DNA from: an uncultured Terrimonas sp.
Lineage (GTDB): Bacteria; Bacteroidota; Bacteroidia; Chitinophagales; Chitinophagaceae
Reading direction: 5' to 3'
DNA: 64,000 nt
Assembly (NCBI GenBank): GCA_964450515.1
Contig: CAYVEI010000001.1
Location: 12,885 to 76,884 of the forward strand
Position numbers and translations under genes: made by a program
Notes under the pieces: generated by a model
Seen by the model: only the letters and a program-made list of their open reading frames with translations
What the model was told of the DNA's origin: nothing
The model's database searches: none
Part shown: piece by piece, positions 1-64,000 of the stretch
How the letters are laid out: each line of letters starts with the position of its first letter
How positions within the stretch are numbered: position 1 is the first letter of the stretch

Positions 1-764
1 GGCCGGTTGAGCACATCGCTTAGCGTGGTTAAAAAAGTAACGGTTTTTTTATCGTTAGACAAAACGGTTTGATTGCCTTTGTATTTTTTTATCTTAACCG
101 GCGCTACAATAACCGTTTTGTAATTCATATCGCCCATCATCATGGTCATTTGCTGCAGCATTTGCATGGATGAATCATTTTGCACCATATTGTTGAACAA
201 TTCTTTATTGATCAGGGTATTGGATACCTTGCCGGAGGCGGCGGCAAAAGCGTATGCCTCCTGCGAAGGGTTTAAAATATTTTTGTCTTTTGACAGATCG
301 GCAGGCATGCTTTCTTCAGCTCCGCTTTCTCCTCCCTGCTTCAGCTTATTTGATACGCCCAGCTTATCTATTACCGCTAAGTAAGATGATTTGAGCGGCG
401 GCAGGTCATTAATATGCCTGAAAGGAAAATTAAGGGTAATTATCAATTCCTTTTCCGCTTCATCTACCCGCATCCGCAGGCTTCCCTCCTGAAACAATTC
501 CTTTTCCTTGGCGGTAAGCACGGTGGAAGTGTCTGTAAAAGGTTTAAAATAAACAGTGGAATCTTTCTTTTCCGGTATTTTGGACTCGTCTTTACTTTCC
601 TGCCCCATCTGGTCCATGAGCGCAAGCATTTTACTCATATCTAAGGTAACAGTGTATACCCCGCTGTTGTTTTTGTTGATCACAATTTTTTCTTCAGTAT
701 CCAGGCAGGAGCTGAAGAACAATAGAAAAAGCAGGGAAGCGATGGCCGGAATTTTGTTGATCAT
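1..764 (-). CDS. hypothetical lipoprotein, N-terminal part only (the 3' end of the gene lies beyond the window start)
   Basis: My own minus-strand translation starts at ATG 764-762 and stays open to position 1 (MINKIPAIASLLFLLFFSSCLDTEEKIVINK...). It has a signal peptide with a lipobox-like FFSSC. It is absent from the ORF track because it runs off the window. The + strand ORFs at 142-768 are antisense shadows of it. Confidence 0.55.
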   Translation of the reverse strand, partial: MINKIPAIASLLFLLFFSSCLDTEEKIVINKNNSGVYTVTLDMSKMLALMDQMGQESKDESKIPEKKDSTVYFKPFTDTSTVLTAKEKELFQEGSLRMRVDEAEKELIITLNFPFRHINDLPPLKSSYLAVIDKLGVSNKLKQGGESGAEESMPADLSKDKNILNPSQEAYAFAAASGKVSNTLINKELFNNMVQNDSSMQMLQQMTMMMGDMNYKTVIVAPVKIKKYKGNQTVLSNDKKTVTFLTTLSDVLNR

Positions 765-951
765 GTAATATAAATTGATAGTATAAGTGTAAAGGTATAA
801 AGACGCACTCCTATTGCGCATACCTCCGGTAATATTTTTTTCTGCTTTACAATGCTCCGGTTGTCCTCATCTGCTGCAATAATGCCCCTGTTTTACACGT
901 AAAACGAACAGGAACCGGTAGAATTGAACGGAGATTTTTGTACCTTTTGGT

Positions 952-2241
952 ATGAAAATGTTTTTCCTGTTGCTTATTTTATTTTTCACCACACCATATA
1001 TGAACGCCCAAACCAAAACAGATGCCTGGCTGTATGAATTATTATACAGGAATGCTTCCGGACCGCTGCTTCATATGCTGAACCATCCCGACAGCTTCCA
1101 ATACCAGTTGATCTATACCCAAATTAACCGCGACAGCCATAATACCCCTTCTTTTAAACATTACTATTGCCATGTTGATAAAAACCAGTATTTTAATCCG
1201 GCCTCTACTGTAAAAATGCCACTGGCCTTCCTGGCATTAGAAAAGCTGAATAAAATGAATAAGCCGGGTGTAAATAAATATACCCCCATGTTAACCGACA
1301 GCGCCTACTCCGGGCAAACAGCGGTGCTTACCGACAGCAGCTCCGAAAATGGGTTGCCCTCCATAGCGCATTACATCAAAAAAATATTTTTAGTAAGTGA
1401 TAACGATGCCTACAACCGCCTGTATGAATTTTTAGGACAAAAAACCATCAATGAACGGCTCCGGCAAATGGGGTATACAAATTTTCGCATTACCCGCCGT
1501 TTTGTTCGCGCTACGGAAGAAGAGAACCGGCATACCAACCCTGTACGCTTTGTTAACGCAGCGGGAGAGCCCCTGTACACCCAGCCTGCCGCTTACAGCA
1601 ACCTGAAATTTGATTTTAGCAAAAAGATATTAGTGGGCCGGGCACACTATAACCGCAACGACCTTTTGATACATGAACCTATGAATTTTACCACGCATAA
1701 CAATGCGCCGCTTGAAGACCTGCAGCAAATCCTGCAATCTGTTTTGTTTCCTGCCTCGGTAAACGCTAAGCAACGGTTTGATTTAACCCCCGGCGATTAC
1801 CGGTTTCTTTACCGGTATATGTGTATGCTCCCTGCCGAAAGCAAATATCCTGAATATGATACCGCCACATTCTTCAACAGCTACACAAAGTTTTTCCTGT
1901 TCAGATCCGGCAGGACCAAAATACCATCGTATATTAAAGTGTTCAATAAAACAGGCTGGAGCTATGGTTTTTTAACGGATATCGCGTACATCGCTGATTT
2001 TAAAAATAAAGTGGAGTTTATGCTGAGCGGTACCATTTATGTAAACCGCAATGGTATACTCAACGATGATAATTATGAATACGAAGAACTGGGCTACCCG
2101 TTTTTTAAAGCAGTGGGAGATATTATTTATCAGCATGAATTAAAGCGGGAACGACGGTTTGTTCCGGACCTGAAAAATTTTAATACCGCGAGTGCCCGCC
2201 CGGCTGAACGCCGTTCGGACGGGGTGAATAATGAGCAATGA
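952..2241 (+). CDS. secreted serine hydrolase, class A beta-lactamase-like fold
   Basis: 429-aa ORF with signal peptide MKMFFLLLILFFTTPYMNAQ. It carries the motifs S-x-x-K (STVK), SDN (VSDND) and KTG (NKTGW). Confidence 0.7.
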   Translation: MKMFFLLLILFFTTPYMNAQTKTDAWLYELLYRNASGPLLHMLNHPDSFQYQLIYTQINRDSHNTPSFKHYYCHVDKNQYFNPASTVKMPLAFLALEKLNKMNKPGVNKYTPMLTDSAYSGQTAVLTDSSSENGLPSIAHYIKKIFLVSDNDAYNRLYEFLGQKTINERLRQMGYTNFRITRRFVRATEEENRHTNPVRFVNAAGEPLYTQPAAYSNLKFDFSKKILVGRAHYNRNDLLIHEPMNFTTHNNAPLEDLQQILQSVLFPASVNAKQRFDLTPGDYRFLYRYMCMLPAESKYPEYDTATFFNSYTKFFLFRSGRTKIPSYIKVFNKTGWSYGFLTDIAYIADFKNKVEFMLSGTIYVNRNGILNDDNYEYEELGYPFFKAVGDIIYQHELKRERRFVPDLKNFNTASARPAERRSDGVNNEQ

Positions 2242-2309
2242 ATGCAAAACCAGCGCGAATACAAAACGCCGTAGTTGTTTACATAGCGTCACACAAAATC
2301 TAAAAGAAA

Positions 2310-4127
2310 ATGAATGTTATTACCCGGATCATTATCTTTATTTGCATAGTAGCAGGCACGCCCTCCGCTTTTTCACAATCGGCCTGGATACGCATTAACC
2401 AGTTGGGCTATACGCCTGAGGGCATTAAAGTGGCGGTATGGGGCGGTAAAGAAAAGCTGTCGTTTAAGCAATGGCAACTGGTAGACGCCGCTTCAAAAAA
2501 AGTGGTGTTCAGCGCAAAAGCAGGAAGGTCTTTGGGTGCTTACGGTCCGTTCAGGGAAACGCTGCGTTTAAACTTTTCTGCGTTCACGCAATCCGGGCGT
2601 TATTATTTGCAGGCAGGCGCTGTTGTGTCGCCCGAATTTGAAATTGGCAGGGATGTTTATAAAGGCGCGGCAGATTTTTGCTTATACTATATGCGCCAGC
2701 AACGCAATAAATTTAACCCCATAACCAAAGACAGTTGCCATACACAGGATGGCTATACTTTATACGGGCCCATGCCCGACAGTACCTTCATTGACGTTAG
2801 TGGCGGCTGGCACGATGCTACCGATTACCTGCAATACGTAACCACTTCAGCCAATGCCACCTTTCACCTGCTGGCCGCCTACCGCGATTTTCCGGGAGCT
2901 TTTGGCGATGCCCACCAGGCTAACGGGCTGGAAGGCAGCAATGATATACCCGATGTGTTAGATGAAGCACGGTGGGGGCTAGACTGGCTGCTGAAAATGC
3001 ACCCGCGGGCCGACTGGATGTTTAACCAGGTAGCCGACGACCGCGATCATATTGGGATGCGTATGCCCGGAATGGACAGCCAGTACGGCCGCGGATACCA
3101 GCGCCCGGTATATTTTGTAAGCGGGGCGCCGCAAATAAGAGGGAAATTTATGAACAACACCAGGGGCACTTCTTCAACGGCAGGAAAATTCAGCAGCGCT
3201 TTTTCGCTGGGAGCTCTCACTTTTAATTCGCTTGATAATAGTTATTCTCAAACATTAGAGGAAAAGTCGTACAGCGCCTTTGCATTTGGATTAAAGAAAC
3301 CGGGTAACACGCAAACCGCTTCGGTGGTATCGCCCTATATTTATGCCGAAGACAACTGGATGGACGATATGGAACTGGCCGGCGCTATGCTGGGCGATGC
3401 CGCCGCGCCGCAGTTAGGAGGAACCAACGGTATAGATTATGCATACAGCCTGGCGCAAAAGGAACCGTTAACACCCTGGCTGGGCGCCGATACCGCCAGT
3501 CATTACCAGTGGTATCCCTTTATTAATGTGGGTCATTATGAACTGATCAAAAAATTAAGCGATAAAAGAAAGGATACTGTAGCAGGCTACTACAAAAAGG
3601 GGATTGAACTGGTATGGAACAAAGCAAAGCAGAACGCTTTTTTGCGCGGCGTACCCTTTATATGGTGCAGCAATAACCTTACTACTTCATTTGCCATACA
3701 ATGTTACTGGTACCGGCAAGCCACAGGCGATACAAGTTTTGAAGAGCTGGAGCAGGCTAACTTCGACTGGCTGTTTGGCTGCAACCCCTGGGGAACCGGC
3801 ATGGTATATGGCCTGCCCGCCTGGGGCGATACGCCCGGCGACCCGCATGCGTCTTTTTTAAAAGTGGGAAATTTCCCGGTTAACGGCGGCATTGTGGATG
3901 GGCCGGTGTATGGCAGTATTTTTGGAAATCTCATAGGCCTTGAGCTTACTAAGCCCGACGCATACGCGCAGTTTCAAAGTCCATTGGCCGTATACCATGA
4001 TGATTCGGGTGATTACAGCACCAATGAACCCACTATGGATGGAACGGCTTCACTGATCTACCTGCTGGCGGCCAAGGAAAGCGGTGATGCTTCACCTGCA
4101 GGGGCAACTTCTAAAAAAAAACGCTAA
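2310..4127 (+). CDS. glycoside hydrolase family 9 enzyme with an N-terminal Ig-like domain
   Basis: 605-aa ORF with a signal peptide. GH9-type motifs are GGWHDATDYLQY, NWMDDMELAGAML and the C-terminal YHDDSGDYSTNEPTMDGTASLIYLLA. It ends right after an A9 tract. Confidence 0.75.
   Translation: MNVITRIIIFICIVAGTPSAFSQSAWIRINQLGYTPEGIKVAVWGGKEKLSFKQWQLVDAASKKVVFSAKAGRSLGAYGPFRETLRLNFSAFTQSGRYYLQAGAVVSPEFEIGRDVYKGAADFCLYYMRQQRNKFNPITKDSCHTQDGYTLYGPMPDSTFIDVSGGWHDATDYLQYVTTSANATFHLLAAYRDFPGAFGDAHQANGLEGSNDIPDVLDEARWGLDWLLKMHPRADWMFNQVADDRDHIGMRMPGMDSQYGRGYQRPVYFVSGAPQIRGKFMNNTRGTSSTAGKFSSAFSLGALTFNSLDNSYSQTLEEKSYSAFAFGLKKPGNTQTASVVSPYIYAEDNWMDDMELAGAMLGDAAAPQLGGTNGIDYAYSLAQKEPLTPWLGADTASHYQWYPFINVGHYELIKKLSDKRKDTVAGYYKKGIELVWNKAKQNAFLRGVPFIWCSNNLTTSFAIQCYWYRQATGDTSFEELEQANFDWLFGCNPWGTGMVYGLPAWGDTPGDPHASFLKVGNFPVNGGIVDGPVYGSIFGNLIGLELTKPDAYAQFQSPLAVYHDDSGDYSTNEPTMDGTASLIYLLAAKESGDASPAGATSKKKR
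4113..4121 (+). promoter_or_regulatory. A9 homopolymer, candidate -1 slippery site (A_AAA_AAA) at the GH9/deacetylase junction
   Basis: The zero-frame codons are tct aaa aaa aaa cgc taa. Reading on from 4121 in the -1 frame gives acg cta acc ..., the deacetylase frame. Confidence 0.4.
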
Positions 4128-4843
4128 CCGGCAATAAGCAGCACAAACCATTCAGCTACGACCATGGCGGTATAATAAGGGGCGACACAAGCGTCAAAGC
4201 CATTGCCATTGTTTTTACCGGAGATGAATTTGGAGATGGCGGCAACGTTATTGCCCGCATCTTAAAGCAACAAAAAGTAAAGGCATCTTTTTTTCTTACC
4301 GGTAATTTTTACCGTGATCCCGCATTTACAACGCTTATTGGCAGGCTAAAGAAAGACGGGCATTACTTAGGAAGCCATTCCGATAAACATTTGCTGTATT
4401 GCGACTGGTATAAAAGAGACAGCTTGCTGGTAACAAAAGAAGCGGTTACTGCCGATTTGATGAACAGCTATGCTACAATGAAGGGTTTTGGCATCACAAA
4501 AAAAAATGCTCCGTTTTTTCTGCCTCCCTACGAATGGTATAACGACAGCATTACCGCCTGGACAAAGCAGCAGGGGCTAACGCTGATTAACTTTACACCG
4601 GGCACATTAAGCAATGCCGATTATACTACCCCCGACATGAAAAATTACCGCTCATCGGATACCATATATCAATCTATAATAGCGTATGAACAAAAGCAAG
4701 GGCTGAACGGCTTTATTTTATTACTGCATATTGGTTCCGACGCTAAACGAACAGATAAGATGTATAACCGTTTGGGCAGCCTGCTGCAATACCTCAAAGA
4801 AAAACAATACCGCCTGGTGCAGGTGGATGAATTATTGAAATAA
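4115..4843 (+). CDS. polysaccharide deacetylase (CE4/NodB-like) reading frame with no ATG/GTG/TTG start before 4391; either a frameshift continuation of the GH9 gene or a pseudogene
   Basis: My translation upstream of the track ORF (4391..4843) stays open back to the stop at 4112-4114. It reads KKTLTGNKQHKPFSYDHGGIIRGDTSVKAIAIVFTGDEFGDGG...GSHSDKH. This includes the NodB-like motif 1 (TGDE), an H-S-x-x-H motif (HSDKH) and a later LLLHIGS. Confidence 0.55.
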   Translation, partial: KKTLTGNKQHKPFSYDHGGIIRGDTSVKAIAIVFTGDEFGDGGNVIARILKQQKVKASFFLTGNFYRDPAFTTLIGRLKKDGHYLGSHSDKHLLYCDWYKRDSLLVTKEAVTADLMNSYATMKGFGITKKNAPFFLPPYEWYNDSITAWTKQQGLTLINFTPGTLSNADYTTPDMKNYRSSDTIYQSIIAYEQKQGLNGFILLLHIGSDAKRTDKMYNRLGSLLQYLKEKQYRLVQVDELLK

Positions 4844-4870
4844 GTATATAGCGGCCGGGGGGTTAAAAGG

Positions 4871-4929
4871 TAATATGTTGCCACGAAGTAGCTCACCTGC
4901 CTACCGGACAGCAGGCGGTAGGCAGGGAC
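4871..4929. repeat. intergenic repeat unit, copy 1 (AATATGTTGCCACGAAG word plus an 11-bp CCTGCCTACCG/CGGTAGGCAGG hairpin followed by GAC)
   Basis: Word at 4872-4888. Hairpin arms at 4896-4906 and 4916-4926. A related unit lies at 6131-6174. Confidence 0.7.
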
Positions 4930-5066
4930 GCGAAAAAATAAAACGGGAAGATCAGCACTTTGTGTTTTTGTGTCTTAATGGCATTTCTTTCATACCGGCC
5001 CCTTTTGAGACAGCCTCAGACCGCAATATACAAAGTGGATAGCTCATATTCTTTACCTTTACGTTC

Positions 5067-6095
5067 ATGCCCGGCATTCATATTTACGATAGCATCAATT
5101 TATTATCAAAGCTCAGCTTACGGCGCGCCTGGAACGCAGGCAAGGTATTAAGCAGCTACTATATCAGCCGCTGGAGTAAAAAACCGGTGCAATGGGGCTA
5201 TCCTATTTCTATTTCTTTTGAGCCTACCACTTCCTGTAACCTGCGTTGCCCCGAATGCCCGAGCGGGTTAAGAAGCTTTACACGGCCCACCGGCATGCTT
5301 AAAAAAGATTTCTTCAGCCAAACGATTGATGAAATATATAAAGACCTGCTGTACCTGGTATTTTATTTCCAGGGCGAGCCTTATCTTAACCCCGGCTTCC
5401 TGGAAATGGTGCGCTACGCTTCAAATAAAAAAATTTATACCGCCACCTCTACCAATGCGCATTATCTTAATGATGATAATGCACGCAAAACCATTGAAAG
5501 CGGCTTAGACCGGCTTATCATATCTATTGACGGCACCACACAGGAAGTTTACCAGCAATACCGCCGCGGCGGAAAATTAGATAAGGTAATAGAAGGCGCT
5601 AAAAATATTGTGAAGTGGAAAAGGAAACTGAAAAGCAAAACGCCTTTTGTAATATTCCAGTTCCTGGTAGTGAAGCCCAACGAACACCAGATACAGGATG
5701 TAAAACAACTGGCAAAAGAAGTGGGGGTTGATGATGTGTGGTATAAAACCGCCCAGGTTTATGATTATGAAAACGACCCCAACAACCTAATCCCGGCCAC
5801 TGATCAGTTCAGCCGTTATAAGAAAACCAAAACCGGCGGCTATACTATTAAGAACAAGCTGGATAATCATTGCTGGAAGCTGTGGCACGCCAATGTAATT
5901 ACGTGGGACGGGTTGGTTGTTCCCTGTTGCTTTGATAAGGATGCCATGCACCGCCTGGGTAATTTAAAAACACAGTCGTTTAAGGAAATATGGCATAACG
6001 ACAACTACAGGCAGTTTCGCAGCGAACTGATGACCAGCCGGAAAAATATTGATATTTGCGCCAACTGCAGCGAGGGAACCAAAGTGTGGGGCTGA
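5067..6095 (+). CDS. radical SAM protein with a Cys-rich SPASM-like C-terminus
   Basis: It has the CX3CX2C motif CNLRCPEC. The C-terminal cysteine clusters are VVPCCFDKD and DICANCSEG. Confidence 0.75.
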   Translation: MPGIHIYDSINLLSKLSLRRAWNAGKVLSSYYISRWSKKPVQWGYPISISFEPTTSCNLRCPECPSGLRSFTRPTGMLKKDFFSQTIDEIYKDLLYLVFYFQGEPYLNPGFLEMVRYASNKKIYTATSTNAHYLNDDNARKTIESGLDRLIISIDGTTQEVYQQYRRGGKLDKVIEGAKNIVKWKRKLKSKTPFVIFQFLVVKPNEHQIQDVKQLAKEVGVDDVWYKTAQVYDYENDPNNLIPATDQFSRYKKTKTGGYTIKNKLDNHCWKLWHANVITWDGLVVPCCFDKDAMHRLGNLKTQSFKEIWHNDNYRQFRSELMTSRKNIDICANCSEGTKVWG

Positions 6096-6130
6096 TCGCC
6101 GGAAGAGGTGGTACCCCAAACCGGTATGAA

Positions 6131-6174
6131 AATATGCCACTAAGACTTAAACCTGTCTGCCGGCAGGCAGGGAC
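6131..6174. repeat. intergenic repeat unit, copy 2 (AATATGCCACTAAG word plus CCTGTCTGCCGGCAGGCAGG hairpin followed by GAC), direct orientation relative to copy 1
   Basis: Aligned by eye to 4872-4929. Same word order and the same GGCAGGGAC end. Confidence 0.65.
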
Positions 6175-6197
6175 ACCAAGCCCTGAGGTTTTATTTT

Positions 6198-6231
6198 CTT
6201 CGTGGCTTAGTGGCTTAGTGGCAACATATTA
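6198..6231. repeat. three tandem 8-9 nt units (cttcgtggc ttagtggc ttagtggc) followed by an inverted copy of the AATATGTTGCCAC word
   Basis: The reverse complement reads TAATATGTTGCCACTAAGCCACTAAGCCACGAAG. Confidence 0.7.
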
Positions 6232-6313
6232 TTTTTAGACAGCCCCTATATTTCCACTTTTCAACGTTTATGGCGCAGCACTATATGATATTACAAAAAA
6301 CTGCTCTTCTTAT

Positions 6314-6928
6314 ATGCTTTTACACGTTCACCCGGTTGACCCGCAACCGCGCCAGATAAAAACCATTGTTGAATGTTTGCAAAACGGCGGCATCATTATA
6401 TATCCTACAGATACCATTTATGGATTAGGATGCGATATCTTTCAGCATAAAGCCATAGAACGCATTGCCCGTATCAAGCAGATAGATCCGGGAAAAGCTA
6501 ATTTTTCATTTGTGTGTTACGATCTCAGCGACCTGAGCGTTTATTCCAAAAGTATTGATACGCCCTTATACCGTATATTAAAAACCTATTTGCCCGGGCC
6601 CTATACTTTTATACTGCCCTCAAGTAAAGAAGTGCCCAAAATTTTAAAAAGTAAAAAAAATACTGTAGGGATCAGGGTGCCTGAAAATAAAATTGCCAGA
6701 ATGATCGTGCAGGAGCTTGGTCATCCTATATTAAGTACAACGCTGCCCGGCGATATGGTGGAAGCGTATACCGATCCCGAAATCATTGACGACAATTTTA
6801 ATAAGCTCGTAGATATTGTAGTAGATGGCGGTATCGGCGGGGTAACGCCATCTACCGTTATTGACTGCACGGGCAGCTCGCCGGTGCTGGTAAGGATGGG
6901 GCTGGGAGAGTGGTATGAATCTGTTTGA
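6314..6928 (+). CDS. tsaC: L-threonylcarbamoyladenylate synthase, Sua5/YrdC/YciO family
   Basis: 204 aa with the YrdC-type N-terminus IIIYPTDTIYGLGCD, and the size of a single-domain TsaC. Confidence 0.75.
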   Translation: MLLHVHPVDPQPRQIKTIVECLQNGGIIIYPTDTIYGLGCDIFQHKAIERIARIKQIDPGKANFSFVCYDLSDLSVYSKSIDTPLYRILKTYLPGPYTFILPSSKEVPKILKSKKNTVGIRVPENKIARMIVQELGHPILSTTLPGDMVEAYTDPEIIDDNFNKLVDIVVDGGIGGVTPSTVIDCTGSSPVLVRMGLGEWYESV

Positions 6929-6939
6929 TATGCCGGATT

Positions 6940-8163
6940 TTATTGCGCCGTTAAAGCTGTTTTACTATTGGCTTTAAAAACCCTGATAAAATTTCCGCCT
7001 AAAATTTTCAATATATCTTTTTCACTGTATCCCCTCTCCATCAGCGCTTTTGTTACTTTCGGATAATCCTGCACACCGCTTAATTCCTTAGGCAGCGATT
7101 CTATCCCGTCCATATCGGCGCCTAACCCTACATGATCGGTACCTGCCAGCTTTACCATATAGTCAATGTGATCTATGAGCAGCGATAATGGCGGAAGGAT
7201 TGTTTCCATTTCACCGGCATATTTTTTTCCCAGCCATTCCGCAACAGCATAGGGCTGCCAGCCCAGCTGCTTCAGCGAATCTTTTTCTGCACGGTGGCGT
7301 TCAAAAATTTTCTTCCGGTTTTTCTGGTAATTGCTGTCTAAAAAACCCGGGTAAAAATTTACCTGTATCACACCGCCGTTCTTTGCCACCGCTTTTATTT
7401 GTTCGTCTTTGAGGTTCCGGAACACCGGGCAAATGGCATATACACTGCTGTGCGATAACAGCACCGGCCTGGTTGTAACTTTCATTACATCATAAAATGT
7501 TTGTTCGCCAACATGCGACAGGTCAATCATCATGCCCATTTCGTTCATCCGTTTTACTACCTGCACTCCAAAATCAGTTAGTCCTTTTCTTTTGATTTCC
7601 CTGCCCGGTATTTCAGCTCCCGTATCTTCATAGGCAGATTCCTCTTTTGCCGACCCGGCCCACGAAGTAGAATTATTCCAGGTAAGCGTAAGGTAGCGGG
7701 CGCCACGCTTATACAGGCTGTCTAAATAATCCAGCCGGTCTTCTATCATATGCCCGCCTTCCACGCCGATCATGCAGCCCAGCTTTTTTTGGCGTACCGC
7801 TTTCTGTAAATCCGCAGGCGAGGTAACCATCATCATTTTAGCCGGGTTGCGCTTAACGATAGCATACAGGGAATCTATTTCCAGGTTAGCAAAACGGAAT
7901 GCTGTATCCTTTCCAAAGGTTTCATCACAAAAAACAGAGAACACCTGCACATCTACCCCGCCTTTTTTAAACCGGGCAATATCCGAATGGGCTTTGCCGG
8001 TAAGATCATCTTCAATATTCAGTCCGTGCATGGTAGCCGAAGAGAGCACATCATTATGGGTATCCACCACAATTGCTTTCTGGTGTATGGTTCTATGATC
8101 TTGCGCATGAACAGCAATATTATACAACAAAAAAACAAATAACAGAAAAGTGTGTTGCCTCAT
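6940..8163 (-). CDS. membrane dipeptidase, peptidase family M19
   Basis: Carries the VVDTHNDV motif. I prefer the start at Met 8163 (MRQHTFLLFVFLLYNIAVHAQ signal peptide) over the track start at 8199. Confidence 0.8.
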   Translation of the reverse strand: MRQHTFLLFVFLLYNIAVHAQDHRTIHQKAIVVDTHNDVLSSATMHGLNIEDDLTGKAHSDIARFKKGGVDVQVFSVFCDETFGKDTAFRFANLEIDSLYAIVKRNPAKMMMVTSPADLQKAVRQKKLGCMIGVEGGHMIEDRLDYLDSLYKRGARYLTLTWNNSTSWAGSAKEESAYEDTGAEIPGREIKRKGLTDFGVQVVKRMNEMGMMIDLSHVGEQTFYDVMKVTTRPVLLSHSSVYAICPVFRNLKDEQIKAVAKNGGVIQVNFYPGFLDSNYQKNRKKIFERHRAEKDSLKQLGWQPYAVAEWLGKKYAGEMETILPPLSLLIDHIDYMVKLAGTDHVGLGADMDGIESLPKELSGVQDYPKVTKALMERGYSEKDILKILGGNFIRVFKANSKTALTAQ

Positions 8164-8186
8164 GATGCAAAAATTATTTTTAATGT

Positions 8187-8295
8187 ATTCTTTTAACACA
8201 TAGGATCATAGCTGTACATAGTTCTTTCTATTGTGTTCCTATGTTTCTATTGTGTCTATGTGTTTAACGCATTCTTTTAACACATGAGATCATAG
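8187..8295. repeat. pair of 25-nt direct repeats (ATTCTTTTAACACATAGGATCATAG / ATTCTTTTAACACATGAGATCATAG) bracketing CACAATAGAAA-type words
   Basis: Copies at 8187-8211 and 8271-8295 differ at 2 positions. They sit in the dipeptidase upstream region. Confidence 0.8.
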
Positions 8296-8342
8296 AAGAC
8301 ACACAAGAAGCCGGCTTCCATAACAGGAGTTGTTTCCGCAGC

Positions 8343-8894
8343 TTATTCCTCTTTATTTCCTTTTTCGCCAATGAACCATTGCTCTTTATTTTTAAAAAGC
8401 ACATTAAATGTAGTTAACGATCCATATATGCGGGTAATGTATTGCTGGAGATTTACCTTATCTTCATCGCTGAGCTTTTTGTGCGCATTAATCTGTTGTT
8501 CCAGCACCCGGAGCCTGTCGCGCAGCATTACAACTTTGTGAAAGAAAATTTCCACGGGTATCTCTTTGGGCTTCAATGAGTGATCTGCAGGTTGCAGGAG
8601 CATGGTTCCGCCGGTCCACCGGTCGCCCAAAGGCACTTTCTCCGTTACATCTCCCCATAGCCGTAAAATTTTAAGCAACGACTTCTCCGTTCCCGAAACC
8701 GTTTCCACCTCCGCAGTTACCTTTTCCGGAATGATCTCATCGAGCTGCTGATCGGTTTTATCAATTTCCTTTATGCCATGGTTGATAAAAGAGATGATAT
8801 AGACGGCGTATTTAACGCCCACAATAACCCCGGGGCCATACTGTGTATGCTGCAACCGGGTACCAATGCCCAGTGTAAGTTGTTCCTGTTCCAT
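8343..8894 (-). CDS. hypothetical protein
   Basis: 183-aa ORF with a clean intergenic context. I recognise no motif. Confidence 0.45.
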   Translation of the reverse strand: MEQEQLTLGIGTRLQHTQYGPGVIVGVKYAVYIISFINHGIKEIDKTDQQLDEIIPEKVTAEVETVSGTEKSLLKILRLWGDVTEKVPLGDRWTGGTMLLQPADHSLKPKEIPVEIFFHKVVMLRDRLRVLEQQINAHKKLSDEDKVNLQQYITRIYGSLTTFNVLFKNKEQWFIGEKGNKEE

Positions 8895-9015
8895 AATACT
8901 TTATAAATGTAAGTAAGGCTTCAAATAAAACGAATATCGCTACTTTTACTTTTTAACAGGTATATGCGTTTTTGCCCTATTAAAAACCTAAGAAAGGCTG
9001 TTAAAATTACATTAC

Positions 9016-10758
9016 ATGAAGCTAATAATAAGACTAATTTTTTTTTGTTTATTGTTGCTGATCATCATCACCTGCCTGTGGCTTACACTTCTTTTCTACA
9101 CCAAAAGCTATAATGACTTTATTGAATGGCTGGCAATCACACTTCAAAAAAGCAATAACTGGATCTCCTTTTTTAAAAGCCGGCTGTCTGTTAAATCCTT
9201 TCATTGTATTAAATCTTTAATTATTGCTTTCGATGCAGGTGCAGCGCTAATTATTGGTTTAGGTGTGTACCATTTTAGGAAAATAGAGGCTGCCTGTATT
9301 GAATTCTGTTTATTTTTTTCCGGTATTATAAAGAAACGCATGCAGTGGTTTAGCGCTTTGCCGGCTTTTGAGAGGTATTTTTTTTATGTTGTTACGATTG
9401 TTGCCATTGTGAAAGCCCTGTGGTACAGTGCTGTAATGCCTTTACAATATGATGAAGCCTGGAGCTACAATTATTTTATAAGCAACGAGCTTTGGCAAAG
9501 TTTTTTACTACCGTCTAATAATCACAAGCTCTTTACTTTTATTGCATGGTGGTTTAACCTGCTTCCGTTTGACAAGGTTTTTCTCATCCGGCTTCCGAAT
9601 GCTATTGCCGGCGCGTTTTTACTTGTTACTTTTTTTCATTTCGCAAAAAAATATTTTAGCAGTAGTGTAGCATTGTCTGGTTTTGCCTGGTTTGCTACTT
9701 GTGTGCCGGTAGCAGTGTATATGACAATTGCCAGGTCGTATATATATGTTATTTTTTTCTCTTTGCTGTTACTCATTATATATTTTGAAGCGGCACGTAC
9801 CCTCAACAAAAAGTATCACCACCTTATGATATTTTTAACTATAACTATAGTATTAGGATATTTTTCAAACCCTACATTCTTTTTCGGCCATTTCATTTTA
9901 AGCATATATATTTTTTCCCGTCTTCTTTTTCAACGGCAATTCAAAAAACTAAAGCCATTATTCATTAGCAATCTGGCAGCCCTGCCATTTTTATGCTTAA
10001 TATATGCAACGGATATGCTAGGCGGCCACTTTTCCGGCTTACTGGATACAGCCTATAAAGACGGCGTTAACCAAAACTATTTTCTTGAATGTATAAAACT
10101 TAATGCCGGCTTTCAAACCGGCATTGAAAACATGTACATTATTTTCGTGATTATATTACTGGCAGGTTTTACATTATGCTTTACAAAATACCCCAACCCT
10201 AAGAGCCTGCTTGTTTACGCTGTACTTTCCATTGCCTGGTTACCCATACATGCTTCAATAGTGCACGACGAAACTTCGCGGCATAAAACGATATTCATAA
10301 CCATAAGCTTTACGCTGATATTACTATTTATTTTACAAGCGGGAATGAATAAGCTGTTGCATAATAAATACGCGCTTTGCGGATTAGGATTGCTTATGAT
10401 TGCGCTAAACACCATTAACCTCAACAAGCATAGCTGGTTCAAATGGAGCACCGCCATGGATAAAAGCGTTAAGGATGTAAGCAGCATTTTAATGGAAAAC
10501 AACGCTACAGTCTGCTATATCAAGGCTTTTTATTATAAACCCGGTATAGAGTTCTACCATAAAGTTAACTTTAAAAAAATAAAGCTATACCTGCCGGATG
10601 CCAATAGCGTTGATTACAATGAAAAGATCTTTATTAAAAAAGATCCTCAATTTGTATTAACAGACCCGGCGCAACCCGGTATGATTAATAGAGAAAGATA
10701 CAGTTTGGTTTTTAAAGATGAAATTATTGCTCTGTATAAGATAAATAAAGTTGAATAA
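9016..10758 (+). CDS. polytopic membrane protein, possibly a GT-C fold (ArnT/PMT-like) glycosyltransferase
   Basis: 580 aa with many hydrophobic segments. An acidic loop motif LQYDEAWSY follows the early TM helices. The gene is AT-rich. The functional call is weak. Confidence 0.4.
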   Translation: MKLIIRLIFFCLLLLIIITCLWLTLLFYTKSYNDFIEWLAITLQKSNNWISFFKSRLSVKSFHCIKSLIIAFDAGAALIIGLGVYHFRKIEAACIEFCLFFSGIIKKRMQWFSALPAFERYFFYVVTIVAIVKALWYSAVMPLQYDEAWSYNYFISNELWQSFLLPSNNHKLFTFIAWWFNLLPFDKVFLIRLPNAIAGAFLLVTFFHFAKKYFSSSVALSGFAWFATCVPVAVYMTIARSYIYVIFFSLLLLIIYFEAARTLNKKYHHLMIFLTITIVLGYFSNPTFFFGHFILSIYIFSRLLFQRQFKKLKPLFISNLAALPFLCLIYATDMLGGHFSGLLDTAYKDGVNQNYFLECIKLNAGFQTGIENMYIIFVIILLAGFTLCFTKYPNPKSLLVYAVLSIAWLPIHASIVHDETSRHKTIFITISFTLILLFILQAGMNKLLHNKYALCGLGLLMIALNTINLNKHSWFKWSTAMDKSVKDVSSILMENNATVCYIKAFYYKPGIEFYHKVNFKKIKLYLPDANSVDYNEKIFIKKDPQFVLTDPAQPGMINRERYSLVFKDEIIALYKINKVE

Positions 10759-10806
10759 AACAGCCGCTTCAGACAGCATTGCTCTCTTTTCCTGCATCCT
10801 CCAAAA

Positions 10807-10848
10807 GTTATTAAAAAGGCCACCCTTTAAGGCAGCCTTTTTAATAAC
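10807..10848. terminator. bidirectional hairpin between convergent genes
   Basis: 14-bp stem GTTATTAAAAAGGC / GCCTTTTTAATAAC (10807-10820 and 10835-10848) with a 14-nt loop. A/T runs lie on both sides. Confidence 0.55.
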
Positions 10849-10869
10849 TCAAAACCAACATGCATTACT

Positions 10870-12867
10870 TTATTTGAGGTATCCGTAATACTCATCATCT
10901 GTTGCACAATCCCACCAAACAGGCATACCCCAGATATTCGGTTCAGCGGCATGGGCATTTAAAGCAAGTGTATTTATAGAATTGTATTGTATTTCATAAA
11001 CCGGCGGTAACGCCCAACGGCGCATCCAATAAGAAGGGTCTGTTGGGGAACCACCCGATAACTGGGCTGCACCTGAAAATAAAGCACCCCGTTGATACCC
11101 CGGGTACACAACACCAAAACCATCTACATTACCGGCACTGAAGTTAAACCGGCGCATGTCATTCCAGTTTTCAATGCTACAGCCCATTGCAATATATTTT
11201 TGCAGCATAATGTCAGACATTGTTAAGGAGCCGGAAGCCTGGCAAACCGCATCACTTGCAAAATAAGCACTGATGGCAGCCTCATCCATAGGCGCCATAT
11301 CGGGATTGGTGGCGGTATAGCCTCCACCCTGCCATTCGGTTAACTTAGCCTGCATCATAGCCAAATGCGCCCTGATGCCGTCTGTATATGCGGTATACGC
11401 ATTTCCCGCATCTCCTTTTCTCATATAAACTTCGGCCTTGATAAAGCACATTTCGTGATAAGTTAATATCTCCTGGTCGGAAACAGGACGAACCTGGAAT
11501 GACCCTGTGGAACCAACAACGCCGGCAGCATATGCTGCTGCTGAAGGATACCAGCTAACATCGTTTGAAGGCTGGTCGGCTATACCCGATGTGGCAAGAG
11601 CGCTGCTACGCATATTTACATACGCTGTATCGCCTGCCAGCACATAATTGGTTGTGTTTATATAAATGGAGCCGGCGGGGTAGGTTACGGTTACAACATC
11701 CCCGTTAACCGAGTGGGTACGTCCTGCCGCAACCTGTGCAGCAATAAAATCATTGCGGTCTGTTGCGTCGGTGATCGTATACTCTTTTGCTGTATTTGCT
11801 GCTGCATAAGTTGCTGTTGCAATAGAAGCAGGACCGCCGCCTTTTATTAACCGGGTGGCCGGCCCATAAGAATCAACACCTATGGAACGGTTCCATGTAT
11901 AAGAAGATACCCTGCCGCCGGCGTCTAATTTAACATCGGCCATGGAAGCCGGTACAATTTTAGTCATCCTGGGATCTGTTACTCCGGAGCCGCGCATATT
12001 GGTCAACAGGTTGTAGTGATACTGGGAAATGCGCTGCGTACTGCCATAAGCCGCATAATTAAAGTTGCCATTGGTTACAACAGGATCACCTAATAAAAAG
12101 TCGGTTACCGTACTGTTGTTAAAGCACGGCACTACGGTATTATCGGCAATAGACTGTGGGCCTTTGGACAAACAATACAGAATAGAATCTGCATTATACA
12201 GATCTGATTTTTTGGACAGCTTCAGCATGTACCGGGCTTTCAATCCATAGCATAATTTTATCCATTTGCTAACATCGCCATTATTCATATAATCACCAAC
12301 AGAAAGTGCAGGCGCCCCGGTTTCCTGTGTTTTACCGAACAGGTCAATGGCTTCATTCAATTTGTCCATACACCCGTTGAAAATGGTTTTACCGTCATCT
12401 GGTTTAGGGCTTGGATTTCCTGTGGCGGCTTCTGTGTAAGGCATTTCGCCATAAATATCCAGCATTTGCATAAAGCCGAGCGCATGGAATACGTTAGCCG
12501 CAGCCATATAATGATAGGCGCCTTGTTTCTGGGCAGAATTATACATATCAGGGATATTGGAAGATACCGCCACAAACCAGGTTTGGTAGGGGGTGGTAGA
12601 GTTTCCGCTGGCGGCTGCCCATGTTGTACTGAATGTATTACCATTAGCATTGGTGGTATAAAAAACACCTGCCTGTAATGCAGTACGGTAATTGGCAACC
12701 CCTGACGAGTACATATAAAAGTGCTCAATCCAGGGCAACCTGTTTTGGATCAATACGCTTTGATTGTTCGGGCTATCCGGGTCCGTATTAACGTCGAGCC
12801 ACTTTTTACACGAGGTGGAACCTGCCATAAGTACACAACCCAATATTATATAGATTAAATTTTTCAT
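10870..12867 (-). CDS. SusD/RagB-family nutrient-binding outer-membrane lipoprotein
   Basis: Lipoprotein signal ...MAGSTSCKKWLD. It lies immediately downstream of a SusC-like gene. 665 aa. Confidence 0.8.
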   Translation of the reverse strand: MKNLIYIILGCVLMAGSTSCKKWLDVNTDPDSPNNQSVLIQNRLPWIEHFYMYSSGVANYRTALQAGVFYTTNANGNTFSTTWAAASGNSTTPYQTWFVAVSSNIPDMYNSAQKQGAYHYMAAANVFHALGFMQMLDIYGEMPYTEAATGNPSPKPDDGKTIFNGCMDKLNEAIDLFGKTQETGAPALSVGDYMNNGDVSKWIKLCYGLKARYMLKLSKKSDLYNADSILYCLSKGPQSIADNTVVPCFNNSTVTDFLLGDPVVTNGNFNYAAYGSTQRISQYHYNLLTNMRGSGVTDPRMTKIVPASMADVKLDAGGRVSSYTWNRSIGVDSYGPATRLIKGGGPASIATATYAAANTAKEYTITDATDRNDFIAAQVAAGRTHSVNGDVVTVTYPAGSIYINTTNYVLAGDTAYVNMRSSALATSGIADQPSNDVSWYPSAAAYAAGVVGSTGSFQVRPVSDQEILTYHEMCFIKAEVYMRKGDAGNAYTAYTDGIRAHLAMMQAKLTEWQGGGYTATNPDMAPMDEAAISAYFASDAVCQASGSLTMSDIMLQKYIAMGCSIENWNDMRRFNFSAGNVDGFGVVYPGYQRGALFSGAAQLSGGSPTDPSYWMRRWALPPVYEIQYNSINTLALNAHAAEPNIWGMPVWWDCATDDEYYGYLK

Positions 12868-12887
12868 GCTTTGCTTTTTTTCATTAA

Positions 12888-15800
12888 TTAAAATGTAATG
12901 TTTACTCCGAATGTAAAGCTTGCTACCGCGGGCACGCCCAAATAATCAATACCTGTAGAACCCGAACCTCCTGTTCCGCCTGCTGCGCTTACTTCAGGAT
13001 CCATTCCTTTGTAATTTGTCCAGGTAAATAAATTGGTGCCTACCGCTGTTGCGGAGAGTCCTTTGATAACTTTTTGACGCTTTGTTATACCGGAGAAATC
13101 GTAGGTTAATGATAAAGAGCGCAGCTTCACCCAGTTTACCGAAGTAATAAAATTATAGGAATTAGCTGCATAGTTCGACCAGTATCGCTGGATCATATTT
13201 GTACCTGCATACGTTGTACTGCCAATTGTATAGGACTGGTTTGCATCGTAGGTTTGTGTAAAATCTTCTCCTGTCTGGCTGTTCACCCCGGTTACGGTTA
13301 CCGATTGCCTGTCGTTCAGTAAAGTTTTTTTGCTTAGCCCGTTTACGACCATTGCATATTCTGTGCCGTTAAACACATCCCCGCCTTTGCGTATGTCGAG
13401 AAGAAATGATAAGGAGAGCTGTTTGAACCGGAAAGTATTGTTGATCCCGCCAATGAAACTTGGTTCACGGTTACCAACCACCGGGTTGGTAGTGTTCAGT
13501 TTATATAATCCGGTTGTGGGGTCAACCTGGTAGCGCCCGTTTGGAATTTCATCTCCTTTCGAGTCTACTTCACGCAAATAAGGCTGTCCTGTCATTCCAA
13601 GAAAATATCCGCCATTAGGAACAGATGCCGCTTTTACTGTTCCGAACTGGGCATCTGTTGGGTAAAAATAGGCTACCCCCGGAAGAAACTCTCCCAATCT
13701 GCCTTTATTATAGGAGAAATTAACCGTTATGTCCCATCCGAAATTCTTTTGCGATACCGCCTTACCGGTAAGCATGATTTCCATACCCTTGTTAATAACA
13801 GAGCCGGTATTAAGTGAACTGAAAATAAAGCCTCCGGATTGGGCTAAACGCGGTTGTGCAATTTGGTTCTTTGTTTGGCTATGATAATAGGTATAATCCA
13901 AACCGATACGCCCGTTCAGGAATTTAAACTCTCCCCCGATTTCCCAGGAGTTTTGAATTTCGGGTTTTAAAATAGGGTTACCGGCCGCCCACTGATTACC
14001 CACCAGCACATAAGATCCGATTGAGTACGGAGACCATACATAAGTATTGGTAGCATACGGATTGGCGTCTTTACCAACCTGCGCCCAGCTTGCCCTGAAC
14101 TTGCCGAAAGAAAGAATGTTGTTTTGAGGCAACAGCTCTGTAAAAACAAAAGAGCCGCTCACAGAAGGATAAAAATAAGACCTGTTCTCTAAAGGTAATG
14201 TAGACGACCAGTCATTACGTCCTGTTGTAGTAAGGAATATAATATTTTTATAAGACACCCCGGCTTCCCCATAAGCTCCTACCAGCCGTTTATGTCCGGA
14301 TCCATCGGTAAAAAATTTATTTTCTGTACCAATATTATTAAAACTGATCGTACCGGCTGTAACAAAGTTATAGCCCCAATGATTCTGGCGGCTTGTTCTG
14401 GTATCCTCCGAAGAAGTGCCCAGCATCAGGTGGGTATCAAAATCGCCAAATGTTTTATGAAAATTACTCATTACCGTTGTTGTAGTGAAGGTGTAATCAT
14501 ATTTGGGCTTGCTCAAACGACCGTTCTGGTACAGCGGGGCAACGGCAGAACCGGGAGCGATATAGGTGTAATCATCTGTTATGTACTGGTCGTAACCGAA
14601 ACGTGCTACAACGTCCCACCAGTTTGTAATTTTGTAATTACCGCTCACGCCTCCGGTAATCCGCTTGGTCTGCGATGTTAATTTATCCTGATTAATGATC
14701 CAGTAAGGGTTATCAATATCATTTTCCAATGGAAGGGTTCCGGCAAACGGGCGATATTGCGTTCCATCCTCCTCATTGATATAATCCTTTATATTAAATG
14801 TTTGAGGCCAGTTGTAAAGCGCCTGCATACTCCCCACTCCACTTCCATATAACCCTGCGGTAGTCAGCGTTCTGTTGGTTTTGGCAACAGAATAGGCAAC
14901 ATTTGCATTTAGGGTTAACCGTCCGTATTTCTGTTCGCCGTTAAACCGGAAAGTGGTTTTATCATATTTCGTGTTGGGAACGATGCCTGTTTGATCAAAA
15001 TTAGAGCCGGATAAATAAAAAGAGCTGTTTTTTGTACCGCCGGATACGTTAACATTATTATCGTAAATAATACCGTTTTGAAAAAAATTGCCAATATTAT
15101 CGTATAGCTTATCTGAGGCGGTGATCTTTTCTCCCCATGAGCTATAAATATTGTCTTTACTGAAAACGCCATTAACAGAATAATTACCGGGTCCGAACCC
15201 GGTTTGAACTTCAGGCAGCTTGTTTGCCCAGGAGGTACTAAACCTGCTGGTAACATCAACCTTTACCGTTCCTTCCGCTCCTTTCTTTGTAGTAATAACA
15301 ACAACGCCATCGGCTGCACGGGAACCATACAATGCCGCCGCTGCTGCTCCTTTCAATACCGACAGGCTTTCAATATCTTCGGGGTTAACATCCATGATAC
15401 GGTTTGAAAAAGTTGTATTACTGCGGCTCATGCCATCGGTACCCGTATTACCGGTAACGGTAGTGGAGTTATCGTATATAATGCCATCTATAACAAATAA
15501 GGGCTGGTTTTGCCTGCCTTCCGATGTAGAATTACCACCACGAATAGTTATTGATGCCCCGGCGCCCGCAGAACCGCTGAACTGCGTAATGTTTACACCG
15601 GGAACCTTCCCTGCCAAAGAGTTAACGACATTGGTATTCTTATTTTTCATTAGCTCCTCCGCACTCAGGTCGGAAACCGAATAGCCCAGCGCTTTCCTTT
15701 CTTTTTTAATACCCATAGCAGTTACCACCACTTCTCCCAGGCTCCCGGCCGCTACCTGCAACCGGATCTGTACTGCGTCGCTGTTTCCCGGCGTAATTTC

Positions 15801-16052
15801 CTGGTCCTGGTACCCAACATAGGAAATCTGCAGGGTTTGTCCGGAAGTAACCTGGATACTGAAATTACCATCGCTATCCGTTTGTGTAATGCTTTGTGTG
15901 CCCTTTACCCTGATGGTAACGCCTGTTAACGGGGAATTATCCTCTGCGGATAATACAGACCCCCTGATCGTTCTTTGCTGTGCCTGCAACGCAGGTGGTA
16001 ACAGCAATAGCAGCAGTGAAAGAACAACTGCATAATGAAGCATTTTTCTCAT
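12888..16052 (-). CDS. SusC/RagA-family TonB-dependent outer-membrane transporter
   Basis: 1054 aa. N-terminal CarboxypepD_reg-like segment (IRGSVLSAEDNSPLTGVTIRVKG), a plug region (VVVTAMGIKKERKALGYSVSDL) and a beta-barrel ending FGVNITF. Confidence 0.9.
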   Translation of the reverse strand: MRKMLHYAVVLSLLLLLLPPALQAQQRTIRGSVLSAEDNSPLTGVTIRVKGTQSITQTDSDGNFSIQVTSGQTLQISYVGYQDQEITPGNSDAVQIRLQVAAGSLGEVVVTAMGIKKERKALGYSVSDLSAEELMKNKNTNVVNSLAGKVPGVNITQFSGSAGAGASITIRGGNSTSEGRQNQPLFVIDGIIYDNSTTVTGNTGTDGMSRSNTTFSNRIMDVNPEDIESLSVLKGAAAAALYGSRAADGVVVITTKKGAEGTVKVDVTSRFSTSWANKLPEVQTGFGPGNYSVNGVFSKDNIYSSWGEKITASDKLYDNIGNFFQNGIIYDNNVNVSGGTKNSSFYLSGSNFDQTGIVPNTKYDKTTFRFNGEQKYGRLTLNANVAYSVAKTNRTLTTAGLYGSGVGSMQALYNWPQTFNIKDYINEEDGTQYRPFAGTLPLENDIDNPYWIINQDKLTSQTKRITGGVSGNYKITNWWDVVARFGYDQYITDDYTYIAPGSAVAPLYQNGRLSKPKYDYTFTTTTVMSNFHKTFGDFDTHLMLGTSSEDTRTSRQNHWGYNFVTAGTISFNNIGTENKFFTDGSGHKRLVGAYGEAGVSYKNIIFLTTTGRNDWSSTLPLENRSYFYPSVSGSFVFTELLPQNNILSFGKFRASWAQVGKDANPYATNTYVWSPYSIGSYVLVGNQWAAGNPILKPEIQNSWEIGGEFKFLNGRIGLDYTYYHSQTKNQIAQPRLAQSGGFIFSSLNTGSVINKGMEIMLTGKAVSQKNFGWDITVNFSYNKGRLGEFLPGVAYFYPTDAQFGTVKAASVPNGGYFLGMTGQPYLREVDSKGDEIPNGRYQVDPTTGLYKLNTTNPVVGNREPSFIGGINNTFRFKQLSLSFLLDIRKGGDVFNGTEYAMVVNGLSKKTLLNDRQSVTVTGVNSQTGEDFTQTYDANQSYTIGSTTYAGTNMIQRYWSNYAANSYNFITSVNWVKLRSLSLTYDFSGITKRQKVIKGLSATAVGTNLFTWTNYKGMDPEVSAAGGTGGSGSTGIDYLGVPAVASFTFGVNITF

Positions 16053-16274
16053 AGTTGTGTTTTTGATGTAAATGGTTGAGTGAAGGAAAAAATATTACAG
16101 GAAAAGCTACTCCGGCCCGGAGTGTATATTTGAATTGCTTGTTTTTCCATGAGTTTAGTTTGGTACGCTAAAAATACATCAAATTCCTGCACAAAAATGC
16201 AAAAAGGCGAAAAAAAAGAGCCGAGAAGCGTGTTTCGCATTTTGCCGGAAGCCTTTCGCTGCATATATCCGCTA

Positions 16275-17348
16275 CTATTTTGCCTGTTGCAGTAATTTCG
16301 ACATTTGAATGCCCAGGCTTTCCATTAACCGGATCATTTTAAGGTTTACCTCCTGCTTTATAGCATTAAACTCATCCATGGGAAGGGGGGATGTATAATA
16401 GTCGGTTTGTACCAGATACCCCTGTTGTACGATGTCGTTAAAAAAAATGTTCCTGTTCTCTATTTTGGGGTGCTGTAAAATTTCCTGCATCCCCTGTAAC
16501 AGTTGCTGGATTTGCGCTGCCGTTGTAGCCGTATCAAGCTCCAGCTTTAAATCGGCACGGCGTTGTGTACGCAGGCTCAGGTTATCTACAATACTATCTA
16601 CCATTTGCTTGTTGGGCACACTTACGTATGTTTTATCGGTTGTACGTAACCTTGTGCTTCTGAAGCTGATCCTTTCCACCGTACCTGTTACGTTCTGTAC
16701 TTTAAGCACATCGCCAATAACAAAAGGTTTATCAAAGAAAATGATAAAGGATGCGATAAGATTTTCTAAGCTTTCCCTGGCAGACAATGCCAGCGCCACA
16801 CCTACAATACCCAATCCGGTAAGGAGGTCCATGATCTGGTAGTGGAAGGCAAATTTGATAACCGTTAATATGCCCGCTATGCTTACAATGGCTTTCAGGA
16901 AGTCTTTAAAAAAAACAATGAGCTGGTGCTCTCCCTGCATTTCTCCGTTGCCATTATTTTTTACAATAACAAATGCCAGGTAGTCAATCATCCGGAGCAT
17001 CAACCAGAAAAAAGAAACAATAAGCAGCGCGGTTGCTATGCGGTCCACAATTGTTTTTGTGTTGGTTTTGTAAAAATTATATTGCAATACTTCCGGGAAA
17101 TGCAGCGAGGAAAGGGCGATAACTGCTGTAAGAACAATAATGAAATACTCCAGCGGAGCCAATATCAGCTTTATGAAGGCCTGCCTGTCTACCCTGCGGC
17201 CAATTTTGTGGAGCAAATAAATAATAGCAGCGGCTATCGGCCTGCTGAAATATTTTTTTAGCAGATACATGCCCAAAATAATAAGGCTTACCGTAAGATA
17301 ATCTCCAATACTGTTATCTAAAACGATCCTGTTCAGAAATTCATTCAT
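16275..17348 (-). CDS. mechanosensitive ion channel (MscS family)
   Basis: N-terminal TM helices, then an MscS beta-domain-like segment PFVIGDVLKVQNVTGTVERISFRSTRLRT. Confidence 0.75.
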   Translation of the reverse strand: MNEFLNRIVLDNSIGDYLTVSLIILGMYLLKKYFSRPIAAAIIYLLHKIGRRVDRQAFIKLILAPLEYFIIVLTAVIALSSLHFPEVLQYNFYKTNTKTIVDRIATALLIVSFFWLMLRMIDYLAFVIVKNNGNGEMQGEHQLIVFFKDFLKAIVSIAGILTVIKFAFHYQIMDLLTGLGIVGVALALSARESLENLIASFIIFFDKPFVIGDVLKVQNVTGTVERISFRSTRLRTTDKTYVSVPNKQMVDSIVDNLSLRTQRRADLKLELDTATTAAQIQQLLQGMQEILQHPKIENRNIFFNDIVQQGYLVQTDYYTSPLPMDEFNAIKQEVNLKMIRLMESLGIQMSKLLQQAK

Positions 17349-17359
17349 GTTTCCGTTCT

Positions 17360-18193
17360 TTAGTTGATAGGATACCTTTCTATTCCCGTATCGTTAAGCA
17401 CATATATACCCCGTTGTGTGATGTATATTTTTTTTGCCTGTTGTACCGGCTCGGGAAGCGGCGCTTCCTTTAGCTCCAGCGTTCCGGGTGTATACTGCAC
17501 CAATTGCTGCTGCCGGCGGCCGGTAATGACCCTGCCGGTTACCTGCAGGTCACTGATCCCTGTTAACGCTATGGTGTTTTTGAGCGTACCATAATAATCA
17601 AATATATACAGTCCGTTCGCCGCATCATACATATATACAAACCCGTCCCTGTCTGTTATCTTCACGGGAGAAGGCATTATATCCAATACCTGCCGCAGAT
17701 CGGCCGTTTCCATAAGCAACCTGCCGTTCTCATCAATCTTTTTAAGCTTTGCCGATTGTTCATCAAATATCCAAATGTTATTATCATAGGACAGACCAAC
17801 AGCCTTTGCCTGAAAAATACCGGTTTTTCTGAGGTCTATTGTATTTACCCTGTTCAGGTAGCGGTCGAGCATCACTATCGTTGAAAAATTTTTATAATAC
17901 AGGAGCAGTTTCATAGGGTTGGTTACATCCATCGCATACACCGTTCCATAGCGGCGCACATCATTAAAAACATTCAAAGAGTCACCTTTATCATTAAATT
18001 TTATTAACAGACCGGCCGGAGTAAGTACATACAGGTTTCCCAGGTTGTCGGCAGCAAACTGCGTGGCTTTACCGGTATAAAGGGTAACGGAAGGAGAAGG
18101 CGCCACAGCGCTGCCGTTCTGCAATACCGTATCCGTTTGCGCATAGGGTTGTAACACAGCACTGCAGAATAATATAGTAAGGAGGAAGCGCAT
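17360..18193 (-). CDS. hypothetical secreted protein
   Basis: 277 aa with signal peptide MRFLLTILFCSAVLQPYAQ. Its start overlaps the upstream lpxH stop by 1 nt. Confidence 0.5.
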   Translation of the reverse strand: MRFLLTILFCSAVLQPYAQTDTVLQNGSAVAPSPSVTLYTGKATQFAADNLGNLYVLTPAGLLIKFNDKGDSLNVFNDVRRYGTVYAMDVTNPMKLLLYYKNFSTIVMLDRYLNRVNTIDLRKTGIFQAKAVGLSYDNNIWIFDEQSAKLKKIDENGRLLMETADLRQVLDIMPSPVKITDRDGFVYMYDAANGLYIFDYYGTLKNTIALTGISDLQVTGRVITGRRQQQLVQYTPGTLELKEAPLPEPVQQAKKIYITQRGIYVLNDTGIERYPIN

Positions 18194-18951
18194 CAGGATT
18201 CAAAATATTTCAGTTCAAGATGCTGTCCGTTAAATACGGCATAACTGTTATAACGTATCCAGTCGCCCAAATTAATATACCGGCTGCCGCCGTTCAAAGC
18301 AAAATCAATAGGAAGGTGCCGGTGGCCAAAAATAAAAAAGTCGTAATGCTTTTGCTGCAGCACTTCCCGGCAATAACTGATCAGCCATTCCTTATCTTCT
18401 CCCAGAAACTGCGCGTCATCTTCGCCTGTTGCCGCCCGGCTGCTTTTGCTCGACCAGTGCGCAATACCCATACCTATATACGGAGGCAGGAGGCCAAACA
18501 GCCATTGGCAGGCTTTGTTCCGGAATATTTTTTTTAAGAACTTGTAACCTTTGTCGCCGGGGCCAAGCCCGTCGCCATGACCGATTAAAAATTTTTTTCC
18601 ATTAAACTCAAAATCCTTGGGTTCATAATATACCGGGATGCTCAGCTCATTTTCAAAATACCCGCTCATCCACATATCATGATTGCCTACAAAAAAATAC
18701 AGGGGAATGCCGCTGTCTGTTAGCTCTGCCATTTTACCCAGGATGCGAACGAATCCTTTGGGCACCACTTTTTTATATTCGTACCAGAAATCGAACAGGT
18801 CGCCCACGATAAAAACAGCCGCAGCATCGTCCTTTATTCCGGAAAGAAACCGAACGATACGCTTTTCCCGTTTCAGGCTTGAAGCATGATCGGGAACACC
18901 CAGGTGAAAATCGGAAAGAAAATATATGTTTTTTCCTGTAGGAACCTGCAT
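18193..18951 (-). CDS. lpxH: UDP-2,3-diacylglucosamine diphosphatase
   Basis: Calcineurin-like phosphoesterase motifs SDFHLG, VGDLFDFW, GNHDMW and GHGD. LpxH size (252 aa). Confidence 0.75.
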   Translation of the reverse strand: MQVPTGKNIYFLSDFHLGVPDHASSLKREKRIVRFLSGIKDDAAAVFIVGDLFDFWYEYKKVVPKGFVRILGKMAELTDSGIPLYFFVGNHDMWMSGYFENELSIPVYYEPKDFEFNGKKFLIGHGDGLGPGDKGYKFLKKIFRNKACQWLFGLLPPYIGMGIAHWSSKSSRAATGEDDAQFLGEDKEWLISYCREVLQQKHYDFFIFGHRHLPIDFALNGGSRYINLGDWIRYNSYAVFNGQHLELKYFES

Positions 18952-18975
18952 TTGTGCAAGATAAAATGAAATGCT

Positions 18976-19602
18976 TCAATTTTCTGTCAAAAAAACAAAT
19001 ACTTCTTTGGGTCCATGCACGCCAACCACCAGTGTTTTTTCAATATCAGCCGTCCGGCTCGGGCCTGTTGCAAAAGTAATAAGGGAAGGCATTTTGCCTG
19101 CATATTTCTCTCTGAGCAGTTGCAGTCCGTCTTTAACATCATACACCAGTTGGCTAACGTAGGCCATGCATATATGCACCGGCGCGTACGCGCCGGTTGT
19201 TCTGCCACTTTGCTGTGCTGTGCTCATTACAATGCTTCCTGTTCTCGCTATTAACATTTCGCAGCCCGTAACCGCCACATCGGCTGCAGCCAGGGGCTTT
19301 TGCGAAAACGCTACAGGAGCCAGCTTTTCCCGCAGCAGCGGTTCTTTACAAAATACCTCTTTCCATTGTCTTTGTTGTATTAGTATCAATAGCTGCTGCC
19401 GCATTTCGGCTTCCCCGGCGCAATATAAAAACCGGCCCTCCAGCGCGCTGAACGCTTCGGCAAAAAGTATTTCAAGGTCGTCTGCAGGGGGCAAAAACAC
19501 CGATTGATTTCCCTCGCTTTGGGGAAAAGGCAAAGGCACCGGTGTGCTCAGTGCCTTTCGTATCTTTTTAAGCATATTTTCCTTTGCAGGAGATATCTTC
19601 AT
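18976..19602 (-). CDS. LUD-domain protein (LutC/YkgG-like)
   Basis: I prefer the start at MKISPAKENMLKKIRKAL (19602), 4 nt after the ftsH stop. The C-terminal GPSRTADIEKTLVVGVHGP is typical of the LUD family. Confidence 0.6.
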   Translation of the reverse strand: MKISPAKENMLKKIRKALSTPVPLPFPQSEGNQSVFLPPADDLEILFAEAFSALEGRFLYCAGEAEMRQQLLILIQQRQWKEVFCKEPLLREKLAPVAFSQKPLAAADVAVTGCEMLIARTGSIVMSTAQQSGRTTGAYAPVHICMAYVSQLVYDVKDGLQLLREKYAGKMPSLITFATGPSRTADIEKTLVVGVHGPKEVFVFLTEN

Positions 19603-19606
19603 CGCA

Positions 19607-21697
19607 TCAGGGTTTAGGTATGATTTCGGCCGGAGGAACACCGGCGCTGATACCGCCGCCTTCCGCACCATTAGAGCCGGTATGTTCGCCATGATGATGA
19701 CGATCGTGCACAACATCGGCGGGCTTCTTCTCTTCAAAAGGCCGTTTGCCGATCAGTTGTTCCAGATCGCTTTGAAAGAGCACTTCGCGGGTGAGCAGCT
19801 CTTTTGCAATAACTTCTACCTGTTGTTTCTTTTCCTGCAGCAGGCTTTTGGTTCTGCTGTATTCCTCATCAATGAGCTTCCTTACTTCTTCATCAATTAT
19901 TTTCCCGGTTTCTTCGCTGAAAGGCTTGGTGAAATAGTTTTCCTGCTGCGGATCATAGTAGCTGATATTACCCAGTTTGTCGTTCATACCGTATATGGTA
20001 ATCATCGAATACGCGATCTTGGTTACCTGCTGCAGATCGTTGCTGGCGCCGGTAGAAATTTTCCCAAAGAAGATCTCTTCACTTGCTCTTCCGCCTAAGG
20101 TCATTGCAATCTGGTCTTTTAACTGGTCTGTATTATAAAGATATTGTTCTTTAGGCGTATACTGGGCATACCCGAGCGCGGCAGTGCCACGCGGAACGAT
20201 GGTAACTTTTAATAAAGGATAGGCATGCTCAAGGAACCAGCCGCAAATAGCGTGTCCGGCTTCGTGGTAAGCAATGATCTCTTTTTCATCGGGCGATATG
20301 ATCTTGTTCTTCTTTTCCAGTCCGCCGATCACACGGTCTATTGCGTCCTGGAAATCATTCATTTCCACTTCGGTTTTTCCCTTGCGGGCAGCTATCAGAG
20401 CTGCTTCATTACACACGTTGGCAATATCCGCACCGGCAAAACCGGGTGTTTGCTCGGCCAGCTTAAACACATCTAACTTATCCGATTTTTTTATCGGCTT
20501 TAAATGCACCTGAAAGATCTCTTCCCGGCCCTTTACATCCGGCTTGTCAATGGTGATCTGCCTGTCGAAACGACCGGGGCGCAATAAAGCGCTGTCGAGC
20601 ACATCGGGCCTGTTGGTTGCCGCAAGTATAATAATCCCGCTGTCTGTGCCAAAGCCATCCATTTCTACGAGCAACTGGTTAAGGGTATTCTCTCTTTCAT
20701 CGTTGCTCATCATCATGTTTTTACCTCTTGCCCTGCCAATTGCGTCTATTTCATCAATGAATATAATACAGGGTGCTTTTTCCCTGGCCTGCTTAAACAG
20801 GTCTCTTACCCTGCTTGCTCCTACGCCCACAAACATCTCCACAAAATCGGAGCCGCTCAGGCTAAAGAAAGGCACCTGCGCTTCCCCTGCCATGGCTTTT
20901 GCCAGCAGGGTTTTACCGGTGCCCGGAGAGCCCACCAGCAATGCGCCTTTTGGAATTTTGCCACCGAGCGCCGTATATTTTTTGGGGTTCTTTAAAAAAT
21001 CCACGATCTCCATTACTTCCTGCTTGGCTTCTTCCAGTCCGGCCACATCGGCAAAAGTGATATTCACTTTTGTGCCTTTTTCAAATAAAGTGGCTTTTGA
21101 TTTGCCAATGCTGAAAATGCCGCCAGGTCCGCCACCACCGCCGGGGCCGCCTACCTTACGCATCATTAAAATGAACAGCAGCGCAAACATGAGCAGCGGA
21201 AAGATATAGCTGAGCAAAGAACCAAACCATTCGGGATCACTTACTATTTTAACAGGCACTTCCTTTACCTGCTGATGTTCCTTGTAAAATTCCGTAAGCG
21301 TTGTACCCGTGTAGGTTTTGGCATCGGGAACTTCAAACTGGAAATGTGGTCCATCTGTTTTTGAAACAATTGACCACCTGTCTCCCAGTAATTCTTTATA
21401 AATGGGTTTATTTAAACTGTCTTTGTTTATAAAAACCCTCACCATATCTTTATTACGCACCAGCTCCAGCTTCTGGATATCATTTTTAACCAGCATTTCG
21501 TTACGGAACTGGAGATCCGAAATAACGGTTGCCGTTGGTGTAGCCCCTTTGTATAGCTGGTAGCTTACGAGTAAAAGCGCAACGATACCATATACCCAGT
21601 AAATACTGAACTTGGGACCGCGTCGTTGAGATTTGTCATCCCCCTCCGGCCGTTTTTTGAACCCGGGAATTTTATCCTGATTATTATCCTGTGCCAT
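19607..21697 (-). CDS. ftsH: ATP-dependent zinc metalloprotease FtsH
   Basis: Walker A GSPGTGKTLLAKA, AAA core IIFIDEIDA and zinc motif HEAGHA. Confidence 0.95.
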   Translation of the reverse strand: MAQDNNQDKIPGFKKRPEGDDKSQRRGPKFSIYWVYGIVALLLVSYQLYKGATPTATVISDLQFRNEMLVKNDIQKLELVRNKDMVRVFINKDSLNKPIYKELLGDRWSIVSKTDGPHFQFEVPDAKTYTGTTLTEFYKEHQQVKEVPVKIVSDPEWFGSLLSYIFPLLMFALLFILMMRKVGGPGGGGGPGGIFSIGKSKATLFEKGTKVNITFADVAGLEEAKQEVMEIVDFLKNPKKYTALGGKIPKGALLVGSPGTGKTLLAKAMAGEAQVPFFSLSGSDFVEMFVGVGASRVRDLFKQAREKAPCIIFIDEIDAIGRARGKNMMMSNDERENTLNQLLVEMDGFGTDSGIIILAATNRPDVLDSALLRPGRFDRQITIDKPDVKGREEIFQVHLKPIKKSDKLDVFKLAEQTPGFAGADIANVCNEAALIAARKGKTEVEMNDFQDAIDRVIGGLEKKNKIISPDEKEIIAYHEAGHAICGWFLEHAYPLLKVTIVPRGTAALGYAQYTPKEQYLYNTDQLKDQIAMTLGGRASEEIFFGKISTGASNDLQQVTKIAYSMITIYGMNDKLGNISYYDPQQENYFTKPFSEETGKIIDEEVRKLIDEEYSRTKSLLQEKKQQVEVIAKELLTREVLFQSDLEQLIGKRPFEEKKPADVVHDRHHHGEHTGSNGAEGGGISAGVPPAEIIPKP

Positions 21698-21790
21698 AAA
21701 GTTCTTCGCTTAAATAATTTAAATTATAATAAAAAACCGGATGCTCCCAGTTATTAATAAAATGATCGTTCCTGGTTTTGTTGCGAATTA

Positions 21791-22189
21791 CTACTCGTGT
21801 TCTGTATAACCGCCATCATTCCACATCTCTTCCAGCTTATAGAACTTCCGTGTTTCCGGCTGAAAAATATGCACCACAATATTTACATAATCAATTAATA
21901 CCCATTGCAGGGCCTGGTAGCCCTCGTGGCGATATGGCAATTCCCCCGTGTGTATTTTAACTTCCTGCTCTACCGCATCGGCAATAGCCCTTACCTGCAC
22001 ATGGCTGGAAGCTTCGCAAACGATAAAAAAATCTGCAACGGCTTCCTGCACTTTTCGCAGGTCGAGCGAAATGATATTTTCTCCTTTTTTTTGACGGATG
22101 GCGCTGATGATGGATTTAAATAGCTTACTGTTCCTCGTCAACCTGACTGCACGTTTGGGCCGTGCAGTTAACACCTGTAATGCTGCCAA
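21791..22189 (-). CDS. rsfS: ribosome silencing factor RsfS
   Basis: RsfS-like core DFFIVCEASSHVQVRAIAD...WVLIDYVNIVVHIF. It sits directly upstream of ftsH on the same strand. Confidence 0.8.
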   Translation of the reverse strand: MAALQVLTARPKRAVRLTRNSKLFKSIISAIRQKKGENIISLDLRKVQEAVADFFIVCEASSHVQVRAIADAVEQEVKIHTGELPYRHEGYQALQWVLIDYVNIVVHIFQPETRKFYKLEEMWNDGGYTEHE

Positions 22190-22325
22190 TAGAAATCAAT
22201 TTTAGATTTACCCTTTTTCCGGGGCTGATTTGGTTATCATTTAAAAAAGCAATGCGATGCAACTGCTTATTTGTTTTACGATTATATAACTTGCTCAAAA
22301 ATAGTAATTAATTCGGTATTCTCTT

Positions 22326-23069
22326 ATGCAATCCTTCGGACAGTCTTTTACCGTATTACCCAGTATTGACAGTACCAACAACTATGCCATGCAAATGGTT
22401 CATGCCCGTTTGGCAAAGCATGGCGATGCCTGGTTTGCGCTTAACCAAACCAAGGGCAAAGGACAAAGAGGTAAAACCTGGCAAAGCGGGGCAGGAGAAA
22501 ATATAATAATAAGCATTGTTATTGCGCCTTCCTTTTTACTTCCGGTACAATCGTTTTTGCTGAACGCGGCTATTGCCCTGGGCACATACGATTTTTTTAA
22601 AAAATACGCCGGCAATGAAACCCGCATCAAATGGCCGAATGATATTTACTGGCGTGACAGAAAGGCAGGCGGCATATTAATAGAAAATAGCATACGGGCC
22701 GAAAGCTGGCTGTTTGCGGTTGCGGGAATAGGACTGAACATTAACCAGGTAATTTTCCCGGAACACCTGCAAAAGGCAACTTCTCTCCGGCACATAGCAG
22801 GAAAAGATTTTGACACCATTGAGATGGCAAAAGAACTGTGCGTTTGCTTAGAACAACGATACGAGGCACTGAAAGCGGGGAACGAAAAACAAATTTTATA
22901 CAACTACAGGGAGGCAATGTACAAATTGAATGAATATGTTACATTTAAAAAAGACGGGCTTTTGCTTAAAGCCCTTGTGAAAGGCGTTACAGCAAACGGA
23001 CTGTTGATGGTGGAAACAGACAGCAATAAACAGGAGTGGTTATGGGGAACTGCAGAATGGATAGTATGA
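22326..23069 (+). CDS. birA: biotin--[acetyl-CoA-carboxylase] ligase (no HTH domain)
   Basis: Glycine-rich biotin-binding loop TKGKGQRGKTW and KWPNDIY. 247 aa. Confidence 0.8.
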   Translation: MQSFGQSFTVLPSIDSTNNYAMQMVHARLAKHGDAWFALNQTKGKGQRGKTWQSGAGENIIISIVIAPSFLLPVQSFLLNAAIALGTYDFFKKYAGNETRIKWPNDIYWRDRKAGGILIENSIRAESWLFAVAGIGLNINQVIFPEHLQKATSLRHIAGKDFDTIEMAKELCVCLEQRYEALKAGNEKQILYNYREAMYKLNEYVTFKKDGLLLKALVKGVTANGLLMVETDSNKQEWLWGTAEWIV

Positions 23070-23200
23070 CCCCTTTATAGGCTTTCAGCAGTGAGCTTTC
23101 GGCGATCAGGGAGTAACTCCTGATAACATAAGGAATCTTTCTTTTCACTTTTTCCTGCTCATGAATCTGAAAGCTGATAAACTGACAGCCTCCTGTTTTA

Positions 23201-24868
23201 TCAGCTATTCATACTGGCAAGGAACTCCTGGTTGTCTTTTGTTCCCCTCATGCGTTTCAGCAATTCGTTCATGGCTTCTTCAGCATTCATATCGGCCAGG
23301 TAATTACGCAGCAAATGCATTCTTTTCAGCACATCCTTGTCTAACAGCAGGTCTTCACGGCGGGTAGAGGAGGCCACCAGGTCTATGGCAGGGAATATGC
23401 GTCTGTTGGCCAGGCGCCTGTCTAACTGCAGCTCCATATTACCGGTTCCTTTAAATTCCTCGAAGATCACTTCATCCATTTTTGAACCGGTATCTATTAA
23501 AGCGGTAGCCAGTATGGTTAATGATCCGCCGTTCTCTATTTTTCTTGCGGCGCCAAAAAACTGTTTCGGTTTTTGCATGGCATTGGCTTCCACACCGCCC
23601 GACAATACTTTACCCGATGCGGGAGCAACAGTATTATGCGCACGCGCCAAACGGGTAATGGAATCAAGCAGTATAACCACATCGTGTCCGCATTCTACCA
23701 AACGCTTGGCTTTTTGCAGGGCAATGGTAGACACTTTTACATGCTTTTCGGCAGGCTCATCAAAGGTAGAAGCAATAACCTCCGCCCTTACGCTTCTTTC
23801 CATATCGGTTACTTCTTCGGGGCGTTCATCCACCAGCACGATCATCATATAGCACTCGGGATGGTTTTCAGCAATAGCATTGGCAATGTCTTTCAGTAAA
23901 ACCGTTTTACCCGTTTTAGGCTGCGCCACAATCAATCCGCGCTGCCCTTTACCGATAGGTGTAAACAAATCAATCATTCTGGTGCTTAATGCCGACGGTT
24001 GCGTGAAAAGGTTCATCTTTTCAAAAGGGAACAAAGGCGTAAGGTAATCGAAAGGTACCCTGTCTCTTACTTCTTCGGGCGATTTGGCATTGATCGTTTC
24101 TACTTTAAGCAATGCGAAGTATTTTTCGCCTTCCTTCGGTGGGCGAACGGCGCCCGCTACGGTATCACCGGTTTTTAAGCCGAATAATTTTATTTGCGAA
24201 GGAGAAACATATACATCATCGGGGGAGGAAAGGTAATTGTAATCACTGCTTCTTAAAAAGCCATAGCCGTCGGGCATCATTTCCAAAACGCCTTCACTCA
24301 TGATCACACCATCGAACTCAATGTTAAAGTTCTGCTCGCGGCGGTTAGGGTATTGCCTGCGTTCGGTTTGCGATTCTTCGGCCGGCGCGGCTTCCTGCTG
24401 CACCGATTCTTCTTCAGCCAATTCTTCCTGCTCCTCAGCTTCAGTGGCTTCAGCGGCAGGAGGAACAACAGCAGCGGCGGCGGCTTCCTGTTCTTTCTTT
24501 TTTGCAGTCTGTTCAGGGGTTTCGTCCTGGAAAAGCCTGGGTTTCTTTACTACTTTCTTTTCCGTCTTTTTTTCAGGATCGGCGGCAACTGCTTTTCTTT
24601 TCCTGGCGGGCGCGGCCGGCTTTTCAGGTTCAGATTCCACGAGCGCTTCTTCTGTACTGTTGGAAGTGGTTGTTTTTACAACACGTTTACGTTTGCCTTT
24701 TTCTTCCGTTCCCTTGGTTGCGGCACTATTTTCTATAGCCTGTTTATCTAAAATCTTATAAATGAGTTCCTGTTTATCGAGTTTCTTAGCGTTAGCAATG
24801 CTCAATTGCTCGGCAATATCAAGCAGCTCAGGAACGAGCATATCATTCAGTTGCAGAATGTCGTACAT
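23201..24868 (-). CDS. rho: transcription termination factor Rho with a long acidic/Ala/Lys-rich N-terminal insertion
   Basis: Rho_N start [22 protein letters not shown]. Walker [12 protein letters not shown]. The low-complexity segment spans roughly aa 45-190. Confidence 0.95.
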
Positions 24869-25130
24869 AAATATATACTTAACGGTTTACCTCTCATCAA
24901 AAACACCGGATAATTGAAAGAGAAATGTTGAAATGAATTTTTGGTTGAATGAAATTGGTGCGGAATGCCTAAAACTGACAGAATCCCGGAGCTTGGTAAG
25001 AATTGATCAGTTTGATTCCGTGGCAATAATACATCAAATTTCCGGAATCTAAAAAATTTTTTACTCCCTTATCTTTGTGCGCTTTCCTTTTTGCAACGCA
25101 TTTTTGTGCAGCCTGTTTAAAAAGAATCAT

Positions 25131-26567
25131 ATGTTCAATAAAAGAATTAAAATAAAGCAATTATTGGCCCAGGAGCCCGGTAACCAGGAAGTTACGGTAA
25201 TGGGATGGGTGCGCAGTTTCAGAAATAACCAGTTCATTGCCCTCAACGATGGCTCTACCAATAATAACCTGCAGGTAGTAGCCGAACTGGGCAAATTTGA
25301 TGAGGCTTTGCTGAAACGGGTTACCATTTCGGCTTCATTAAAAATTACCGGAGTGGTTATTTCTTCTTTAGGCAAGGGACAAAAGCTGGAGCTAAAAGCT
25401 GCCACCATAGAGATCCTTGGCGACAGCGACGCTGAAAAATACCCGCTGCAACCTAAAAAGCACAGCATGGAATTTTTAAGGGAGATCGCCCACCTGCGCT
25501 TTCGTACCAATACGTTTGGCGCGGTGTTCAGGGTGCGGCACAGCTTAGCTTTTGCCATACACCAGTTTTTTAACGACAGGGGATTCGTGTACCTGCATAC
25601 CCCCGTTATTACCGCCAGCGATGCCGAAGGCGCGGGGGAAATGTTCAGGGTAACTACCTTACCGGCCCATAACCCGCCGCTTACCGAAGATGGCGCCGTT
25701 AATTATAAAGAAGACTTTTTTGGCCGGGCTACCAACCTTACGGTAAGCGGGCAACTGGAAGGCGAGCTGGGTGCTACCGCCCTGGGTGAAATATATACAT
25801 TCGGGCCTACTTTCAGGGCCGAAAATTCCAATACCCCGCGTCACCTGGCGGAATTTTGGATGATTGAACCCGAAATGGCTTTTTGCGACCTGGAAGACAA
25901 TATGAACCTGGCGGAAGAATTCATTAAATACATCATCCGCTATGCCATGGAACACAACCAGGAAGACCTCTCGTTTTTAGCGCAGCGCCTTGCCGATGAA
26001 GAGAAACAATTGCCACAGGATAAACGCAGTGAGCTGGGGCTATTGGAAAAATTAGATTTTGTGATCAATAATAATTTTGAAAGGATCACTTACACAGCAG
26101 CCATTGATATTTTACTGCAGTCGCCCGCATACAGGAAAAAGAAATTTCAGTACGAGGTAAAATGGGGCATTGATATGCAGAGCGAGCACGAAAGATACCT
26201 GGTTGAAAAGCATTTTAAAAAACCGGTTATTGTTACGGATTACCCGATGAATATAAAAGCCTTTTATATGCGCCAAAACGATGATGGTAAAACCGTTGCA
26301 GCCATGGATATTTTAGCCCCCGGTATTGGTGAAATTGTAGGCGGTTCACAACGTGAAGAACGTTTGGATAAATTAGAACAACGCATGAAGGAAATGCATG
26401 TGCCTGCAGAAGAATTATGGTGGTACTTAGATACCCGCCGCTTTGGTACTGTTCCCCATGCAGGCTTTGGACTGGGTTTTGAACGTATGGTGCAGTTCGT
26501 TACCGGCATGAGCAATATCCGCGATACCATTGCTTTTCCAAGAACACCGGGAAGCGCTGAGTTTTAA
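25131..26567 (+). CDS. asnS: asparagine--tRNA ligase
   Basis: Class IIb aaRS with an OB-fold N-terminus, FRAENSNT and the C-terminal [11 protein letters not shown] prefer the start at [12 protein letters not shown] (25131). Confidence 0.9.
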
Positions 26568-26688
26568 GGGGGAATGTTGCTTAAACCTTAATATCAAATA
26601 GCTGATATTCCTTTCTTATTTAAAAGTGTGAGCCATCGCCTGTTATTTTCTTTTGCCGTTCCATGTATTGAGCAAAAAATCAGGAACC

Positions 26689-26721
26689 AAACAAGTCTCA
26701 AATCTGAATACTAAATTTCGG
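26689..26721. repeat. 33-nt dispersed repeat, copy 1 (CAAACAAGTCTCAAATCTGAATACTAAATTTCG)
   Basis: The reverse complement of 45053-45085 matches it with 2 mismatches. Confidence 0.85.
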
Positions 26722-26760
26722 GATATGAAGCGAATGCAACTCTAAACCCTAAACGGTTTC

Positions 26761-27594
26761 CTACTCTTCCTCATGCACCGACAAAATAGGGATACGTGAA
26801 TGAAAAACCAGTTCTTTGGTGTGGCTTTTTTGAAAAAGTAAATCCAGCAAGCGATGCTTGCGGGGTATTACAATCAGCAGGTCAAGGTTATTGCTTTCTG
26901 CAAAGGTGTTGATCCCCGCTTCCACATCGGGGTTATCAATATAAAAATATTTTGGCCGGAGCTCCTGCAATAACGAGTACAGCAATACCGACTGTTCAGC
27001 CGTATCTTTTATATTGCTCTTTTTATTATCAACATTTAAAACACTAAGCGTTGCATTAAGGGTTTTTACCCACTCCTTTATAGCTGCGCTTGGAGCAGTA
27101 TCAGCTATTTTCTTAAAATCACAGGCAAAGCCTATCCGTTGTATGCCGTTAAAAACCGCACCCGGCGGAACAACAAGTACAGGCGTGGTAAGCTGCCGTA
27201 TGGCCGATAAAGTAGAGCTGCCCACCAGTAGCCTTTCTACAAAACCGGCGCCTTTTGTTCCCATCACCACGGCAAAGGGATGAGTAGCTGCGCAAATTGC
27301 TTTCAGCTCGTCGGTCAGATCACCTAACCTTACTTCGGCAGTGATGGTAAGTTTATCCGGGGCAACACGCTGTACCTGTTCCTTTAGCTCATCAATTCTT
27401 TCCTTATTGATCTTTTCCAGCTCGCCAATGTCCATCAGGGGCAACGGAATATCACTGTTGTTATACGATACCGGCGCCTGGTACACATGCAGCAGCATAA
27501 CGGAAGCATCAATAGCCAGGGCAAGATCTACAGCATACTTCATGGCATTAATAGCCACCGGCGAAAAATCTGTAGGAACAATAATGGTTTTCAT
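26761..27594 (-). CDS. universal stress protein (tandem Usp domains)
   Basis: MKTIIVPTDFS start. Two Usp-like halves, each ending with a G-x2-G...S type nucleotide-binding segment (MGTKGAGFVERLLVGSS). Confidence 0.7.
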   Translation of the reverse strand: MKTIIVPTDFSPVAINAMKYAVDLALAIDASVMLLHVYQAPVSYNNSDIPLPLMDIGELEKINKERIDELKEQVQRVAPDKLTITAEVRLGDLTDELKAICAATHPFAVVMGTKGAGFVERLLVGSSTLSAIRQLTTPVLVVPPGAVFNGIQRIGFACDFKKIADTAPSAAIKEWVKTLNATLSVLNVDNKKSNIKDTAEQSVLLYSLLQELRPKYFYIDNPDVEAGINTFAESNNLDLLIVIPRKHRLLDLLFQKSHTKELVFHSRIPILSVHEEE

Positions 27595-27798
27595 CAGCCT
27601 GTTTTTAGGTAACAAAATAAGGTGCGTTTGGGTTGTTCATACGCGCAATATGCAAAGGTCTTTCTTTCCGCAGAGTATGCATGAAATACAATTTTAAAAG
27701 AATTGATGCTAATTTCATGTAAAATTCCGCTCCGGCACTCAAAATACGCTAAAAAACCTGCTATGCATATTCCTGTAGTTACCTTTTAAAGCTTACCG

Positions 27799-29064
27799 AT
27801 GCGTTTGAAATTTTTACGGCATATCTCTTTTTTGAAGGCTGTTACTTTATATAGTTTAACCGCCTTTGGGGGAGCGCAGGGGCATTTTGGAATGATGATG
27901 AAAACTTTTGTTGCCAAAAGAAAAGACATTACCGAGCAGGAACTGTTAGAATACAATGCCTTTTGCCAGTTGCTGCCGGGCGCATCCTCTACACAGATCA
28001 TTACCCTTATTGGCTATAAAAAAGGAAAGCTGCCCCTGGCCATTTTAACGCTGCTGCTATGGATTTTGCCCGCCTGCCTGCTCATGAGCGGGCTGTCTTT
28101 TGCCCTTGATTTTGCCGGTAAAACAACGCTGCAAAACGACCTCTTTAAATTTATAAAGCCAATGGCGGTAGGGTTCCTGGCATTTGCTGCCTTCAGGGCC
28201 TATACGTTGGTTACCGGGAACCGCATTGCCAGGCTCATTATGGCAGGCGCTATGATCGCTACCTATTTTCTTTTTAATTTGCCTGTTATTTTTCCTGCTG
28301 TTATTTTACTGGGCGGACTGGTTACCAATTTTACGGAAAAGACTTCAAAAATTATAAACGTTGAGCCAAGACCTGTTAAATGGGGAAATATAGTAATATT
28401 TTTTTTAATATTTATTATAGCAGGAGTTTTCAGTGAGCTGTCGCGCAAAAATGAATGGCAGCATCGCAAAGCCTTCAACCTTTTTGAAAACACCTATCGT
28501 TTTGGTGGAATGGTTTTTGGCGGGGGAGATGTGCTGATGCCCATGATGTATGAGCAATACGTGGTTCGTCCGGCAACCCAGCGTGTGCAGCTCAAAAACC
28601 AAAATGTGATCAGCATTGACCAAAATGAATTTCTTACCGGCGCGGGAATGGTAAAAGCCATACCCGGCCCCACTTTTTCTTTCTCTGCTTTTGTTGGAGG
28701 GGAAGCGCTAAAAAATGAAGGTCCGGGAATGCAGGCCCTTGGCTGTGCCATAGGCACGTTTGGTATTTTTTTGCCCAGTGCTCTGCTGGTATTGTTCTTC
28801 TTCCCGGTTTGGCATAATCTAAAAAAATATCCCGCCATTTACCGTGCATTAAAAGGAATAAACGCGGCCGTGGTAGGTATTATGGCGGCATCTGCCTTTT
28901 TCCTCATGAAAGACATTTCCTTTTTTGAAGTAAACGAAGAAGCTACTACCAGCTTTTTAAATATTGGCGTAATTGCCGGAACATTTTTGCTGCTCACTTT
29001 TACCAAACTGCCTGCCCCTGTAATTGCATTGATATGCCTGGTACTTGGACTGATTTTTCATTGA
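27799..29064 (+). CDS. chrA: chromate transporter (ChrA/CHR family)
   Basis: 421-aa polytopic protein. CHR-type motifs [11 protein letters not shown] and, in the second half, [11 protein letters not shown]. Confidence 0.7.
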
Positions 29065-29162
29065 TAAAACAAGCAGCGGTAAGTTAGGCTTACTTATCAA
29101 AAAAACAGCCACGGATTCCGGTAACCCTCAAGCAGGCTGAGTTACGAATACAACTTAAACCA

Positions 29163-29224
29163 GCCACTATGCACGAATACTTAATATATTTGGCTCATTT
29201 ATTCGCGCATTCGTGGCATATTAA
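29163..29224. repeat. intergenic words related to the GCCACGAAG / AATATG..GCCAC family
   Basis: GCCACTATGCACGAATAC ... ATTCGTGGCATATTAA. The latter is an inverted relative of TAATATGTTGCCACGAAG at 4871. Confidence 0.5.
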
Positions 29225-29266
29225 ACCCTGTTAGGCTTTTGGGTTACAGGTGCCTCCTCAGCGTTG

Positions 29267-29836
29267 TTACCTGTAATACCCGTTTTTTTCTATTTCTTCT
29301 TTAACACTGTCCGGAACTAAGTACCGTACAGATTTTCCCTCTTGCACCATCTCCCGTATTTGGGTAGCTGAAATTTGCAGCAGGGGAGCGTCTAACAGGG
29401 TAATATTGGGAGATTGTTCGGCGGCTACTTCAAAACCTGCTCTTTTATATACAAAAACAGGATAGCGCTGCAACAGCACCCGGGCATTCTTCCACTTCGG
29501 CAGGTTTTGAAAGCTGTCGCTACCCATAATAACAGCAAACTGGTGCTGCGGATATTTTTCTTCTATGTAAGCTAAAGTATCTATTGTATAAGAAGGTTTG
29601 GGCAAATGAAATTCTATATCGGAAGCACGAAGCTTCGGCTCTCCTTCTATGGCCGTTCTAACTAAGTGAAGGCGTTGGTATTCATTTAACAGGGAATGTG
29701 ATACTTTAAAAGGATTTTGAGGAGAAACCACAAACCAAACCTGGTTAAGCGGGGTATGCCCTGCAATAAAACTGGCAATGATCAGATGCCCGTGGTGAAC
29801 GGGGTTAAACGATCCAAAATACAAACCTATATACAT
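29267..29836 (-). CDS. nadD: nicotinate-nucleotide adenylyltransferase
   Basis: The motif GSFNPVHHGH near the N-terminus. 189 aa. Confidence 0.85.
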   Translation of the reverse strand: MYIGLYFGSFNPVHHGHLIIASFIAGHTPLNQVWFVVSPQNPFKVSHSLLNEYQRLHLVRTAIEGEPKLRASDIEFHLPKPSYTIDTLAYIEEKYPQHQFAVIMGSDSFQNLPKWKNARVLLQRYPVFVYKRAGFEVAAEQSPNITLLDAPLLQISATQIREMVQEGKSVRYLVPDSVKEEIEKNGYYR

Positions 29837-29849
29837 GTGTAATATGCCA

Positions 29850-30089
29850 TCAGGCTGTTTTAACCAGCAGCTCTTCTACCAGCACGCTTTTAGCCTCATT
29901 TAAGCGCAAACTTAAACTATATCCCGCAACCGAAACCGAAATAGGGTCACCTAACGGGGCTATCTGGTCAACAGTAATAATTTCACCCGGAATAAACCCC
30001 ATTTCCATGAGCTTTAAAAACAGCTCATCATTTTCTATTTCCCTGATGATTACGGTAATACCCGGCGTTATTTCAGAAAGTCTCTTCAT
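29850..30089 (-). CDS. FeoA-family small protein
   Basis: 79-aa SH3-like FeoA pattern (GFIPGEIITVDQIAPLGDPISVSVAGYSLSLRLNEA). No feoB is in the window. Confidence 0.6.
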   Translation of the reverse strand: MKRLSEITPGITVIIREIENDELFLKLMEMGFIPGEIITVDQIAPLGDPISVSVAGYSLSLRLNEAKSVLVEELLVKTA

Positions 30090-30148
30090 ATATAAACAAA
30101 TCTATTGGTAGTTTTGCAGCATTACTTACGATTTTCGGAAAAGGATTA

Positions 30149-30595
30149 TTGATGCCTGTTATTAACTTTTACTTTTCATACCGGCAATTTGCGCTAAAAA
30201 ACAGAAAAGAACTAAAATTGTTTATTAGTGATACCTTCAAAGCCGAGAGGAAAAACGCGGTTTCCCTTCAATACATATTTTGTTCTGATGCATATTTGTT
30301 AGCCATTAACCGGCAATATTTACAACATGATTATTACACCGATATTATAACTTTTAACCTGGGAACTGAAAAAAATATTGAAGGAGAAATATATGTGAGC
30401 ATAGAAAGGGTTAGGGAGAATGCCCAATTAATGCAAACCAGCTTTAAGGAAGAATTACACCGGGTGATTTTTCATGGCATTTTACACCTGTGCGGACATA
30501 AGGATAAGTTAAAAAGTGAAAAAGAGGAAATGAGAAGAAAAGAAGATCGTTTATTGCAGTTGTATTTCAACAACAATAAAAACCGTTCCACGTGA
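30149..30595 (+). CDS. ybeY: rRNA maturation endoribonuclease YbeY
   Basis: Zinc motif HGILHLCGHKD. Confidence 0.85.
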   Translation: MMPVINFYFSYRQFALKNRKELKLFISDTFKAERKNAVSLQYIFCSDAYLLAINRQYLQHDYYTDIITFNLGTEKNIEGEIYVSIERVRENAQLMQTSFKEELHRVIFHGILHLCGHKDKLKSEKEEMRRKEDRLLQLYFNNNKNRST

Positions 30596-30598
30596 AAC
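30585..30598. repeat. 14-nt near-palindromic word GTTCCACGTGAAAC, copy 1
   Basis: An exact second copy lies at 31264-31277. The two copies bracket the CAP-domain ORF. Confidence 0.8.
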
Positions 30599-31257
30599 GT
30601 TTTTTGCTTATTATTATTGTATCCCTCTTTTATTTTATAAGCTTCGGACAAGGCTCTATTGTTTTAAGCGACAAACCATTCATTGTAAGCCACTTAAAAG
30701 ATACCACCATAGAAAACTGGCTGAACAGCAAGCCGGCATTTTCACCGCTTTCAACAGAAGAAAAAGAAGCGGTATACTGGGTAAATATGGTAAGAAGCGA
30801 TCCCCGGAAATTTTTGAACATTATTTTATACCCCTTCTTGGATCAATTTCCCGAAGTAAAAAGCAGTTATACCCGTTCCCTTATAGCCGAATTATTAGCT
30901 TTATCTCCTTTACCGCTGCTAACACCCTCAGACAAATTATACCAGGTAGCCGGTAGCCACGCCAAAGACCTGGGCTCAAATCAAATGACCATTTCACACA
31001 GTTCCTCTAAAGGACAATCATTCCAGGAGCGTCTAAATAGCTTTGGCTACTTTGAATGTGTTTCAGAAAATGTGTATGAAGGAAAAGAAAATGGCTTGTT
31101 GTCTGTTCTTTTCCTGCTCATAGATACAGGAGTAAAAAGCCTCGGACATCGTAAAAATATACTGGATCCCGGCATGAAAAGTATAGGATTGTCTTTTTAT
31201 CCGGTAAAGGGTAGCCCTGCTCATTTCTTTATGGTTCAGAACTTTTCCTGCAATTAA
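30592..31257 (+). CDS. CAP/SCP/PR1-like domain protein, secreted
   Basis: GTG start overlapping the ybeY stop. Has a signal peptide and the CAP motif GHRKNILDP. Confidence 0.6.
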   Translation: MKRFLLIIIVSLFYFISFGQGSIVLSDKPFIVSHLKDTTIENWLNSKPAFSPLSTEEKEAVYWVNMVRSDPRKFLNIILYPFLDQFPEVKSSYTRSLIAELLALSPLPLLTPSDKLYQVAGSHAKDLGSNQMTISHSSSKGQSFQERLNSFGYFECVSENVYEGKENGLLSVLFLLIDTGVKSLGHRKNILDPGMKSIGLSFYPVKGSPAHFFMVQNFSCN

Positions 31258-31263
31258 ACCATA

Positions 31264-31277
31264 GTTCCACGTGAAAC
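31264..31277. repeat. 14-nt word GTTCCACGTGAAAC, copy 2
   Basis: Exact match to 30585-30598. Confidence 0.8.
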
Positions 31278-31346
31278 AGTGTTATCATAAATCAATTGAT
31301 CCTAAATAAAAGGGTATTTTATTTTTCCCCTCCTTAATTTTGCCGC

Positions 31347-33215
31347 ATGTTTTCAACATATGATATTATTGTTGTGGGTGCGGGTCATGCAGGTTGTGAA
31401 GCCGCCGCTGCGGCTGCCAATATGGGCAGCAAAGTTTTACTGATTACCATGAACCTGCAAACCATTGCTCAAATGAGCTGCAACCCTGCTATGGGCGGAA
31501 TAGCAAAGGGGCAGATCGTGAGGGAAATTGATGCCTTAGGCGGATACTCCGGTATTGTTACCGATAACACCATGCTACAGTTCAGAATGCTGAACAAATC
31601 CAAGGGACCCGCAATGTGGAGTCCACGGGCTCAAAGCGACCGTATGCTCTTCTCCCAAAAATGGAGAACAATGCTGGAACAAACACCCAACATAGATTTT
31701 TACCAGGATATGGTTAAAAGCCTGCTCGTTAAAGATGAACGCTGCGTGGGTGTAGTTACCGGCATGGGACATGAAATAAAAGCTACCACGGTTGTGCTCA
31801 CCAATGGCACTTTTTTAAATGGTATCATTCATGTTGGTGAAAAAAGATTTGGCGGGGGAAGGGTAGCGGAAAAAGCTGCAACAGGTATAACCGAACAATT
31901 AGTAGCATTGGGGTTTGAAAGCGACAGGCTGAAAACAGGAACACCTCCCCGTGTAGATGGAAGAAGCCTTGATTACTCCAAAATGGAAGAACAGAAAGGA
32001 GATGAAACAATAAGCGGTTTTAGTTTTTTGCCCGTTCCTAAAATTACTCCCGAACAGCAAAAAAGCTGCTGGATCACTTATACCAACCAAACGGTACACG
32101 ATATACTCAAAACAGGGTTCGACAGAAGCCCCATGTATTCAGGAAGAATTGAAGGCGTAGGCCCCCGGTATTGCCCCAGCATAGAAGATAAAGTAAACCG
32201 CTTTGCAGACAAAGACCGGCACCAGATTTTTGTGGAACCCGAAGGCTGGAATACCATAGAAATATATGTAAACGGCTTTTCTACTTCCTTACCGGAAGAA
32301 GTGCAACTTAAAGCCATTCGCATGATCCCCGGCTTTGAAAAAGCTAAAATGTTTCGTCCGGGTTACGCCATAGAGTACGACTATTTTCCGCCTACACAGC
32401 TACATTATTCTTTAGAAACCAAACGTATAAAAAACCTCTTTTTTGCCGGGCAAATTAACGGTACCACGGGTTATGAAGAAGCTGCCTGCCAGGGGCTCAT
32501 GGCCGGAATGAACGCACATCTTGCCGCACAGCAAAAAGCACCCTTTATTCTTAAAAGAAGCGATGCTTATATTGGCGTGCTCATTGATGACCTCATTAGC
32601 AAAGGAACAGAGGAACCTTATCGTATGTTTACCAGCCGGGCAGAATTCAGGACCCTGCTTCGACAGGATAATGCCGATCTGCGACTCACTGAAAAATCAT
32701 ACGCGTTAGGATTAGCTTCCGGAGAAAGAATGAAAATTTTGGAAGAAAAAAGAGACGCTGTTATTAATATTACAAATATAATTAATTCATTATCGGTTGA
32801 GCCAAATGAAGTAAACGATTATCTTTCCGCTATTTCTACTTCACCCATCACCCAAAAACAAAAAGCAGCACAGTTGCTATTGCGTCCCGGTATCAGTTTA
32901 AATGAACTGCAGGGCGTCCTTCCAAAACTGTCGGAAGCCCTTGGCACCAGTACCCGGGAAGTATTGGAAGAAGCTGAAATTCAAATTAAGTATAATATTT
33001 ATATAGAAAAAGAAAAGGAGCTGGTTTCAAAAATGAGCAAATTAGAGGATCTGATGATCCCGGAAAACTTTAATTACAGCCATATTTCCGCCCTTTCTGC
33101 GGAAGCTAAGCAAAAGTTCCTTTCCATTAAGCCCAGAACGCTCGGTCAGGCCTCACGCATTTCAGGGGTCAATCCCAGCGATGTTCAAATTTTGATGGTA
33201 TATATGGGCAGGTAG
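31347..33215 (+). CDS. mnmG: tRNA uridine 5-carboxymethylaminomethyl modification enzyme MnmG (GidA)
   Basis: FAD motif VVGAGHAGCEAA. 622 aa with typical GidA conservation throughout. Confidence 0.95.
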   Translation: MFSTYDIIVVGAGHAGCEAAAAAANMGSKVLLITMNLQTIAQMSCNPAMGGIAKGQIVREIDALGGYSGIVTDNTMLQFRMLNKSKGPAMWSPRAQSDRMLFSQKWRTMLEQTPNIDFYQDMVKSLLVKDERCVGVVTGMGHEIKATTVVLTNGTFLNGIIHVGEKRFGGGRVAEKAATGITEQLVALGFESDRLKTGTPPRVDGRSLDYSKMEEQKGDETISGFSFLPVPKITPEQQKSCWITYTNQTVHDILKTGFDRSPMYSGRIEGVGPRYCPSIEDKVNRFADKDRHQIFVEPEGWNTIEIYVNGFSTSLPEEVQLKAIRMIPGFEKAKMFRPGYAIEYDYFPPTQLHYSLETKRIKNLFFAGQINGTTGYEEAACQGLMAGMNAHLAAQQKAPFILKRSDAYIGVLIDDLISKGTEEPYRMFTSRAEFRTLLRQDNADLRLTEKSYALGLASGERMKILEEKRDAVINITNIINSLSVEPNEVNDYLSAISTSPITQKQKAAQLLLRPGISLNELQGVLPKLSEALGTSTREVLEEAEIQIKYNIYIEKEKELVSKMSKLEDLMIPENFNYSHISALSAEAKQKFLSIKPRTLGQASRISGVNPSDVQILMVYMGR

Positions 33216-33238
33216 ATTTAAAGCGCTTAACGGGGCAT

Positions 33239-34249
33239 CTACAAGCCTAAGGAAGCACTTATCTCCAGCATTCGCCTAATTGGTTTTAACGCGGCAATCC
33301 TTAATTCTTCTTCCATCGTTAACTCCGGCAATTCATATTCCATACACAAATACAATTTTTCGAGTGTATTTAATTTCATGTGCGGACAATCATTGCAGGC
33401 ACAGCTGTTATCGGGTGGCGCAGGAATAAATAATTTTTCGGGTGAATTCTTTTGCATTTGGTGAAGGATGCCGGTTTCCGTGGCCACAATAAATTCCTTC
33501 GCTTCATTTTTTTCCGAAAACTTAAGCAGTTGTGTAGTGGATCCAATAAAATCTGCCAACTGCAGCACTACCGCTTCACATTCGGGATGAGCGATCACCT
33601 TAGCATCGGGGTACCGCACTTTTAATTTAGCGATCTTTTCCCTGCTAAAAATTTCATGCACCATGCAGGCGCCATCCCAGAGCACCATGTTCCTTCCTGA
33701 TTTTTTATTAATATAAGCCCCAAGGTTTCTGTCCGGCGCAAATATGATCTTTTGATCCTCCGGCAGGCTCTCTACAATTTGCCGCGCGTTAGAAGAAGTA
33801 CAAATAATATCACTCAACGCTTTTATACCTGCAGAACAGTTAATATAGGAAATAACAATATGTCCCGGGTGCTCATCCTTAAACTTTTTAAACAAAGGCG
33901 GCGGTGCCGAATCAGACAAGGAGCAGCCCGCTTTAAGATCAGGCAATAAAACTTTTTTATGGGGGTTTAAAATTTTTGCTGTTTCAGCCATGAAATGAAC
34001 CCCGGCAAAAACAATAATATCTGCAGTAGTTTTCTCTGCCTGCTGCGCCAGTCCCAAACTATCTCCTATATAATCCGCTACATCCTGTATATCTGCCTCC
34101 TGGTAATAATGCGCTAATATTACCGCATTCTTTTCGCGCTTTAATCTTTCTATCTCCTTAAACAAATCTAACCGGGGATCAATATCAACATCCAAAAAAC
34201 CAACCCGCCGAACATTTTGCTTTGCTTCTTCAATGTTAATTACTGCCAT
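33239..34249 (-). CDS. nadA: quinolinate synthase
   Basis: NadA-type segments [12 protein letters not shown] and AHPECE plus C-terminal Cys ligands. 336 aa. Confidence 0.9.
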
Positions 34250-34814
34250 AGTATTTAATAATAATTAATTATTTATTTAAAAGCCCTATTACTATTACGG
34301 CTGTGAATATGGGGAAACATTAGTAAACCCTTTTCTTGGCAAAGTTAAAACTAATACTTATACACTTTTCTTCACAGGCTGTTAACAGCAGATGAATAAG
34401 CAGCAATAAGTATTTTTAAGCATTATTAACAATGTTAAAAGATAATGGATGCGGAAAACTTTCTGATCAAAATGCAATAATATGCTGTGTATAAACTGTG
34501 GTGAAGTTCCTGTTATTAACCATTGTTCCGTACCCTGTATAAAGGGATGAGAATTCCAAAATAATCTGTTATCCGAAACAGCACATTAAAAAGGAAATAA
34601 AGCCGGGGTTTTCAACATAAAATGGATGCTACTCACAAACGGCTGTGGATTTTAATAAACGCTGCTGCACTATTTTTTGTTGCGGCTTTGCCTGTAAATA
34701 GATATGCACTTTTAGAAAGCAGTATGCTGCTGCTTTACGGTGGTTTTCCACAATTTGTTGATAAACGTATATTACCCTATTTTTGCCGTCCATAAAAAAT
34801 ACATTCAATATTAT
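34250..34814. other. 565-nt AT-rich non-coding region with a cluster of DnaA-box-like 9-mers
   Basis: A pure A/T run at 34252-34282. TGTGTATAA at 34486-34494 matches TGTGNATAA 9/9. Three 8/9 matches to TTATNCACA: TTATACACT (34358), TTCTTCACA (34368) and TTTTCCACA (34744). Three 7/9 matches at 34497, 34569 and 34644. Confidence 0.3.
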
Positions 34815-36938
34815 ATGTCTATTATTCAGACGATTCGCGACAAAGCTGCTGTTTTTGTGTTTGGGCTTATAGGGGTGAGTTTAATTGCTTTTATAGTTCA
34901 GGACGCTTTTGTAGGGGGAGGAAGCCACCTGTTTTCAGCGCCATCTTCCACGATCGGAAAAGTAAACGGTGTTAAAATTGAAAGGGAAGATTTTGATGAA
35001 AGAACAAGATCAATGGAAACCCAATACCAGTCGCAGGGCTACCGTGTAGATGAATCTATGCGCCAGGAAATTCAGAACCAGATATGGAACGGATTGATCA
35101 GCAAAGAGCTGATAACCCGTGAAGCGCAAAAGCTGGGTATAGATTTTACCTCGAAAGAGTTTACCGAATTATTATTCAGTGAAGATGCGCCCCAGGAGTT
35201 TAAACAGCAGTTTACCGATCCGCAAACGGGTGTATATAATATTGAAGCGGCGCGTAATGCGTTTAAAACCTTACAAAGGAGCAAGGATGCCGTTCAGTTG
35301 CGCCAGGTACATGATCAGCTTATTGATCCTATTGTGCTGAGCCAGATACAAAGAAAGCTGATGACCCTTTATACTAACGGCACTTATATACCCAAATGGT
35401 TAATTGAAAAACAAAATGCCGTAACGGGCCAGGTTGCCGATATTTCTTTTGTGGGCTTGTCGTATTCAACGGTTGCCGATTCGGCCGTAACGGTTACCGA
35501 TGCCGATATCAATGATTATATACAGAAACATAAGAACAATTTTAAGCAGGAAAGAAGCCGCAGCATTGCGTATGTATTATTTAATGCGGCGCCGAATAAA
35601 GAAGACAGCCTGAATTTGTGGAATAAAATGGAAGCGCTGAAAGCGCCTTTGGCCGAAGCGGAAGATCCCGGCGTTTTTGTTACAAGGCAGGGCACAAAGT
35701 CGGCCTTCTTTGACGGATACATGAGCAAAAGCCGGATACAGATACCGGTTAAGGATTCTTTGTTTGCTTTAGCTCCGGGTCAATTATATGGCCCCTATTA
35801 TGATGGCAACTCCATTGTTATTGCCCGCATGATAGGATCAAAAGTGCTGCCCGATTCCGTGAAAGCCCGTCATATATTAATAGCCACCATTGATCCGCAA
35901 ACCGGTCAGCCAACACTGGCCGACTCTGTTGCTAAAAAAAGAATAGATAGTATACGGCAGGCCATTGCCGGCGGCGCATCTTTTGAAATAATGGTTACCC
36001 AATATTCTGATGACCAGGGTTCAAAACCGGTATTTGGCAGTTTGGGTTATTTCCCCAACGGCCAAATGGTAAAAGCCTTTAATGATTTTTGCTTTGAAGG
36101 AAAAACAGGCGATAAAGGTGTTGTTAAAACAGAATACGGGTATCATTATATAGAGATTCAGGATCAGAAGAATTTTGAGCAGGCATATAAAATTGCCTAT
36201 TTGTCTAAACCAATAGAAGCCAGCGTGGAAACAGATCGTGCGGCTTCGGCTGCAGCCACGCAATTTGCTTCTCAAAGCCGTACCGCCAAAGCTTTTGATG
36301 AAACGGTGCAAAAGGAAAAGCTGAATAAGCGCCTGGCAGAAAATGTAAAAGAAATGGATTATCAGGTTATAGGCGTGGGAACATCCAGGGCATTCATTAA
36401 ATGGATATACAATAATAAACCCGGAACAGTTTCTGATCCCATATCGGTAGGCGATCAATATGTAGTGGCGCTTATTACCGGCGAAAAAGAAGAAGGACTG
36501 CAATCTGCGGCGGAAGCAAGAATTACGGTAGAGCCCCAGTTAAGGGATCAGAAGAAAGCAGCGCAGCTTGTTACAAAATTCGGCACTTATACTACGATTG
36601 ATGAAGCGGCAAAAAATACCAGCCAGGAGATACAGCAGGCAGACAGCATACGTTTTGCCGATAATTTTAAACCGGGCTTCGGCAATGAGCTGATCGTAAT
36701 AGGAGCCGCACTCAATAAAAATTACCAGTCAAAAGTATCGCCGCCGCTCGCCGGCAATACCGGAGTATACGTAGTGCAGGTAAAAAACATAGGCGCTTTA
36801 CCCAATGATGCGGCTAATGTGGAAGAACAGCGAAAAGCCGCGGCTATGCAAATGAGGCAAACCATGAGCTACTCGGTAATGCAGGCATTAAGAGATGCCG
36901 CCACTATAAAAGACACGCGGCTGAAGGCCGGGTATTAA
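34815..36938 (+). CDS. PpiD-like periplasmic chaperone / parvulin-type peptidyl-prolyl isomerase
   Basis: I prefer the start at MSIIQTIRDKAAVFVFGLIGVSLIAF (N-terminal TM anchor). SurA_N-like region and a parvulin segment VKARHILIA...GSLGYF. Confidence 0.7.
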   Translation: MSIIQTIRDKAAVFVFGLIGVSLIAFIVQDAFVGGGSHLFSAPSSTIGKVNGVKIEREDFDERTRSMETQYQSQGYRVDESMRQEIQNQIWNGLISKELITREAQKLGIDFTSKEFTELLFSEDAPQEFKQQFTDPQTGVYNIEAARNAFKTLQRSKDAVQLRQVHDQLIDPIVLSQIQRKLMTLYTNGTYIPKWLIEKQNAVTGQVADISFVGLSYSTVADSAVTVTDADINDYIQKHKNNFKQERSRSIAYVLFNAAPNKEDSLNLWNKMEALKAPLAEAEDPGVFVTRQGTKSAFFDGYMSKSRIQIPVKDSLFALAPGQLYGPYYDGNSIVIARMIGSKVLPDSVKARHILIATIDPQTGQPTLADSVAKKRIDSIRQAIAGGASFEIMVTQYSDDQGSKPVFGSLGYFPNGQMVKAFNDFCFEGKTGDKGVVKTEYGYHYIEIQDQKNFEQAYKIAYLSKPIEASVETDRAASAAATQFASQSRTAKAFDETVQKEKLNKRLAENVKEMDYQVIGVGTSRAFIKWIYNNKPGTVSDPISVGDQYVVALITGEKEEGLQSAAEARITVEPQLRDQKKAAQLVTKFGTYTTIDEAAKNTSQEIQQADSIRFADNFKPGFGNELIVIGAALNKNYQSKVSPPLAGNTGVYVVQVKNIGALPNDAANVEEQRKAAAMQMRQTMSYSVMQALRDAATIKDTRLKAGY

Positions 36939-36968
36939 AAAACAGGCATTAATTTTTTTTATAAAACG

Positions 36969-36998
36969 GGTTGCCGGCTTTAAGCGGCAACCTTTTTT
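36969..36998 (+). terminator. rho-independent terminator after the ppiD-like gene
   Basis: 8-bp stem GGTTGCCG / CGGCAACC with loop GCTTTAAG, followed by TTTTTT (36993-36998). Confidence 0.6.
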
Positions 36999-37018
36999 AT
37001 TTCGGTAACTTTGTATTT

Positions 37019-37540
37019 ATGACCGATACGATAATTAACAAAGTAGCCGAAAGCGGCATTGTTACCATAGATCTGGAAACCTACTATCCAAAAGTGGAAA
37101 CAGTGGTTTTTGATATTAAAGACTACCTGTTTAAGGGATTGATCTTAAAAGAAAAAGATTTCAGGGAAGCGTTAAAGCAAACCAACTGGCAACAGTACAG
37201 CGAAAAGTATATTGCCTTAACCAATACGGCAGATGCCATTATACCTATGTGGGCCTATATGCTTATTGTTTCTTATTTACAGCCCGTGGCAAAAGACGTG
37301 GTGTTTGGCAGCGAAAAAGATTTATTACAAACACTGATGCTAAATAATATTACAAATATTAATGCCGCGGATTACAATGGTAAAAGGATTGTTATTAAAG
37401 GATGCGGCGATGCGGTGCTGCCTGAAGCGGCCTATGCAGCCATTACGCAAAAGTTGCGCCCCGTAGTTAAAAGCCTTATGTATGGCGAACCCTGCAGTAC
37501 GGTGCCGGTGTATAAAGCGCCTTCGGTTAGGGCACAATAA
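37019..37540 (+). CDS. conserved hypothetical protein (possibly DUF2480-like)
   Basis: I prefer the ATG at 37019 (MTDTIINKVAESG...). The track's TTG start at 36971 overlaps the terminator hairpin. The family assignment is from memory only. Confidence 0.4.
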   Translation: MTDTIINKVAESGIVTIDLETYYPKVETVVFDIKDYLFKGLILKEKDFREALKQTNWQQYSEKYIALTNTADAIIPMWAYMLIVSYLQPVAKDVVFGSEKDLLQTLMLNNITNINAADYNGKRIVIKGCGDAVLPEAAYAAITQKLRPVVKSLMYGEPCSTVPVYKAPSVRAQ

Positions 37541-37648
37541 ACAGGGCTTGCTTAATACTTTTCCTATCTATTCTTTTGCTGCCACAAATACACGCGTTGA
37601 CGGCAAGTGCAGAATGACATACCATTGATCAAAAAATTGGATTTTGAA

Positions 37649-38095
37649 ATGAAAAAGGTGTATAACTCAAAAATTGGACTTGAATTGGTAATACCGCTTG
37701 TTCTTGTATTTGGGACAGTTTTGTTTTTGACTATAAGTGAAAAACCGGGTTGGATAGGAATTACAATTCTTTTATCAGCAATTCTATTTATTACTCATAT
37801 ATTTTTGACAACAAACTATACAATAGAGGGTGATAACCTAACCATCAGATCTGGTTTCTTGATTAATAAATCTATTGACATTAAAACGATTAAAAAAATT
37901 TCTGAAACAAACAATCCTATTAGTTCACCGGCAATTTCAATTGACAGACTTAAAATAACATATGGGAAGTTTGACACGGTAATAATATCACCAAAACTTA
38001 AAATGGAATTTATCAATGACATAACAGAATTAAACCCGAACGTTGAAGTTAAATTCAAGATGAAAAAAAGGGAGATACCGGACAAACTAAAATAA
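37649..38095 (+). CDS. small membrane protein with a bacterial PH-like domain
   Basis: Two TM helices, then EGDNLTIRSGFLINKSIDIKTIKKI...ISIDRLKITY, which resembles bPH modules. The gene is AT-rich: one 60-nt line (37681-37740) counted at 33% GC. Confidence 0.45.
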   Translation: MKKVYNSKIGLELVIPLVLVFGTVLFLTISEKPGWIGITILLSAILFITHIFLTTNYTIEGDNLTIRSGFLINKSIDIKTIKKISETNNPISSPAISIDRLKITYGKFDTVIISPKLKMEFINDITELNPNVEVKFKMKKREIPDKLK

Positions 38096-38118
38096 TAAAA
38101 CACCTGCCCTCAACACGC

Positions 38119-41100
38119 CTACTTTCTTTTGAGTTGCTCAAGGTATGCCACAACGTTTGCCAGTTGTTGCGCTCCCATGCCTTCTGCCAGCCCTTCGGGC
38201 ATCAGCGACTGATCATATTGCGTTTGAGAAGCAATATCCGTTTTCCTGTATTTTTCAATAATGCCGCCGATCATTTTAATGCTGATCTCATCTTCTGTCT
38301 GGCTGGCAATATAACCCGATACGGTGGCGCCCGTTTTCAGTTTAAATGCATAGCCTTCAAACCCGAAATTTATTCCGGAAGAAGGTTCGAGGATAGCGGT
38401 ATATAAAGCCTCCTTTGATAATTTTGAGCCAATTTCCGAAAGATCGGGGCCGAAAGCGATACCCTGTTCTTTTACCTGGTGGCAGGTACCGCAATAGGTG
38501 GCAAAAGCCACCGCGCCCGAATCGGCATTGCCCTGCATTGCCATGAGTTCTTCCAAAGGCGGCAGCGTATGCGTGGTTAACTGTATGGTAAGGTATTTGG
38601 CTGCTTCCTGTTTCAGGTCTTTACGATTTGTGTTTGTAAAGATGCCTGTTGCAGCCGGTTCAAGATCTTCGGGCAGTTTTTTGTTTTTTACCAGTTCAAG
38701 CAGGCTGGTTTCCCCCCGTCGTCCGGTAGCGAAGGCCTGTACCGCCTTTGTTCTTAATTCAACCGGGTTATGCTTACTGATAAAGAATTGTTCAAGCATA
38801 TTTCTTGAAGCATCGCTGCCTACTTTACCTAAAAGGCTTATCATATATTCCGGCGTATCATTTTTTTGCAGTAAAGCTTTGGTAATAAGCGGCTTCCCTC
38901 CGGATTCGAGCAGGAGCCGCAGGGCGTTTGCCTTAATAGCCTCATTACTGCCCTGGTTAGCCAGTTTCAAAAGTTCGGTGTTCTTATCCTTTAATCCGTA
39001 TTTTCTCACCAGGTCAATGTACAATTGTGTTTGAGCCACACTGTTCAACCCCTTTTCTATAGCCTGTTTTACTACGGTCGTACGCGGTGTTGCAGCGTCA
39101 AGCTGCAGGAGCGTAATGGCGTCAATATAGCCCTGCTGCGGGTGGCGCCCGTGCAGCAGGGATAATAATACTTTTTGTTTATTGCCGTTTTTATAAAAAT
39201 CAAAAGCACGAAAAAATTTCAGCTCCTGCCGGGGATCCCCGGCAGGATCACTAATGATCTTGGCCAATAAAGGCAATGAAGCGCCGGCTCTTGCCCGCCA
39301 TACAATATCTTTTCCGGCGGGTGTGTTCCAGTTGTTGTTTACCAATTGCAGCCATGCGTTAAAAAAGCGATCCCATTGCGCTTCGGCGGCAATGCCTAAG
39401 GCTTCAAGGTACCAGCGGTCTTTACCATCATATTGCTGCGCCAGTTGAGCCCAAACCGCCGGTGCTTCTGCGGAGCTGTTGCGGTGAAGGGCTAATACCG
39501 CCTCTCTTTTAACCTGTATATTTTCATCATGCAGTAATGTTTTTATTATGGTCACGGTGTCTGCATTTACCTGCAGCGCGGCTCTTAACGCGGTGATGCG
39601 GATGTTGGGATCCTTATCTTTTAATGCTTCTGCTATATAGTTAATACCCTTATCGGGAATTTTACTCAGCAGCCATAAGGCCCGTGCCCTGAAACGTGGA
39701 TTTTCTGAAGTGTATAATTTTTCCAAAGCAGGCGCTGCCGCTTCATCCATGCTGTTTATTTTTTGCCATGCTAAGTAACGGGTAGAGCGGTTAGGACTTT
39801 GTAAAGCGGTTACAGCACCTTCGGCGGAGGAAAGATCAATGGCGGGAATTTTATATCCTTTATGTTTTTTGGGTGTAACCCTGAAAACCCTTCCCCTCGC
39901 AAAGTCCTTTACCTGGTGGCTGCCCACACCGGGGTCGTACCAGTCGGAAATGAATAAAGATCCGTCGGGCGCTATACAAACATCTGAAGGACGGAACCAG
40001 TTATCGCCCGTACCTTCCACAATATTATTGATGGTAGCAGAATACCCGGCTCCCTGAGGAACAACGGCATAAGAACGCACTACATTGGGTCCTGCATCAC
40101 TATGGATCAGTTGCCCGCGGAATCGTTCGGGCAACAGGTTGCCTTCATACACCAGGATGCCTGTTGGGGAACCGGCTCCCGTTTGCAGCATATTGGGAAC
40201 CACGCCGGGATCGTTTAAATGCCAGTGCTGGTAAGGAATGGAATCTTCTATGTTAATGCGTCTTTCGGGCCAGGAGGCGCCGGTTATTTCATCTGTAAAT
40301 CCATAATTGCCATAGGGCATTACATAATTGATGCGTACGCCGCGGTTGCCATCATCATCGTTATCGGATTGCCACAGGGTGCCGTAGGAATCTTCGGTAA
40401 CCTCGTAAGGGTTACGAAAATTATTACCCAGCACTTCTACGTTTTTACCATCTGTATCACAGCGAAAAACCATGCCCTGGCGCCAGGGGTGGCCGCTGGC
40501 TGTAATTTCTCTTCCTGAAATATCTTTTACCGGGTTGCCGTATTTGTCTTTTAACCCTTTGCCCTCATTGCCAAAGTTAAAATACAGCTTACCGTCGGGA
40601 CCAAAATTAAAAGCATGTATGGCGTGGTCATGCTCCTGCCCGCTGATGCCCGTAAAAAGCGTATCTTTTTTATCGGCTACACCATCGTTATCTTCATCGG
40701 TAAAAACAAACACATTGGGGCTCCGGGAAACAATTACCGTATTGCCCAGCACCGCGATGCCTAATGCCGAGTTAATATCTTCTCCCTGGTAAAAAACGGT
40801 TTGCTTATCTGCCATCCCATCGCCGTTACTGTCTTCCAGTATTACGATCCGGTCTCCTTCTTTTTTGTAAGGATTATCGGGGTTGAGCGAATAGCGGTAA
40901 TTATAACCTTCGCATACCCACACACGGCCTTTCTCATCAATATCCATATTGGTAGGGTTTACCAGCATGGGCTCATGTGCAAATAAGCTGATCTGCAGGT
41001 CATCCGCTCCTTTCAAACCGTTTAATGCATTTTCCGGAAGATGCTTTTGCACTTCAGAAAGCGGACTGTTTTCTCTGTTCTTTTTCTCCGGCGATTGACA

Positions 41101-41193
41101 ACTTGCCAGCAGCAGGCTAAGCAAAAAAGCGGGATACAAAAAAGATATAATACCGGTTAATTGACGGAGCAACCTGGGAAAAACAAAGCTCAT
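38119..41193 (-). CDS. PVC-type haem-binding CxxCH protein (membrane-bound dehydrogenase-like beta-propeller + HEAT repeats + cytochrome c domain)
   Basis: 1024 aa with a lipoprotein-like signal (LLLASCQ). HEAT-like repeats in the middle and a C-terminal c-type haem motif CGTCHQV. Confidence 0.65.
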   Translation of the reverse strand: MSFVFPRLLRQLTGIISFLYPAFLLSLLLASCQSPEKKNRENSPLSEVQKHLPENALNGLKGADDLQISLFAHEPMLVNPTNMDIDEKGRVWVCEGYNYRYSLNPDNPYKKEGDRIVILEDSNGDGMADKQTVFYQGEDINSALGIAVLGNTVIVSRSPNVFVFTDEDNDGVADKKDTLFTGISGQEHDHAIHAFNFGPDGKLYFNFGNEGKGLKDKYGNPVKDISGREITASGHPWRQGMVFRCDTDGKNVEVLGNNFRNPYEVTEDSYGTLWQSDNDDDGNRGVRINYVMPYGNYGFTDEITGASWPERRINIEDSIPYQHWHLNDPGVVPNMLQTGAGSPTGILVYEGNLLPERFRGQLIHSDAGPNVVRSYAVVPQGAGYSATINNIVEGTGDNWFRPSDVCIAPDGSLFISDWYDPGVGSHQVKDFARGRVFRVTPKKHKGYKIPAIDLSSAEGAVTALQSPNRSTRYLAWQKINSMDEAAAPALEKLYTSENPRFRARALWLLSKIPDKGINYIAEALKDKDPNIRITALRAALQVNADTVTIIKTLLHDENIQVKREAVLALHRNSSAEAPAVWAQLAQQYDGKDRWYLEALGIAAEAQWDRFFNAWLQLVNNNWNTPAGKDIVWRARAGASLPLLAKIISDPAGDPRQELKFFRAFDFYKNGNKQKVLLSLLHGRHPQQGYIDAITLLQLDAATPRTTVVKQAIEKGLNSVAQTQLYIDLVRKYGLKDKNTELLKLANQGSNEAIKANALRLLLESGGKPLITKALLQKNDTPEYMISLLGKVGSDASRNMLEQFFISKHNPVELRTKAVQAFATGRRGETSLLELVKNKKLPEDLEPAATGIFTNTNRKDLKQEAAKYLTIQLTTHTLPPLEELMAMQGNADSGAVAFATYCGTCHQVKEQGIAFGPDLSEIGSKLSKEALYTAILEPSSGINFGFEGYAFKLKTGATVSGYIASQTEDEISIKMIGGIIEKYRKTDIASQTQYDQSLMPEGLAEGMGAQQLANVVAYLEQLKRK

Positions 41194-41343
41194 ATAAAAG
41201 AGGGTTTAAACGCTGAAAGTGGTACTTAAATCAATAAATATAAACATCTTTTACGAGTTTCCTTAAAAGGAGGAGCCCAACTACAAAGCTGTAATTGAGC
41301 TCCCTTTTAAACCTGCTTTCTTTAACCCCCTTCACTTATAGGC

Positions 41344-42846
41344 TTATGGTATAATTATTTTTCCTGTAGCCATTCCAAATTCGCTGCCGGATATTGAAAC
41401 CGCATATATCCCTTTGCCCAAAATAGCTGCGTTTGCAGAAACGCGGATGGCCTGACCGGCGCTAATATTTCCCGCTTTTTGTGTGGAGATGAGCTTTCCG
41501 TTTAAACCGGTAATGGTAATTACCGCATTGCGGATATTGCTGCTGCTGGTTACAAAAAAGGAATTACCGGTTACAACAGTAGGGTAAACGCTTACTGTAT
41601 TTGATGAAGCTGCGGCCACACGAATGCTTACTGTTGCTGAATAAGTAGTAATACCGCTCCTGTCTGTCATTTTTAAACGGTAATAGCCGATGCCCCGGAA
41701 TGGAGACGGATCGGTAAAGCGGTATACTGTAACAGCGCTGTTATGAGGGGGCACGGCGCCAATACCTGAAAAAGATTGACCGTCTATACTCCTTTCTACC
41801 TCAAACAGGCGGGGATCACTGCCGGAAGCGATGTTCCAGTTTAATTGCACTGCATTTTCTTTTTCGCGGGCGGTGAAAGATTCAAGGGTAACAGGTAATA
41901 TGCTGAGGGTTTGCATGGCAAACGAGATCCTGTTATCCACTTCGTTTTCATAATATTCTAATACCAGGTTATACGTTCCGCTCAATGAGGCGCTGTAGCT
42001 GGTGGTGGTATAGGAGTGAAGCGCCCAGTTATTAATGATCCAGGTGGCGCCGCCATCAACGCTCAGCCTGTAGCCGTCATCGGCTCCCACAGTAAACATA
42101 TAGGTTCCGGCAGCAAATGTTTTAGTAAGCCGGTAACGAACGCTAAAGGTTTCGGTTTGAACCGGGCAGCCGCTGGTAGCATAAGACACATTGCCACCCC
42201 CAAAATTTTGGTCGAAAGCCGGGTCACTGGCGGAGCCTTCATGTACCATGCCTGCAAATATTTCAAAATTAGTTCCATCGTAAACATAGCCGTTCCATAT
42301 ATTGCCTGTTCCATATATACCCGTGTCTTCTGTTCCGTTGCAGGTAGCAGCTACAGCAAACGATATCCTGTTTTCTCCTCCGTTCTCATAATACTCCAGC
42401 ACCATATTATAGGTACCGCTCAGGGCAACAGAATAAGTGGTAATGGTATAAGACTGATCGTTCCAGCGGTTGATGATCCAGGTGGCACCGCCATCAAGGC
42501 TCAGCCTGTAGCCATCGTCTCCGCCTACCGTAAAAATATAATTGCCGCTGGCAAAGGTCTTGGTAAGCTTATAGCGCATGCTGAACGATTCCGTTAGCAC
42601 GAAACAGCCGGTAGTAGGATAGTTTACATTGCTTCCTCCAAAGTTCCTGTCAAAATTAGGACTCCCTGCCGTTCCTTCATTTACATAGCTGCGGTAATCC
42701 GTAAAGTTAGTGTTGTTGTATGCGTATCCTATCCATATATTACCGGTTCCATAAGAAGTTTGGTTACCGGAAGTTGTACAGGGCTGGCTATGGGCGCATA
42801 ATACGTATAAAAGAAGGCTTGTAAAAATGAGTAAAAATCTTTTCAT
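41344..42846 (-). CDS. secreted protein with two tandem PA14-like domains and a T9SS C-terminal sorting domain
   Basis: Two repeats of about 135 aa (GTGNIW.GY.Y..TNF...GGDDGYRLS.DGGATWIIN.W...YYEN). Ig-like segment and a C-terminal beta-sandwich tail ending GKIIIP. Confidence 0.6.
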   Translation of the reverse strand: MKRFLLIFTSLLLYVLCAHSQPCTTSGNQTSYGTGNIWIGYAYNNTNFTDYRSYVNEGTAGSPNFDRNFGGSNVNYPTTGCFVLTESFSMRYKLTKTFASGNYIFTVGGDDGYRLSLDGGATWIINRWNDQSYTITTYSVALSGTYNMVLEYYENGGENRISFAVAATCNGTEDTGIYGTGNIWNGYVYDGTNFEIFAGMVHEGSASDPAFDQNFGGGNVSYATSGCPVQTETFSVRYRLTKTFAAGTYMFTVGADDGYRLSVDGGATWIINNWALHSYTTTSYSASLSGTYNLVLEYYENEVDNRISFAMQTLSILPVTLESFTAREKENAVQLNWNIASGSDPRLFEVERSIDGQSFSGIGAVPPHNSAVTVYRFTDPSPFRGIGYYRLKMTDRSGITTYSATVSIRVAAASSNTVSVYPTVVTGNSFFVTSSSNIRNAVITITGLNGKLISTQKAGNISAGQAIRVSANAAILGKGIYAVSISGSEFGMATGKIIIP

Positions 42847-43283
42847 GGCGGTTTAATTGGGGTTAAATATTGCGTAAACATAACGCAACCTAATAAGTGT
42901 TATTGCTTAGTTTCGATGGGTAATACACTTATGATTCGGTATAAATCTATGTATCTGTATTGAGCGGTAATTTTATATAATGCTGATTTTTAATGGAGTA
43001 TAAATTTATAAAGGATAGCTTGCATTGATAAAAGCTAAGCTATGAATGAACGCGCGACCCTGAACCCCCCTTAGCGGAGCCCGTACGTAATTCGGTGGTT
43101 TGATCAAAAGCTTCGATCAGTTGAATTTCAAAATTTTAGAATTGGCCTGCCTGAGCCCAATAGCTCATCCTGTTAGAAGAAATGGCAGTACAACAGGTAT
43201 CCGCAGTCTTAAAGCCCTTCTTCTCTTGCGCTTTAAATCGTACCTTTGCGGCTTGTTTTCGCAAAAGGCGGAATTTAAAATAA

Positions 43284-44942
<1,659 letters not shown>

Positions 44943-45052
44943 GAGTATTTGTAGTTTGAGGTTTATTGTTGTTCGATTCGGAAGGAAAGGATTTAAAATC
45001 TAAGACTTGCCCGTCCGGCAGGTGGGTTTGAGATTGTATTCCCTTCGGATTT

Positions 45053-45085
45053 CGAAATTTAATATTCGGATTTGAGACTTGTTTG
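45053..45085. repeat. 33-nt dispersed repeat, copy 2 (inverted relative to 26689-26721)
   Basis: CGAAATTTAATATTCGGATTTGAGACTTGTTTG. It is embedded in a 190-nt intergenic block of related words (GACTTGCCCGTCCGGCAGGTGGGTTTGAG). Confidence 0.85.
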
Positions 45086-45137
45086 TGTCTTGTTATTAGT
45101 TCCTGGTGCTTTTCTGTTTCTTCGTATTTAAAACCGC

Positions 45138-45911
45138 ATGGCGCGTAAAAAAAAGACAATCCCCGGCTGGAAGGCTTTGCTGCTAATGACAGGCTTAATG
45201 CTATTAACCGCCGGTCTTATATATGGTTATATACGCTGGAAAGAATACCATGTTCATTTTGTGCGTTACACTGCTTTTGGTATTGAGATCCCGGTTAATT
45301 ATAATATCCATGGCATAGATGTTTCGCATCACCAGGATGTGATAGACTGGGAAGAAGTAAAGCAGATGAATGTAGAAGATATGCAGTTGAGCTTTGCTTT
45401 TATTAAAGCCACGGAAGGATTGGTAAACGTAGATAAATTGTTTAAACGCAACTGGTATAAGGCAAGAGAGGAAGGAATGACAAGAGGCGCATACCATTTT
45501 TTTCTGGCTACAAAAAGTGGGAAAAAGCAGGCAGATAATTTTATAGCGCAGGTAACGCTGGAACCCGGAGATCTGCCCCCGGTGCTGGATGTAGAGCAAT
45601 TATACGGCGTAAAGCCCGCAACCCTTCGCATAAGGGTTCAGGAATGGCTCACTACTATTGAAACGTACTATAAGGTAAAACCCATTATTTATACCAATGT
45701 TGATTTTTATGATCAGTATTTGGGAAAAGCGTTTGACGCGTACCCTTTATGGGTGGCGCACTACCTGCAGCCTAATAAGCCGCGTATTGAACGGCCGTGG
45801 ATATTCTGGCAGCACAGCGAAACCGGGAAGGTTAATGGCATAAGCACCAGGGTAGACTTTAATGTGTTTAACGGCGATTCCACGGCTTTCCGCCAGTTGT
45901 TGTTAAATTAA
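45138..45911 (+). CDS. glycoside hydrolase family 25 muramidase, membrane-anchored
   Basis: N-terminal TM anchor. GH25 motifs GIDVSHHQDVIDW and FIKATEG. Confidence 0.75.
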   Translation: MARKKKTIPGWKALLLMTGLMLLTAGLIYGYIRWKEYHVHFVRYTAFGIEIPVNYNIHGIDVSHHQDVIDWEEVKQMNVEDMQLSFAFIKATEGLVNVDKLFKRNWYKAREEGMTRGAYHFFLATKSGKKQADNFIAQVTLEPGDLPPVLDVEQLYGVKPATLRIRVQEWLTTIETYYKVKPIIYTNVDFYDQYLGKAFDAYPLWVAHYLQPNKPRIERPWIFWQHSETGKVNGISTRVDFNVFNGDSTAFRQLLLN

Positions 45912-45929
45912 AAACAAAAGCATTCATAT

Positions 45930-46154
45930 ATGAGCAACGGCATTGAACCCGAATTGAAGCGGATCATCACAAAAATTTTGCGGGTGATAACAGCTATAAT
46001 CGTGTGGTCTGTTATTACCATCTTCTTCGGATTGTATTTAGAGTGGGCCCTGATCAGGGGATCTTTTAATACCTTTAATACGATGTTCTATGCCTGGTTT
46101 GTAATAAGCTTTACAGCCCTGATCTATTATTTCTACAGGATCTGGAGCGAATAG
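45930..46154 (+). CDS. small two-TM membrane protein (hypothetical)
   Basis: 74-aa ORF, 18 nt after the GH25 gene, with two hydrophobic segments. Confidence 0.35.
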   Translation: MSNGIEPELKRIITKILRVITAIIVWSVITIFFGLYLEWALIRGSFNTFNTMFYAWFVISFTALIYYFYRIWSE

Positions 46155-46170
46155 GGCGTGTTGTACGGGT

Positions 46171-46219
46171 ATTTATATTTGGCGGAATCGCATTAAGATA
46201 GCCACATTCCGCCAAATAT
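46171..46219. repeat. 19-nt direct repeat copy A (ATTTATATTTGGCGGAATC, 46171-46189) plus its inverted partner, forming a 14-bp hairpin
   Basis: ATATTTGGCGGAAT (46175-46188) pairs with ATTCCGCCAAATAT (46206-46219) across a 17-nt loop. It lies between convergent genes. Confidence 0.85.
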
Positions 46220-46285
46220 GGCAATATCGGAGGTTTTGAAATAAGATGCCGTTATGCAGCAAAACTCCTTTAACGGTAATATTTA

Positions 46286-47725
46286 TCAGCCAAACAGGTC
46301 GCCTGCTGGTACCTGGCTTTGCACCAATTCGGTAGCATAGCTGTTTTCCTGTATGCCAAAGCAGGTTACCATAGCAATAAACACCGTTTTTTTTGCGGGC
46401 GCCGCCATTCTTACCACGGCTCTTTTATTTCTTAGCTCCGCTGCATATTTTTTTGTTATGATAAAAGGAGCATCATAAAACTTCATTTCGCATACATTAA
46501 TAATATTATCTGCCCTGTCTATGAGCATATCTATTTGTACTCCCCCGGTATCGCCGCCGGATTTTTGTATATAACTGCCGGCTTCTGAATATACGGCTGC
46601 TATACCCCTCGCTTTTTTTATTTGTTGTAAATGGGTAAAGCAAATGTTTTCGAAAGCATAGCCGCACCATGTTTTCCATTGCGGCGTATGCTCAAGACTG
46701 ATAAAACTGCCTTCCCCGTTTTTTCTTTTGCCTTCCATGAACTTCAGGTAAAACAGCGAATAGTTGTCTGCCAGGCGGTATAGTATATCCTTTTTCTTTT
46801 TATTGAATGGGGGTACGGTTAGTATGAAATCAGATTGTTCAAGTTCTGTAAGGATGCGGGTAACGCCGCCTCCGTCGCTCATTCCCGTTAGCGTAAGCAG
46901 TTGGGAGCGGGTAACGCCCATCCATTTTACAGCGAGGGCACGGATAACGGCAATATGCGCATCCGGCTTATCATACAGCGAGGCGTACAATTTATCAAAT
47001 TCTTCTTTTAGTAACCCGTTTTTCGAAAAACACAGCCGGTCAATTTGCCAGGCTACGCTCCTGCCTTTTTTAATTTCTTTGAGGTAATGGGGCACGCCGC
47101 CTGTAACCATATACAATTGTATAATCTGGTACCTGTTCAGGTCAATATGCGCCGTTTTTAAAAACTGTTCGGTTTCGCCCAGCGTAAAGGGTTTTAAATG
47201 TATAAGTCTTGTGATCCTGTTATGCAAGCTTCCTTTATGATGTACTATTTTGCTGATCATCCAGCCCGCTGCGGAACCACATATTACCACCAGCACGTTA
47301 TTACGGCTTGCCCAATCGTTCCAGAAGTAACCGAACGCTTCTAAGAAACCCGATCTGGCGGTGGCTAACCATGGCAACTCATCAAAAAAAATAACGCGTT
47401 TTTTGCTTTTCTTTATTTGTCCCAGATATTGCTTCAGTTGCGAAAAGGCTTCCTGCCAGTTTGCCGGAGGCTTTAGCTGCATGGTAATATTCAGGTATCC
47501 TGATATTTTTTCTGCAAAATTATTGAGCTGTGCATCGGTACCGGCATGTTGCATGCCAGTCATTTCAAAACAGGAGGCCCCTTCCAGTACATGCCGTATC
47601 AGGTACGTTTTTCCTACCCGGCGGCGTCCTGTTACGGCTACCATTTCCGATTGCCCGGAATGTAAAGCTTCTTTTAATAGGTTTATTTCTTCTTCACGGC
47701 CGGTAAATCCTGCTGCCATATGCAT
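46286..47725 (-). CDS. AAA-type ATP-binding protein (archaeal-ATPase/DUF234-like architecture)
   Basis: Walker A TGRRRVGKT, Walker B VIFFDELPW. 479 aa with a C-terminal restriction-endonuclease-like/DUF234-like tail (family guess). Confidence 0.65.
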   Translation of the reverse strand: MHMAAGFTGREEEINLLKEALHSGQSEMVAVTGRRRVGKTYLIRHVLEGASCFEMTGMQHAGTDAQLNNFAEKISGYLNITMQLKPPANWQEAFSQLKQYLGQIKKSKKRVIFFDELPWLATARSGFLEAFGYFWNDWASRNNVLVVICGSAAGWMISKIVHHKGSLHNRITRLIHLKPFTLGETEQFLKTAHIDLNRYQIIQLYMVTGGVPHYLKEIKKGRSVAWQIDRLCFSKNGLLKEEFDKLYASLYDKPDAHIAVIRALAVKWMGVTRSQLLTLTGMSDGGGVTRILTELEQSDFILTVPPFNKKKKDILYRLADNYSLFYLKFMEGKRKNGEGSFISLEHTPQWKTWCGYAFENICFTHLQQIKKARGIAAVYSEAGSYIQKSGGDTGGVQIDMLIDRADNIINVCEMKFYDAPFIITKKYAAELRNKRAVVRMAAPAKKTVFIAMVTCFGIQENSYATELVQSQVPAGDLFG

Positions 47726-47742
47726 TTATATTTGGCGGAATC
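47724..47742. repeat. 19-nt direct repeat copy B (ATTTATATTTGGCGGAATC)
   Basis: Exact match to 46171-46189. It overlaps the ATPase start codon by 2 nt. Confidence 0.9.
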
Positions 47743-47792
47743 TTGATTGCACCCGGTGTGTTGTTGGGAATTACCCGGGCTGCTGCCTGTTG

Positions 47793-48221
47793 TTAACTGC
47801 TGTGATCAGCAACGATTTTCCACTCACCCTTGATTTTACGGATCAGTAAAGTATAATGTCCGCTCAAATCGCCGATACTTCGTTGGAGGAACCATTTACC
47901 CACCACGTAATAATATTCCGGCGAAAGGTTTTTTATATGCAGGATCTCAAACCGGAGCCGGCCCATCTTTGAAGTGTCGCTGTAGCTTTTTTTATAGCGG
48001 GTTAAGGTGTTCTGGTAGCCATACACCACGCCGCTGCTGCCAATAAACATAAGGGAATCGTTGTTCCAGTAACCTTTTACAAAATTGTTGAGGTCTCCCT
48101 TGTTCCAGTACAGGGTTTGATCATCTAATATTTTCAGAATGGCTTTTTCAGCGGCAGACTGGCCGCCGGCCTTTAATTGCCCTAAGCATGCGATGAGCAG
48201 CAGGAGTAATAATTTTTGCAT
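47793..48221 (-). CDS. SnoaL-like/DUF4440 (NTF2 fold) secreted protein
   Basis: Signal peptide, then an NTF2-like pattern ending GEWKIVADHSS. Confidence 0.55.
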   Translation of the reverse strand: MQKLLLLLLIACLGQLKAGGQSAAEKAILKILDDQTLYWNKGDLNNFVKGYWNNDSLMFIGSSGVVYGYQNTLTRYKKSYSDTSKMGRLRFEILHIKNLSPEYYYVVGKWFLQRSIGDLSGHYTLLIRKIKGEWKIVADHSS

Positions 48222-48292
48222 AAGTGAGGCGGTATGAAAAACTAATATAACGCGAACTTTGGATGTTCGGAAATCAAAATCAATTTTTTATT

Positions 48293-49003
48293 TCACGGCA
48301 ACATTTCTACTACGATGCGGGTGTTGCTTAAATGAGCAATCCTTACAGGAATTAAATCGCCCGTTTTTACAGCGGCAGGCGCTTCGCCGGGCAACTGCAT
48401 TTTAGCCTGTATTTTATCATTAATGAAACTTACATGAGCACCATAGGGTGAAACTTTAGTTACAGTGGCTTCTATTGGCGTTTTATTTTTGAAATACTGT
48501 ACCGCTTTACGGAACTCCGGGATATAGTTGTGCGTGAAAAGCTCGGCAGACAGGCTGTTGGGTTTATCTATATGCAGCAGTTTAAACTCAACGGGTTCGT
48601 TAAAATTTTTTTCTGCGGGCGGAATTTCCCATGGGGATAATACCAGCGGGAAAAAAATATAACTACCGATTTCTTTTACAAAAAGGGCATCCTCCACAGG
48701 TTTCAAATAGCCGGTAAAGCGGTTATCTGTTGCTGCTTTGTGAATGAGCTGCTCTATTGCCGTGTTGTATAAAAATTTTAAATTAAAGGCTATTATCCTT
48801 TTACCCCTGTCGGCGCCTTTTATCTGGAAACGCACAACATCACCTATACGATACGGTTGCGGCTTTTTCGCTTTTTGCCCGGCCTTATCGTCTGTTCTGC
48901 AGGTGATCGTTTTCTTTTTATCCTTATGCATGTATTCAATGGAAACGTAGTGCTTTTCGTGATTAACGGAAGTAACCGTTCCATTCATTATCGCATTATC
49001 CAT
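48293..49003 (-). CDS. hypothetical protein with OB-fold-like (cold-shock/S1-like) termini
   Basis: The N-terminal GTVTSVNHEKHYVSIEY and the C-terminal ATVTKVSPYGAHVSF resemble OB-fold nucleic-acid-binding modules. Weak call. Confidence 0.4.
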   Translation of the reverse strand: MDNAIMNGTVTSVNHEKHYVSIEYMHKDKKKTITCRTDDKAGQKAKKPQPYRIGDVVRFQIKGADRGKRIIAFNLKFLYNTAIEQLIHKAATDNRFTGYLKPVEDALFVKEIGSYIFFPLVLSPWEIPPAEKNFNEPVEFKLLHIDKPNSLSAELFTHNYIPEFRKAVQYFKNKTPIEATVTKVSPYGAHVSFINDKIQAKMQLPGEAPAAVKTGDLIPVRIAHLSNTRIVVEMLP

Positions 49004-49054
49004 GTAGCGCCCATTTATGCGAAGGTGCGGAAATTATATGAGGGTGCTGTATAC

Positions 49055-50353
49055 TTAATTTCCGGGACTGGCATGCAGCAATTGCAAACCCACGGAACTG
49101 CGTGGCTTAAATCCCGGCCAGCTTTGGATAGCAGGCGGTTCATTGACCATCAGGTATTTCCCGAAGTCCTTTTTCTTCAGGTAAACATCCAGAAAAGCGG
49201 TTATGAAATGCTGGTTAATATTATTAATACGCCGTTCATTCCACGCGGGCTCCGCATAATGATAGTATTCCTGCAGGGCTAACCCCGCCTGTAATGATTC
49301 GGGCGGCGGCGGATTAGGCGCCACGTTATGTCTCGCATTTTCGTAAGTCAGCAGGTAACGGCTGGCATTTATTGCGCCATCATAAATAGCTTTAGTTCCA
49401 TCTTCATAGCCCGATACATCATCTTTGTTACCGGCAACGAAGAAAACAGGTACTTTTAAACCCTTCAACCCATCTTCATCCCATACGCCACGCTGCATGC
49501 CCCAGGGAGCAAAAGCCACTACAGCCTTAACCCCCGGATCGAAAGAGGCTTTAAAGTTTGCATGATTTGCCAGAAGGGTATTGATGGCTTTGCTTCCTCC
49601 TGTCATGGCAGTAAAAAATCCTGCTAACTTTTCACTGTAACCGGCGCCGGCAACATTTAATACGCCATAGCCTCCCATTGAATATCCGATAAGCGCTGTA
49701 TTGCCGGCATCTGCCAATCCCGCTAAGAAACTTCCGCTGCCATTTTTCGCTAAGGCCGCTATCTGCTTCAATACAAACCGTATGTCTTTAGCCCGGTTAA
49801 GTAAAGTGCTTTGAAAGCCTTTTGTATCGCCGTGTGTAGATTCGGTGTGGTCAATGGCCACCACTACATAACCTTTAGACGCCAGGTTTTCGGTGAGATA
49901 GGATAACAATACCCTTGAACCGGGGTAGCCGTGTGATACAATGACCAGTGGAAATGCAGCAGCTCCCTTATCAGGAACGGCATCCCGCAATGCCCTGCCC
50001 TTAAAGGTAAAAGGAACAAGGGGCCTTAACGAATCAGTTGAGCTGCCTAATACATCTTCGTAAACTGCCAGCATGGTTTTGCCTTCAGGCACTATAGCAG
50101 GATACCATATTTCTAATTTCAGCGGGCGGTTATACAATGGATCAACCCCTCCTTTCGAATGCAGAATATCTACCTGGTTATTATTTACAAGGGTTAATGT
50201 GCGTACACCTGCTTTGTATGGGCCGCTTGCCGCCAGTTCCGGGGCGTCGGGTAATGCATCGCCGTTGATAAATGACTCTGCAATGGTTTGTGCTTTTGCC
50301 GGTGCGGTAATCAAAAAGCAAAGTAAAATGATGAGTAAACGAGTGGGTTTCAT
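49055..50353 (-). CDS. secreted alpha/beta hydrolase (PAF-acetylhydrolase / dienelactone-hydrolase-like)
   Basis: I prefer the start at MKPTRLLIILLCFLITAPAKAQ (50353). Nucleophile elbow GYSMGG. Confidence 0.65.
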   Translation of the reverse strand: MKPTRLLIILLCFLITAPAKAQTIAESFINGDALPDAPELAASGPYKAGVRTLTLVNNNQVDILHSKGGVDPLYNRPLKLEIWYPAIVPEGKTMLAVYEDVLGSSTDSLRPLVPFTFKGRALRDAVPDKGAAAFPLVIVSHGYPGSRVLLSYLTENLASKGYVVVAIDHTESTHGDTKGFQSTLLNRAKDIRFVLKQIAALAKNGSGSFLAGLADAGNTALIGYSMGGYGVLNVAGAGYSEKLAGFFTAMTGGSKAINTLLANHANFKASFDPGVKAVVAFAPWGMQRGVWDEDGLKGLKVPVFFVAGNKDDVSGYEDGTKAIYDGAINASRYLLTYENARHNVAPNPPPPESLQAGLALQEYYHYAEPAWNERRINNINQHFITAFLDVYLKKKDFGKYLMVNEPPAIQSWPGFKPRSSVGLQLLHASPGN

Positions 50354-50498
50354 TGTTAAGGATTTAAAATATTGAAAAGGACCGAACTTCAGGTAGCCAT
50401 TGCCGTAATTAAAAACTTTGCTATAAATATAAGCTAAATGAAGCACCCGGTTTATACAAGCGTATTCCGGATTACCCGGCGGGTACCGGTATAACCGG

Positions 50499-50858
50499 TT
50501 ATTCCGTTTTCCTGTTCCCATCTTTGTCAAATAACTTTTTTAAATGCCGTTCCGTAAGCGGAATGGGCAGGATACTGAATAAAAAAGTGAGTACAGTTCC
50601 TGTAATTATACCTGTTTGGCTTAAAGACGGTACGAAGAAGGAAAGCAGCCCTGTTGCGGTAAGGATACCACCGCAAAACAGCATCAACTTTGAAGAATAG
50701 CGGTTGGCTTCCACCCATGTTTGCTGGTTACGCATCGAAGCTTTTGTTCTGTAACCGTAAACCCCGTTGATTTTCTTAGGCGGATACAACAGGGTTATTA
50801 CACTCATAACAATAAGCGTGCAGCCGGTAACGAATGTAATAATGGTAAAGGGAGACAT
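50499..50858 (-). CDS. SdpI/YhfL-family membrane protein
   Basis: I prefer the start at MSPFTIITFV (50858). It has the YGYRT..S motif region (NGVYGYRTKASMRNQQTW) typical of the SdpI family. Confidence 0.55.
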   Translation of the reverse strand: MSPFTIITFVTGCTLIVMSVITLLYPPKKINGVYGYRTKASMRNQQTWVEANRYSSKLMLFCGGILTATGLLSFFVPSLSQTGIITGTVLTFLFSILPIPLTERHLKKLFDKDGNRKTE

Positions 50859-50886
50859 GTTATTTTTAATTGCTGTTACCTGAAGT

Positions 50887-52932
50887 TTATTGCTGTTTGG
50901 CCACTTTATACAATAACCCACCCAGTGCGGCAAAAAAGATCACCCCTAATATTTCATAGCCTAAGGCGCCGCCCAGTAAGTTGGTGATACCGTTTTCAAA
51001 GCTTAGCTTTTCCAGTCCTTTTGAAATGCTATCGTTGGCAGCCAGGAAGGCTACGATCACTCCTGCTATGGCGCCGCCGGCAACCAACCCGGTGGCGAAC
51101 AGGTTGCCTTTGCCAAGGTCTTCTTCACCTGCTTTAATGCCTTCCCCTTTTCTTTTGGCCTGCCAGTCAACAATACCCCGTATAGCGCCGCCTATAAAAA
51201 TAGGTAAAGTGGTTGCCAAAGGCAGGTACAAACCAATAGCGAATGATAAAGCTTTAATACCGCAAAGCTCTACCACCACCGCCACAAAAACACCCACCAG
51301 CACATACTGCCAGTCCAGGTTAAACGACAGCACACCTTTTATTAGTGTAGCCATTAACGTGGCCTGCGGGGCCGCGTAGGTGCTTTGGCCAATGGCATGA
51401 TGGATGCCCTGCGCTACCATTTCGGGTGTGGGGGTGTCCAGCACTTTTATGGTTACGCCTATTGCCAGGGAAGAAACGATTACGCCAATGAACAGCGCCA
51501 ATTGCTGGTACCGTGGCGTAGCGCCAATGAGATAGCCCGTTTTAAGATCCTGCGAAGTAGCGCCTGCATTAGCCGCGGCAATGCATATCATTCCTCCAAC
51601 CACCAGCACCATGGGTTCATAAGATTTACCCGTCCAGCCTACCGCTATAAAAATTAAGCAGGTGCCCAGGATAGTGGCAATGGTCATTCCGGAAATAGGG
51701 TTATTGGAAGAACCGATCAGTCCCACAATACGGGAAGAAACGGTTACGAACAATGCGCCAAATACTACAATAAGCACCCCCACCAGCAAGCGGCTGATAA
51801 AATTTTCGCCGGGGATGAACGGTAAAACCGATACAATTAATACCAGCCCCAAACTTCCAAAGCCCACCACTTTTAAACTCAGATCCTTTTCTGTACGCGA
51901 TTCTTCAGTGGTTATGTTGCCGGCATTCTTATTTTTTAATGATCCCAGGCTGCTTTTAAATGAAGAGACGATAGTGGGTAAGGTTTTCAGTAGTGTTATA
52001 AAACCGCCTGCCGCAACGGCGCCCGCCCCTATTTGCCGGATGTAAGCCCAATAAATGGCGCTTGAAAAATCGGCAAAAGTATGGGTATCAGGGTTCCAGC
52101 CACCCCTTCCTCCTGCAGTACTCACATCAGCGAGCACCCCAAGCTTTACCAATTGAGCGGCAATGGCATCGGCAGGTACGAGCGTTGCCAGTAAAGGAAT
52201 CAATACAAAAGAGGCCAGCACGCTGCCGGCTACCAGCACGCCACCTATTTTGGGCCCGATGATATAACCTACGCCCAGGTATTCAGGTGTTATTTCACCG
52301 CTCACTTTAGCCGAGGGCAGAAATTTATTAACCTGCTTAGTCATGAACTCCGGCGTTTCGGCAATTACATGAACGATCTTTTGTAAGAAAGCGTACAGCA
52401 GCGCAAAGCCTACTCCCGTAAAAGCGGTTTTAGCAAAATCGCCGCCTTTCTCCCCGGCTTTTAATACGGCAGCGCAGGCGGTTCCTTCGGGGTAAGGAAG
52501 CGTATCGTGTTCTTTTACGATCAGCGGTCGGCGCAGGGGGATCATCATTAACGTGCCCAGTATGCCGCCCAGTACGGCAAGCGTAAGTATCGTTACATAA
52601 TTAAAATAGTCTTCATTGGCTTTATCGCTCAAAAATAAAAACCCCGGCAGTGTAAATACAACCCCTGCCGCAATGCTTTCACCGGCAGACCCGGTGGTTT
52701 GAATGATATTGTTCTCAAGAATGGTGGTCTTTAAAAAAAGCCTGCTGAGTGTTATTGCCATTACCGCAATGGGTATGGAGGCGGAAACGGTTAACCCGGC
52801 TTTGAGCGCGAGATATACGGTAGACGCGCCGAAGATGATACCAAACACCGAACCGGTCAATACGGCTTTAATGGTAAATTCGGCCATTCTGGTTTCGGGT
52901 GCTATAAAGGGCTGAAATTTTTTTTCAGACAT
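50887..52932 (-). CDS. OPT-family oligopeptide transporter
   Basis: 681-aa polytopic protein with the N-terminus EFTIKAVLTGSVFGIIFGASTVYLALKAGLTVSASIP, characteristic of bacterial OPT transporters. Confidence 0.8.
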   Translation of the reverse strand: MSEKKFQPFIAPETRMAEFTIKAVLTGSVFGIIFGASTVYLALKAGLTVSASIPIAVMAITLSRLFLKTTILENNIIQTTGSAGESIAAGVVFTLPGFLFLSDKANEDYFNYVTILTLAVLGGILGTLMMIPLRRPLIVKEHDTLPYPEGTACAAVLKAGEKGGDFAKTAFTGVGFALLYAFLQKIVHVIAETPEFMTKQVNKFLPSAKVSGEITPEYLGVGYIIGPKIGGVLVAGSVLASFVLIPLLATLVPADAIAAQLVKLGVLADVSTAGGRGGWNPDTHTFADFSSAIYWAYIRQIGAGAVAAGGFITLLKTLPTIVSSFKSSLGSLKNKNAGNITTEESRTEKDLSLKVVGFGSLGLVLIVSVLPFIPGENFISRLLVGVLIVVFGALFVTVSSRIVGLIGSSNNPISGMTIATILGTCLIFIAVGWTGKSYEPMVLVVGGMICIAAANAGATSQDLKTGYLIGATPRYQQLALFIGVIVSSLAIGVTIKVLDTPTPEMVAQGIHHAIGQSTYAAPQATLMATLIKGVLSFNLDWQYVLVGVFVAVVVELCGIKALSFAIGLYLPLATTLPIFIGGAIRGIVDWQAKRKGEGIKAGEEDLGKGNLFATGLVAGGAIAGVIVAFLAANDSISKGLEKLSFENGITNLLGGALGYEILGVIFFAALGGLLYKVAKQQ

Positions 52933-52998
52933 AATTGGAGAGTTTTCAGAAGAAAGATAAAGAAAATAAGGAAGAGGAAACTAATAATATGGCGCTGA

Positions 52999-53718
52999 TC
53001 AGATCGCCGGCTTTTCAAATAAAGAGAAATGCCGCATCGCTTCTATTATGCCGCCTGCGCCCTCTTCCTTTGCATGGTATATACCAGGCAGGCCTGCCGT
53101 TGCTTCCATTAAGCCCGGTTCCGCATTGCCCACTACAACCCCTTTGTATCCTGTTGTAAATAAAGACAGGTCGTTAAAGGTATCGCCTGCCACCAGAATA
53201 TTTTCAGCGGTAAAATGATATTTTTTGGCCAACAACTGCAGGCTGTATCCTTTGTTAATGCCTTTGGGTAATACATCGGCAAACTTTCCGGCAGACAATA
53301 CCAGGTCGCAGTTCAATTGCTCCACCTTTTCCTTTAAATCGTCAATATCTGTATGCGCATTAAAAAAATAGGAGCAGCGCCGTTGCTGCGGCACCTCCTG
53401 CGGGGCCAGGCCTTTCACGCCAGACAATAAATCGGCTACCTGTTTCTTTCCCGGCCATCTTTCTTCAATCAATGATTGAATGGGCTCAAGGGGTTCAAGC
53501 GAATTGCCAGTTACAATAGTGGCGCCCACATCACAAATAATAAAATCAGGCCTGGGCATTAACGGCTCTTCAAAAAGGGGTACAATGGTTGCCAGTCCTC
53601 TGCCGCTAACGAAAACAAGCTGAAGCGTTTTATGACTGTTTATTATCCGGTACAGTGCTGACCGCTGTGCAGGGTCTCCGCCTAAAAAAGTGCCGTCTAA
53701 ATCTGTAGCCAGTAACAT
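52999..53718 (-). CDS. HAD-IIB family sugar-phosphate phosphatase-like hydrolase
   Basis: Motif I ATDLDGTF and motif IV GDTFNDLS. 239 aa. Confidence 0.65.
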   Translation of the reverse strand: MLLATDLDGTFLGGDPAQRSALYRIINSHKTLQLVFVSGRGLATIVPLFEEPLMPRPDFIICDVGATIVTGNSLEPLEPIQSLIEERWPGKKQVADLLSGVKGLAPQEVPQQRRCSYFFNAHTDIDDLKEKVEQLNCDLVLSAGKFADVLPKGINKGYSLQLLAKKYHFTAENILVAGDTFNDLSLFTTGYKGVVVGNAEPGLMEATAGLPGIYHAKEEGAGGIIEAMRHFSLFEKPAI

Positions 53719-53756
53719 TATTTTTTTATTTTTTATTAACGGATATTGTTCTGTAA

Positions 53757-56192
53757 TTAGCGTTTCAGCCCTCCCAGCAATCCACCGATCAATTGTAATG
53801 CCTTTTCTATTACCTGCTCATCACCCACAGGTATTTTTAAATAGGTTTGCCCGGAAACCTTATCCTTTTCCGTTAGCTTGCTAACCAGTTGCTTTGTGCT
53901 TTCGGGGTTACTGAGCGATTTTGCCAGTTGTTCAAAAAAGGAAACGCCTGTTTGAATGATCTGGTCTTCGGCAGATAGGGTTTTTATCTTTTCCTGTTCC
54001 GGCTCACGCACGCTGTCTGTTATTTCACGGGCAAACAATTCCATTTGCGCGGGTGCGGTGGTCATTTCTTTCTCCGCATTTCTTTCCGCATTTTCTGACG
54101 CAGATTGTTCCGTTGCGCCGGGTATGCCGCCGGTAACCGATTCTACCGATTGCATAAACCGGTTGAACTTTTGTCCGCCCAGGAAAATCGTATTATCGCC
54201 ATCATCTAATATACCTGCGGCCACTCCTTTTTTAAATTTCAACACTTCCAGCATCCTTTCTTCAATGGTTCCTTTGGCCACGAGATTAATAACGCTTACG
54301 TTTCTCTTTTGCCCCAAACGATAGATGCGGCCAATGCGTTGCTCTAATATGGCCGGGTTCCAGGGAATATCCAGGTTGATTATACAGGAAGCGGCTTGCA
54401 GGTTTAGTCCTACCCCGCCGGCATCGGTTGAAAGAAACACCCTGCAATCAGGATCATTATTGAAATGTGTAAACAAAGCCTGCCTGTTTTTACCGGGTAC
54501 GCCCCCGTGAAGGTACTGATGCCTGATCCCTTTGTTCGTAAGCATTTGCGACACCAGCCTCGTCATCCGCTCCCATTGGCTGAATACTACTACTTTTTCT
54601 TCCTTCATGTCAATGATCTCATCTAATATATTTTCCAGCTCGTCTAACTTGGTTTGATAATTGGTTTCCTGGTCAATGATATAGGTGCTGTTGCAAACCA
54701 TACGCATCATGTTCAGGTTGTTCAGCAGCCGCTGCCTGTCTTCTTCCTTCAGGAATTTCATTCTTTTCCACTTATGCACCAATTTGGCCACGATCTCCCT
54801 GAACCCGTCATGCATTTGCATTTGCTCGTCAGTTATGGGGATAAGCAGGTTTTTATCCATGCGGGAAGGCAATTCTTTCAGCACTTCTTTTTTGGTGCGC
54901 CGCAGCATTACCTCTTTTAGCAGTCCGCCAATTTTATTAAGCTCTTTATATCCGGTAACTTTTCCGGTATCATCTGTTATCTGGTGCTGGTGTAAAAAAT
55001 GGTGAAGCGATCCCAGTAAATAAGGATTAACAATTTGCATCAGGGAATACAGCTCTTCAATATTATTTTCTACGGGCGTGCCGGTAAGCACCAAAGCATA
55101 AGGTGTTTTAATGCGTTTGATCCTGGCGGAGGTTTTTGCCCGCCAGTTCTTTATACGTTGCGCTTCATCCAATATCAGCATGTCGGCCTGCATTTCGTTC
55201 AGGTAGCCATAATCGTTAGCCGCCACATTATAGCTTACAATAAAATAATCGTACGCCTCGCTGGCGTATAGCTTCATCCGCGTGATAAGGTTCCCTTCTA
55301 CCACGCATATTTTTTTATTCTCTGTGAATCTTTCAATTTCGCTTTTCCATTGGTATTTCAATGATGTGGGGCAAACGATAATGGTTTTGGCGATCTTACA
55401 GTCGCGCCGCATTATTTCCGCGGCAGAGATGGCCTGCAGGGTTTTGCCCAAACCCATATCGTCGGCAAGTATACAACGGCCGGCGGCTACGCTGAATAAT
55501 ACACCCGTTTGCTGGTAAGGGAACAGCTTTACTTTACTTACACCATTCAATAATCGTATACCTTCTTTTTGTACCAGTTGCCTGCGTTGCATAAAGCCCC
55601 GTTCCTGCAGTATGAATTCCAGCGCGTCGTCATAACAGCGGAAGCCGTTGTTCAACTTTGAAGCTTTTACAAGAAACTGTTCGATATGCATTAACGCTTC
55701 CGGTTTCAACATACCTTTCTCATTAAAGTAGGGCCCGGCGAGCAGGGTAAATTTCTTCTTTTCCTCCGTACCTATCCGGAGCCTGACACTTCTTTGCCCG
55801 CGGTAATTAAGATATACTGAAGTATAGGCCGGAGCATACGCCTGCTGCAATGCCCGGCACAGAGCGGGCTTAGCATTTATTTTTAGCAGCACTGCTTCTA
55901 TATGCTTGCAGGTGCCCAACTGGTTGGTCTTAAAATCGGGACAGGTGCAAAAGTTCAGGCTGATGCCGGCGCTGCGCAAAGCTACCTTGTATGTGCTTTT
56001 AGATTGAGCGCTGTATACGTTGTAATCTCCGTACACCAGGCCTTCATCTAATTTTTTTATGGTAAATTTTTCTTCCTCTGCTATTTGTTTCCGCAAGGCA
56101 GCCTGCCATTCCTCATTGGTCAGGCTTTCGGGTTTACGGGTATGGGATATTCTTGCTTTTGCAGGTTTCTTTTTTGGGGCAGTTTTTCGCAT
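53757..56192 (-). CDS. SNF2-family helicase with an N-terminal SWIM zinc finger
   Basis: SWIM CTCPDFKTNQLGTCKHIEAV. SNF2 motif I LADDMGLGKT and motif II DEAQRIKN. Helicase-C QRIGRIYRLGQ. Confidence 0.85.
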   Translation of the reverse strand: MRKTAPKKKPAKARISHTRKPESLTNEEWQAALRKQIAEEEKFTIKKLDEGLVYGDYNVYSAQSKSTYKVALRSAGISLNFCTCPDFKTNQLGTCKHIEAVLLKINAKPALCRALQQAYAPAYTSVYLNYRGQRSVRLRIGTEEKKKFTLLAGPYFNEKGMLKPEALMHIEQFLVKASKLNNGFRCYDDALEFILQERGFMQRRQLVQKEGIRLLNGVSKVKLFPYQQTGVLFSVAAGRCILADDMGLGKTLQAISAAEIMRRDCKIAKTIIVCPTSLKYQWKSEIERFTENKKICVVEGNLITRMKLYASEAYDYFIVSYNVAANDYGYLNEMQADMLILDEAQRIKNWRAKTSARIKRIKTPYALVLTGTPVENNIEELYSLMQIVNPYLLGSLHHFLHQHQITDDTGKVTGYKELNKIGGLLKEVMLRRTKKEVLKELPSRMDKNLLIPITDEQMQMHDGFREIVAKLVHKWKRMKFLKEEDRQRLLNNLNMMRMVCNSTYIIDQETNYQTKLDELENILDEIIDMKEEKVVVFSQWERMTRLVSQMLTNKGIRHQYLHGGVPGKNRQALFTHFNNDPDCRVFLSTDAGGVGLNLQAASCIINLDIPWNPAILEQRIGRIYRLGQKRNVSVINLVAKGTIEERMLEVLKFKKGVAAGILDDGDNTIFLGGQKFNRFMQSVESVTGGIPGATEQSASENAERNAEKEMTTAPAQMELFAREITDSVREPEQEKIKTLSAEDQIIQTGVSFFEQLAKSLSNPESTKQLVSKLTEKDKVSGQTYLKIPVGDEQVIEKALQLIGGLLGGLKR

Positions 56193-56386
56193 GTGTATTA
56201 TAAATAGGGGAATGATAAAATGTAAATATAAAGGGATGAAATTAGCACGGATAAAGCGTTTACCGGCGGCTATTAATTAACAATTCTTCCACTTCTTTTC
56301 ATTTGTTTGAGCATGGTTTAAAAAAAATATCTTCAAAAAATTTGCACTATCAAAAAAATAGCTCAACCTTTGCATCGCAAAATAAA

Positions 56387-56506
56387 ATGATAAACAGCAT
56401 CACATGCATCAGACAGCGCAAAAAATTAAAACATCAGATTGGTTTAGCCATCGAGGCTATGATACCAGTTGCGGGGCATGTAATGCTGATGAATAAGTTC
56501 AAATAA
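56387..56506 (+). CDS. possible 39-aa small ORF (leader-peptide-like); coding status uncertain
   Basis: ATG at 56387, MINSITCIRQRKKLKHQIGLAIEAMIPVAGHVMLMNKFK. Its last third overlaps segment 1 of an alternative-pairing structure, and a terminator follows 20 nt later. Confidence 0.25.
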   Translation: MINSITCIRQRKKLKHQIGLAIEAMIPVAGHVMLMNKFK

Positions 56507-56555
56507 CGGATTCGATCAAATATACGCCCCGCAAGAGATTGCGGGGTTTTTGTTT
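56469..56555 (+). promoter_or_regulatory. attenuator-like arrangement: TTGCGGGGC (56469-56477) can pair with GCCCCGCAA (56526-56534), which otherwise forms the terminator stem
   Basis: Three mutually exclusive segments read directly from the sequence. Confidence 0.3.
56527..56555 (+). terminator. rho-independent terminator
   Basis: CCCCGCAA gaga TTGCGGGG followed by TTTTTGTTT. Confidence 0.65.
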
Positions 56556-56775
56556 CAGATGAATATTATATTTATAAAATAAAAATGCTGAAGACTTTAG
56601 AACATAAACAATTTACGATTCCAATGCGGAATATACAGCTATCATTATCTGTACGATATGGGTATGTGCAGGCCAACAACAGCAATGTGCCTGCAGGCCA
56701 TGAAGAGGACAGCAAACATACGCGACCGTGGTATAACTATACATAACCTGTATTGAACAGGCATAATGAAAAGGG

Positions 56776-56808
56776 ACCCGGTCGCAGCAAACGACCGGGT
56801 TTTTTGTT
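56776..56808 (+). terminator. rho-independent terminator
   Basis: 9-bp stem ACCCGGTCG / CGACCGGGT with a 7-nt loop, followed by TTTTTGTTG. Confidence 0.65.
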
Positions 56809-56863
56809 GCTGCATATAAAAATAGCGGGTATAGGATCATATCCTTTCTCCATAAACAACAAT

Positions 56864-56936
56864 GATCTGTTCGTCTAATGGTTCAGGACACAAGGTTTTC
56901 ATTCTTGAAATACGGGTTCAACTCCCGTACAGATTA
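56864..56936 (+). tRNA. tRNA-Glu (anticodon TTC), AT-rich, G1-U72 wobble
   Basis: Hand-folded cloverleaf. Acceptor GATCTGT/ACAGATT, D arm GTCT-AATGGTTCA-GGAC, anticodon arm CAAGG-TTTTCAT-TCTTG, T arm ACGGG-TTCAACT-CCCGT. No encoded CCA. Confidence 0.8.
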
Positions 56937-56939
56937 CAA

Positions 56940-57011
56940 GGTTCGTTGGTGTAACGGCTAACATCACAGATTGTCGATCTGTTGCTATGGGTTCGATTCC
57001 CGTACGAACCG
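56940..57011 (+). tRNA. tRNA-Asp (anticodon GTC)
   Basis: Acceptor GGTTCGT/ACGAACC, D arm GTGT-AACGGCTA-ACAT, anticodon arm ACAGA-TTGTCGA-TCTGT, T arm ATGGG-TTCGATT-CCCGT. It starts 3 nt after the previous tRNA. Confidence 0.8.
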
Positions 57012-57019
57012 CTGAAGCT

Positions 57020-57092
57020 TATTGAGTGGTGTAATGGTTCAGCATGTCAGTTTTTGACACTGGCGGTTTTGGTTCGAATCCAAACTCAATAA
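57020..57092 (+). tRNA. tRNA-Gln (anticodon TTG), U1-A72
   Basis: Acceptor TATTGAG/CTCAATA, anticodon arm TCAGT-TTTTGAC-ACTGG, T arm TTTGG-TTCGAAT-CCAAA. Confidence 0.8.
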
Positions 57093-57097
57093 CGCAT

Positions 57098-57171
57098 GTT
57101 GACTTCAGCTTATGCGCTAAAGCGCCACACTGTGAATGTGGAGAATTAGCGTTGGAATCTCGAAGTCAACC
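57098..57171 (+). tRNA. tRNA-His-like (anticodon GTG) with a degenerate T arm; possibly a pseudo-tRNA
   Basis: 8-bp-capable acceptor GTTGACTT/AAGTCAAC, a possible G-1:C73 pair as in tRNA-His. D arm GCTT-ATGCGCTA-AAGC and a perfect anticodon arm CCACA-CTGTGAA-TGTGG. The T loop is TTGGAAT (G instead of C56) and the T stem TAGCG/CTCGA has 2 mismatches. Confidence 0.55.
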
Positions 57172-57197
57172 AATACTGCCTGGTGTAAAGGCAATAG

Positions 57198-57271
57198 TGG
57201 CCCGTAGCTCAATTGGCAAGAGTATCCGGCTTTTAACCGGAGGGTTCAGGGTTCGAATCCCTGCGGACCAA
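57198..57271 (+). tRNA. tRNA-Lys (anticodon TTT), U1-A72 with a C4-A69 mismatch
   Basis: Acceptor TGGCCCG/CGGACCA, D arm GCTC-AATTGGCAA-GAGT, anticodon arm TCCGG-CTTTTAA-CCGGA, T arm CAGGG-TTCGAAT-CCCTG. Confidence 0.75.
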
Positions 57272-57275
57272 CGAT

Positions 57276-57347
57276 GGACGAATAGCTCCAATGGCAGAGC
57301 ATTGGTTTGAAGCACCAACTGTGCTGGTTCGAATCCGGCTTCGTCCA
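57276..57347 (+). tRNA. tRNA-Phe (anticodon GAA)
   Basis: Acceptor GGACGAA/TTCGTCC, D arm GCTC-CAATGGCA-GAGC, anticodon arm TTGGT-TTGAAGC-ACCAA, T arm GCTGG-TTCGAAT-CCGGC. Confidence 0.85.
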
Positions 57348-57384
57348 CAGATAAGAAGATTTTAAATACCTGTTAAGGAAGAAA

Positions 57385-57870
57385 ATGGAACAACAGCAAA
57401 AATGGAGGAAGTTATCCGGCGAAAGCGTTCAACAGCCGATTGAAGATGAGATAAGAACTGTGATCATAAGAGAAAAAGAGATGGGACATGCTTTAAAAAT
57501 CTGCATTGGCACCGACAGCCAGGTAAAGGGACGGGAAACTGAATTTGCGACTGTTATTGTGTTCATCCGGAAAGGGAAAGGAGGGTTCATGTATATACAC
57601 AATGAGATCACTACACAAAAGATGAGCATCAAACAACGGATGCTGACTGAGGTAGGTAAGAGTATTGAAGTGGCTTATGCCCTGTGCAATATTTTTTCGC
57701 GGTACAGTGTGGATATGGAAGTGCATGCCGACATCAACACTAACCCCAGCTTTAAAAGTAATGCTGCTTTGAAGGAAGCAATGGGTTATATTATGGGAAT
57801 AGGATTTGCCTTTAAAGCAAAACCGGAGGCCTTTGCAAGCTCAAGCTGCGCGAATAAGGTGGTACAGTAG
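57385..57870 (+). CDS. YkuK/DUF458-family RNase H-fold protein
   Basis: 161 aa. The signature IGTDSQ is followed by a TxFATVIV strand (CIGTDSQVKGRETEFATVIVFIRKGKGG). The C-terminal ...ASSSCANKVVQ resembles the YkuK C-terminus as I remember it. It starts 37 nt after tRNA-Phe. Confidence 0.65.
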   Translation: MEQQQKWRKLSGESVQQPIEDEIRTVIIREKEMGHALKICIGTDSQVKGRETEFATVIVFIRKGKGGFMYIHNEITTQKMSIKQRMLTEVGKSIEVAYALCNIFSRYSVDMEVHADINTNPSFKSNAALKEAMGYIMGIGFAFKAKPEAFASSSCANKVVQ

Positions 57871-57875
57871 CAATT

Positions 57876-57908
57876 ATGGTTGCCAATCTTCCAAAGGTTG
57901 GCAACCAT
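57876..57908. repeat. palindromic hairpin element, copy 1 (ATGGTTGCCAA-tcttccaaagg-TTGGCAACCAT)
   Basis: 11-bp perfect stem, directly after the YkuK stop, with flanks ATT...TTT shared with copy 2. Confidence 0.8.
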
Positions 57909-58021
57909 TTCCAAATAGCAGAAAGTAAGCCATCAGGATTCGAAGGTAGCGTGAACAAAAAGCGTTCTTTAAAATATAATAAGTTCCTTCTTAATGGGAA
58001 GGCTTAAAAAGCTTGCTTAAC

Positions 58022-58175
58022 GGCAAGATGGGGAACCTGCGTGTTAGCAGCAAACCGGATGTGTGTTTTAAAAGCACTATAGTGCGGCGGTAGTAACCTG
58101 CCGTATGCTGTTGCAATAACATGTATTTCCCTCTATAACCTGTGGGTCAGGGGTTCGAGTCCCTTTCCTGCCTCA
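58022..58175 (+). ncRNA. long tRNA-like element X: canonical T arm and 3' acceptor strand, with a candidate 5' acceptor partner about 140 nt upstream
   Basis: T arm AGGGG-TTCGAGT-CCCTT (58149-58165). The 3' strand TCCTGCC (58166-58172) is followed by TCA. The best 5' partner is GGCAAGA (58022-28; 6 of 7 pairs). The interior has several short hairpins, e.g. CGGCGG-tagtaac-CCTGCCG at 58085-58103. The fold is not resolved by hand. Confidence 0.4.
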
Positions 58176-58238
58176 GGCGGGATAGCTCAGCGGTTAGAGC
58201 AACAGGCAATTGCGGGTTCGAATCCCGCTCCCGCCTCA
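58176..58238 (+). ncRNA. tRNA-like element Y lacking the anticodon arm (acceptor + D arm + T arm only)
   Basis: Acceptor GGCGGGA/TCCCGCC is perfect. D arm GCTC-AGCGGTTA-GAGC and T arm GCGGG-TTCGAAT-CCCGC. Only 11 nt (AACAGGCAATT, 58201-58211) join the D and T arms where a tRNA has about 22-23 nt. A TCA tail follows. Confidence 0.6.
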
Positions 58239-58302
58239 GGCGGGATAGTTCAATGGTAGAACACAACACTTCGGATGTTGAGTAAAGAAGTACACTGCTT
58301 CT
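58239..58302 (+). ncRNA. tRNA-like element Z: 5' acceptor strand, D arm, anticodon-like arm and a non-canonical T-like hairpin, but no 3' acceptor strand
   Basis: GGCGGGA, then TA, then GTTC-AATGGTA-GAAC, then CAACA-CTTCGGA-TGTTG (nominal anticodon TCG; the loop can close as a C(UUCG)G tetraloop). Next comes AGAAG-TACACTG-CTTCT, followed by CAAAAAA instead of TCCCGCC. Confidence 0.45.
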
Positions 58303-58604
58303 CAAAAAATGGTGACGAATTAAAGTGAGGGTTATTTATCGGCCGGACTGCTTAAGTAAATATGCCGTAAGCATATATGCGACAGCAGTACGGCAACTGA
58401 TCTATCGCCAGTGTGCTATGCCAGTTGTAATGAGCGACAAAACACTTTTTTATCTGGGTTCTTTGCCTGCGGGCAGTGAAAGATAAAAAACTGCCTTGTC
58501 TAACATCACAGCGCTTAATGCCCGCTATACAAAGTGATAAATAATCCTGACTTTAATATTAAGCAAGGAAGATTTTAATATAGTAACAGTTAAAAGAGAA
58601 GAAG

Positions 58605-59705
58605 ATGAAAAATGTAAAAGTAAACGCCTACCAGGTTGGATTGGTTTTTAAAAATGGCGTGTATCAGCGGATGCTGAACGAAGGAAGCTACTGGTTCTGG
58701 AGCAATGAAACCGTGCAGTTATTTGATATAACCAAGCCATTCAATGCACCAGTGGAGCTGAATTTATTATTAAAGGATGCTGCACTTGCTGAGGCATTAC
58801 TTGTACTGGACGTAAAAGACAATGAAATTGCTTTACAATATAAGAACGGTTTGCTGGAAGCAGTATTCGGTGCAGGTCGTTATGCCTTTTGGAAAGGCGC
58901 TGTTGAATACAAATTCATAAACGCAGATATTGGAAAGATTGAGATCACTGAACCTGTAGAACGAACGGTATTGTTACATCGCCTGGTTGCCCCATTCGTT
59001 CGTAGCGTAAGTGTGGAAAGCTTTGAAAAAGCGGTATTGTTTATTGACGGAAAATTTATGCAGGTTTTGCAAAGTGGCGTATACTATTGGTGGAAGAATG
59101 CAATTGCCGTACATGTTGGTAAAATAGATACCCGTCAACAGCAACTGGAGATCAATGGCCAGGAAATTCTGACCAAAGATAAAGCGGCATTGCGTATCAA
59201 CGCATGGGCGCAATACCAGGTAACTGATATTGAAAAAGCCCTGCTGCAAAACAAAGAATACGACAGGCAATTGTATGTGGCATTTCAACTGGCATTGCGG
59301 GAATATGTAGCCGGCTTTGGATTTGATGAATTGCTGGAGAAAAAAGAAGCCATTACTCCTTTCATTTTGCAAAGTGTACAGAAAAACGCTGAAGCATTGG
59401 GTATAGTGGTGAATGGTTTCGGCATCCGTGATATCATATTGCCGGGCGATGTAAAGGAGATCATGAACCAGGTATTGATCGCTGAAAAGAAAGCGCAGGC
59501 AAACACCATCATGCGCAGGGAAGAAACTGCCAGCACCCGAAGCTTGCTGAACACTGCCAGGCTGATGGAAGAAAACGCAATGTTGTGGAAACTGAAGGAA
59601 ATGGAATACGTGGAAAAGATCGCAGAAAAGATTAGCAACATTAGTGTAAGTGGCAACGGTGTATTGATTGAGCAGTTGAAGGAGATTTTTGTGCCGAAGA
59701 AATAG
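58605..59705 (+). CDS. SPFH/Band-7 (slipin-like) domain protein without a TM segment
   Basis: The C-terminal half is typical SPFH (IRDIILPGDVKEIMNQVLIAEKKAQANTIMRREETAS...). The N-terminal half has three related segments (VGLVFKNGVYQRMLNEGSYWFW / IALQYKNGLLEAVFGAGRYAFW / AVLFIDGKFMQVLQSGVYYWW). I see no hydrophobic anchor. Confidence 0.75.
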   Translation: MKNVKVNAYQVGLVFKNGVYQRMLNEGSYWFWSNETVQLFDITKPFNAPVELNLLLKDAALAEALLVLDVKDNEIALQYKNGLLEAVFGAGRYAFWKGAVEYKFINADIGKIEITEPVERTVLLHRLVAPFVRSVSVESFEKAVLFIDGKFMQVLQSGVYYWWKNAIAVHVGKIDTRQQQLEINGQEILTKDKAALRINAWAQYQVTDIEKALLQNKEYDRQLYVAFQLALREYVAGFGFDELLEKKEAITPFILQSVQKNAEALGIVVNGFGIRDIILPGDVKEIMNQVLIAEKKAQANTIMRREETASTRSLLNTARLMEENAMLWKLKEMEYVEKIAEKISNISVSGNGVLIEQLKEIFVPKK

Positions 59706-59710
59706 TGATT

Positions 59711-59743
59711 ATGGTTGCCGGCCTTTGGAAGGTTGGCAGCCAT
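59711..59743. repeat. palindromic hairpin element, copy 2 (ATGGTTGCC-ggcctttggaaggtt-GGCAGCCAT)
   Basis: It matches the reverse complement of copy 1 at all but 4 positions. It lies directly after the SPFH stop. Confidence 0.8.
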
Positions 59744-59876
59744 TTATAAAAGAGTGGAAAACGGTTTTAGCCTGGCTTTTATCCATATTACAATGTCTGT
59801 TACGTTACACTCTTCATTGTTTAATAACTTTATTGAAAAACTTAGAGAGCTTAGAAACTAAAAAAATAATCATAAA

Positions 59877-60596
59877 ATGCAAAGTAGAACGATAAGTATC
59901 AAAGCAGAAACCTTTAATTATCCTACAAAAGAAGAACGGTTGAATGCAAATGAAGATTTTCCAAAACTGAAAGTCTTTGATTTTGAAGAAAAAAATGCAA
60001 TAGACCTTCATCTAAATCATAATATCGATTTAGATAGATCTTCATCATATCATAATTTGTACTGGTGGAATAATTGTTTATCTAACAGAATAGGAAAGTT
60101 ACATGAAACCTTTGTCTATGTGCATACGCATTATCATAGAGGCTTTTTAGAAGATATTACAACATGTTCTGAAATAGAAATCGCTAATAAGTTACAATTT
60201 GAATATTATGCTGAATTATTTTACTATTTCTATGTTTCGACAAGAGATATTGTTTATCAAATAGTAAACCTTTATTGCAATTGTAAAATTTTGGATCGCC
60301 AAGTTTCCTTCACTGAATTAATAAATAAGCTAAACGACTTCCCTGAAATTAAGAAATTATTGCGGGACTTTAATAATACAATAAAATCTTCTTCTGATAT
60401 AAGAAATGGTTTTGCTCATAGATTTACTCCAACGATCAAAGACTATAGAACTGATACTTCAAAAATTAATGAACGAATTTCATTGAGCTTTAAAGAAGGG
60501 GAGCATCTTTCATCTGAAGAGATCGTTACAAATATTAATTTTTCTCTAAAAGAACTTGAAATAGCAATAAGCAGCTTAAAAGAAAATATGAAATAG
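59877..60596 (+). CDS. predicted HEPN-domain protein (candidate RNase), AT-rich
   Basis: 239 aa, largely helical by composition. An R-x4-H motif RNGFAH at R176-H181 (nt 60402-60419) with the usual Asn after Arg. Two 60-nt lines counted at 25% (60001-60060) and 32% GC (60061-60120), against 65% for a line inside rtcB (61081-61140). The family cannot be assigned by eye. Confidence 0.5.
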   Translation: MQSRTISIKAETFNYPTKEERLNANEDFPKLKVFDFEEKNAIDLHLNHNIDLDRSSSYHNLYWWNNCLSNRIGKLHETFVYVHTHYHRGFLEDITTCSEIEIANKLQFEYYAELFYYFYVSTRDIVYQIVNLYCNCKILDRQVSFTELINKLNDFPEIKKLLRDFNNTIKSSSDIRNGFAHRFTPTIKDYRTDTSKINERISLSFKEGEHLSSEEIVTNINFSLKELEIAISSLKENMK

Positions 60597-60727
60597 CAAA
60601 ACATGAAAAGCGAGCCGAAACCCGAACGGAGCGTCGCAACATCAGCTCAACCGAAGTTACGGAGCTGGAATCAAAAACCTCTGTGTTCTTCCGTGTCTCC
60701 CTGCCTCCATGGTTCAAAACAAAAACA

Positions 60728-62194
60728 ATGAGCAAGTTAAAAATAACAGGAAAAGAATTAAGAGCCATCGGCTACCCCGAAAGCCGGGTGATAAGCGTGG
60801 CAATAAATGTGATGCAAAAAAATTATAAGCATCATAATAAGGAGAAAGTATTGGAACTATTAAAAAAAATACTGGAAGCGCCGGCTGCATATAAAGACGA
60901 TGGGGTACTGGCATTGATTGCAGAAAAATTGCTGCATACGCTTCACAAGGATAAGGGTGACCATACAGGAGGGGTACAGGTATCATTGCATAGTTCGGGT
61001 ATTCCATTTAATGTATTTGGCAGCGAGCATATTGAAGAAGGCGCCATGCACCAGATGTATACCGCGGCTAAGCTGCCCGTGGCCGTTGCGGGGGCTTTAA
61101 TGCCCGATGCCCACAGCGGTTACGGCTTGCCGATAGGTGGTGTGCTGGCAACACACAACGCGGTAATACCTTACGGCGTTGGCGTGGATATTGGCTGCCG
61201 CATGTGTTTGAGCGTGTTTGATATGGATCCGAAGGAGTTGCTGAAAAAGGAAAATTATTTTATAAGGGAATTAAATGAAGCCACCCTGTTTGGGAGCGGA
61301 AAGCAATTTGATCATGCTGCTGATCACGAAGTAATGGATCGCCCGGAATTCGGAGCGCTGCCCTTACTGAAAAACCTGCACGGACGGGCATGGAAACAAT
61401 TGGGATCATCCGGCTCCGGCAATCATTTTGCAGAGTTTGGCGTGGTGGAGATCAGCCAAAAAGATGAAATATTGGGCATTGACGCAGGGACCTATATAGG
61501 TTTGCTTTCGCATTCCGGCTCAAGGGCATTGGGTGCGGCTATTGCTAATCATTATACAAAGATCGCTAAACAAAAAAGACGCCTGCCGGGTGAAGCCGCT
61601 AACCTTGCCTGGCTGAACTTAGATGAAGAAGCCGGTATGGAATACTGGATATCCATGAACCTGGCAGGCGATTATGCTTCTGCCTGCCACCATATTATAC
61701 ATGCAAAGCTTGCAGGGCAACTGGGAACAAAAGCCATGAAGATGGTGGAGAACCACCACAATTTTGCCTGGAAGGAAGTGTGGGAAGGAAAGGAAGTGAT
61801 CGTTCATCGCAAAGGCGCTACACCTGCTGGCAAAAATGTATTGGGCATTATTCCCGGCAGCATGACCGCTAATGGATTTATAGTAAAAGGAAAAGGAGAG
61901 GAAGCCTCTGTGAATTCCGCATCGCATGGAGCAGGCAGGCAAATGAGCCGCAGCAAAGCGTTACAATCTGTTACCGAAAGTGCATTAAAGCAGGAGCTAA
62001 AAAAACACGGTGTAAAATTGATCGGCGGCGGACTGGATGAAGCGCCTTTTGCCTACAAGGATATTCATACTGTGATGCAAAGTCAACAGCAATTGGTAGA
62101 GGTGGTGGGAAAATTCGCACCAAAAATTGTGAAAATGGACGGCGCAAAGCATAAAATGTGGGGAAAGAAAAGAGATGAACCAACAGGTGAGTAG
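60728..62194 (+). CDS. rtcB: RNA 3'-phosphate/2',3'-cyclic phosphate ligase RtcB, with an N-terminal extension of roughly 95 aa
   Basis: RtcB metal and GMP-site motifs MPDAHSGYG, VDIGCRM, GSGNHFAEF, HSGSRALG and ENHHNFAW. I prefer the ATG at 60728 (MSKLKITGKEL...). Confidence 0.9.
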   Translation: MSKLKITGKELRAIGYPESRVISVAINVMQKNYKHHNKEKVLELLKKILEAPAAYKDDGVLALIAEKLLHTLHKDKGDHTGGVQVSLHSSGIPFNVFGSEHIEEGAMHQMYTAAKLPVAVAGALMPDAHSGYGLPIGGVLATHNAVIPYGVGVDIGCRMCLSVFDMDPKELLKKENYFIRELNEATLFGSGKQFDHAADHEVMDRPEFGALPLLKNLHGRAWKQLGSSGSGNHFAEFGVVEISQKDEILGIDAGTYIGLLSHSGSRALGAAIANHYTKIAKQKRRLPGEAANLAWLNLDEEAGMEYWISMNLAGDYASACHHIIHAKLAGQLGTKAMKMVENHHNFAWKEVWEGKEVIVHRKGATPAGKNVLGIIPGSMTANGFIVKGKGEEASVNSASHGAGRQMSRSKALQSVTESALKQELKKHGVKLIGGGLDEAPFAYKDIHTVMQSQQQLVEVVGKFAPKIVKMDGAKHKMWGKKRDEPTGE

Positions 62195-62294
62195 CTCAAA
62201 TACGGTCGGTACGCATAGCGTTAGACTGTATTTGTTTTTTAAATGGAATAACAATGCCATCTCAAATAAAACTAAATTACAGTCTCAACCAGGT

Positions 62295-62993
62295 ATGATG
62301 CGGATACTTTTAATTTTAATGGCATGCTTGTGGTATAATAACAACTGCGTGGCGCAGGCACAAAAAAGACACGTTGTAAAAGCCGGCGAATCGCCCGATG
62401 AAGTAATACCCGATGAAGCAAAATATGTACTGCCCGCATTTACAGCAGGAACGGCATTTTTAAGATCAGGCGCATCCGTAAAACAACGTTTCAATTACAA
62501 TTGCCTTTTAGATGAAATGCAGTTTTTAAATACCGGCGGCGACACCCTGGCCATTGCAGATCCCGCACTGATTAAATACATCAGCATTGACAGCCTCGTG
62601 TTTTATTACGATAAAGGATACCTGCAGCAGAAGGTACAGGTTGGCGCTTACATGCTCGCTGTAAAACAGCAAATGATCTATATCCCCGATAAAGTGGGCA
62701 CGGCCTATGGCGGCTCTTCGGGCTCTTCGGCAGTAACCACTTATTCAAGCATATACTCCAGCGACAAAGTACACCGTTTGAAAGTAGACAGGGACGTACT
62801 TTTTGAAACGGTAACCAACTGGTTTATCGGCAATTCGTACAACCGTTTTGAAAAAGCAGATAAGAAAGGGTTTTATAATATTTTCCCTTCAAAAAGAGAC
62901 GCCATAAGAAAATACATTGCAAAAAACAATACAGATTTTAATAAGGAAGCCGACCTTGAACAACTGCTGCGGTTTTGTACGGAAAAACAATAA
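62295..62993 (+). CDS. hypothetical secreted protein
   Basis: I prefer the start at MMRILLILMACLWYNNNCVAQAQ (62295). I recognise no motif. Confidence 0.45.
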   Translation: MMRILLILMACLWYNNNCVAQAQKRHVVKAGESPDEVIPDEAKYVLPAFTAGTAFLRSGASVKQRFNYNCLLDEMQFLNTGGDTLAIADPALIKYISIDSLVFYYDKGYLQQKVQVGAYMLAVKQQMIYIPDKVGTAYGGSSGSSAVTTYSSIYSSDKVHRLKVDRDVLFETVTNWFIGNSYNRFEKADKKGFYNIFPSKRDAIRKYIAKNNTDFNKEADLEQLLRFCTEKQ

Positions 62994-63044
62994 ATCTATA
63001 AGTACCTTTCCCGCCTCTGTAATCGTTTCATTTTGCAATCTCTG

Positions 63045-63941
63045 CTACCTGTGCTGTTCATAATAATTTACGGGAATGCACGCACGCAAATAGATCATTT
63101 CATTATCTGTGAGCAGGGGGGTGTGTGTGGCCGCTATAATATCGTTCAGTTGTTCTTTTGTTCTGATACCAGCAATAGCAGCGGTAACAGGCTGCTGCTG
63201 CAGCACAAACCGGATAGCGGTTTGTGCTGCATTGCGGTTCATGCCGGAAATGGCGTGTACGGCAGACTGTGCTTTATATACCTCATCTTCCGTGTAATTT
63301 AAGTATGTTTTTACTGGTTTATTTACCAGCAGTCCGCCGGCCAGGCTACCCCGCGCCAGCACGGCAATATCATTTGCCTGCAATAGCGGAAAGCAGGTTT
63401 CCTCGGGGCGGCGGTCCAGCACACTGTATTGCATCATTACGCTGGCAATATGTGATCGTTTTACATACTCGCGGATCACATTGGGGCGGATAGACGAAAT
63501 ACCATAATACCGGATCTTACCTGCCGCCTGCAGGTTTTCAAAGGCTTCAATGGTTTCATCTAAAGGGTCGCCAATGGTACCGCCATGCAACTGGTAAAGG
63601 TCAATATAATCGGTGTTCAGCCGTCTCAAACTTTGTTCAACCGCGCTAATAATATAGTGCTTGTAAGGATTCCATTCCCATCCGCTGCCATCGGGCCGCC
63701 ACTGGTTACCCACCTTGGTTGCCAGGATCACTTTATCTCTTTTACCCTGCAGCGCTTTACCAACAGAGGTTTCATTCAGCCCTTTCTGGTACATATCGGC
63801 CGTATCAAAATAATTCAGCCCACCCTCAATAGCGCTGTGTATGAGCCGCGCATTATCTGCGTCATTATCGCCTAAAGACATGCAGCCAAAACCGATCTCG
63901 CTTACGGTTAACGACGATTTTCCCAGAAGATGGTAGTTCAT
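63045..63941 (-). CDS. aldo/keto reductase
   Basis: AKR pattern GFGCMSLG, FDTADMYQKG and YIDLYQLH. 298 aa. Confidence 0.85.
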   Translation of the reverse strand: MNYHLLGKSSLTVSEIGFGCMSLGDNDADNARLIHSAIEGGLNYFDTADMYQKGLNETSVGKALQGKRDKVILATKVGNQWRPDGSGWEWNPYKHYIISAVEQSLRRLNTDYIDLYQLHGGTIGDPLDETIEAFENLQAAGKIRYYGISSIRPNVIREYVKRSHIASVMMQYSVLDRRPEETCFPLLQANDIAVLARGSLAGGLLVNKPVKTYLNYTEDEVYKAQSAVHAISGMNRNAAQTAIRFVLQQQPVTAAIAGIRTKEQLNDIIAATHTPLLTDNEMIYLRACIPVNYYEQHR

Positions 63942-64000
63942 ACCCGTTCTTTTGTTTATACAAAGTTCAGATTCCTGGCCATAAGTCCAAATACAATTCG

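Follow-up and report, generated by a model that had tools for sequence, protein, structure and literature searches.

What might a chromosomal run of tRNA genes, a structured RNA and an RNA ligase gene do together? This question is raised by a 64,000-nt stretch of DNA from an uncultured Terrimonas sp. (GCA_964450515.1, CAYVEI010000001.1:12,885-76,884, forward strand), here called the window, in which all positions are counted. An initial annotation had proposed an island of co-oriented elements at 56864-62194, and their placement on the + strand was borne out by ARAGORN, Rfam and Pfam coordinates: a tRNA array, YkuK, a gap of 734 nt, SPFH, HEPN_Cthe2314 and RtcB (Table 1). The same gene order was found again in dozens of genomes, which is more than chance. 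We read the island, with a probability of roughly 0.6, as the Chitinophagaceae form of an RtcB-centred RNA-repair (tRNA-healing) system of the Band-7/SPFH class. The anatomy of genes and RNA, the conserved linkage, the RNA structure and the variability of one gene slot were established directly; all biochemical steps of the repair mechanism are what we infer.

Organisation of the locus

Table 1. Features of the island and its upstream border (window positions)
Feature	Position	Strand	Evidence
Likely terminator, G+C-rich hairpin with T-run	56776..56810		Terminator scan, sequence
tRNA-Glu(TTC), AU-rich stems, no encoded CCA	56864..56937	+	ARAGORN; Rfam 59.5 bits
tRNA-Asp(GTC)	56940..57012	+	ARAGORN, Rfam
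tRNA-Gln(TTG)	57020..57093	+	ARAGORN, Rfam
Aberrant tRNA-His(GTG)-like element	57098..57171	+	Rfam tRNA 36.8 bits (gathering score 29)
tRNA-Lys(TTT), U1-A72 first pair	57198..57272	+	ARAGORN, Rfam
tRNA-Phe(GAA)	57276..57348	+	ARAGORN, Rfam
YkuK/DUF458, RNase H-like (RNaseH_like/YkuK)	57385..57870	+	Pfam PF04308, 8e-37
Palindromic hairpin 3' of YkuK stop codon	57873..57910		Sequence
ncRNA 5' domain	58007..58139	+	RNAalifold, 62 sequences: 36 pairs, 29 with compensatory changes
ncRNA module 1, permuted YrlA-type tRNA mimic	58140..58205	+	Rfam YrlA model positions 23-85
ncRNA module 2	58212..58280	+	Rfam YrlA model positions 29-81; pair counts
ncRNA 3' hairpin and H-type pseudoknot	58286..58314	+	Compensatory changes, covariation
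SPFH/Band-7 (slipin), TM-less, 366 aa	58605..59705	+	Pfam Band_7, 1e-31
HEPN_Cthe2314-family protein	59877..60596	+	Pfam 7.7e-12, 46 bits vs cutoff 27
RtcB RNA ligase, 488 aa from ATG	60728..62194	+	Pfam 4.5e-79, PDB RtcB matches

The hairpin just 5' of the array likely closes the upstream unit. Six tRNA genes had been proposed, of which five are canonical and the sixth is aberrant, because the minimum-free-energy fold of this His-like element is without canonical D or T arms (fold z = -4.87) and ARAGORN, calling five tRNAs on the + strand, missed it. Its acceptor is of the His type (G-1:C73) and its anticodon hairpin reads GUG, and related arrays carry tRNA-His at its position, just as tRNA-Phe is their usual final member. 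None of the six encodes CCA. Array size ranges from 2 to 14 tRNAs in relatives, with a median spacer of 7 nt. Pairwise identity of array tRNAs between genomes is 0.68-0.84, and identity to canonical copies is only 38-79% (61-79% for the array tRNA-Glu against one relative's canonical tRNA-Glu); 44% begin with a base other than G, and split codon boxes account for 343 of 422. This composition fits the earlier idea of a replacement pool.

YkuK starts 36 nt 3' of the array. Homologs were found in large tRNA-rich phages, where YkuK goes together with tRNA clusters and with a Ro-like vWA protein. The palindrome behind its stop codon, a possible terminator or REP-like element, recurs 3' of the SPFH stop in six related loci.

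All four protein assignments made from the sequence (YkuK, SPFH, HEPN and RtcB) proved right in a Pfam profile search. The SPFH protein was correctly described as lacking a TM segment, its maximum Kyte-Doolittle value over 19 residues being 1.48; three beta-repeats at its N-terminus precede an SPFH core, which is followed by a long C-terminal helix, and the protein is 73-99% identical across Chitinophagaceae. The AF2 model (pLDDT 67) gave stomatin/HflKC as top Foldseek matches. The RtcB reading frame opens at a GTG (60683), and translation probably begins with the ATG at 60728; about 100 aa extend the protein at its N-terminus, and it carries the motifs DIGC, GSGNH, HSGSR, NHHN and HGAG. Domains of rtcA, rtcR, archease, TROVE, integrase and transposase, noted as absent in the initial annotation, were indeed found in none of the window ORFs from 41 to 64 kb, and no PADLOC defence model was matched by the YkuK, SPFH, HEPN or RtcB proteins of the island.

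Conserved linkage and a variable slot

The RNA encoded in the gap was detected with a covariance model (R1, at least 95 bits) upstream of SPFH in 78 of 80 Chitinophagaceae genome loci, and R1 also detects it there in L082 and L087. Among the 56 loci with enough flanking sequence, a divergent, tightly packed tRNA array is present in 44, YkuK in 43 and RtcB in 39, and all three occur together in 28, so that the expected linkage was recovered in related genomes. The closest genera (L004-L009, L082) have the RNA-SPFH pair without array, YkuK or nearby RtcB, and the parts of the island are thus separable. Further away, a Firmicute carries the same core with a weak tRNA-like match, SPFH, RtcB and RlaP; in Citrobacter, rtcR adjoins a slipin and a nucleotidyltransferase, and no tRNA-like match was found at that locus. 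The rtc locus of P. aeruginosa contains an SPFH gene (PMC13086221). Deletion of P. aeruginosa paFlo8 gave no phenotype in standard assays, which counts against a repair reading, as do the separability of the parts, the lack of a tRNA-like match in Citrobacter and the lack of a PADLOC match.

What lies between SPFH and RtcB differs from locus to locus. In about 17 loci this slot is empty and the two genes directly adjoin each other, and elsewhere it is taken by RlaP, DinB_2, an Rv2179c-like exoribonuclease or a HEPN gene. The HEPN genes belong to at least four families, those other than the window's giving LA2681, AbiV and weak AbiU2 matches. Ro/TROVE is absent from the island as had been noted, but not from the slot in relatives: L066 and L080 carry a TROVE + vWA Ro60 there together with YrlA-like RNAs, which places the island within the known Rsr/Y-RNA/RtcB sphere.

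The HEPN protein of the window had been proposed as the RNase effector or toxin, and its AT-rich reading frame with an R-x4-H motif is as described: GC is 28-30%, against 40-50% in the neighbours, and R176 and H181 of the intact R176-N177-x3-H181 motif are invariant in 15 homologs. HEPN enzymes cut RNA to ends that RtcB can join. The locus could be a conflict system centred on HEPN, in which HEPN is the system's own effector, RtcB its antidote, and the SPFH-RNA particle serves as a decoy or a sensor. The intact motif and the joinable ends agree with such a toxin-healer pair, as do the other HEPN families in the slot and a HEPN of 47% identity in the slot of one metagenomic locus (L087). This is the only other place where the window's family was found in that position; only 16 homologs were found in all, none of the 80 genome loci gave a tblastn match, and relatives also sit away from RtcB (L090/L091). 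The low GC marks the gene as recent cargo. As the slot is so often empty or filled with unrelated genes such as RlaP, DinB or Ro60, HEPN is optional cargo and not part of the core, and a dedicated toxin-healer pair is considered unlikely.

A structured RNA between YkuK and SPFH

The gap (57871-58604) encodes a structured RNA of about 310 nt (58007-58315), which no Rfam family covers. Three head-to-tail tRNA-like modules had been proposed here, and pieces were recovered at these positions as Rfam tRNA matches (58176-58236 and 58246-58302) and YrlA matches (58141-58204 and 58210-58262). However, they do not fold as three anticodon-less cloverleaves. The cloverleaf implied by the tRNA match was rejected, its fold not being conserved, and the three-cloverleaf reading gave way to a single RNA with a multi-helix 5' domain, two tandem YrlA-type tRNA mimics, an anticodon-like hairpin and a 3' pseudoknot. 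The YrlA model fits both modules in the circularly permuted order of T-arm, closed acceptor hairpin and D-arm, with scores of 34.9 and 39.1 bits that lie below the gathering threshold of 69.

The 5' domain contains the P1 hairpin (~58012-58027), long-range helices and a conserved AGUGCAG...CUGUAUGCU hairpin. Module 1 is built from an outer stem (58140-43/58202-05), T-arm (58149-65), acceptor hairpin H1 (58166-82) and D-arm (58185-58200), and module 2 from T-arm (58212-28), acceptor hairpin H2 (58229-45), D-arm (58248-62) and an anticodon-like arm (58264-80). In 60 of 62 sequences the loop of this arm is 7 nt long; of these 60, 50 have U33 and 59 have R37, and the triplet takes 23 different forms. 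The homologs also keep the signatures of the T-loop, the D-loop GG and the anticodon loop. The 3' hairpin stem is formed by 58286-90/58298-302, and its loop (58293-96) pairs with 58311-14 across an A-run, giving an H-type pseudoknot.

Covariation, suggested earlier as a check, was strong. Overall, 93.2% of cells were paired, compared with 41-51% in slid controls, compensatory changes were seen in 41 of 50 pairs, and the covariation score was 0.547 against 0.19 for shuffles. H1 was 90.9% paired with 7/7 pairs covarying (6.2/7 in an alignment-free test). For the pseudoknot, 4/4 pairs covary, pairing reaches 77% in the MAFFT alignment, and the compensatory changes are CACC/GGUG, CAUC/GAUG, CAGC/GCUG and CGCC/GGCG.

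Such an RNA could also act in cis, as a tRNA-shaped sensor in the 5' UTR of the SPFH-RtcB operon: its cleavage or its capture by tRNA-binding factors, for instance, would then set how strongly the genes behind it are expressed, and it would not be a stable trans-acting RNP subunit. In every case it precedes SPFH by 250-300 nt on the same strand, with a promoter-like site just 5' of it (57952-57980), no + strand terminator-like site between it and SPFH, and no RtcR-type regulator nearby. On the other hand, the sequence from the pseudoknot to the SPFH start is not conserved beyond ~58343, alternative helices of the terminator/antiterminator type were not seen, the YrlA-type modules are similar to an RNA known from a stable RNP, and the 3' pseudoknot looks end-protecting. 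A leader is considered improbable, though slightly less so than a juxtaposition without shared function. The latter, an ordinary or selfish spreading tRNA operon with a hitch-hiking YkuK and an 'RNA' decayed from three tandem tRNAs, might draw on the R1 scores of 20-70 bits for tandem array tRNAs (consistent with an origin at a tRNA-tRNA junction), on the close relatives whose RNA-SPFH pair stands apart and on the horizontal spread known for L-arrays (PMC8421152), but is very improbable, as decay does not yield compensatory changes that preserve the pseudoknot, the 5' domain and both acceptor hairpins (H1 and H2) in 62 sequences, the order of array, YkuK, RNA, SPFH and RtcB persists in 28 of 56 loci despite fast tRNA divergence, and phage YkuK has the same tRNA linkage.

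Proposed mechanism

In an RtcB-centred repair system, the core would be a ribonucleoprotein of soluble, oligomer-forming SPFH and the RNA encoded directly upstream, their binding being predicted from gene adjacency. The RNA would offer two tRNA 'elbows' (T-loop/D-loop) in permuted YrlA topology and one anticodon-like loop. Metal-independent RNases, either foreign toxins or the host's own HEPN/Abi effectors, would cut tRNA anticodon loops to halves with 2',3'-cyclic-phosphate and 5'-OH ends. The particle, as scaffold or cofactor or as tRNA-shaped decoy or sensor, might gather tRNA-handling enzymes, and RtcB would reseal the halves. Replacement tRNAs could come from the putatively supernumerary, fast-evolving array, which is dominated by hypermodified-wobble species of the kind typically targeted by anticodon nucleases (Lys, Gln, Glu; Asn, Asp, His; Arg-ACG; plus Phe), with YkuK helping to process or clear its tightly packed transcripts. 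Accessory genes for end processing, or genes for RNases, may be swapped into the SPFH-RtcB slot, which in the window is occupied by a putatively horizontally acquired HEPN RNase that possibly makes RtcB-repairable cuts and could act as a reversible growth-arrest/defence effector or as an end-trimming nuclease.

Comparison with known systems

The Salmonella rsr-yrlBA-rtcBA locus (Ro60/Rsr with the Y RNA YrlA) likewise encodes a permuted tRNA-like module beside RtcB, and its Ro60 and YrlA have counterparts in the slots of L080 and L066. The window itself is without Ro60, RtcR and RtcA, and its RNA differs from YrlA by having no Ro-binding stem, two tandem modules and extra domains.

Conflicts between anticodon nucleases and repair are known from PrrC/RloC and T4 Pnkp-Rnl1, and from phage tRNAs facing tRNA-cutting defences. 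The logic of HEPN-type tRNA cleavage countered by ligation and replacement tRNAs is the same, whereas the island is chromosomal and on one strand, its nuclease is optional, and it uses RtcB and not an ATP-dependent ligase.

The cyanobacterial tRNA L-array is co-regulated with rtcB under translational stress, and a role as spare pool or sponge during RNase stress has been discussed (PMC8421152). It shares co-oriented, tightly spaced, divergent tRNA genes and the association with rtcB; Chitinophagaceae arrays are shorter, biased to split boxes and physically fused to YkuK, the SPFH RNP and RtcB.

The eukaryotic vault consists of an MVP cage, TEP1 with a TROVE module, and vault RNA (10.1101/872010). 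Common to both is a small structured RNA combined with a soluble shell-type SPFH protein, to which some relatives add a TROVE protein. MVP entries were the only PDB matches aligning over more than 440 columns with the SPFH model, N-terminal beta-repeats included, at low TM-scores. The SPFH protein has 366 aa against ~860 for MVP and is known here from its gene and a model of moderate confidence. The likeness may simply be general SPFH architecture.

Closest is the repair system of Band-7, b7a-tRNA and RtcB. This prediction, cited in the initial annotation, is real: it was made by Burroughs and Aravind (NAR 2016), as quoted in bioRxiv 10.1101/312249, which describes b7a-tRNA as 'strongly resembling an authentic tRNA'. 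Measured against this later summary, the island is the predicted system in an elaborated Bacteroidota form. In both, RtcB adjoins a Band-7 protein and a tRNA-like non-coding RNA, and RlaP nucleotidyltransferases and Ro60/YrlA are interchangeable partners. Compared with the b7a-tRNA of the summary, the island RNA has about 310 nt and comprises two permuted modules plus a 5' domain and a pseudoknot; a tRNA array and YkuK are attached to the system, and in relatives an AAA ATPase as well. To an RNA-repair class known, from this summary, as a 2016 prediction, the island form adds an optional, putatively RNA-cutting HEPN gene, within a cluster that is shared among soil Bacteroidota (family Chitinophagaceae) and ties together putatively spare tRNA genes, a large tRNA-mimic RNA, a soluble, putatively cage-type SPFH protein and RtcB.

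Conservation of the neighbourhood

The co-oriented string of tRNA genes, YkuK, RNA, SPFH, HEPN and RtcB described in the initial annotation proved to be real, with all four open reading frames scoring above curated Pfam cutoffs (see the table). Its claimed absences held as well, since no rtcA, rtcR, archease, TROVE, integrase or transposase gene was found within 41–64 kb. The linkage it had expected around SPFH orthologs was found in half of the related loci with enough flanking sequence, with tRNA array, YkuK and RtcB all present in 28 of 56 and none of them in 5 of 56. Taken singly, a co-oriented upstream tRNA array (2–14 genes) occurs in 44 of these 56 loci, YkuK in 43, and RtcB at most 7 kb downstream in 39. 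In locus L081, which belongs to the group with none, RtcB was displaced by insertions and lies 8.4 kb away, and in Terrimonas the RNA-SPFH pair stands alone. Therefore, RNA and SPFH are the invariant unit, and the other parts form a shell that is often present but detachable.

We read the island, with a probability of about 0.6, as an RtcB RNA-repair system. Its anatomy, RNA structure, linkage and slot variability are shown by the data, and its biochemical roles are inferred throughout. An SPFH-RNA particle presenting tRNA shapes would be its core, a spare-tRNA array with its YkuK nuclease would be joined to it, and a variable slot between the SPFH and RtcB genes would hold a HEPN RNase in the window.

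The genes within 41–64 kb are ordinary (sucrose-6-phosphate phosphatase, an OPT transporter, hydrolases, ABC-F, an aldo-keto reductase), with a SNF2/SWIM helicase as the exception. A mobile element was rejected as an explanation because integrases and transposases are missing and the neighbours are ordinary metabolic genes. A known defence system was also rejected, as neither YkuK, SPFH, HEPN nor RtcB was matched by PADLOC 2.0. High scores were obtained for the SNF2/SWIM helicase with the DpdE and ZorD models of PADLOC, and it is also the upstream neighbour in L002, the closest full relative; no partner defence genes were seen beside it. WYL-domain proteins recur near the RNA-SPFH pair, in L093 and L082 by Pfam, and upstream open reading frames of L003, L057, L066 and L067 look WYL-like by sequence inspection only. 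As candidate regulators that sense a ligand, they could stand in for RtcR.

Features of the island and of related loci (positions in the window or in the locus named)
Feature	Locus	Position	Strand	Match
S1 RNA-binding-domain protein	window	48293–49003	−	
SNF2/SWIM helicase	window	53757–56192	−	PADLOC DpdE, ZorD
tRNA array	window	56864–57348	+	ARAGORN
Sixth tRNA match	window	57098–57171	+	Rfam tRNA, 36.8 bits
YkuK/RNaseH_like	window	57385–57870	+	PF04308, 126.8 bits (cutoff 25)
Palindrome	window	57873–57910		
Promoter-like site	window	57952–57980		TGAACA-17-TATAAT, 10/12
Conserved RNA	window	58007–58343	+	
5' domain of RNA	window	58007–58139	+	
Module 1	window	58140–58205	+	
Module 2	window	58212–58280	+	
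tRNA match (module B)	window	58176–58236	+	RF00005, 50.8 bits
Partial tRNA match	window	58246–58302	+	Rfam tRNA
SPFH	window	58605–59705	+	Band_7, 110.7 bits
HEPN	window	59877–60596	+	HEPN_Cthe2314 (PF18730), 46 bits (cutoff 27.1)
RtcB	window	60683/60728–62194	+	PF01139, 267 bits (cutoff 27)
RtcB residues 1–100	window	60728–61030	+	outside RtcB models
272-aa open reading frame	window	62175–62993	+	
Gene downstream of SPFH	L004	8258–8953		
358-aa AAA ATPase	L017	2175–3308		PF00004
358-aa AAA ATPase	L087	2557–3633		PF00004
YrlA-like RNA	L066	10668–10743		
YrlA-like RNAs	L080	10269–10378, 10703–10814		
245–260-aa family member	L070	6301–7044		
WYL-domain protein	L082	3226–4245		Pfam
WYL-domain protein	L093	3010–4593		Pfam
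YkuK, DUF2828/DUF7788	L085 (KVP40)	4457–6468		
YkuK, DUF2828/DUF7788	L086 (Astolliot)	5965–6465, 10820–12208		

The HEPN protein and the variable slot

The open reading frame that had been predicted as HEPN from its R-x4-H motif is recognised as such by Pfam, and R176, N177, H181 and R182 of the Rx4-6H motif are invariant among 15 homologs. Its GC content is 28–30%, compared with 40–50% in the neighbourhood. No tblastn match was obtained in any of the 80 Chitinophagaceae genome loci, and a large protein database held only 16 homologs. A 47%-identical HEPN occupies the same slot in the metagenomic locus L087 (order YkuK, AAA, RNA, Band_7, HEPN, RtcB), and another homolog sits among small unrelated genes. 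From this distribution it follows that HEPN is swap-in cargo at a hot spot for RNases and RNA-end-processing enzymes. About 17 loci have nothing in the slot; in others it contains paired RlaP nucleotidyltransferases, DinB_2 proteins, a Rv2179c-like 3'-5' exoribonuclease, an AAA ATPase, the HEPN families LA2681 and AbiV, a weak AbiU2 match or unassigned proteins with an Rx4H motif. A toxin-healer pair centred on HEPN, with which the invariant motif and the adjoining RtcB would agree, is unlikely beside a slot of such varied content.

In L066 and L080, the slot carries a TROVE plus vWA Ro60 gene followed by YrlA-like RNAs, with a full-length match to the YrlA model (49.5 bits) in L080. These RNAs lie between the Ro60 gene and RtcB. 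YrlA-like and SPFH-associated RNAs share an operon in these two loci, and both types of ribonucleoprotein coexist. A family of 245–260 aa was additionally seen inside the cassette, before the RNA or in the slot, in L013, L044, L049, L050, L058, L064, L069, L070 and L077; the one member scanned, from L070, had no Pfam match.

A structured RNA with two permuted tRNA mimics

From the gap between YkuK and SPFH (57871–58604), only the stretch listed as conserved RNA is kept in BLAST comparisons with the 80 related loci, always 250–600 nt upstream of SPFH. Searches with tRNA and Y RNA models and covariation analysis of homologs, as suggested for this gap, revealed a structured non-coding RNA with compensatory changes in 41 of 50 pairs (MAFFT alignment A1). 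In the same alignment, 93.2% of cells are paired in the full structure versus 41–51% with slid partners, and the covariation score is 0.547 versus 0.19 for shuffles, none of the 500 being as high. A covariance-model alignment (A3) was left out of this analysis because array tRNAs contaminate it.

No Rfam family covers the RNA, and only tRNA matches, one without the anticodon arm and one partial, and two YrlA (RF02553) matches below the gathering threshold of 69 (34.9 and 39.1 bits) were obtained. The latter align to model positions 23–85 and 29–81 only and do not extend over the whole model with its Ro-binding stem. Both follow the order T-arm, closed acceptor-like hairpin, D-arm, and the structure line of the YrlA model fits both modules. 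The modules are circularly permuted tRNA mimics of the Y RNA YrlA type. In the window, the acceptor strands are near-identical repeats (GGCGGGA twice, TCCTGCC and TCCCGCC), so that cloverleaf and hairpin pairings are both possible and other genomes decide. In an alignment-free test on 62 sequences, the 7 nt that follow T-arm 1 paired with the 7 nt that precede D-arm B at a mean of 6.2/7 positions, and those following T-arm 2 with those preceding D-arm C at 6.3/7; the cloverleaf pairing reached 4.2/7, equal to the control. The cloverleaf acceptor alone was paired to 61% versus 58% for shuffles in these sequences. A cloverleaf reading of module B was rejected, as its acceptor pairing is no better than chance; the anticodon arm is missing. 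H1 and H2, the closed acceptor hairpins of modules 1 and 2, covary.

The 5' domain consists of a P1 hairpin and nested long-range helices, in which 29 of 36 pairs covary. Module 2 closes with an anticodon-like arm. In 60 of 62 sequences its loop is 7 nt long; U33, R37 and A38 are retained in it, and the 'anticodon' triplet takes 23 different values. Across an A-run, the loop of the 3' hairpin is paired with a GGUG further downstream, forming a pseudoknot with clear compensatory changes. UUCGAxU is kept in the T-loops and GG in the D-loops, and thus two tRNA elbows are preserved. A reading as three equal tRNA-like modules was given up in favour of two permuted ones together with the 5' domain and the pseudoknot. 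Like a Band-7-associated tRNA-like RNA (b7a-tRNA), this tRNA-like RNA is encoded beside an RtcB-linked Band-7 gene.

R1, a covariance model of the 3' two-thirds of the RNA, detects it at 95–190 bits in 78 of the 80 genome loci as well as in L082 and L087. Ordinary tandem array tRNAs also score 20–70 bits with R1, which suggests that the RNA originated from a closely packed tRNA array, through a shift of pairing by which the 3' acceptor strand of a unit joined the 5' strand of the unit behind it. A tRNA-shaped leader acting in cis, to which the constant position upstream of SPFH would correspond, is improbable for an RNA built from modules of Y RNA type. Functionless juxtaposition or decayed tRNAs are very improbable in view of such covariation.

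The best sigma-70-like promoter match of the region, in a scan of limited value in Bacteroidota, sits about 25 nt upstream of the conserved RNA start. YkuK is followed by a palindrome of about 35 nt (ATGGTTGCCAA...TTGGCAACCAT), and the same palindrome is found in either orientation directly after the SPFH stop in L002, L003, L007, L015, L045 and L055. The palindrome could be a REP-like element or serve as a terminator module.

The SPFH protein

SPFH relatives across Chitinophagaceae are 73–99% identical, the closest coming from Agriterribacter and Terrimonas. The C-terminal 230 residues match PDB entries of stomatin, QmcA and HflK, which assemble into rings or cages, and Pfam, PDB and Foldseek matches agree on an SPFH domain with an oligomerising helix. 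The N-terminal membrane anchor of classical SPFH proteins was not found (maximum Kyte-Doolittle value 1.48 over 19 residues, in a charged segment). In an AF2 model of moderate confidence (pLDDT 67), three N-terminal five-stranded beta-repeats are predicted to lead into the SPFH core and a long helix. Foldseek with this model ranked stomatin and HflK/C first, aligned over 220–256 columns, and more than 440 columns were aligned only by major vault protein (MVP) entries (E 1e-9 to 1e-7). The likeness of the predicted layout to MVP is no more than suggestive.

A phage origin of the SPFH-RNA core was rejected, as single-sequence patterns found no SPFH relative in IMG/VR and one weak YkuK locus only. 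A 236-aa S1 RNA-binding-domain protein in the window is 56% identical to the gene directly downstream of SPFH in L004 and L005 and may be another RNA-binding partner, moved 9.6 kb off in this genome.

RtcB

Besides Pfam, PDB entries of RtcB match the ligase at about 1e-27. The motifs DIGC, GSGNH, HSGSR, NHHN and HGAG are present, which we take, by the P. horikoshii and E. coli enzymes, to supply the metal-binding Cys/His and the GMP-accepting His. An N-terminal extension of about 100 aa lies outside the Pfam and NCBIfam RtcB models, and a separate 74-aa open reading frame in L057 resembles it. A 272-aa open reading frame with a signal-peptide-like N-terminus overlaps the RtcB stop by 20 nt; it had no Pfam match, was not found in any related locus and is probably unrelated to the island.

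The tRNA array and YkuK

Five of the six tRNA genes claimed at the outset were called by ARAGORN (Glu-TTC, Asp-GTC, Gln-TTG, Lys-TTT and Phe-GAA), and the sixth is an Rfam match in which a G-1:C73 acceptor of His type and a GUG anticodon hairpin are retained; its fold is a rod that lacks D and T arms. The window tRNAs are 2–26 nt apart, and none encodes CCA. Between Chitinophagaceae genomes, array tRNAs with the same anticodon have an identity of only 0.68–0.84, and in related loci array Asn tRNAs are 38–59% and array Glu tRNAs 61–79% identical to canonical-looking copies outside the arrays. Co-orientation, close spacing and divergence from canonical copies (38–79% identity) are features that these genes share with an L-array. 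The median spacer is 7 nt, and 44% of array tRNAs do not begin with G. Composition is skewed, with Phe, Lys, Asn, Gln, Arg-ACG, His, Asp and Glu dominating; split codon boxes are read by 343 of 422 array tRNAs, and a Thr tRNA never occurs among them. Anticodon nucleases such as PrrC, colicins E5 and D and gamma-toxin target tRNAs with Q34, xm5s2U34 or I34, and the dominant array species are presumably these very tRNAs.

YkuK belongs to an uncharacterised RNase H-like clade (PMC3985635), and no solved structure of a homolog was found. Homologs occur in 74 phage records, mostly of large tRNA-rich myoviruses. In Vibrio phage KVP40, YkuK adjoins a DUF2828/DUF7788 'RNA-binding protein' whose C-terminus has a vWA MIDAS motif in common with Ro60 (pairwise E = 2e-4), and a tRNA cluster is found about 5 kb from the two genes. 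Pseudomonas phage Astolliot has tRNA genes at a distance of 1.2 kb from YkuK, again with this DUF2828 protein in the vicinity. This independent recurrence in phages ties YkuK to tRNA clusters and Ro-like proteins, a link not found in the literature searched.

A 358-aa AAA ATPase with weak STAND-like matches stands beside YkuK in 38 related loci, either between YkuK and the RNA or between array and YkuK; the window lacks it. The association of an AAA protein with SPFH in relatives is reminiscent of HflK/C-FtsH.

Significance

The repair system favoured here touches on the substrates of bacterial RtcB and on the role of Y-RNA-like tRNA mimics, both open questions. In this locus family the system is available in a compact form, highly conserved and with parts that can be separated genetically, namely RNA, SPFH, RtcB, tRNA array and nuclease. 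The RNA of about 310 nt, large, strongly covarying and without an Rfam family, is suited to structural work and would show a route by which tandem tRNAs turn into permuted mimics. With a soluble member that is tied to RNA, the SPFH family would reach beyond its accepted role as membrane scaffold. Array composition and the HEPN hot spot connect RNA repair with toxin and phage conflicts, and suggest a single organised unit for cleaving, replacing and religating tRNAs.

As a tentative and rather doubtful extension, SPFH might form a soluble cage with the double tRNA-mimic RNA held inside it or exposed on it, to which RtcB and, in relatives, also Ro60/TROVE, an AAA ATPase and RlaP enzymes are drawn, as a bacterial vault-like ribonucleoprotein for tRNA repair. 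Array and YkuK would then exist to supply this compartment, and exchangeable HEPN RNases would allow the cell to reverse tRNA cuts of its own making. If this were true, eukaryotic vaults (MVP, a TROVE protein and a small RNA) may descend from RNA-repair particles.

Relation to known systems

A Band-7/b7a-tRNA/RtcB system was predicted by Burroughs and Aravind in 2016, as quoted in 10.1101/312249, a source that also states that b7a-tRNA lacked experimental validation. Later characterisation of it was not found in our literature search. Loci from other bacteria fit this system. A record of the Firmicute Subdoligranulum contains a WYL regulator, a weak R1 match (T-arm, hairpin and D-arm, 19.9 bits), an SPFH protein 39.5% identical to that of the window, RtcB and RlaP. 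In Citrobacter, rtcR is divergent from a slipin and a nucleotidyltransferase, with no tRNA-like match upstream of the slipin. In P. aeruginosa, the SPFH gene paFlo8 lies inside the rtc locus (PMC13086221), and its deletion gave no phenotype in standard assays. A parallel to the island array is provided by horizontally spreading tRNA L-arrays, known from several phyla including Bacteroidetes, of which the one in Anabaena is tied to rtcB by co-regulation under translational stress (PMC8421152).

Since Band-7, tRNA-like RNA and RtcB had already been predicted together, this kind of system is not categorically new. New, as far as could be checked, are the actual architecture of the RNA, the joining, seen in dozens of genomes, to tRNA arrays, YkuK and an AAA ATPase, the parallel association of YkuK with tRNA clusters and a Ro-like protein in phages, the hot spot for HEPN genes and, from the predicted model, the possible likeness of SPFH to MVP in its beta-repeats, SPFH 'shoulder' and long helix.

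Follow-up and report, generated by a model that had tools for sequence, protein, structure and literature searches.

A compact tRNA gene array upstream of a YkuK–SPFH–RtcB gene cluster in an uncultured Terrimonas sp.

Gene content of the locus

The window, i.e. the whole 64,000-nt stretch of DNA analysed here, contains six same-strand (+) tRNA genes packed into 484 nt (positions 56864–57347), which are preceded by a small ORF and followed on the same strand by genes encoding YkuK, SPFH, HEPN and RtcB proteins. The features of this region are listed below in window positions, with the bit scores of the tRNA genes taken from Rfam family RF00005.

56585–56746 (feature 56585–56808), + strand: conserved small ORF of 53 aa, directly 5′ of the array
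56776–56805, T run on the + strand (hairpin listed on the minus strand): hairpin and T-run terminator of the small ORF
56807–56863, + strand: array leader, between the terminator and tRNA-Glu
56864–56936, + strand: tRNA-Glu(UUC), 59.5 bits; G1-U72, A73, GC 0.41
56940–57011, + strand: tRNA-Asp(GUC), 56.1 bits; G73
57020–57092, + strand: tRNA-Gln(UUG), 59.3 bits; U1-A72, GC 0.40
57098–57171, + strand: degraded tRNA-His(GUG)-like gene, 36.8 bits
57172–57197, + strand: 26-nt spacer between the His-like and Lys genes
57198–57271, + strand: tRNA-Lys(UUU), 65.7 bits; U1-A72, C4-A69 mismatch, A73
57276–57347, + strand: tRNA-Phe(GAA), 60.2 bits; A73
57385–57870, + strand: YkuK/DUF458 RNase-H-like protein (Pfam PF04308, E 7.9e-37)
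57868–57915, + strand, second copy at 59703–59750: 48-nt palindromic element (repeat search)
58141–58302, + strand: Y-RNA-like tRNA mimic (Rfam YrlA 34.9 and 39.1 bits; RF00005 50.8 and 31.3 bits)
58605–59705, + strand: SPFH/Band-7 protein (Pfam PF01145, E 1.1e-31)
59877–60596, + strand: HEPN_Cthe2314 protein (Pfam PF18730), R-x4-H motif intact
60683–62194, start possibly at ATG 60728, + strand: RtcB RNA ligase (Pfam PF01139, E 4.5e-79)
62175–62993, + strand: hypothetical Chitinophagaceae-specific protein (272-aa ORF), with homologues and no family match

An earlier note on this DNA had described six tRNA genes with spacers of 3, 8, 5, 26 and 4 nt and no CCA encoded after any of them, and both ARAGORN and RF00005 agree with this arrangement (spacers measured between Rfam gene ends). 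With default settings ARAGORN called Glu-UUC (56864–56937), Asp-GUC (56940–57012), Gln-UUG (57020–57093), Lys-UUU (57198–57272) and Phe-GAA (57276–57348), and RF00005 scored these five at 56.1–65.7 bits (E 1e-9 to 1e-12). All six genes score above the gathering score of the family, which is 29 bits. The same five members also have G18G19, T54-Psi55-C56 and a 5-bp T stem, whereas the His-like gene lacks G18G19 and C56, has a T loop reading TTGGAAT with only three of the five T-stem pairs, and was reported as His-GUG by ARAGORN solely at 85% thresholds. No further canonical tRNA genes were found by ARAGORN or RF00005 in the window; RF00005 additionally matches two tRNA-like modules at 58176–58302.

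The irregularities attributed to the array in the earlier note were recovered, namely G1-U72 in tRNA-Glu, U1-A72 in tRNA-Gln and tRNA-Lys, C4-A69 in tRNA-Lys, and the aberrant T loop and T stem of the His-like gene. U1-A72 in tRNA-Gln is, however, not an irregularity since it is the normal state of bacterial tRNA-Gln. The stems had also been described as AT-rich, but GC contents of 0.40–0.41 are seen in Gln and Glu alone, so that the markedly AT-rich members are two of the six, the other four genes being at 0.47–0.55. tRNA-Phe carries G37 instead of the usual bacterial A37, in the anticodon loop TTGAAGC. Five window members look functional, and the His-like member is a decaying copy.

Using tblastn, the peptide encoded by the small ORF was found just 5′ of the arrays of L108, a locus of an Agriterribacter MAG (GCA_035445465.1) that is the nearest relative of the window array, and L109 (91% in both), and of the related locus L022 (83%), and also at L081, L035, L032, L044 and L025 (33–44%). 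Downstream of the terminator of this ORF, the array leader contains a candidate promoter (TTGCTG, 17 nt, TATAGG; 56807–56835) and, overlapping it, a palindrome (AGGATCATATCCT, 56833–56845) that might serve as an operator. The leader is nearly identical in L108, and the palindrome is still perfect there despite one change. In L022 the leader is absent along with tRNA-Glu, the first tRNA begins 7 nt past the terminator, and no promoter is visible. No terminator-like site was found on the + strand from 56864 to the end of the RtcB gene, and it is therefore plausible that the array and the YkuK–RtcB genes constitute one transcription unit.

The RtcB and SPFH/Band-7 genes lie in one + strand cluster (58605–62194), and this pair recurs in related loci, the RtcB copies of related modules being 54–80% identical and SPFH being found in 26 related modules. 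RtcB also matches the PHROG tRNA-splicing ligase (1e-88). The two copies of the 48-nt palindromic element, located right after the stop codons of YkuK and SPFH, respectively, flank a segment that is absent from L108. A homologue of the 272-aa ORF is found 3′ of RtcB in L108 and is absent in L022; homologues are about 230 aa long, and the start is thus probably around 40 codons further in, while operon membership of this ORF is uncertain. Searches of YkuK, HEPN and the 272-aa ORF against PADLOC, NCBIfam, PHROGs and PDB sequences gave nothing useful; the 272-aa ORF had no match in any of these or in Pfam, and PADLOC gave no match for YkuK, SPFH, HEPN or RtcB.

The tRNA mimic is made of two tandem permuted modules (58141–58204 and 58210–58262), composed of a T arm, a loop-closed acceptor stem and a D arm, and followed by a hairpin resembling an anticodon arm. 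Its YrlA (RF02553) scores are below the gathering score of 69, the matches covering model positions 23–85 alone, without the Ro60-binding stem. A pattern scan identified the mimic in about 25–30 related loci, mostly 370–560 nt 5′ of SPFH where SPFH is present (about 400 nt in the window), with compensatory changes at 12 of 16 pairs and a fold z-score of −2.9.

The array family in related loci

The array belongs to a lineage of soil Bacteroidota of the family Chitinophagaceae. Of 43 related loci whose upstream flank is intact, 36 have a same-strand array directly 5′ of YkuK, and no tRNAs occur at other sites of those array loci. When only the 18 loci judgeable on both sides are considered, an array of 1–20 same-strand tRNAs directly precedes YkuK in 16, and SPFH and/or RtcB follows YkuK in all 16, whereas the two array-less loci, both flanks of which are readable, have neither SPFH nor RtcB (Fisher p 0.0065). 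The association with the downstream operon proposed in the earlier note thus holds. The additional link that it had drawn to HEPN is not supported, as HEPN_Cthe2314 occurs in just two of about 80 related modules (the window and L005), and no tRNAs, YkuK, SPFH or RtcB were found around the 13 Bacteroidota homologues retrieved by a profile scan of a genome collection. Its R176 and H181 are invariant. HEPN is variable cargo outside the module core. From 5′ to 3′, the module consists of the array, YkuK, at some loci an AAA ATPase, the Y-RNA-like tRNA mimic, SPFH, variable cargo and RtcB. Modules of relatives also hold RlaP nucleotidyltransferases, Ro60/TROVE proteins and WYL regulators; a TROVE protein is part of the module at four related loci, and none was found among the scanned window genes.

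The array is invariably on the same strand and 5′ of YkuK, at a median distance of 134 nt and with no terminator between. This geometry would also be expected if the tRNA structures were cis-acting leader elements of the YkuK–RtcB mRNA, serving mainly to direct its processing (RNase P 'punctuation') or stability, or as sensors controlling its expression, and not as a tRNA pool. We regard such a role as very improbable, given that one or two structures would suffice for it, yet arrays contain as many as 20 genes whose anticodons and identity bases are conserved, and it leaves the slot-specific conservation of the anticodons unexplained.

A census of the array slots, based on relaxed ARAGORN calls, showed that the order Pro-Glu-Asp-Gly-Gln-His-Arg-...-Lys-...-Asn-...-Phe-Trp is conserved, with 0–20 genes across relatives, a median spacer of 7 nt and no apparent periodic order in the slot listings. 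The full family comprises about 20 specificities, including Met, Ile, Val, Ser, Trp, Pro, Cys and Gly, while Ala and Thr almost never occur and Leu is rare. Our own covariance model gave 495 tRNA-like matches. The slots kept most often are Phe, Lys, His, Asn, Gln, Glu, Arg-ACG and Asp, with Phe the most retained of all (0.84), and slots reading NAN boxes are retained above the others (one-sided Mann-Whitney p 0.008–0.02, a test that ignores shared ancestry). These data support only in part the proposal of the earlier note that the six anticodons match the classes attacked by known anticodon nucleases. The six genes are what deletion has left of an array with room for about 20 specificities, but NAN-box, Phe and Arg-ACG slots are indeed those retained most.

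Relative to the window, the L108 array contains the same six genes plus Arg-ACG, whereas L022 has no Glu and its His slot reads GCG. In a three-way alignment, Arg-ACG sits between His and Lys in L108, and a short spacer is common to the window and L022; the 26-nt spacer is the scar of a deleted tRNA-Arg(ACG) slot, and the window array is a deletion-reduced version of the lineage-wide array. The His-like gene, 85% identical to its counterpart in L108 and 80% to the one in L022, is a decayed copy of a family member that is otherwise well formed. tRNA-Gln follows a different pattern. Its identity to the Gln copies at L108 and L022 is only 73–74%, whereas those two copies are 96% alike. The window gene is a replaced allele; finding an allele at 74% identity inside an array context that is otherwise 99–100% identical amounts to cassette-level mosaicism.

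The remaining members are highly conserved. tRNA-Glu is 99% identical to its L108 copy (and deleted in L022), tRNA-Asp 100% (96% to L022), tRNA-Lys 100% including the C4-A69 mismatch (85% to L022), and tRNA-Phe 100%, against 86–95% for the backbone. Between the window and L022, the acceptor stem of tRNA-Asp shows a compensatory U-A to C-G change, and position 4-69 of tRNA-Lys appears to have been restored to C-G in L022. Across the family alignments, canonical pairs occupy 97–99% of the stem cells with abundant covariation (for tRNA-Gln, at least two canonical pair types at 19 of 22 stem pairs), even though mean pairwise identity within slots is 0.59–0.88. The discriminator bases fit identity rules, i.e. 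U73 for Cys, C73 for His, G73 for Asp, Asn, Ser and Trp, and A73 for Lys, Phe, Ile, Met and Val. The compensatory stem changes together with the 99–100% identity of four members show that the array tRNAs are under selection, with cloverleaf and discriminator bases maintained.

This pattern bears on whether the array could be the decaying, now functionless relic of a tRNA cluster acquired horizontally from a phage or mobile element. The degraded sixth member, the repeated loss of slots down to arrays of 0–2 genes, the low GC of some members, and the resemblance of tRNA-Ile(UAU) and other odd members to phage tRNA sets all point in that direction. The relic reading is nonetheless improbable, as four of the six members are 99–100% conserved against a backbone diverged by 5–14%, compensatory changes maintain the stems, and placement beside YkuK and slot order are kept across at least 40 loci. 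Moreover, no integrase or phage genes flank the window module; the module lies on a syntenic chromosomal site in relatives, bordered by SNF2 and aldo-keto reductase genes, and is absent from phage and plasmid records. A single distant module match was found in 2.9 million viral contigs, compared with at least 589 matches in metagenomes, and blastn of the array against phage genomes returned generic tRNA similarity alone (72–74%).

Array membership differs between close, syntenic relatives (L022, L108 and others with 0–20 genes), which argues that the genes are accessory and not sole genomic copies, as the earlier note had supposed; redundancy would follow from these presence/absence differences. 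An ordinary housekeeping tRNA cluster placed beside a repair operon by chance is accordingly hard to credit, and we give it the lowest standing of the readings considered. It is true that five of the genes score like normal tRNAs (56–66 bits) and have canonical anticodon loops, and co-transcribed tRNA-mRNA operons exist in bacteria, a precedent being the E. coli tufB operon. However, membership could not vary in this way if the genes were the sole essential copies, the His gene is defective and has no G-1, and both the strict co-occurrence with the operon and the strong divergence within slots speak against the housekeeping reading.

Possible roles of the module

Several family members look like poor decoders. 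C33 is found in most Pro copies, a pyrimidine at position 37 in several Glu and His copies, and G37 in about half of the Phe copies; position 37 of Glu can be A, U or G, some His copies have C37, and positions 32 and 38 of Gln vary between copies. The anticodon itself has drifted within one tRNA body, from His to GCG, from Ile-GAU to Val-GAC, and from Arg ACG to UCG. The acceptor stem of the window His-like gene has G1-C72 with C73 and a t at −1; array His genes elsewhere have t, c or a at this position in 28 of 29 cases, and g in one (L096).

Some of these features could suggest a decoy or nuclease-resistant pool, the reading of the earlier note, in which the array tRNAs mainly absorb or escape tRNA-cutting nucleases instead of decoding, their anticodon loops mimicking the targets while bodies and the contexts at positions 37, 32 and 38 vary so as to evade or trap the enzyme. 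The top retained slots with their NAN-box bias, the variable anticodon-loop flanks, the near-general lack of G-1 in the array His genes, which may then not be charged, and the presence in the same module of a mimic lacking an anticodon arm would all fit. A sponge role has been proposed for the Anabaena array (PMC8421152), and competitive inhibition for YrlA (PMC7790460). Still, we consider a predominantly decoy function unlikely, although less so than the relic, leader and housekeeping readings, since in almost every slot the discriminators obey the identity rules for aminoacylation, something that a pure decoy could do without, and Met, Ile, Val, Trp, Ser and Cys slots are common in large arrays. 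Furthermore, the match to 'known targets' was made post hoc, with a loosely defined target class.

We favour, with moderate confidence, the explanation that an accessory tRNA array found across the lineage makes up the 5′ portion of an RNA-repair (tRNA-rescue) module centred on RtcB in Chitinophagaceae, the six window genes being a trimmed copy of that array. Array and operon would then most likely act as a kit sustaining translation once tRNAs are cut. In such a scheme, the array would be transcribed from a regulated promoter, either jointly with the operon or immediately before it. The CCA-less precursors, which carry a conserved C74 trailer, would be separated by RNase P and 3′ nucleases, YkuK possibly acting on the 3′ ends, and the CCA-adding enzyme would complete the tRNAs. 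When toxins or stress RNases cleave housekeeping tRNAs in the anticodon loop, the additional isodecoders, which serve mainly split NAN boxes along with Phe and Arg, would supplement or substitute for the damaged molecules. RtcB, with SPFH and the mimic RNA as helpers, would religate the cleaved tRNAs. The poor-decoder features, the drifting anticodons, the lack of a visible promoter in L022 and the weak fold matches of YkuK count against this explanation.

An RNA-repair system combining RtcB and Band-7 (SPFH) with a 'band-7-associated tRNA' was reportedly described by Burroughs and Aravind in 2016. In outline, that system places the RtcB gene next to those of a Band-7 protein and of a tRNA-like non-coding RNA, with RlaP or Ro60/TROVE interchangeable (bioRxiv 10.1101/312249). 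The window module likewise pairs RtcB, a Band-7 gene and a tRNA-like non-coding RNA; compared with that outline, the RNA here is no full tRNA but of a permuted, loop-closed YrlA type, present singly or as two tandem copies.

The rsr-yrlBA-rtcBA operon of Salmonella and its YrlA Y RNA, for which Chen et al. (2014) are said to be the source, offer a second parallel. This operon, which encodes the tRNA-mimicking YrlA RNA, is activated upon tRNA cleavage (Hughes et al. 2020, PMC7790460). It shares with the window RtcB and a tRNA mimic, the window element fitting the T-arm, acceptor and D-arm core of YrlA. Unlike the Salmonella operon, the window has no Ro60, RtcA or RtcR, with SPFH in the place of Ro60, and the Salmonella operon has no tRNA array.

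The arrays themselves most resemble the L-arrays, listed for several phyla including Bacteroidetes (Santamaria-Gomez et al. 2021, PMC8421152), of which the trn operon of Anabaena sp. PCC 7120 is an example. Common traits are tightly packed same-strand genes in non-periodic order, some defective members, frequent insertions, deletions and duplications, and a supernumerary relation to the housekeeping set, here deduced from relatives. In Anabaena, translational stress induces both the L-array and rtcB, and the array promotes survival; rtcB is also encoded near some cyanobacterial L-arrays (PMC8421152). Unlike L-arrays, the array described here is joined head-to-tail with the YkuK/SPFH/RtcB operon, and this holds for almost all members of a large clade of Bacteroidota. 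HNH homing endonucleases were not seen, and the window copy has just six genes. Also, the Anabaena array is on a megaplasmid, whereas that of the window is at a syntenic chromosomal site. Although accessory tRNA arrays are widespread, essentially all that is known of their purpose comes from a single experimental system, Anabaena, and the substrates of bacterial RtcB operons are still poorly defined. A clade where array and RtcB are physically fused suggests that spare tRNAs and tRNA ligation are directly connected in function. The fusion further takes in a tRNA mimic, an SPFH scaffold and, in YkuK, an RNase-H-like protein yet to be characterised; concrete candidates for study are YkuK, the mimic RNA and the slots that are retained.

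Phage tRNA clusters with RNA-repair genes similarly combine extra tRNAs with an RNA ligase, and have YkuK homologues nearby. In phages T4 and T5, Pnkp/Rnl1 of the former counter PrrC, and tRNAs of the latter counter PARIS and retron nucleases. A survey of jumbo phages interpreted phage tRNAs and RNA ligases as counters to anticodon cleavage (PMC7824862). The window module is cellular and chromosomal, unlike those clusters, and would thus protect the host's own translation. A bolder extension, which we put forward tentatively and would not expect to hold in full, is that array, YkuK, mimic, SPFH and RtcB form a chromosomal 'tRNA-rescue island' whose tRNA content has been shaped by an arms race with anticodon-loop nucleases, and that YkuK is a novel nuclease that processes or repairs tRNA ends and also works alongside phage tRNA clusters and CCA-adding enzymes. 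An arms race would explain why NAN-box, Phe and Arg-ACG slots are the ones preferentially kept, why single tRNAs are replaced cassette by cassette between near-identical arrays, and why the anticodon-loop contexts are odd. Should nuclease pressure underlie the retention bias, the content of an array could serve as a record of the tRNAs attacked in soil Bacteroidota.

As for YkuK, more than 8000 homologues were found, the best 120 being at least 80% identical. Phage homologues are located inside (L104) or near tRNA clusters, and next to a CCA-adding enzyme and Ro60-like proteins, and those on plasmid records are distant Bacillus genes alone. The AlphaFold model of the window protein is mediocre (pLDDT 65.5), and Foldseek returned weak RNase H1 matches (E 7e-3, none at E ≤0.001), which fits the Pfam fold label.

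The tRNA array and the genes behind it

Five + strand tRNA genes (Glu-UUC, Asp-GUC, Gln-UUG, Lys-UUU and Phe-GAA) were called by ARAGORN within 56864-57348, each scoring 56-66 bits with the Rfam tRNA model, and no further tRNA gene was called in the rest of the 64 kb. A sixth gene was added by the Rfam tRNA model, and ARAGORN called it only after its thresholds had been dropped to 85%:

57098-57171, + strand, His-like tRNA gene (Rfam tRNA model, 36.8 bits)

The six-gene array described in the earlier note, with spacers of 3, 8, 5, 26 and 4 nt, was confirmed by ARAGORN, Rfam and inspection of the sequence, which also found no CCA directly 3′ of any of the six genes. Every irregularity listed there is present, except that U1-A72 in Gln counts as normal, being the usual state of bacterial tRNA-Gln. 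In the family alignment, the consensus for the His slot has the T loop TTCGAGT, a 4-bp T stem and a D loop with GG, all of which are lost in the window copy; read from this alignment, the gene is a decaying cassette. The array is followed by:

57385-57870, + strand (as the array), YkuK/DUF458 RNase-H-like gene
58141-58302, between YkuK and SPFH, two tandem permuted tRNA-like modules and an anticodon-arm-like hairpin (Rfam scan)
58605-59705, + strand, SPFH/Band-7 gene
59877-60596, + strand, HEPN_Cthe2314 gene, R-x4-H motif intact
60683-62194, + strand, RtcB
62175-62993, + strand, hypothetical ORF, the last on this strand

No terminator-like site was found on the + strand from the first tRNA to the end of the RtcB gene. 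In each module of the tRNA mimic, which the earlier note does not mention, a T arm and a D arm flank an acceptor stem with a 3-nt closing loop. The modules score 34.9 and 39.1 bits against YrlA, a Y-RNA-like family (threshold 69), and when read across both modules the RNA resembles a tRNA without anticodon arm (50.8 bits, Rfam tRNA model). A pattern scan located the permuted module in ~25-30 related loci, mostly 370-560 nt 5′ of SPFH where this gene lies within the locus, and an alignment of 32 modules has compensatory changes in 12 of 16 pairs. The mimic may be the "band-7-associated tRNA" of the 2016 prediction (Burroughs & Aravind, as conveyed by a citing paper).

Array and operon are linked among relatives

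Homologues of YkuK number over 8000, and identity is at least 80% for the best 120 of them, the named ones coming from Chitinophagaceae MAGs. In a sample of 80 YkuK loci from a metagenome scan, a same-strand array lies directly 5′ of YkuK in 36 of the 43 loci whose upstream flank is intact, and these loci contain no tRNA genes elsewhere. Arrays comprise 1-20 genes under relaxed ARAGORN detection, in the conserved order Pro, Glu, Asp, Gly, Gln, His, Arg-ACG, Leu, Ile-UAU, Met, Ile-GAU, Val, Lys, Arg-UCU, Asn, Tyr, Ser, Ser, Cys, Phe, Trp. Both sides could be judged in 18 loci: the array is present in 16, each of which also has SPFH and/or RtcB, and both genes are absent from the two loci without array. 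The Chitinophagaceae module is cellular, with one distant match in 2.9 million viral contigs versus at least 589 in metagenomes.

The closest relative found, an Agriterribacter sp. MAG (L108), has the order small ORFs, Glu-Asp-Gln-His-Arg(ACG)-Lys-Phe, YkuK, SPFH remnant, RtcB, followed by a hypothetical gene and an aldo-keto reductase that the window also has. The protein-coding backbones are 86-95% identical, and the Glu, Asp, Lys and Phe genes 99-100%, the C4-A69 mismatch of Lys being common to both, whereas Gln and His are only 74% and 85% identical. The window lacks the Arg-ACG slot, and the 26-nt spacer is what is left of it. In L022, also a syntenic relative, Glu and the hypothetical gene are absent, the Arg deletion is shared with the window, and the His slot has anticodon GCG. 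These two comparisons indicate that single cassettes are lost, replaced or decaying inside otherwise conserved arrays, and that the window array is a trimmed mosaic copy.

For the HEPN protein, no more than 16 homologues were found among 5.8 billion proteins. One lies on a metagenome contig (L005) with the same operon as the window (YkuK 84%, SPFH 79%, RtcB 75% and HEPN 47% identical), with at least 17 tRNA genes ahead of it, in which Glu-Asp-Gln-His-Lys-Phe occur in the window order. The other HEPN loci, including 13 from a genome collection, have no tRNAs, YkuK, SPFH or RtcB nearby. Therefore, HEPN is interchangeable cargo, and the link between array and HEPN suggested in the earlier note was not borne out. 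The module can also carry an AAA ATPase (23 loci), paired RlaP nucleotidyltransferases, Ro60/TROVE, DinB, PcfJ and, in divergent orientation, a WYL regulator; this repertoire is that of RNA-repair systems. In L022 the place after SPFH is occupied by a 398-aa protein (10645-11841) without Pfam match, with a C-terminal RHRIVH motif (HEPN-like R-x4-H), and then by two RlaP nucleotidyltransferases; this place seems to exchange RNase-like cargo.

Selection, slot retention and accessory status

Within slots the mean pairwise identity is 0.59-0.88, yet stem positions are still paired in 97-99%, with many compensatory changes, and in each slot the discriminator bases are those expected from standard identity rules. 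Considered along with the 99-100% conservation relative to L108, this indicates purifying selection on most array members; that the array would be a relic, or would serve as a cis-leader, is unlikely. It is likewise unlikely to be a housekeeping cluster. Its genes are very probably not the sole genomic copies, judging from essential specificities that vary between syntenic relatives and, additionally, from Ala and Thr being almost never present and Leu rare. The earlier claim of accessory genes holds to this extent, while their redundancy with housekeeping tRNAs is something we infer.

Several features are atypical of bacterial housekeeping tRNAs: a GC content of 0.40-0.55, a CCA end that just 14 of the 412 array tRNAs from the window and L005-L101 encode (C74 follows the discriminator in ~90%), and the common occurrence of tRNA-Ile(UAU). 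The main bacterial HisRS identity element is G-1. Array tRNA-His genes (e.g. window 57098-57171 and L025:1235-1306; exception L096) have G1-C72 and C73 with no encoded G-1, so that these tRNAs would need 5′ G addition or may be uncharged. Further atypical traits are C33 in most Pro copies and G37 in half of those for Phe. The anticodon also changes within a single tRNA body (His GUG to GCG, Ile GAU to Val GAC, Arg ACG to UCG, Pro UGG to UCG), and one Asp body carries a palindromic hairpin in place of the anticodon arm (L022:7720-7791, L027:847-920, L062:5610-5681, L072:202-272, L031:80-152 and L023:974-1049 for shifts and arm replacement). Non-canonical His, Pro and Glu features would suit the main rival explanation, in which the array provides decoys or resistant variants, but identity bases are conserved and we regard this role as improbable.

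The earlier note saw in the anticodons a set of nuclease targets. This holds in part only, as the family spans ~20 specificities and the six in the window are the remainder after deletions; NAN-box slots are nevertheless kept more.

Retention of slots (fraction of arrays keeping the slot, relaxed ARAGORN census)
Phe, 0.84
Lys, 0.70
His, 0.70
Asn, 0.59
Gln, 0.54
Glu, 0.49
Arg-ACG, 0.46
Asp, 0.38
Most others, 0.14-0.38

NAN-box slots outrank the others (one-sided Mann-Whitney p 0.008-0.02, a statistic that ignores kinship), and the six window slots are all within the eight most retained. Colicin E5, colicin D, PrrC and zymocin are nucleases that recognise modified wobble bases. The bias is compatible with pressure from such nucleases; a preference for A/U-rich anticodons, or codon-usage effects, would fit it equally well.

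Proposed role, precedents and flanking elements

The reading we consider most likely, with moderate confidence, is that of an accessory tRNA pool expressed together with the repair operon. The array would supply extra isodecoders upon cleavage of housekeeping tRNAs, and RtcB would reseal the cleaved tRNAs, aided by SPFH and the mimic RNA. The analysis shows the linkage and the selection, and from these we infer how the array is expressed and processed, what YkuK does and what kind of threat is met. Among studied systems, the Anabaena L-array comes closest: translational stress induces it along with rtcB, and it improves survival (PMC8421152). The same study names Bacteroidetes among the phyla with L-arrays, with neighbourhoods analysed for cyanobacteria only. 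Phage tRNAs in combination with RNA ligases are recognised as countering anticodon cleavage (PMC7824862), and the RtcB/Band-7/tRNA-like RNA operon was a computational prediction of 2016, according to a citing paper. The literature searched, which covers that prediction through the citing paper only, yielded no mention of arrays being fused head-to-tail, and near-obligately, to a YkuK and SPFH/RtcB operon throughout Chitinophagaceae, of a slot order that is conserved while cassettes turn over, of the slot retention bias or of a link between YkuK and tRNA clusters.

For YkuK, the structure model backs no more than a generic RNase-H-like fold. Large phages carry homologues with 31-39% identity: in a phage tRNA cluster, with a tRNA gene on either side (IMG/VR contig L104, 1296-2034), directly 5′ of the CCA-adding enzyme gene and near tRNAs in Citrobacter phage Ci1 (L105, 5947-7517), 1.2 kb from tRNA genes in Pseudomonas phage Astolliot, and beside Ro60-like DUF2828/DUF7788 proteins in Vibrio phages, such a protein being also nearby in the Citrobacter phage. 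These contexts tie YkuK to tRNA metabolism through evidence that does not involve RtcB.

Other elements were observed around the array. The hypothetical ORF at 62175-62993 has ~230-aa homologues in Chitinophagaceae only (Agriterribacter, Ginsengibacter), and domain and structure searches gave no match. A divergent SWIM-zinc-finger SNF2 helicase gene (53757-56192, - strand), truncated in L022, has generic matches to helicase components of DpdE, ZorD and BREX and no sign of module membership. A 48-nt palindromic element begins at the stop codons of YkuK (57868-57915) and SPFH (59703-59750); the copies, 77% identical, flank the mimic-RNA and SPFH segment, which is deleted in L108. A 53-aa ORF ending in RPWYNYT, with its own terminator (56585-56808), abuts the array on its 5′ side and is kept at the same position in at least eight loci (33-91% amino acid identity, no family match); it is preceded by a 39-aa ORF (56388-56547), also with its own terminator. 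A palindrome, AGGATCATATCCT (56833-56845), overlaps a candidate -10 box 20-30 nt 5′ of the first tRNA, and its perfect symmetry is kept in L108 despite one substitution; it is a possible operator. Many larger arrays (L023, L029, L037, L044, L062, L068, L069 and others) have another conserved element ~30-110 nt 5′ of the first tRNA, made up of GATGCAGAAGGAGGAAA, the hairpin TCCCCGTGAGATGCAGCGGGGA with a T run, and AAGTTCTTTGA, with GATGCAG as a direct repeat in two copies, which could be a regulatory leader.

Follow-up and report, generated by a model that had tools for sequence, protein, structure and literature searches.

The window, by which we mean the whole stretch of 64,000 nucleotides analysed from an uncultured Terrimonas sp., carries on its + strand a cassette whose order is conserved among homologous loci: a tRNA gene array, a gene for an RNase H-like protein, a structured RNA, an SPFH gene, a variable cargo gene (here HEPN) and an RtcB gene. 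The array (56864-57348) comprises genes for Glu-UUC, Asp-GUC, Gln-UUG, an atypical His-GUG-like tRNA (57098-57171), Lys-UUU and Phe-GAA, and arrays of up to 15 tRNA genes are located at the same position in most homologous loci. It is followed by the gene for the RNase H-like protein (57385-57870; PF04308/DUF458, Pfam E = 7.9e-37), which is found upstream in 55 of 80 loci. The SPFH/Band-7 ('slipin') gene (58605-59705; Pfam Band_7, E = 1.1e-31) encodes a protein whose AF2 model (pLDDT 74.6) displays an SPFH domain that follows three N-terminal beta repeats of five strands each and precedes long C-terminal helices, and Foldseek matched this model to cage-forming stomatin, HflK/C, prohibitin and the major vault protein. 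Further downstream are a gene of the HEPN_Cthe2314 family of predicted RNases (59877-60596; Pfam E = 7.7e-12) and the gene for the RtcB RNA ligase (60683-62194; Pfam E = 4.5e-79). Among the loci, the spacing between the SPFH and RtcB genes ranges from about 30 nt to 3.3 kb, with the HEPN gene as variable cargo, and the RtcB gene lies downstream in 50 of 80 loci, being present in the Burkholderia and Subdoligranulum loci as well. Regarding a phage or defence-system origin, no genuine phage match to the SPFH protein was obtained and none of the four operon proteins belongs to a PADLOC family.

A tRNA-like element at 58176-58238

An earlier note on this DNA had described positions 58176-58238 as a tRNA-like RNA of 63 nt that possesses acceptor, D and T arms and lacks an anticodon arm. 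The sequence features on which this description was based are all present at those coordinates. The segments GGCGGGA (58176-58182) and TCCCGCC (58230-58236) are perfectly complementary over 7 bp, a D arm with the sequence TA-GCTC-AGCGGTTA-GAGC occupies 58183-58200, and an 11-nt linker, AACAGGCAATT (58201-58211), leads to a T arm with the sequence GCGGG-TTCGAAT-CCCGC (58212-58228). Junctions of the type ...GCC TCA GGCGGGA flank the element on both sides (58166-58182 and 58229-58245). In a local covariance-model search, a check that the note had proposed, 58176-58236 matches the Rfam tRNA model RF00005 with 50.8 bits (gathering score 29; E = 5.9e-8 for the 64-kb window), a score that exceeds chance expectation and that was obtained via a local deletion of the 17-nt anticodon arm. 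Only with this arm deleted is the threshold passed, and the full cloverleaf of a tRNA gene is therefore not found. ARAGORN made no tRNA call for 58176-58238, nor for the equivalent region in the 57 homologous loci scanned.

When the isolated 63-mer was folded, the predicted structure was the one proposed in the note (-27.6 kcal/mol, z = -2.6). In a context of 148 nt, single-sequence folding became ambiguous, the MFE structure consisting of closed hairpins and the centroid structure of nested long-range pairings, so that this approach does not discriminate between the proposed fold and the permuted model described below.

Two tandem circularly permuted tRNA-like domains in a conserved RNA

For comparative analyses, 62 homologous loci from Chitinophagaceae were used, and structure counts refer to 54 aligned sequences which represent essentially one bacterial family and lack phylogenetic independence. 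A covariance model built for the RNA (R1) produced full-length matches of 88-149 bits immediately upstream of the SPFH gene at 63 loci, 62 of them with more than 99 bits, and exclusively on the gene strand. Seven matches from a motif scan of viral contigs were dismissed as chance, as none of the seven matched R1. The conserved core of the RNA extends over about 320 nt or more of the + strand (approximately 58012-58335).

At the 5' end of the core, the conservation profile and RNAalifold delimit a conserved domain (58012-58114) which contains hairpin U1 (58012-58027) and a junction stem, GCAA/TTGC (58050-58053/58111-58114), that encloses hairpins U2 (58059-58080) and U3 (GTGCGGC...GCCGTAT, 58082-58106), the latter with G.U pairs that hardly vary. 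A further part of this domain is the motif CTGTATGCTGTTG, which is almost invariant. For the domain, RNAalifold predicted 25 pairs on the 54 sequences, 19 of them with compensatory changes. A pairing of the CCCTC tract at about 58130 with GAGGG (58327-58331) was checked by eye and discarded, there being no covariation in the other loci.

Module 1 (58139-58206, + strand) is a YrlA-type tRNA-like domain in circularly permuted order, as judged from a match to Rfam YrlA, covariation and the Levitt pair. It begins with the 5' strand of an anticodon-like stem, CCTGT (58139-58143), and continues with a variable loop (GGGTC), T arm 1 (58149-58165), closed acceptor hairpin 1 (TCCTGCC-TCA-GGCGGGA, 58166-58182), D arm 1 (58185-58200, preceded by TA and followed by A) and the 3' strand of the stem, ACAGG (58202-58206). 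The anticodon-like stem of 4-5 bp thus encloses the module and is open at its far end; the helices of module 1 are 84-100% paired and show double changes.

Module 2 (58207-58280, + strand) is a complete circularly permuted tRNA look-alike on the same three grounds. It is composed of the variable loop CAATT (58207-58211), T arm 2 (58212-58228), closed acceptor hairpin 2 (TCCCGCC-TCA-GGCGGGA, 58229-58245, then TA), D arm 2 (58248-58262, then A) and an anticodon arm, CAACA-CTTCGGA-TGTTG (58264-58280), whose loop bears the canonical signature Y32, U33, variable 34-36, R37 and A38. If the halves of module 2 are rejoined in silico, ARAGORN calls a tRNA of 72-75 nt in 59 of 62 loci, and for the window a tRNA of 72 nt with the anticodon TCG. 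This 'anticodon' is hypervariable, with 24 different triplets among the loci, including Leu and Ser triplets on short-variable-loop (class-I) bodies and CUA, and 8-nt loops also occur.

Downstream of module 2, a hairpin with a covarying stem (AGAAG-TACACTG-CTTCT, 58286-58302) is separated by an A-rich linker from the strand TGGTG (58310-58314), which pairs with the hairpin loop to form a pseudoknot. At least four Watson-Crick pairs between loop and tail are possible in 55 of 62 loci, compared to 29% if the loop of one locus is combined with the tail of another, and the covarying variants CACC/GGTG, CAGC/GCTG, CATC/GATG, CGCC/GGCG and TGCC/GGCA were encountered. The strongly conserved core ends with a 3' motif, TTAAAG-TGAGGGTTAT (58320-58335), defined from the conservation profile and the alignment. 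As a weak observation, a sequence similar to this motif, AAAGTGAGGG, is present upstream of the E. coli slipin gene. Among Rfam matches with E <= 1 in the region 56700-58700, only tRNA and YrlA matches and chance-level ones were obtained, and no ribozyme, riboswitch or Pedo-repair match covered the 5' domain or the pseudoknot.

A possible promoter (TGAACA-17-TATAAT, 57952-57980, + strand) overlaps a conserved block and agrees with the consensus at 10 of 12 positions, which by itself is not above the expectation from shuffled sequences. Between the RNA and the SPFH start, which are separated by about 270 poorly conserved nt following the core, no terminator-like site was found on the + strand, and therefore the RNA probably is the leader of the SPFH mRNA.

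The comparison of homologous loci distinguishes clearly between the two ways of reading the 63-nt element. In the 54 sequences the closed acceptor hairpins are 84.1% and 89.1% paired and covary, whereas the long-range acceptor of the earlier note, formed by the 5' strand before D arm 1 and the 3' strand after T arm 2, is 55.9% paired, its five inner pairs being formed in just about 30-55% of the sequences. An alignment-free count of strand complementarity gave 5.6 and 6.0 of 7 pairs for the hairpins versus 3.8 of 7 for the long-range acceptor, with 4.0 of 7 in a negative control. Similarly, the Levitt pair 15:48 between D arm 2 and the linker adjoining T arm 2 can be formed in 50 of 54 sequences (25 A:U and 25 G:C), and in module 1 the pair that joins position 15 of D arm 1 to the final nucleotide of the module's variable loop in 49 of 54, whereas in the register of the earlier note (position 15 of D arm 1 with the last linker nucleotide) it is possible in only 24 of 54. 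Neither an end-to-end acceptor conserved through covariation nor the Levitt pair of a tRNA gene is thus found for 58176-58238. The permuted model is 94.0% paired, with double changes at 35 of 41 pairs and a covariation score of 0.66 (0.215 for shuffled and at most 0.15 for slid versions), and each of its helices is supported by covariation with compensatory changes. Also, natural variants with one or three modules always differ by the gain or loss of whole units of T arm, acceptor hairpin and D arm, and in single-module variants either D arm 1 or T arm 2 is absent.

The 63-nt element therefore spans two tandem circularly permuted tRNA-like domains within a conserved structured RNA of the + strand. 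It straddles the modules, taking the acceptor 5' strand, D arm 1 and the 3' strand of the stem from module 1, and the variable loop, T arm 2 and the acceptor 3' strand from module 2, and 58176-58238 constitutes a mis-framed reading across the junction of two permuted tRNA look-alikes and not a conserved folding unit. The complementarity of the presumed acceptor strands is specific to the window, whose two adjacent hairpins have almost the same sequence, and the pairing is not conserved in homologous loci. In this window an alternative long-range conformer may form, because there the long-range pairing is perfect and thermodynamically competitive. Two adjacent permuted modules may hence be mistaken for a shortened tRNA when one sequence is inspected alone or searched with a tRNA covariance model.

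The earlier description was right in several respects. The D and T arms are genuine tRNA-like elements that retain the elbow and are strongly conserved across the loci, and the possibility of a decaying pseudogene, for which an alignment of homologues had been suggested, is contradicted by the fact that more than 60 species keep the element at its place in the same order, with covariation that includes the tertiary pair. The association with the SPFH/RtcB module is borne out by the conserved neighbourhood. By contrast, the anticodon arm that had been considered missing is complete in module 2 (58264-58280) and represented by an open stem in module 1 (58139-58143/58202-58206), and the acceptor end that had been put forward as a part recognised by RNase Z and the CCA-adding enzyme is not free: the acceptor ends are sealed by loops, and recognition by these enzymes is therefore not expected for the RNA as transcribed. 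These loops are 0-11 nt long in homologous loci and contain no conserved CCA; many acceptor hairpins have just 5-6 bp, and none encodes CCA.

Relation to YrlA RNAs, b7a-tRNA, permuted tRNA genes and vaults

Positions 23-85 of the Rfam YrlA model (RF02553) match module 1 (58141-58204) with 34.9 bits and positions 29-81 match module 2 (58210-58262) with 39.1 bits, both scores being well below the gathering score of 69. YrlA RNAs are described in published accounts as circularly permuted tRNAs with closed acceptor stems, which are modified by TruB and DusA; the M. smegmatis YrlA, with a 7-bp stem, is reported to be cut by RNase P and to receive CCA, a role as competitive inhibitor has been proposed, and an origin from a dimeric tRNA was suggested by Wang et al. 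Like YrlA, the RNA described here possesses the permuted domain, that is a variable loop, a T arm, a loop-closed acceptor, a D arm and an enclosing anticodon-like stem, retains nucleotides for tRNA tertiary contacts and is linked to RtcB repair operons. Unlike YrlA, it has two modules arranged in tandem (relatives have one to three), of which one carries a complete anticodon stem-loop, and further conserved domains are present at its 5' and 3' sides. The model positions for the Ro60/Rsr-binding stem (1-22 and 86-114) are unmatched; where YrlA has this stem, a distinct conserved 5' domain and the second module are encountered. The presumed protein partner is an SPFH protein, and rsr (TROVE) is not among the four operon genes (RNase H-like, Band_7, HEPN and RtcB).

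Bacterial RtcB repair operons are widespread, and little is known of their substrates and cofactors. The earlier note had mentioned that a tRNA-like RNA was predicted for Band-7/RtcB operons, and such a prediction indeed exists: according to a preprint (bioRxiv 10.1101/312249), a tRNA-like RNA next to Band-7 and RtcB genes was predicted as b7a-tRNA (Burroughs and Aravind, 2016, NAR), which is said there to 'strongly resemble an authentic tRNA' and which that source presents as unvalidated as of 2018. No later test of a Band-7/RtcB tRNA-like RNA was found in the literature searched, and the RNA is not mentioned in the RlaP preprint. At the present locus a tRNA-like non-coding RNA adjoins a Band-7/SPFH gene and RtcB, and going by the secondary description of b7a-tRNA this places the RNA in the Band-7-associated tRNA-like class. 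The genomic association with Band-7/SPFH and RtcB is the same and recurs across phyla; unlike b7a-tRNA as described, the RNA of Chitinophagaceae has permuted modules in tandem and forms part of a larger RNA. The arrangement of RNA, SPFH and RtcB is also present in Bacillota, with a closed 7-bp acceptor hairpin, and in Burkholderia, and the association is likewise seen in Subdoligranulum. The tRNA-like element of the Burkholderia homologue, which strongly resembles an authentic tRNA, has the normal register, and a closed acceptor is hence not a general trait of the class. In E. coli, about 30% of the complete genomes have related unannotated elements in front of a slipin gene. In one large family of bacteria, covariation now supports an anatomy for the predicted Band-7/RtcB RNA, with tandem permuted mimics whose acceptors are sealed, one generic anticodon loop, a 5' domain and a 3' pseudoknot. 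Its linkage to tRNA arrays and to an SPFH protein that resembles the major vault protein is firm, and exact coordinates, a covariance model and cultured carrier species (Pinibacter aurantiacus MAH-26, Niastella caeni, Niastella populi and Chitinophaga arvensicola DSM 3695) are at hand.

The RNA has several traits in common with the permuted tRNA genes known from Cyanidioschyzon merolae and certain archaea: a 3' half that precedes the 5' half, acceptor ends connected through a short intervening sequence, and the relevance of an RtcB-type ligase; in module 2 the rejoined halves give a complete cloverleaf. Permuted tRNA genes differ from the RNA in that bulge-helix-bulge splicing leads through a circular intermediate to a decoding tRNA, whereas the 'anticodon' of the RNA is not conserved. 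With respect to vaults, which consist of the major vault protein, the TROVE-domain protein TEP1 and vault RNA, the likeness would be that of a caging protein with a small structured RNA. The SPFH protein and the major vault protein have in common beta repeats, a shoulder resembling SPFH and a long helix, and among the Foldseek matches these alignments were the longest; the likeness is one of structural resemblance alone, drawn from a model of moderate confidence (pLDDT 74.6), with cage formation and RNA binding putative.

Possible roles of the RNA

The function of the RNA is entirely inferred. The probable explanation, taken as a whole, is that the tandem permuted tRNA mimics serve as a tRNA-shaped scaffold or decoy. 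Both modules keep the elbow nucleotides of the D and T loops, U8, A14 and the 15:48 pair and would fold as L-shaped tRNA mimics, the sealed acceptor ends of which would block aminoacylation. The RNA would then most likely act as a tRNA-shaped partner of the operon proteins, comparable to a Y RNA with Ro60, and its binding partner may be RtcB, the SPFH protein (presumably cage-forming and similar to the major vault protein) or both. As a scaffold, it might recruit or hold the ligase and broken tRNAs, which we put forward tentatively as one possibility; that it might occupy tRNA-directed nucleases as a non-consumable competitor, i.e. as a decoy, appears more doubtful.

A damage-sensing leader seems unlikely. 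Here the anticodon loop of module 2 would be a bait, and its cleavage by an anticodon nuclease, either an invading one or the neighbouring HEPN protein, would sever or refold the leader via the pseudoknot and alter SPFH/RtcB expression, with RtcB possibly resealing the cut. Such a leader would be in keeping with the position of the RNA, which directly precedes the SPFH gene and is not separated from it by any terminator-like site on the + strand, with the conserved pseudoknot directly 3' of module 2, with the anticodon-loop signature that is kept while positions 34-36 are hypervariable, and with the induction of the Salmonella rtcBA operon by cleaved tRNAs that is reported in the literature. 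However, no attenuator, start-codon-sequestering structure or other regulatory element was identified for this leader, about 270 poorly conserved nt lie between the core and the start codon, the bait arm is lacking in module-1-only variants or is replaced, and an absence of constraint would explain the variation of the triplet equally well.

It is rather improbable that module 2 is a working permuted tRNA substrate and not a passive mimic, either with its anticodon loop as a fast-evolving bait that anticodon nucleases cut and RtcB reseals, or circularised by RtcB and matured into a tRNA once the acceptor loop is opened. If the bait version were true, the RNA would be a built-in sensor or sacrificial decoy against attack on tRNAs, and if the maturation version were true, it would be the first permuted tRNA gene in bacteria.

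That a separate RNA of about 63 nt, with the normal register of a tRNA and free acceptor ends, acts as decoy, sensor or scaffold is very unlikely. This proposal could draw on the perfect 7-bp long-range acceptor and the 50.8-bit tRNA match in this window, on the fact that both hairpins of the window have 7 bp, like the RNase P-cut and CCA-tailed M. smegmatis YrlA, and that cuts in both loops would release exactly 58176-58238, and on the normal register of the Burkholderia homologue. Against it, the long-range acceptor is paired at the level of the negative control (55.9% compared to 84-89% for the hairpins), the Levitt pair favours the permuted register (50 of 54 over 24 of 54), the loops are 0-11 nt long without a conserved CCA, and such a unit is impossible in single-module variants, in which D arm 1 or T arm 2 is absent.

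A true permuted pre-tRNA, in which RtcB would join G58280 to C58207 and the acceptor loop would be opened to give a linear tRNA by the Cyanidioschyzon route, is highly improbable. The full cloverleaf of 72-75 nt in 59 of 62 loci, the RtcB gene in the same operon and the precedent in permuted tRNA genes, an idea that Wang et al. raise for YrlA as well, would speak for it, but a decoding tRNA would not drift through 24 'anticodons', with Leu and Ser triplets on short-variable-loop bodies, CUA and 8-nt loops among them, many acceptor hairpins have 5-6 bp and none encodes CCA, and neither a splicing endonuclease nor a bulge-helix-bulge motif is known from bacteria according to the literature.

That the RNA is a functionless relic of a decayed tandem tRNA array, a deletion-bearing pseudogene, is scarcely credible, for although junctions between array tRNAs also match R1 (16-73 bits) and a dimeric-tRNA origin of YrlA was proposed by Wang et al., more than 60 species retain its position and order, every helix and the tertiary pair show compensatory changes, neighbouring tRNAs that are independent would lack hairpin-like covariation between their acceptor strands, and apart from generic arms there is no recent similarity to the array tRNAs. 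Recent gene conversion from array tRNAs into module 2 was likewise rejected, the matches between them being generic T/D-arm matches of 15-23 nt.

Register of the tRNA-like element

The element at 58176-58238 had been read in an earlier note as a tRNA-like RNA that lacks the anticodon arm. Its GGCGGGA and TCCCGCC strands are perfectly complementary, its D arm reads TA-GCTC-AGCGGTTA-GAGC and its T arm GCGGG-TTCGAAT-CCCGC, the linker between these arms has 11 nt (AACAGGCAATT), and the junction ...GCC-TCA-GGCGGGA flanks the element on both sides, all as that note had described. The covariance-model search it had proposed aligned the Rfam tRNA model to 58176-58236 with 50.8 bits, above the gathering score of 29, and left out the 17 nt of the anticodon arm; ARAGORN made no tRNA call for 58176-58238. 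In isolation, the 63-mer folds exactly as had been suggested. These sequence features are real and well above chance.

Each acceptor strand has a partner next to it, as GGCGGGA at 58176 can pair with TCCTGCC directly upstream (TCA loop) and TCCCGCC at 58230 with GGCGGGA directly downstream. When 148 nt of context were folded, the closed hairpins were found in the minimum-energy structure and the nested long-range pairs in the centroid. With two nearly identical hairpins, the window alone does not decide between the registers, and its long-range pairing may be a minor alternative conformer.

When 56700-58700 was searched against Rfam at high sensitivity, YrlA (RF02553) matched twice below threshold, at 58141-58204 (34.9 bits) and at 58210-58262 (39.1 bits); both matches span the part of the model in which the T arm is followed by a closed acceptor hairpin and then by the D arm. 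Homologues of the downstream SPFH ("slipin") protein with 67-90% identity come from 80 Chitinophagaceae genomes, and in about 68 of these blastn detected the element, upstream of the SPFH gene. In an alignment-free test on 60 sequences, for which the T and D arms served as anchors of 7-nt strands, closed hairpins 1 and 2 formed on average 5.6 and 6.0 of 7 pairs, compared to 3.8 for the long-range acceptor and 4.0 for the negative control. In alignment A2 (54 sequences, aligned with MAFFT by sequence only) the permuted model was 94.0% paired, and the compensatory changes that the earlier note had asked for in homologous loci are present, though it is the permuted stems that show them: 35 of their 41 pairs have double changes. 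The two hairpins were paired to 84.1% and 89.1%, versus 55.9% for the long-range acceptor. The covariation score of the permuted model on A2 was 0.66 versus 0.215 after shuffling and at most 0.15 after sliding. Because a single bacterial family makes up the comparative set, the shuffle controls are not probabilities, a sampling problem that does not affect the slid controls, the tertiary pair or the module indels. The tertiary pair in question is the Levitt pair, formed by D-loop position 15 with the last variable-loop nucleotide. Levitt-type pairs connect the linker before T2 with D2 in 50/54 sequences (25 A:U and 25 G:C) and the first variable loop with D1 in 49/54, versus 24/54 for the linker before T2 with D1, as normal tRNA order would have it, and 28/54 in the control. 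These comparisons demonstrate that the normal-register reading is wrong in this RNA.

Anatomy of the RNA and variation in module number

R1, a covariance model of the permuted structure, matched at full length (88-149 bits) immediately upstream of SPFH, both in the window and in 63 loci, on the gene strand in every case and above 99 bits in 62 of the 63 loci. R1 also matches, more weakly, the tRNA-tRNA junctions of neighboring arrays, the same artefact as reported for YrlA (Chen et al., 2014). Module 1 (58139-58206) shares its topology with YrlA and has an open anticodon-like stem of 4-5 bp; in module 2 (58207-58280) the four tRNA arms are all present but permuted. When module 2 was rejoined in silico (acceptor 5' strand, D arm 2, anticodon arm plus variable loop, T arm 2, acceptor 3' strand), ARAGORN called a tRNA of 72-75 nt in 59 of 62 loci. 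These calls carry 24 different "anticodons" (TCG in the window), Leu and Ser triplets being borne by class-I bodies. The anticodon loop retains a canonical signature, with Y32 in 49/54, U33 in 46/54, R37 in 52/54 and A38 in 48/54 sequences, and positions 34-36 are nearly unconstrained. A recent origin of module 2 by copying of a neighboring tRNA was rejected on comparison with the array tRNAs.

Upstream of the modules lies a conserved, covarying 5' domain (58012-58114). Its nearly invariant segment AGTGCAG...CTGTATGCTGTTG at 58082-58114 (+), the most conserved sequence of the RNA, forms a stem with conserved G.U pairs within a three-way junction and had no match among known families. At 58286-58314 (+), a 3' hairpin with a covarying H-type pseudoknot is present in 55 of 62 loci, versus 29% in a swapped control. 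It comprises the hairpin AGAAG-7nt-CTTCT, an A-rich linker of two length classes and the loop-pairing strand, and matched no Rfam family; a conserved 3' motif follows and ends at about 58335. Between the RNA and the SPFH start no terminator-like site was found on the + strand, and a weak promoter-like site at 57952-57980 overlaps a conserved block.

Two modules of T arm, hairpin and D arm are found in about 58 loci, and locus L057 contains three in tandem (about 3000-3210), which are spanned by a spurious ARAGORN "tRNA-Phe" call with a long insertion. Module 1 is absent from L031, L050, L051, L059 and L068, where a 7-nt loop closes its stem instead, and T2, hairpin 2 and D2 are absent from L015, L027 and the Chitinophaga loci. 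Across the loci compared for indels, D1 and T2 were never lost or gained jointly. Anticodon-loop-like 7-nt loops (CUGAAAA or CUGGAAA, with a GAA triplet) occur in several hairpins that replace (L031, L051) or follow (L069, L074) modules.

Genomic cassette and distant relatives

The cassette is ordered tRNA array, RNase H-like gene (PF04308), tandem-module RNA, SPFH, variable cargo and RtcB. In the window the cargo between SPFH and RtcB is a HEPN_Cthe2314 gene (predicted RNase family; 59877-60596 (+)). Among L001-L080 the SPFH-RtcB spacer measures between about 30 nt and 3.3 kb, a range suggesting that this position accommodates different cargo genes. The tRNA array (56864-57348 in the window) has counterparts upstream of the RNase H-like gene among L004-L079, on the same strand and in roughly conserved order. 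Most Chitinophagaceae loci have such an array, with at least 3 tRNAs in 47 of 80 and up to 15 tRNA genes; Phe-GAA, Lys-UUU, Asn, His, Asp, Gln, Arg-ACG and Ile-GAU are commonest, and an unusual Ile-UAU is also present. Anticodon nucleases attack many of these isotypes, so the arrays might serve as a stock of spare or protected tRNAs. The window's array includes an atypical tRNA-like gene at 57098-57171 (+) with the anticodon loop CUGUGAA (His-GUG-like) and the T loop GUUGGAAUC; it scored only 36.8 bits with Rfam and received no ARAGORN call, and other loci have a normal tRNA-His at the same place.

The AlphaFold model of the SPFH protein (58605-59705; pLDDT 74.6) has three beta repeats of five strands each ahead of the SPFH domain, as well as long helices, and no hydrophobic stretch was found at the N-terminus. 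In Foldseek this model matched the cage-forming stomatin, HflK/C and prohibitin, the longest alignments being with major vault protein. Given these alignments, the protein may be a "mini-vault" partnered by an RNA.

Full-length SPFH homologues at 35-40% identity have a tRNA-like element upstream as well. In Subdoligranulum, a T arm, a closed 7-bp acceptor hairpin, a D-like arm and a hairpin precede SPFH, and RtcB follows. In E. coli, the unannotated 530-nt region upstream of the slipin gene contains a T arm and a closed 7-bp hairpin (L081, 4808-4842) and shares the motif AAAGTGAGGG with the window; the island, in which a nucleotidyltransferase and a zeta toxin follow slipin, was present in 1632 of 5426 complete genomes and lies between yjbD and lysC in L084. 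In contrast, the Burkholderia multivorans element (L083, 4401-4510; Rfam tRNA, 44 bits), again with RtcB downstream of SPFH, is in normal register, with its anticodon arm replaced by GCCGGC-AAAG-GCCGGC (6-bp stem, tetraloop), and is preceded by an extra T arm, apparently a minihelix. Given these differing elements, the class of tRNA-like RNAs is broad and its register varies between lineages and phyla.

Known families and possible roles

The earlier note had referred to a prediction of a tRNA-like RNA for Band-7/RtcB operons. Such a prediction exists, and the tandem-module RNA fits the genomic definition of its b7a-tRNA class (Burroughs and Aravind, 2016, as described by Wang et al., 2018), which was still unvalidated in 2018 (Wang et al., 2018). 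By score, Ro60-binding stem and rsr linkage within the operon, the RNA does not belong to YrlA. Relative to the available literature, the tandem permuted architecture (1-3 modules), the presence of a complete permuted tRNA whose anticodon is hypervariable, the additional conserved domains and the demonstration that the normal-register reading fails here appear to be new, although Burroughs and Aravind (2016) may already cover part of this.

Comparative sequence analysis establishes fold topology, conservation and genomic linkage. YrlA adopts an L-shaped fold and is modified by TruB and DusA, and RNase P is considered to cut most YrlA RNAs poorly; by this analogy, both modules would be L-shaped tRNA mimics that are not chargeable. 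The RNA would most likely be a tRNA-shaped partner of the SPFH/RtcB proteins. Tentatively, we favor a scaffold that might recruit both broken tRNAs and the ligase; competition for tRNA nucleases, an idea put forward for YrlA too, is conceivable with lower probability. Other explanations are less likely than such a partner. A damage-sensing leader seems rather improbable. We give little credence to a discrete 63-nt RNA, freed when RNase P cuts both 7-bp hairpins in the window's species, and still less to a true permuted pre-tRNA. The covariation rules out that the RNA is a functionless relic.
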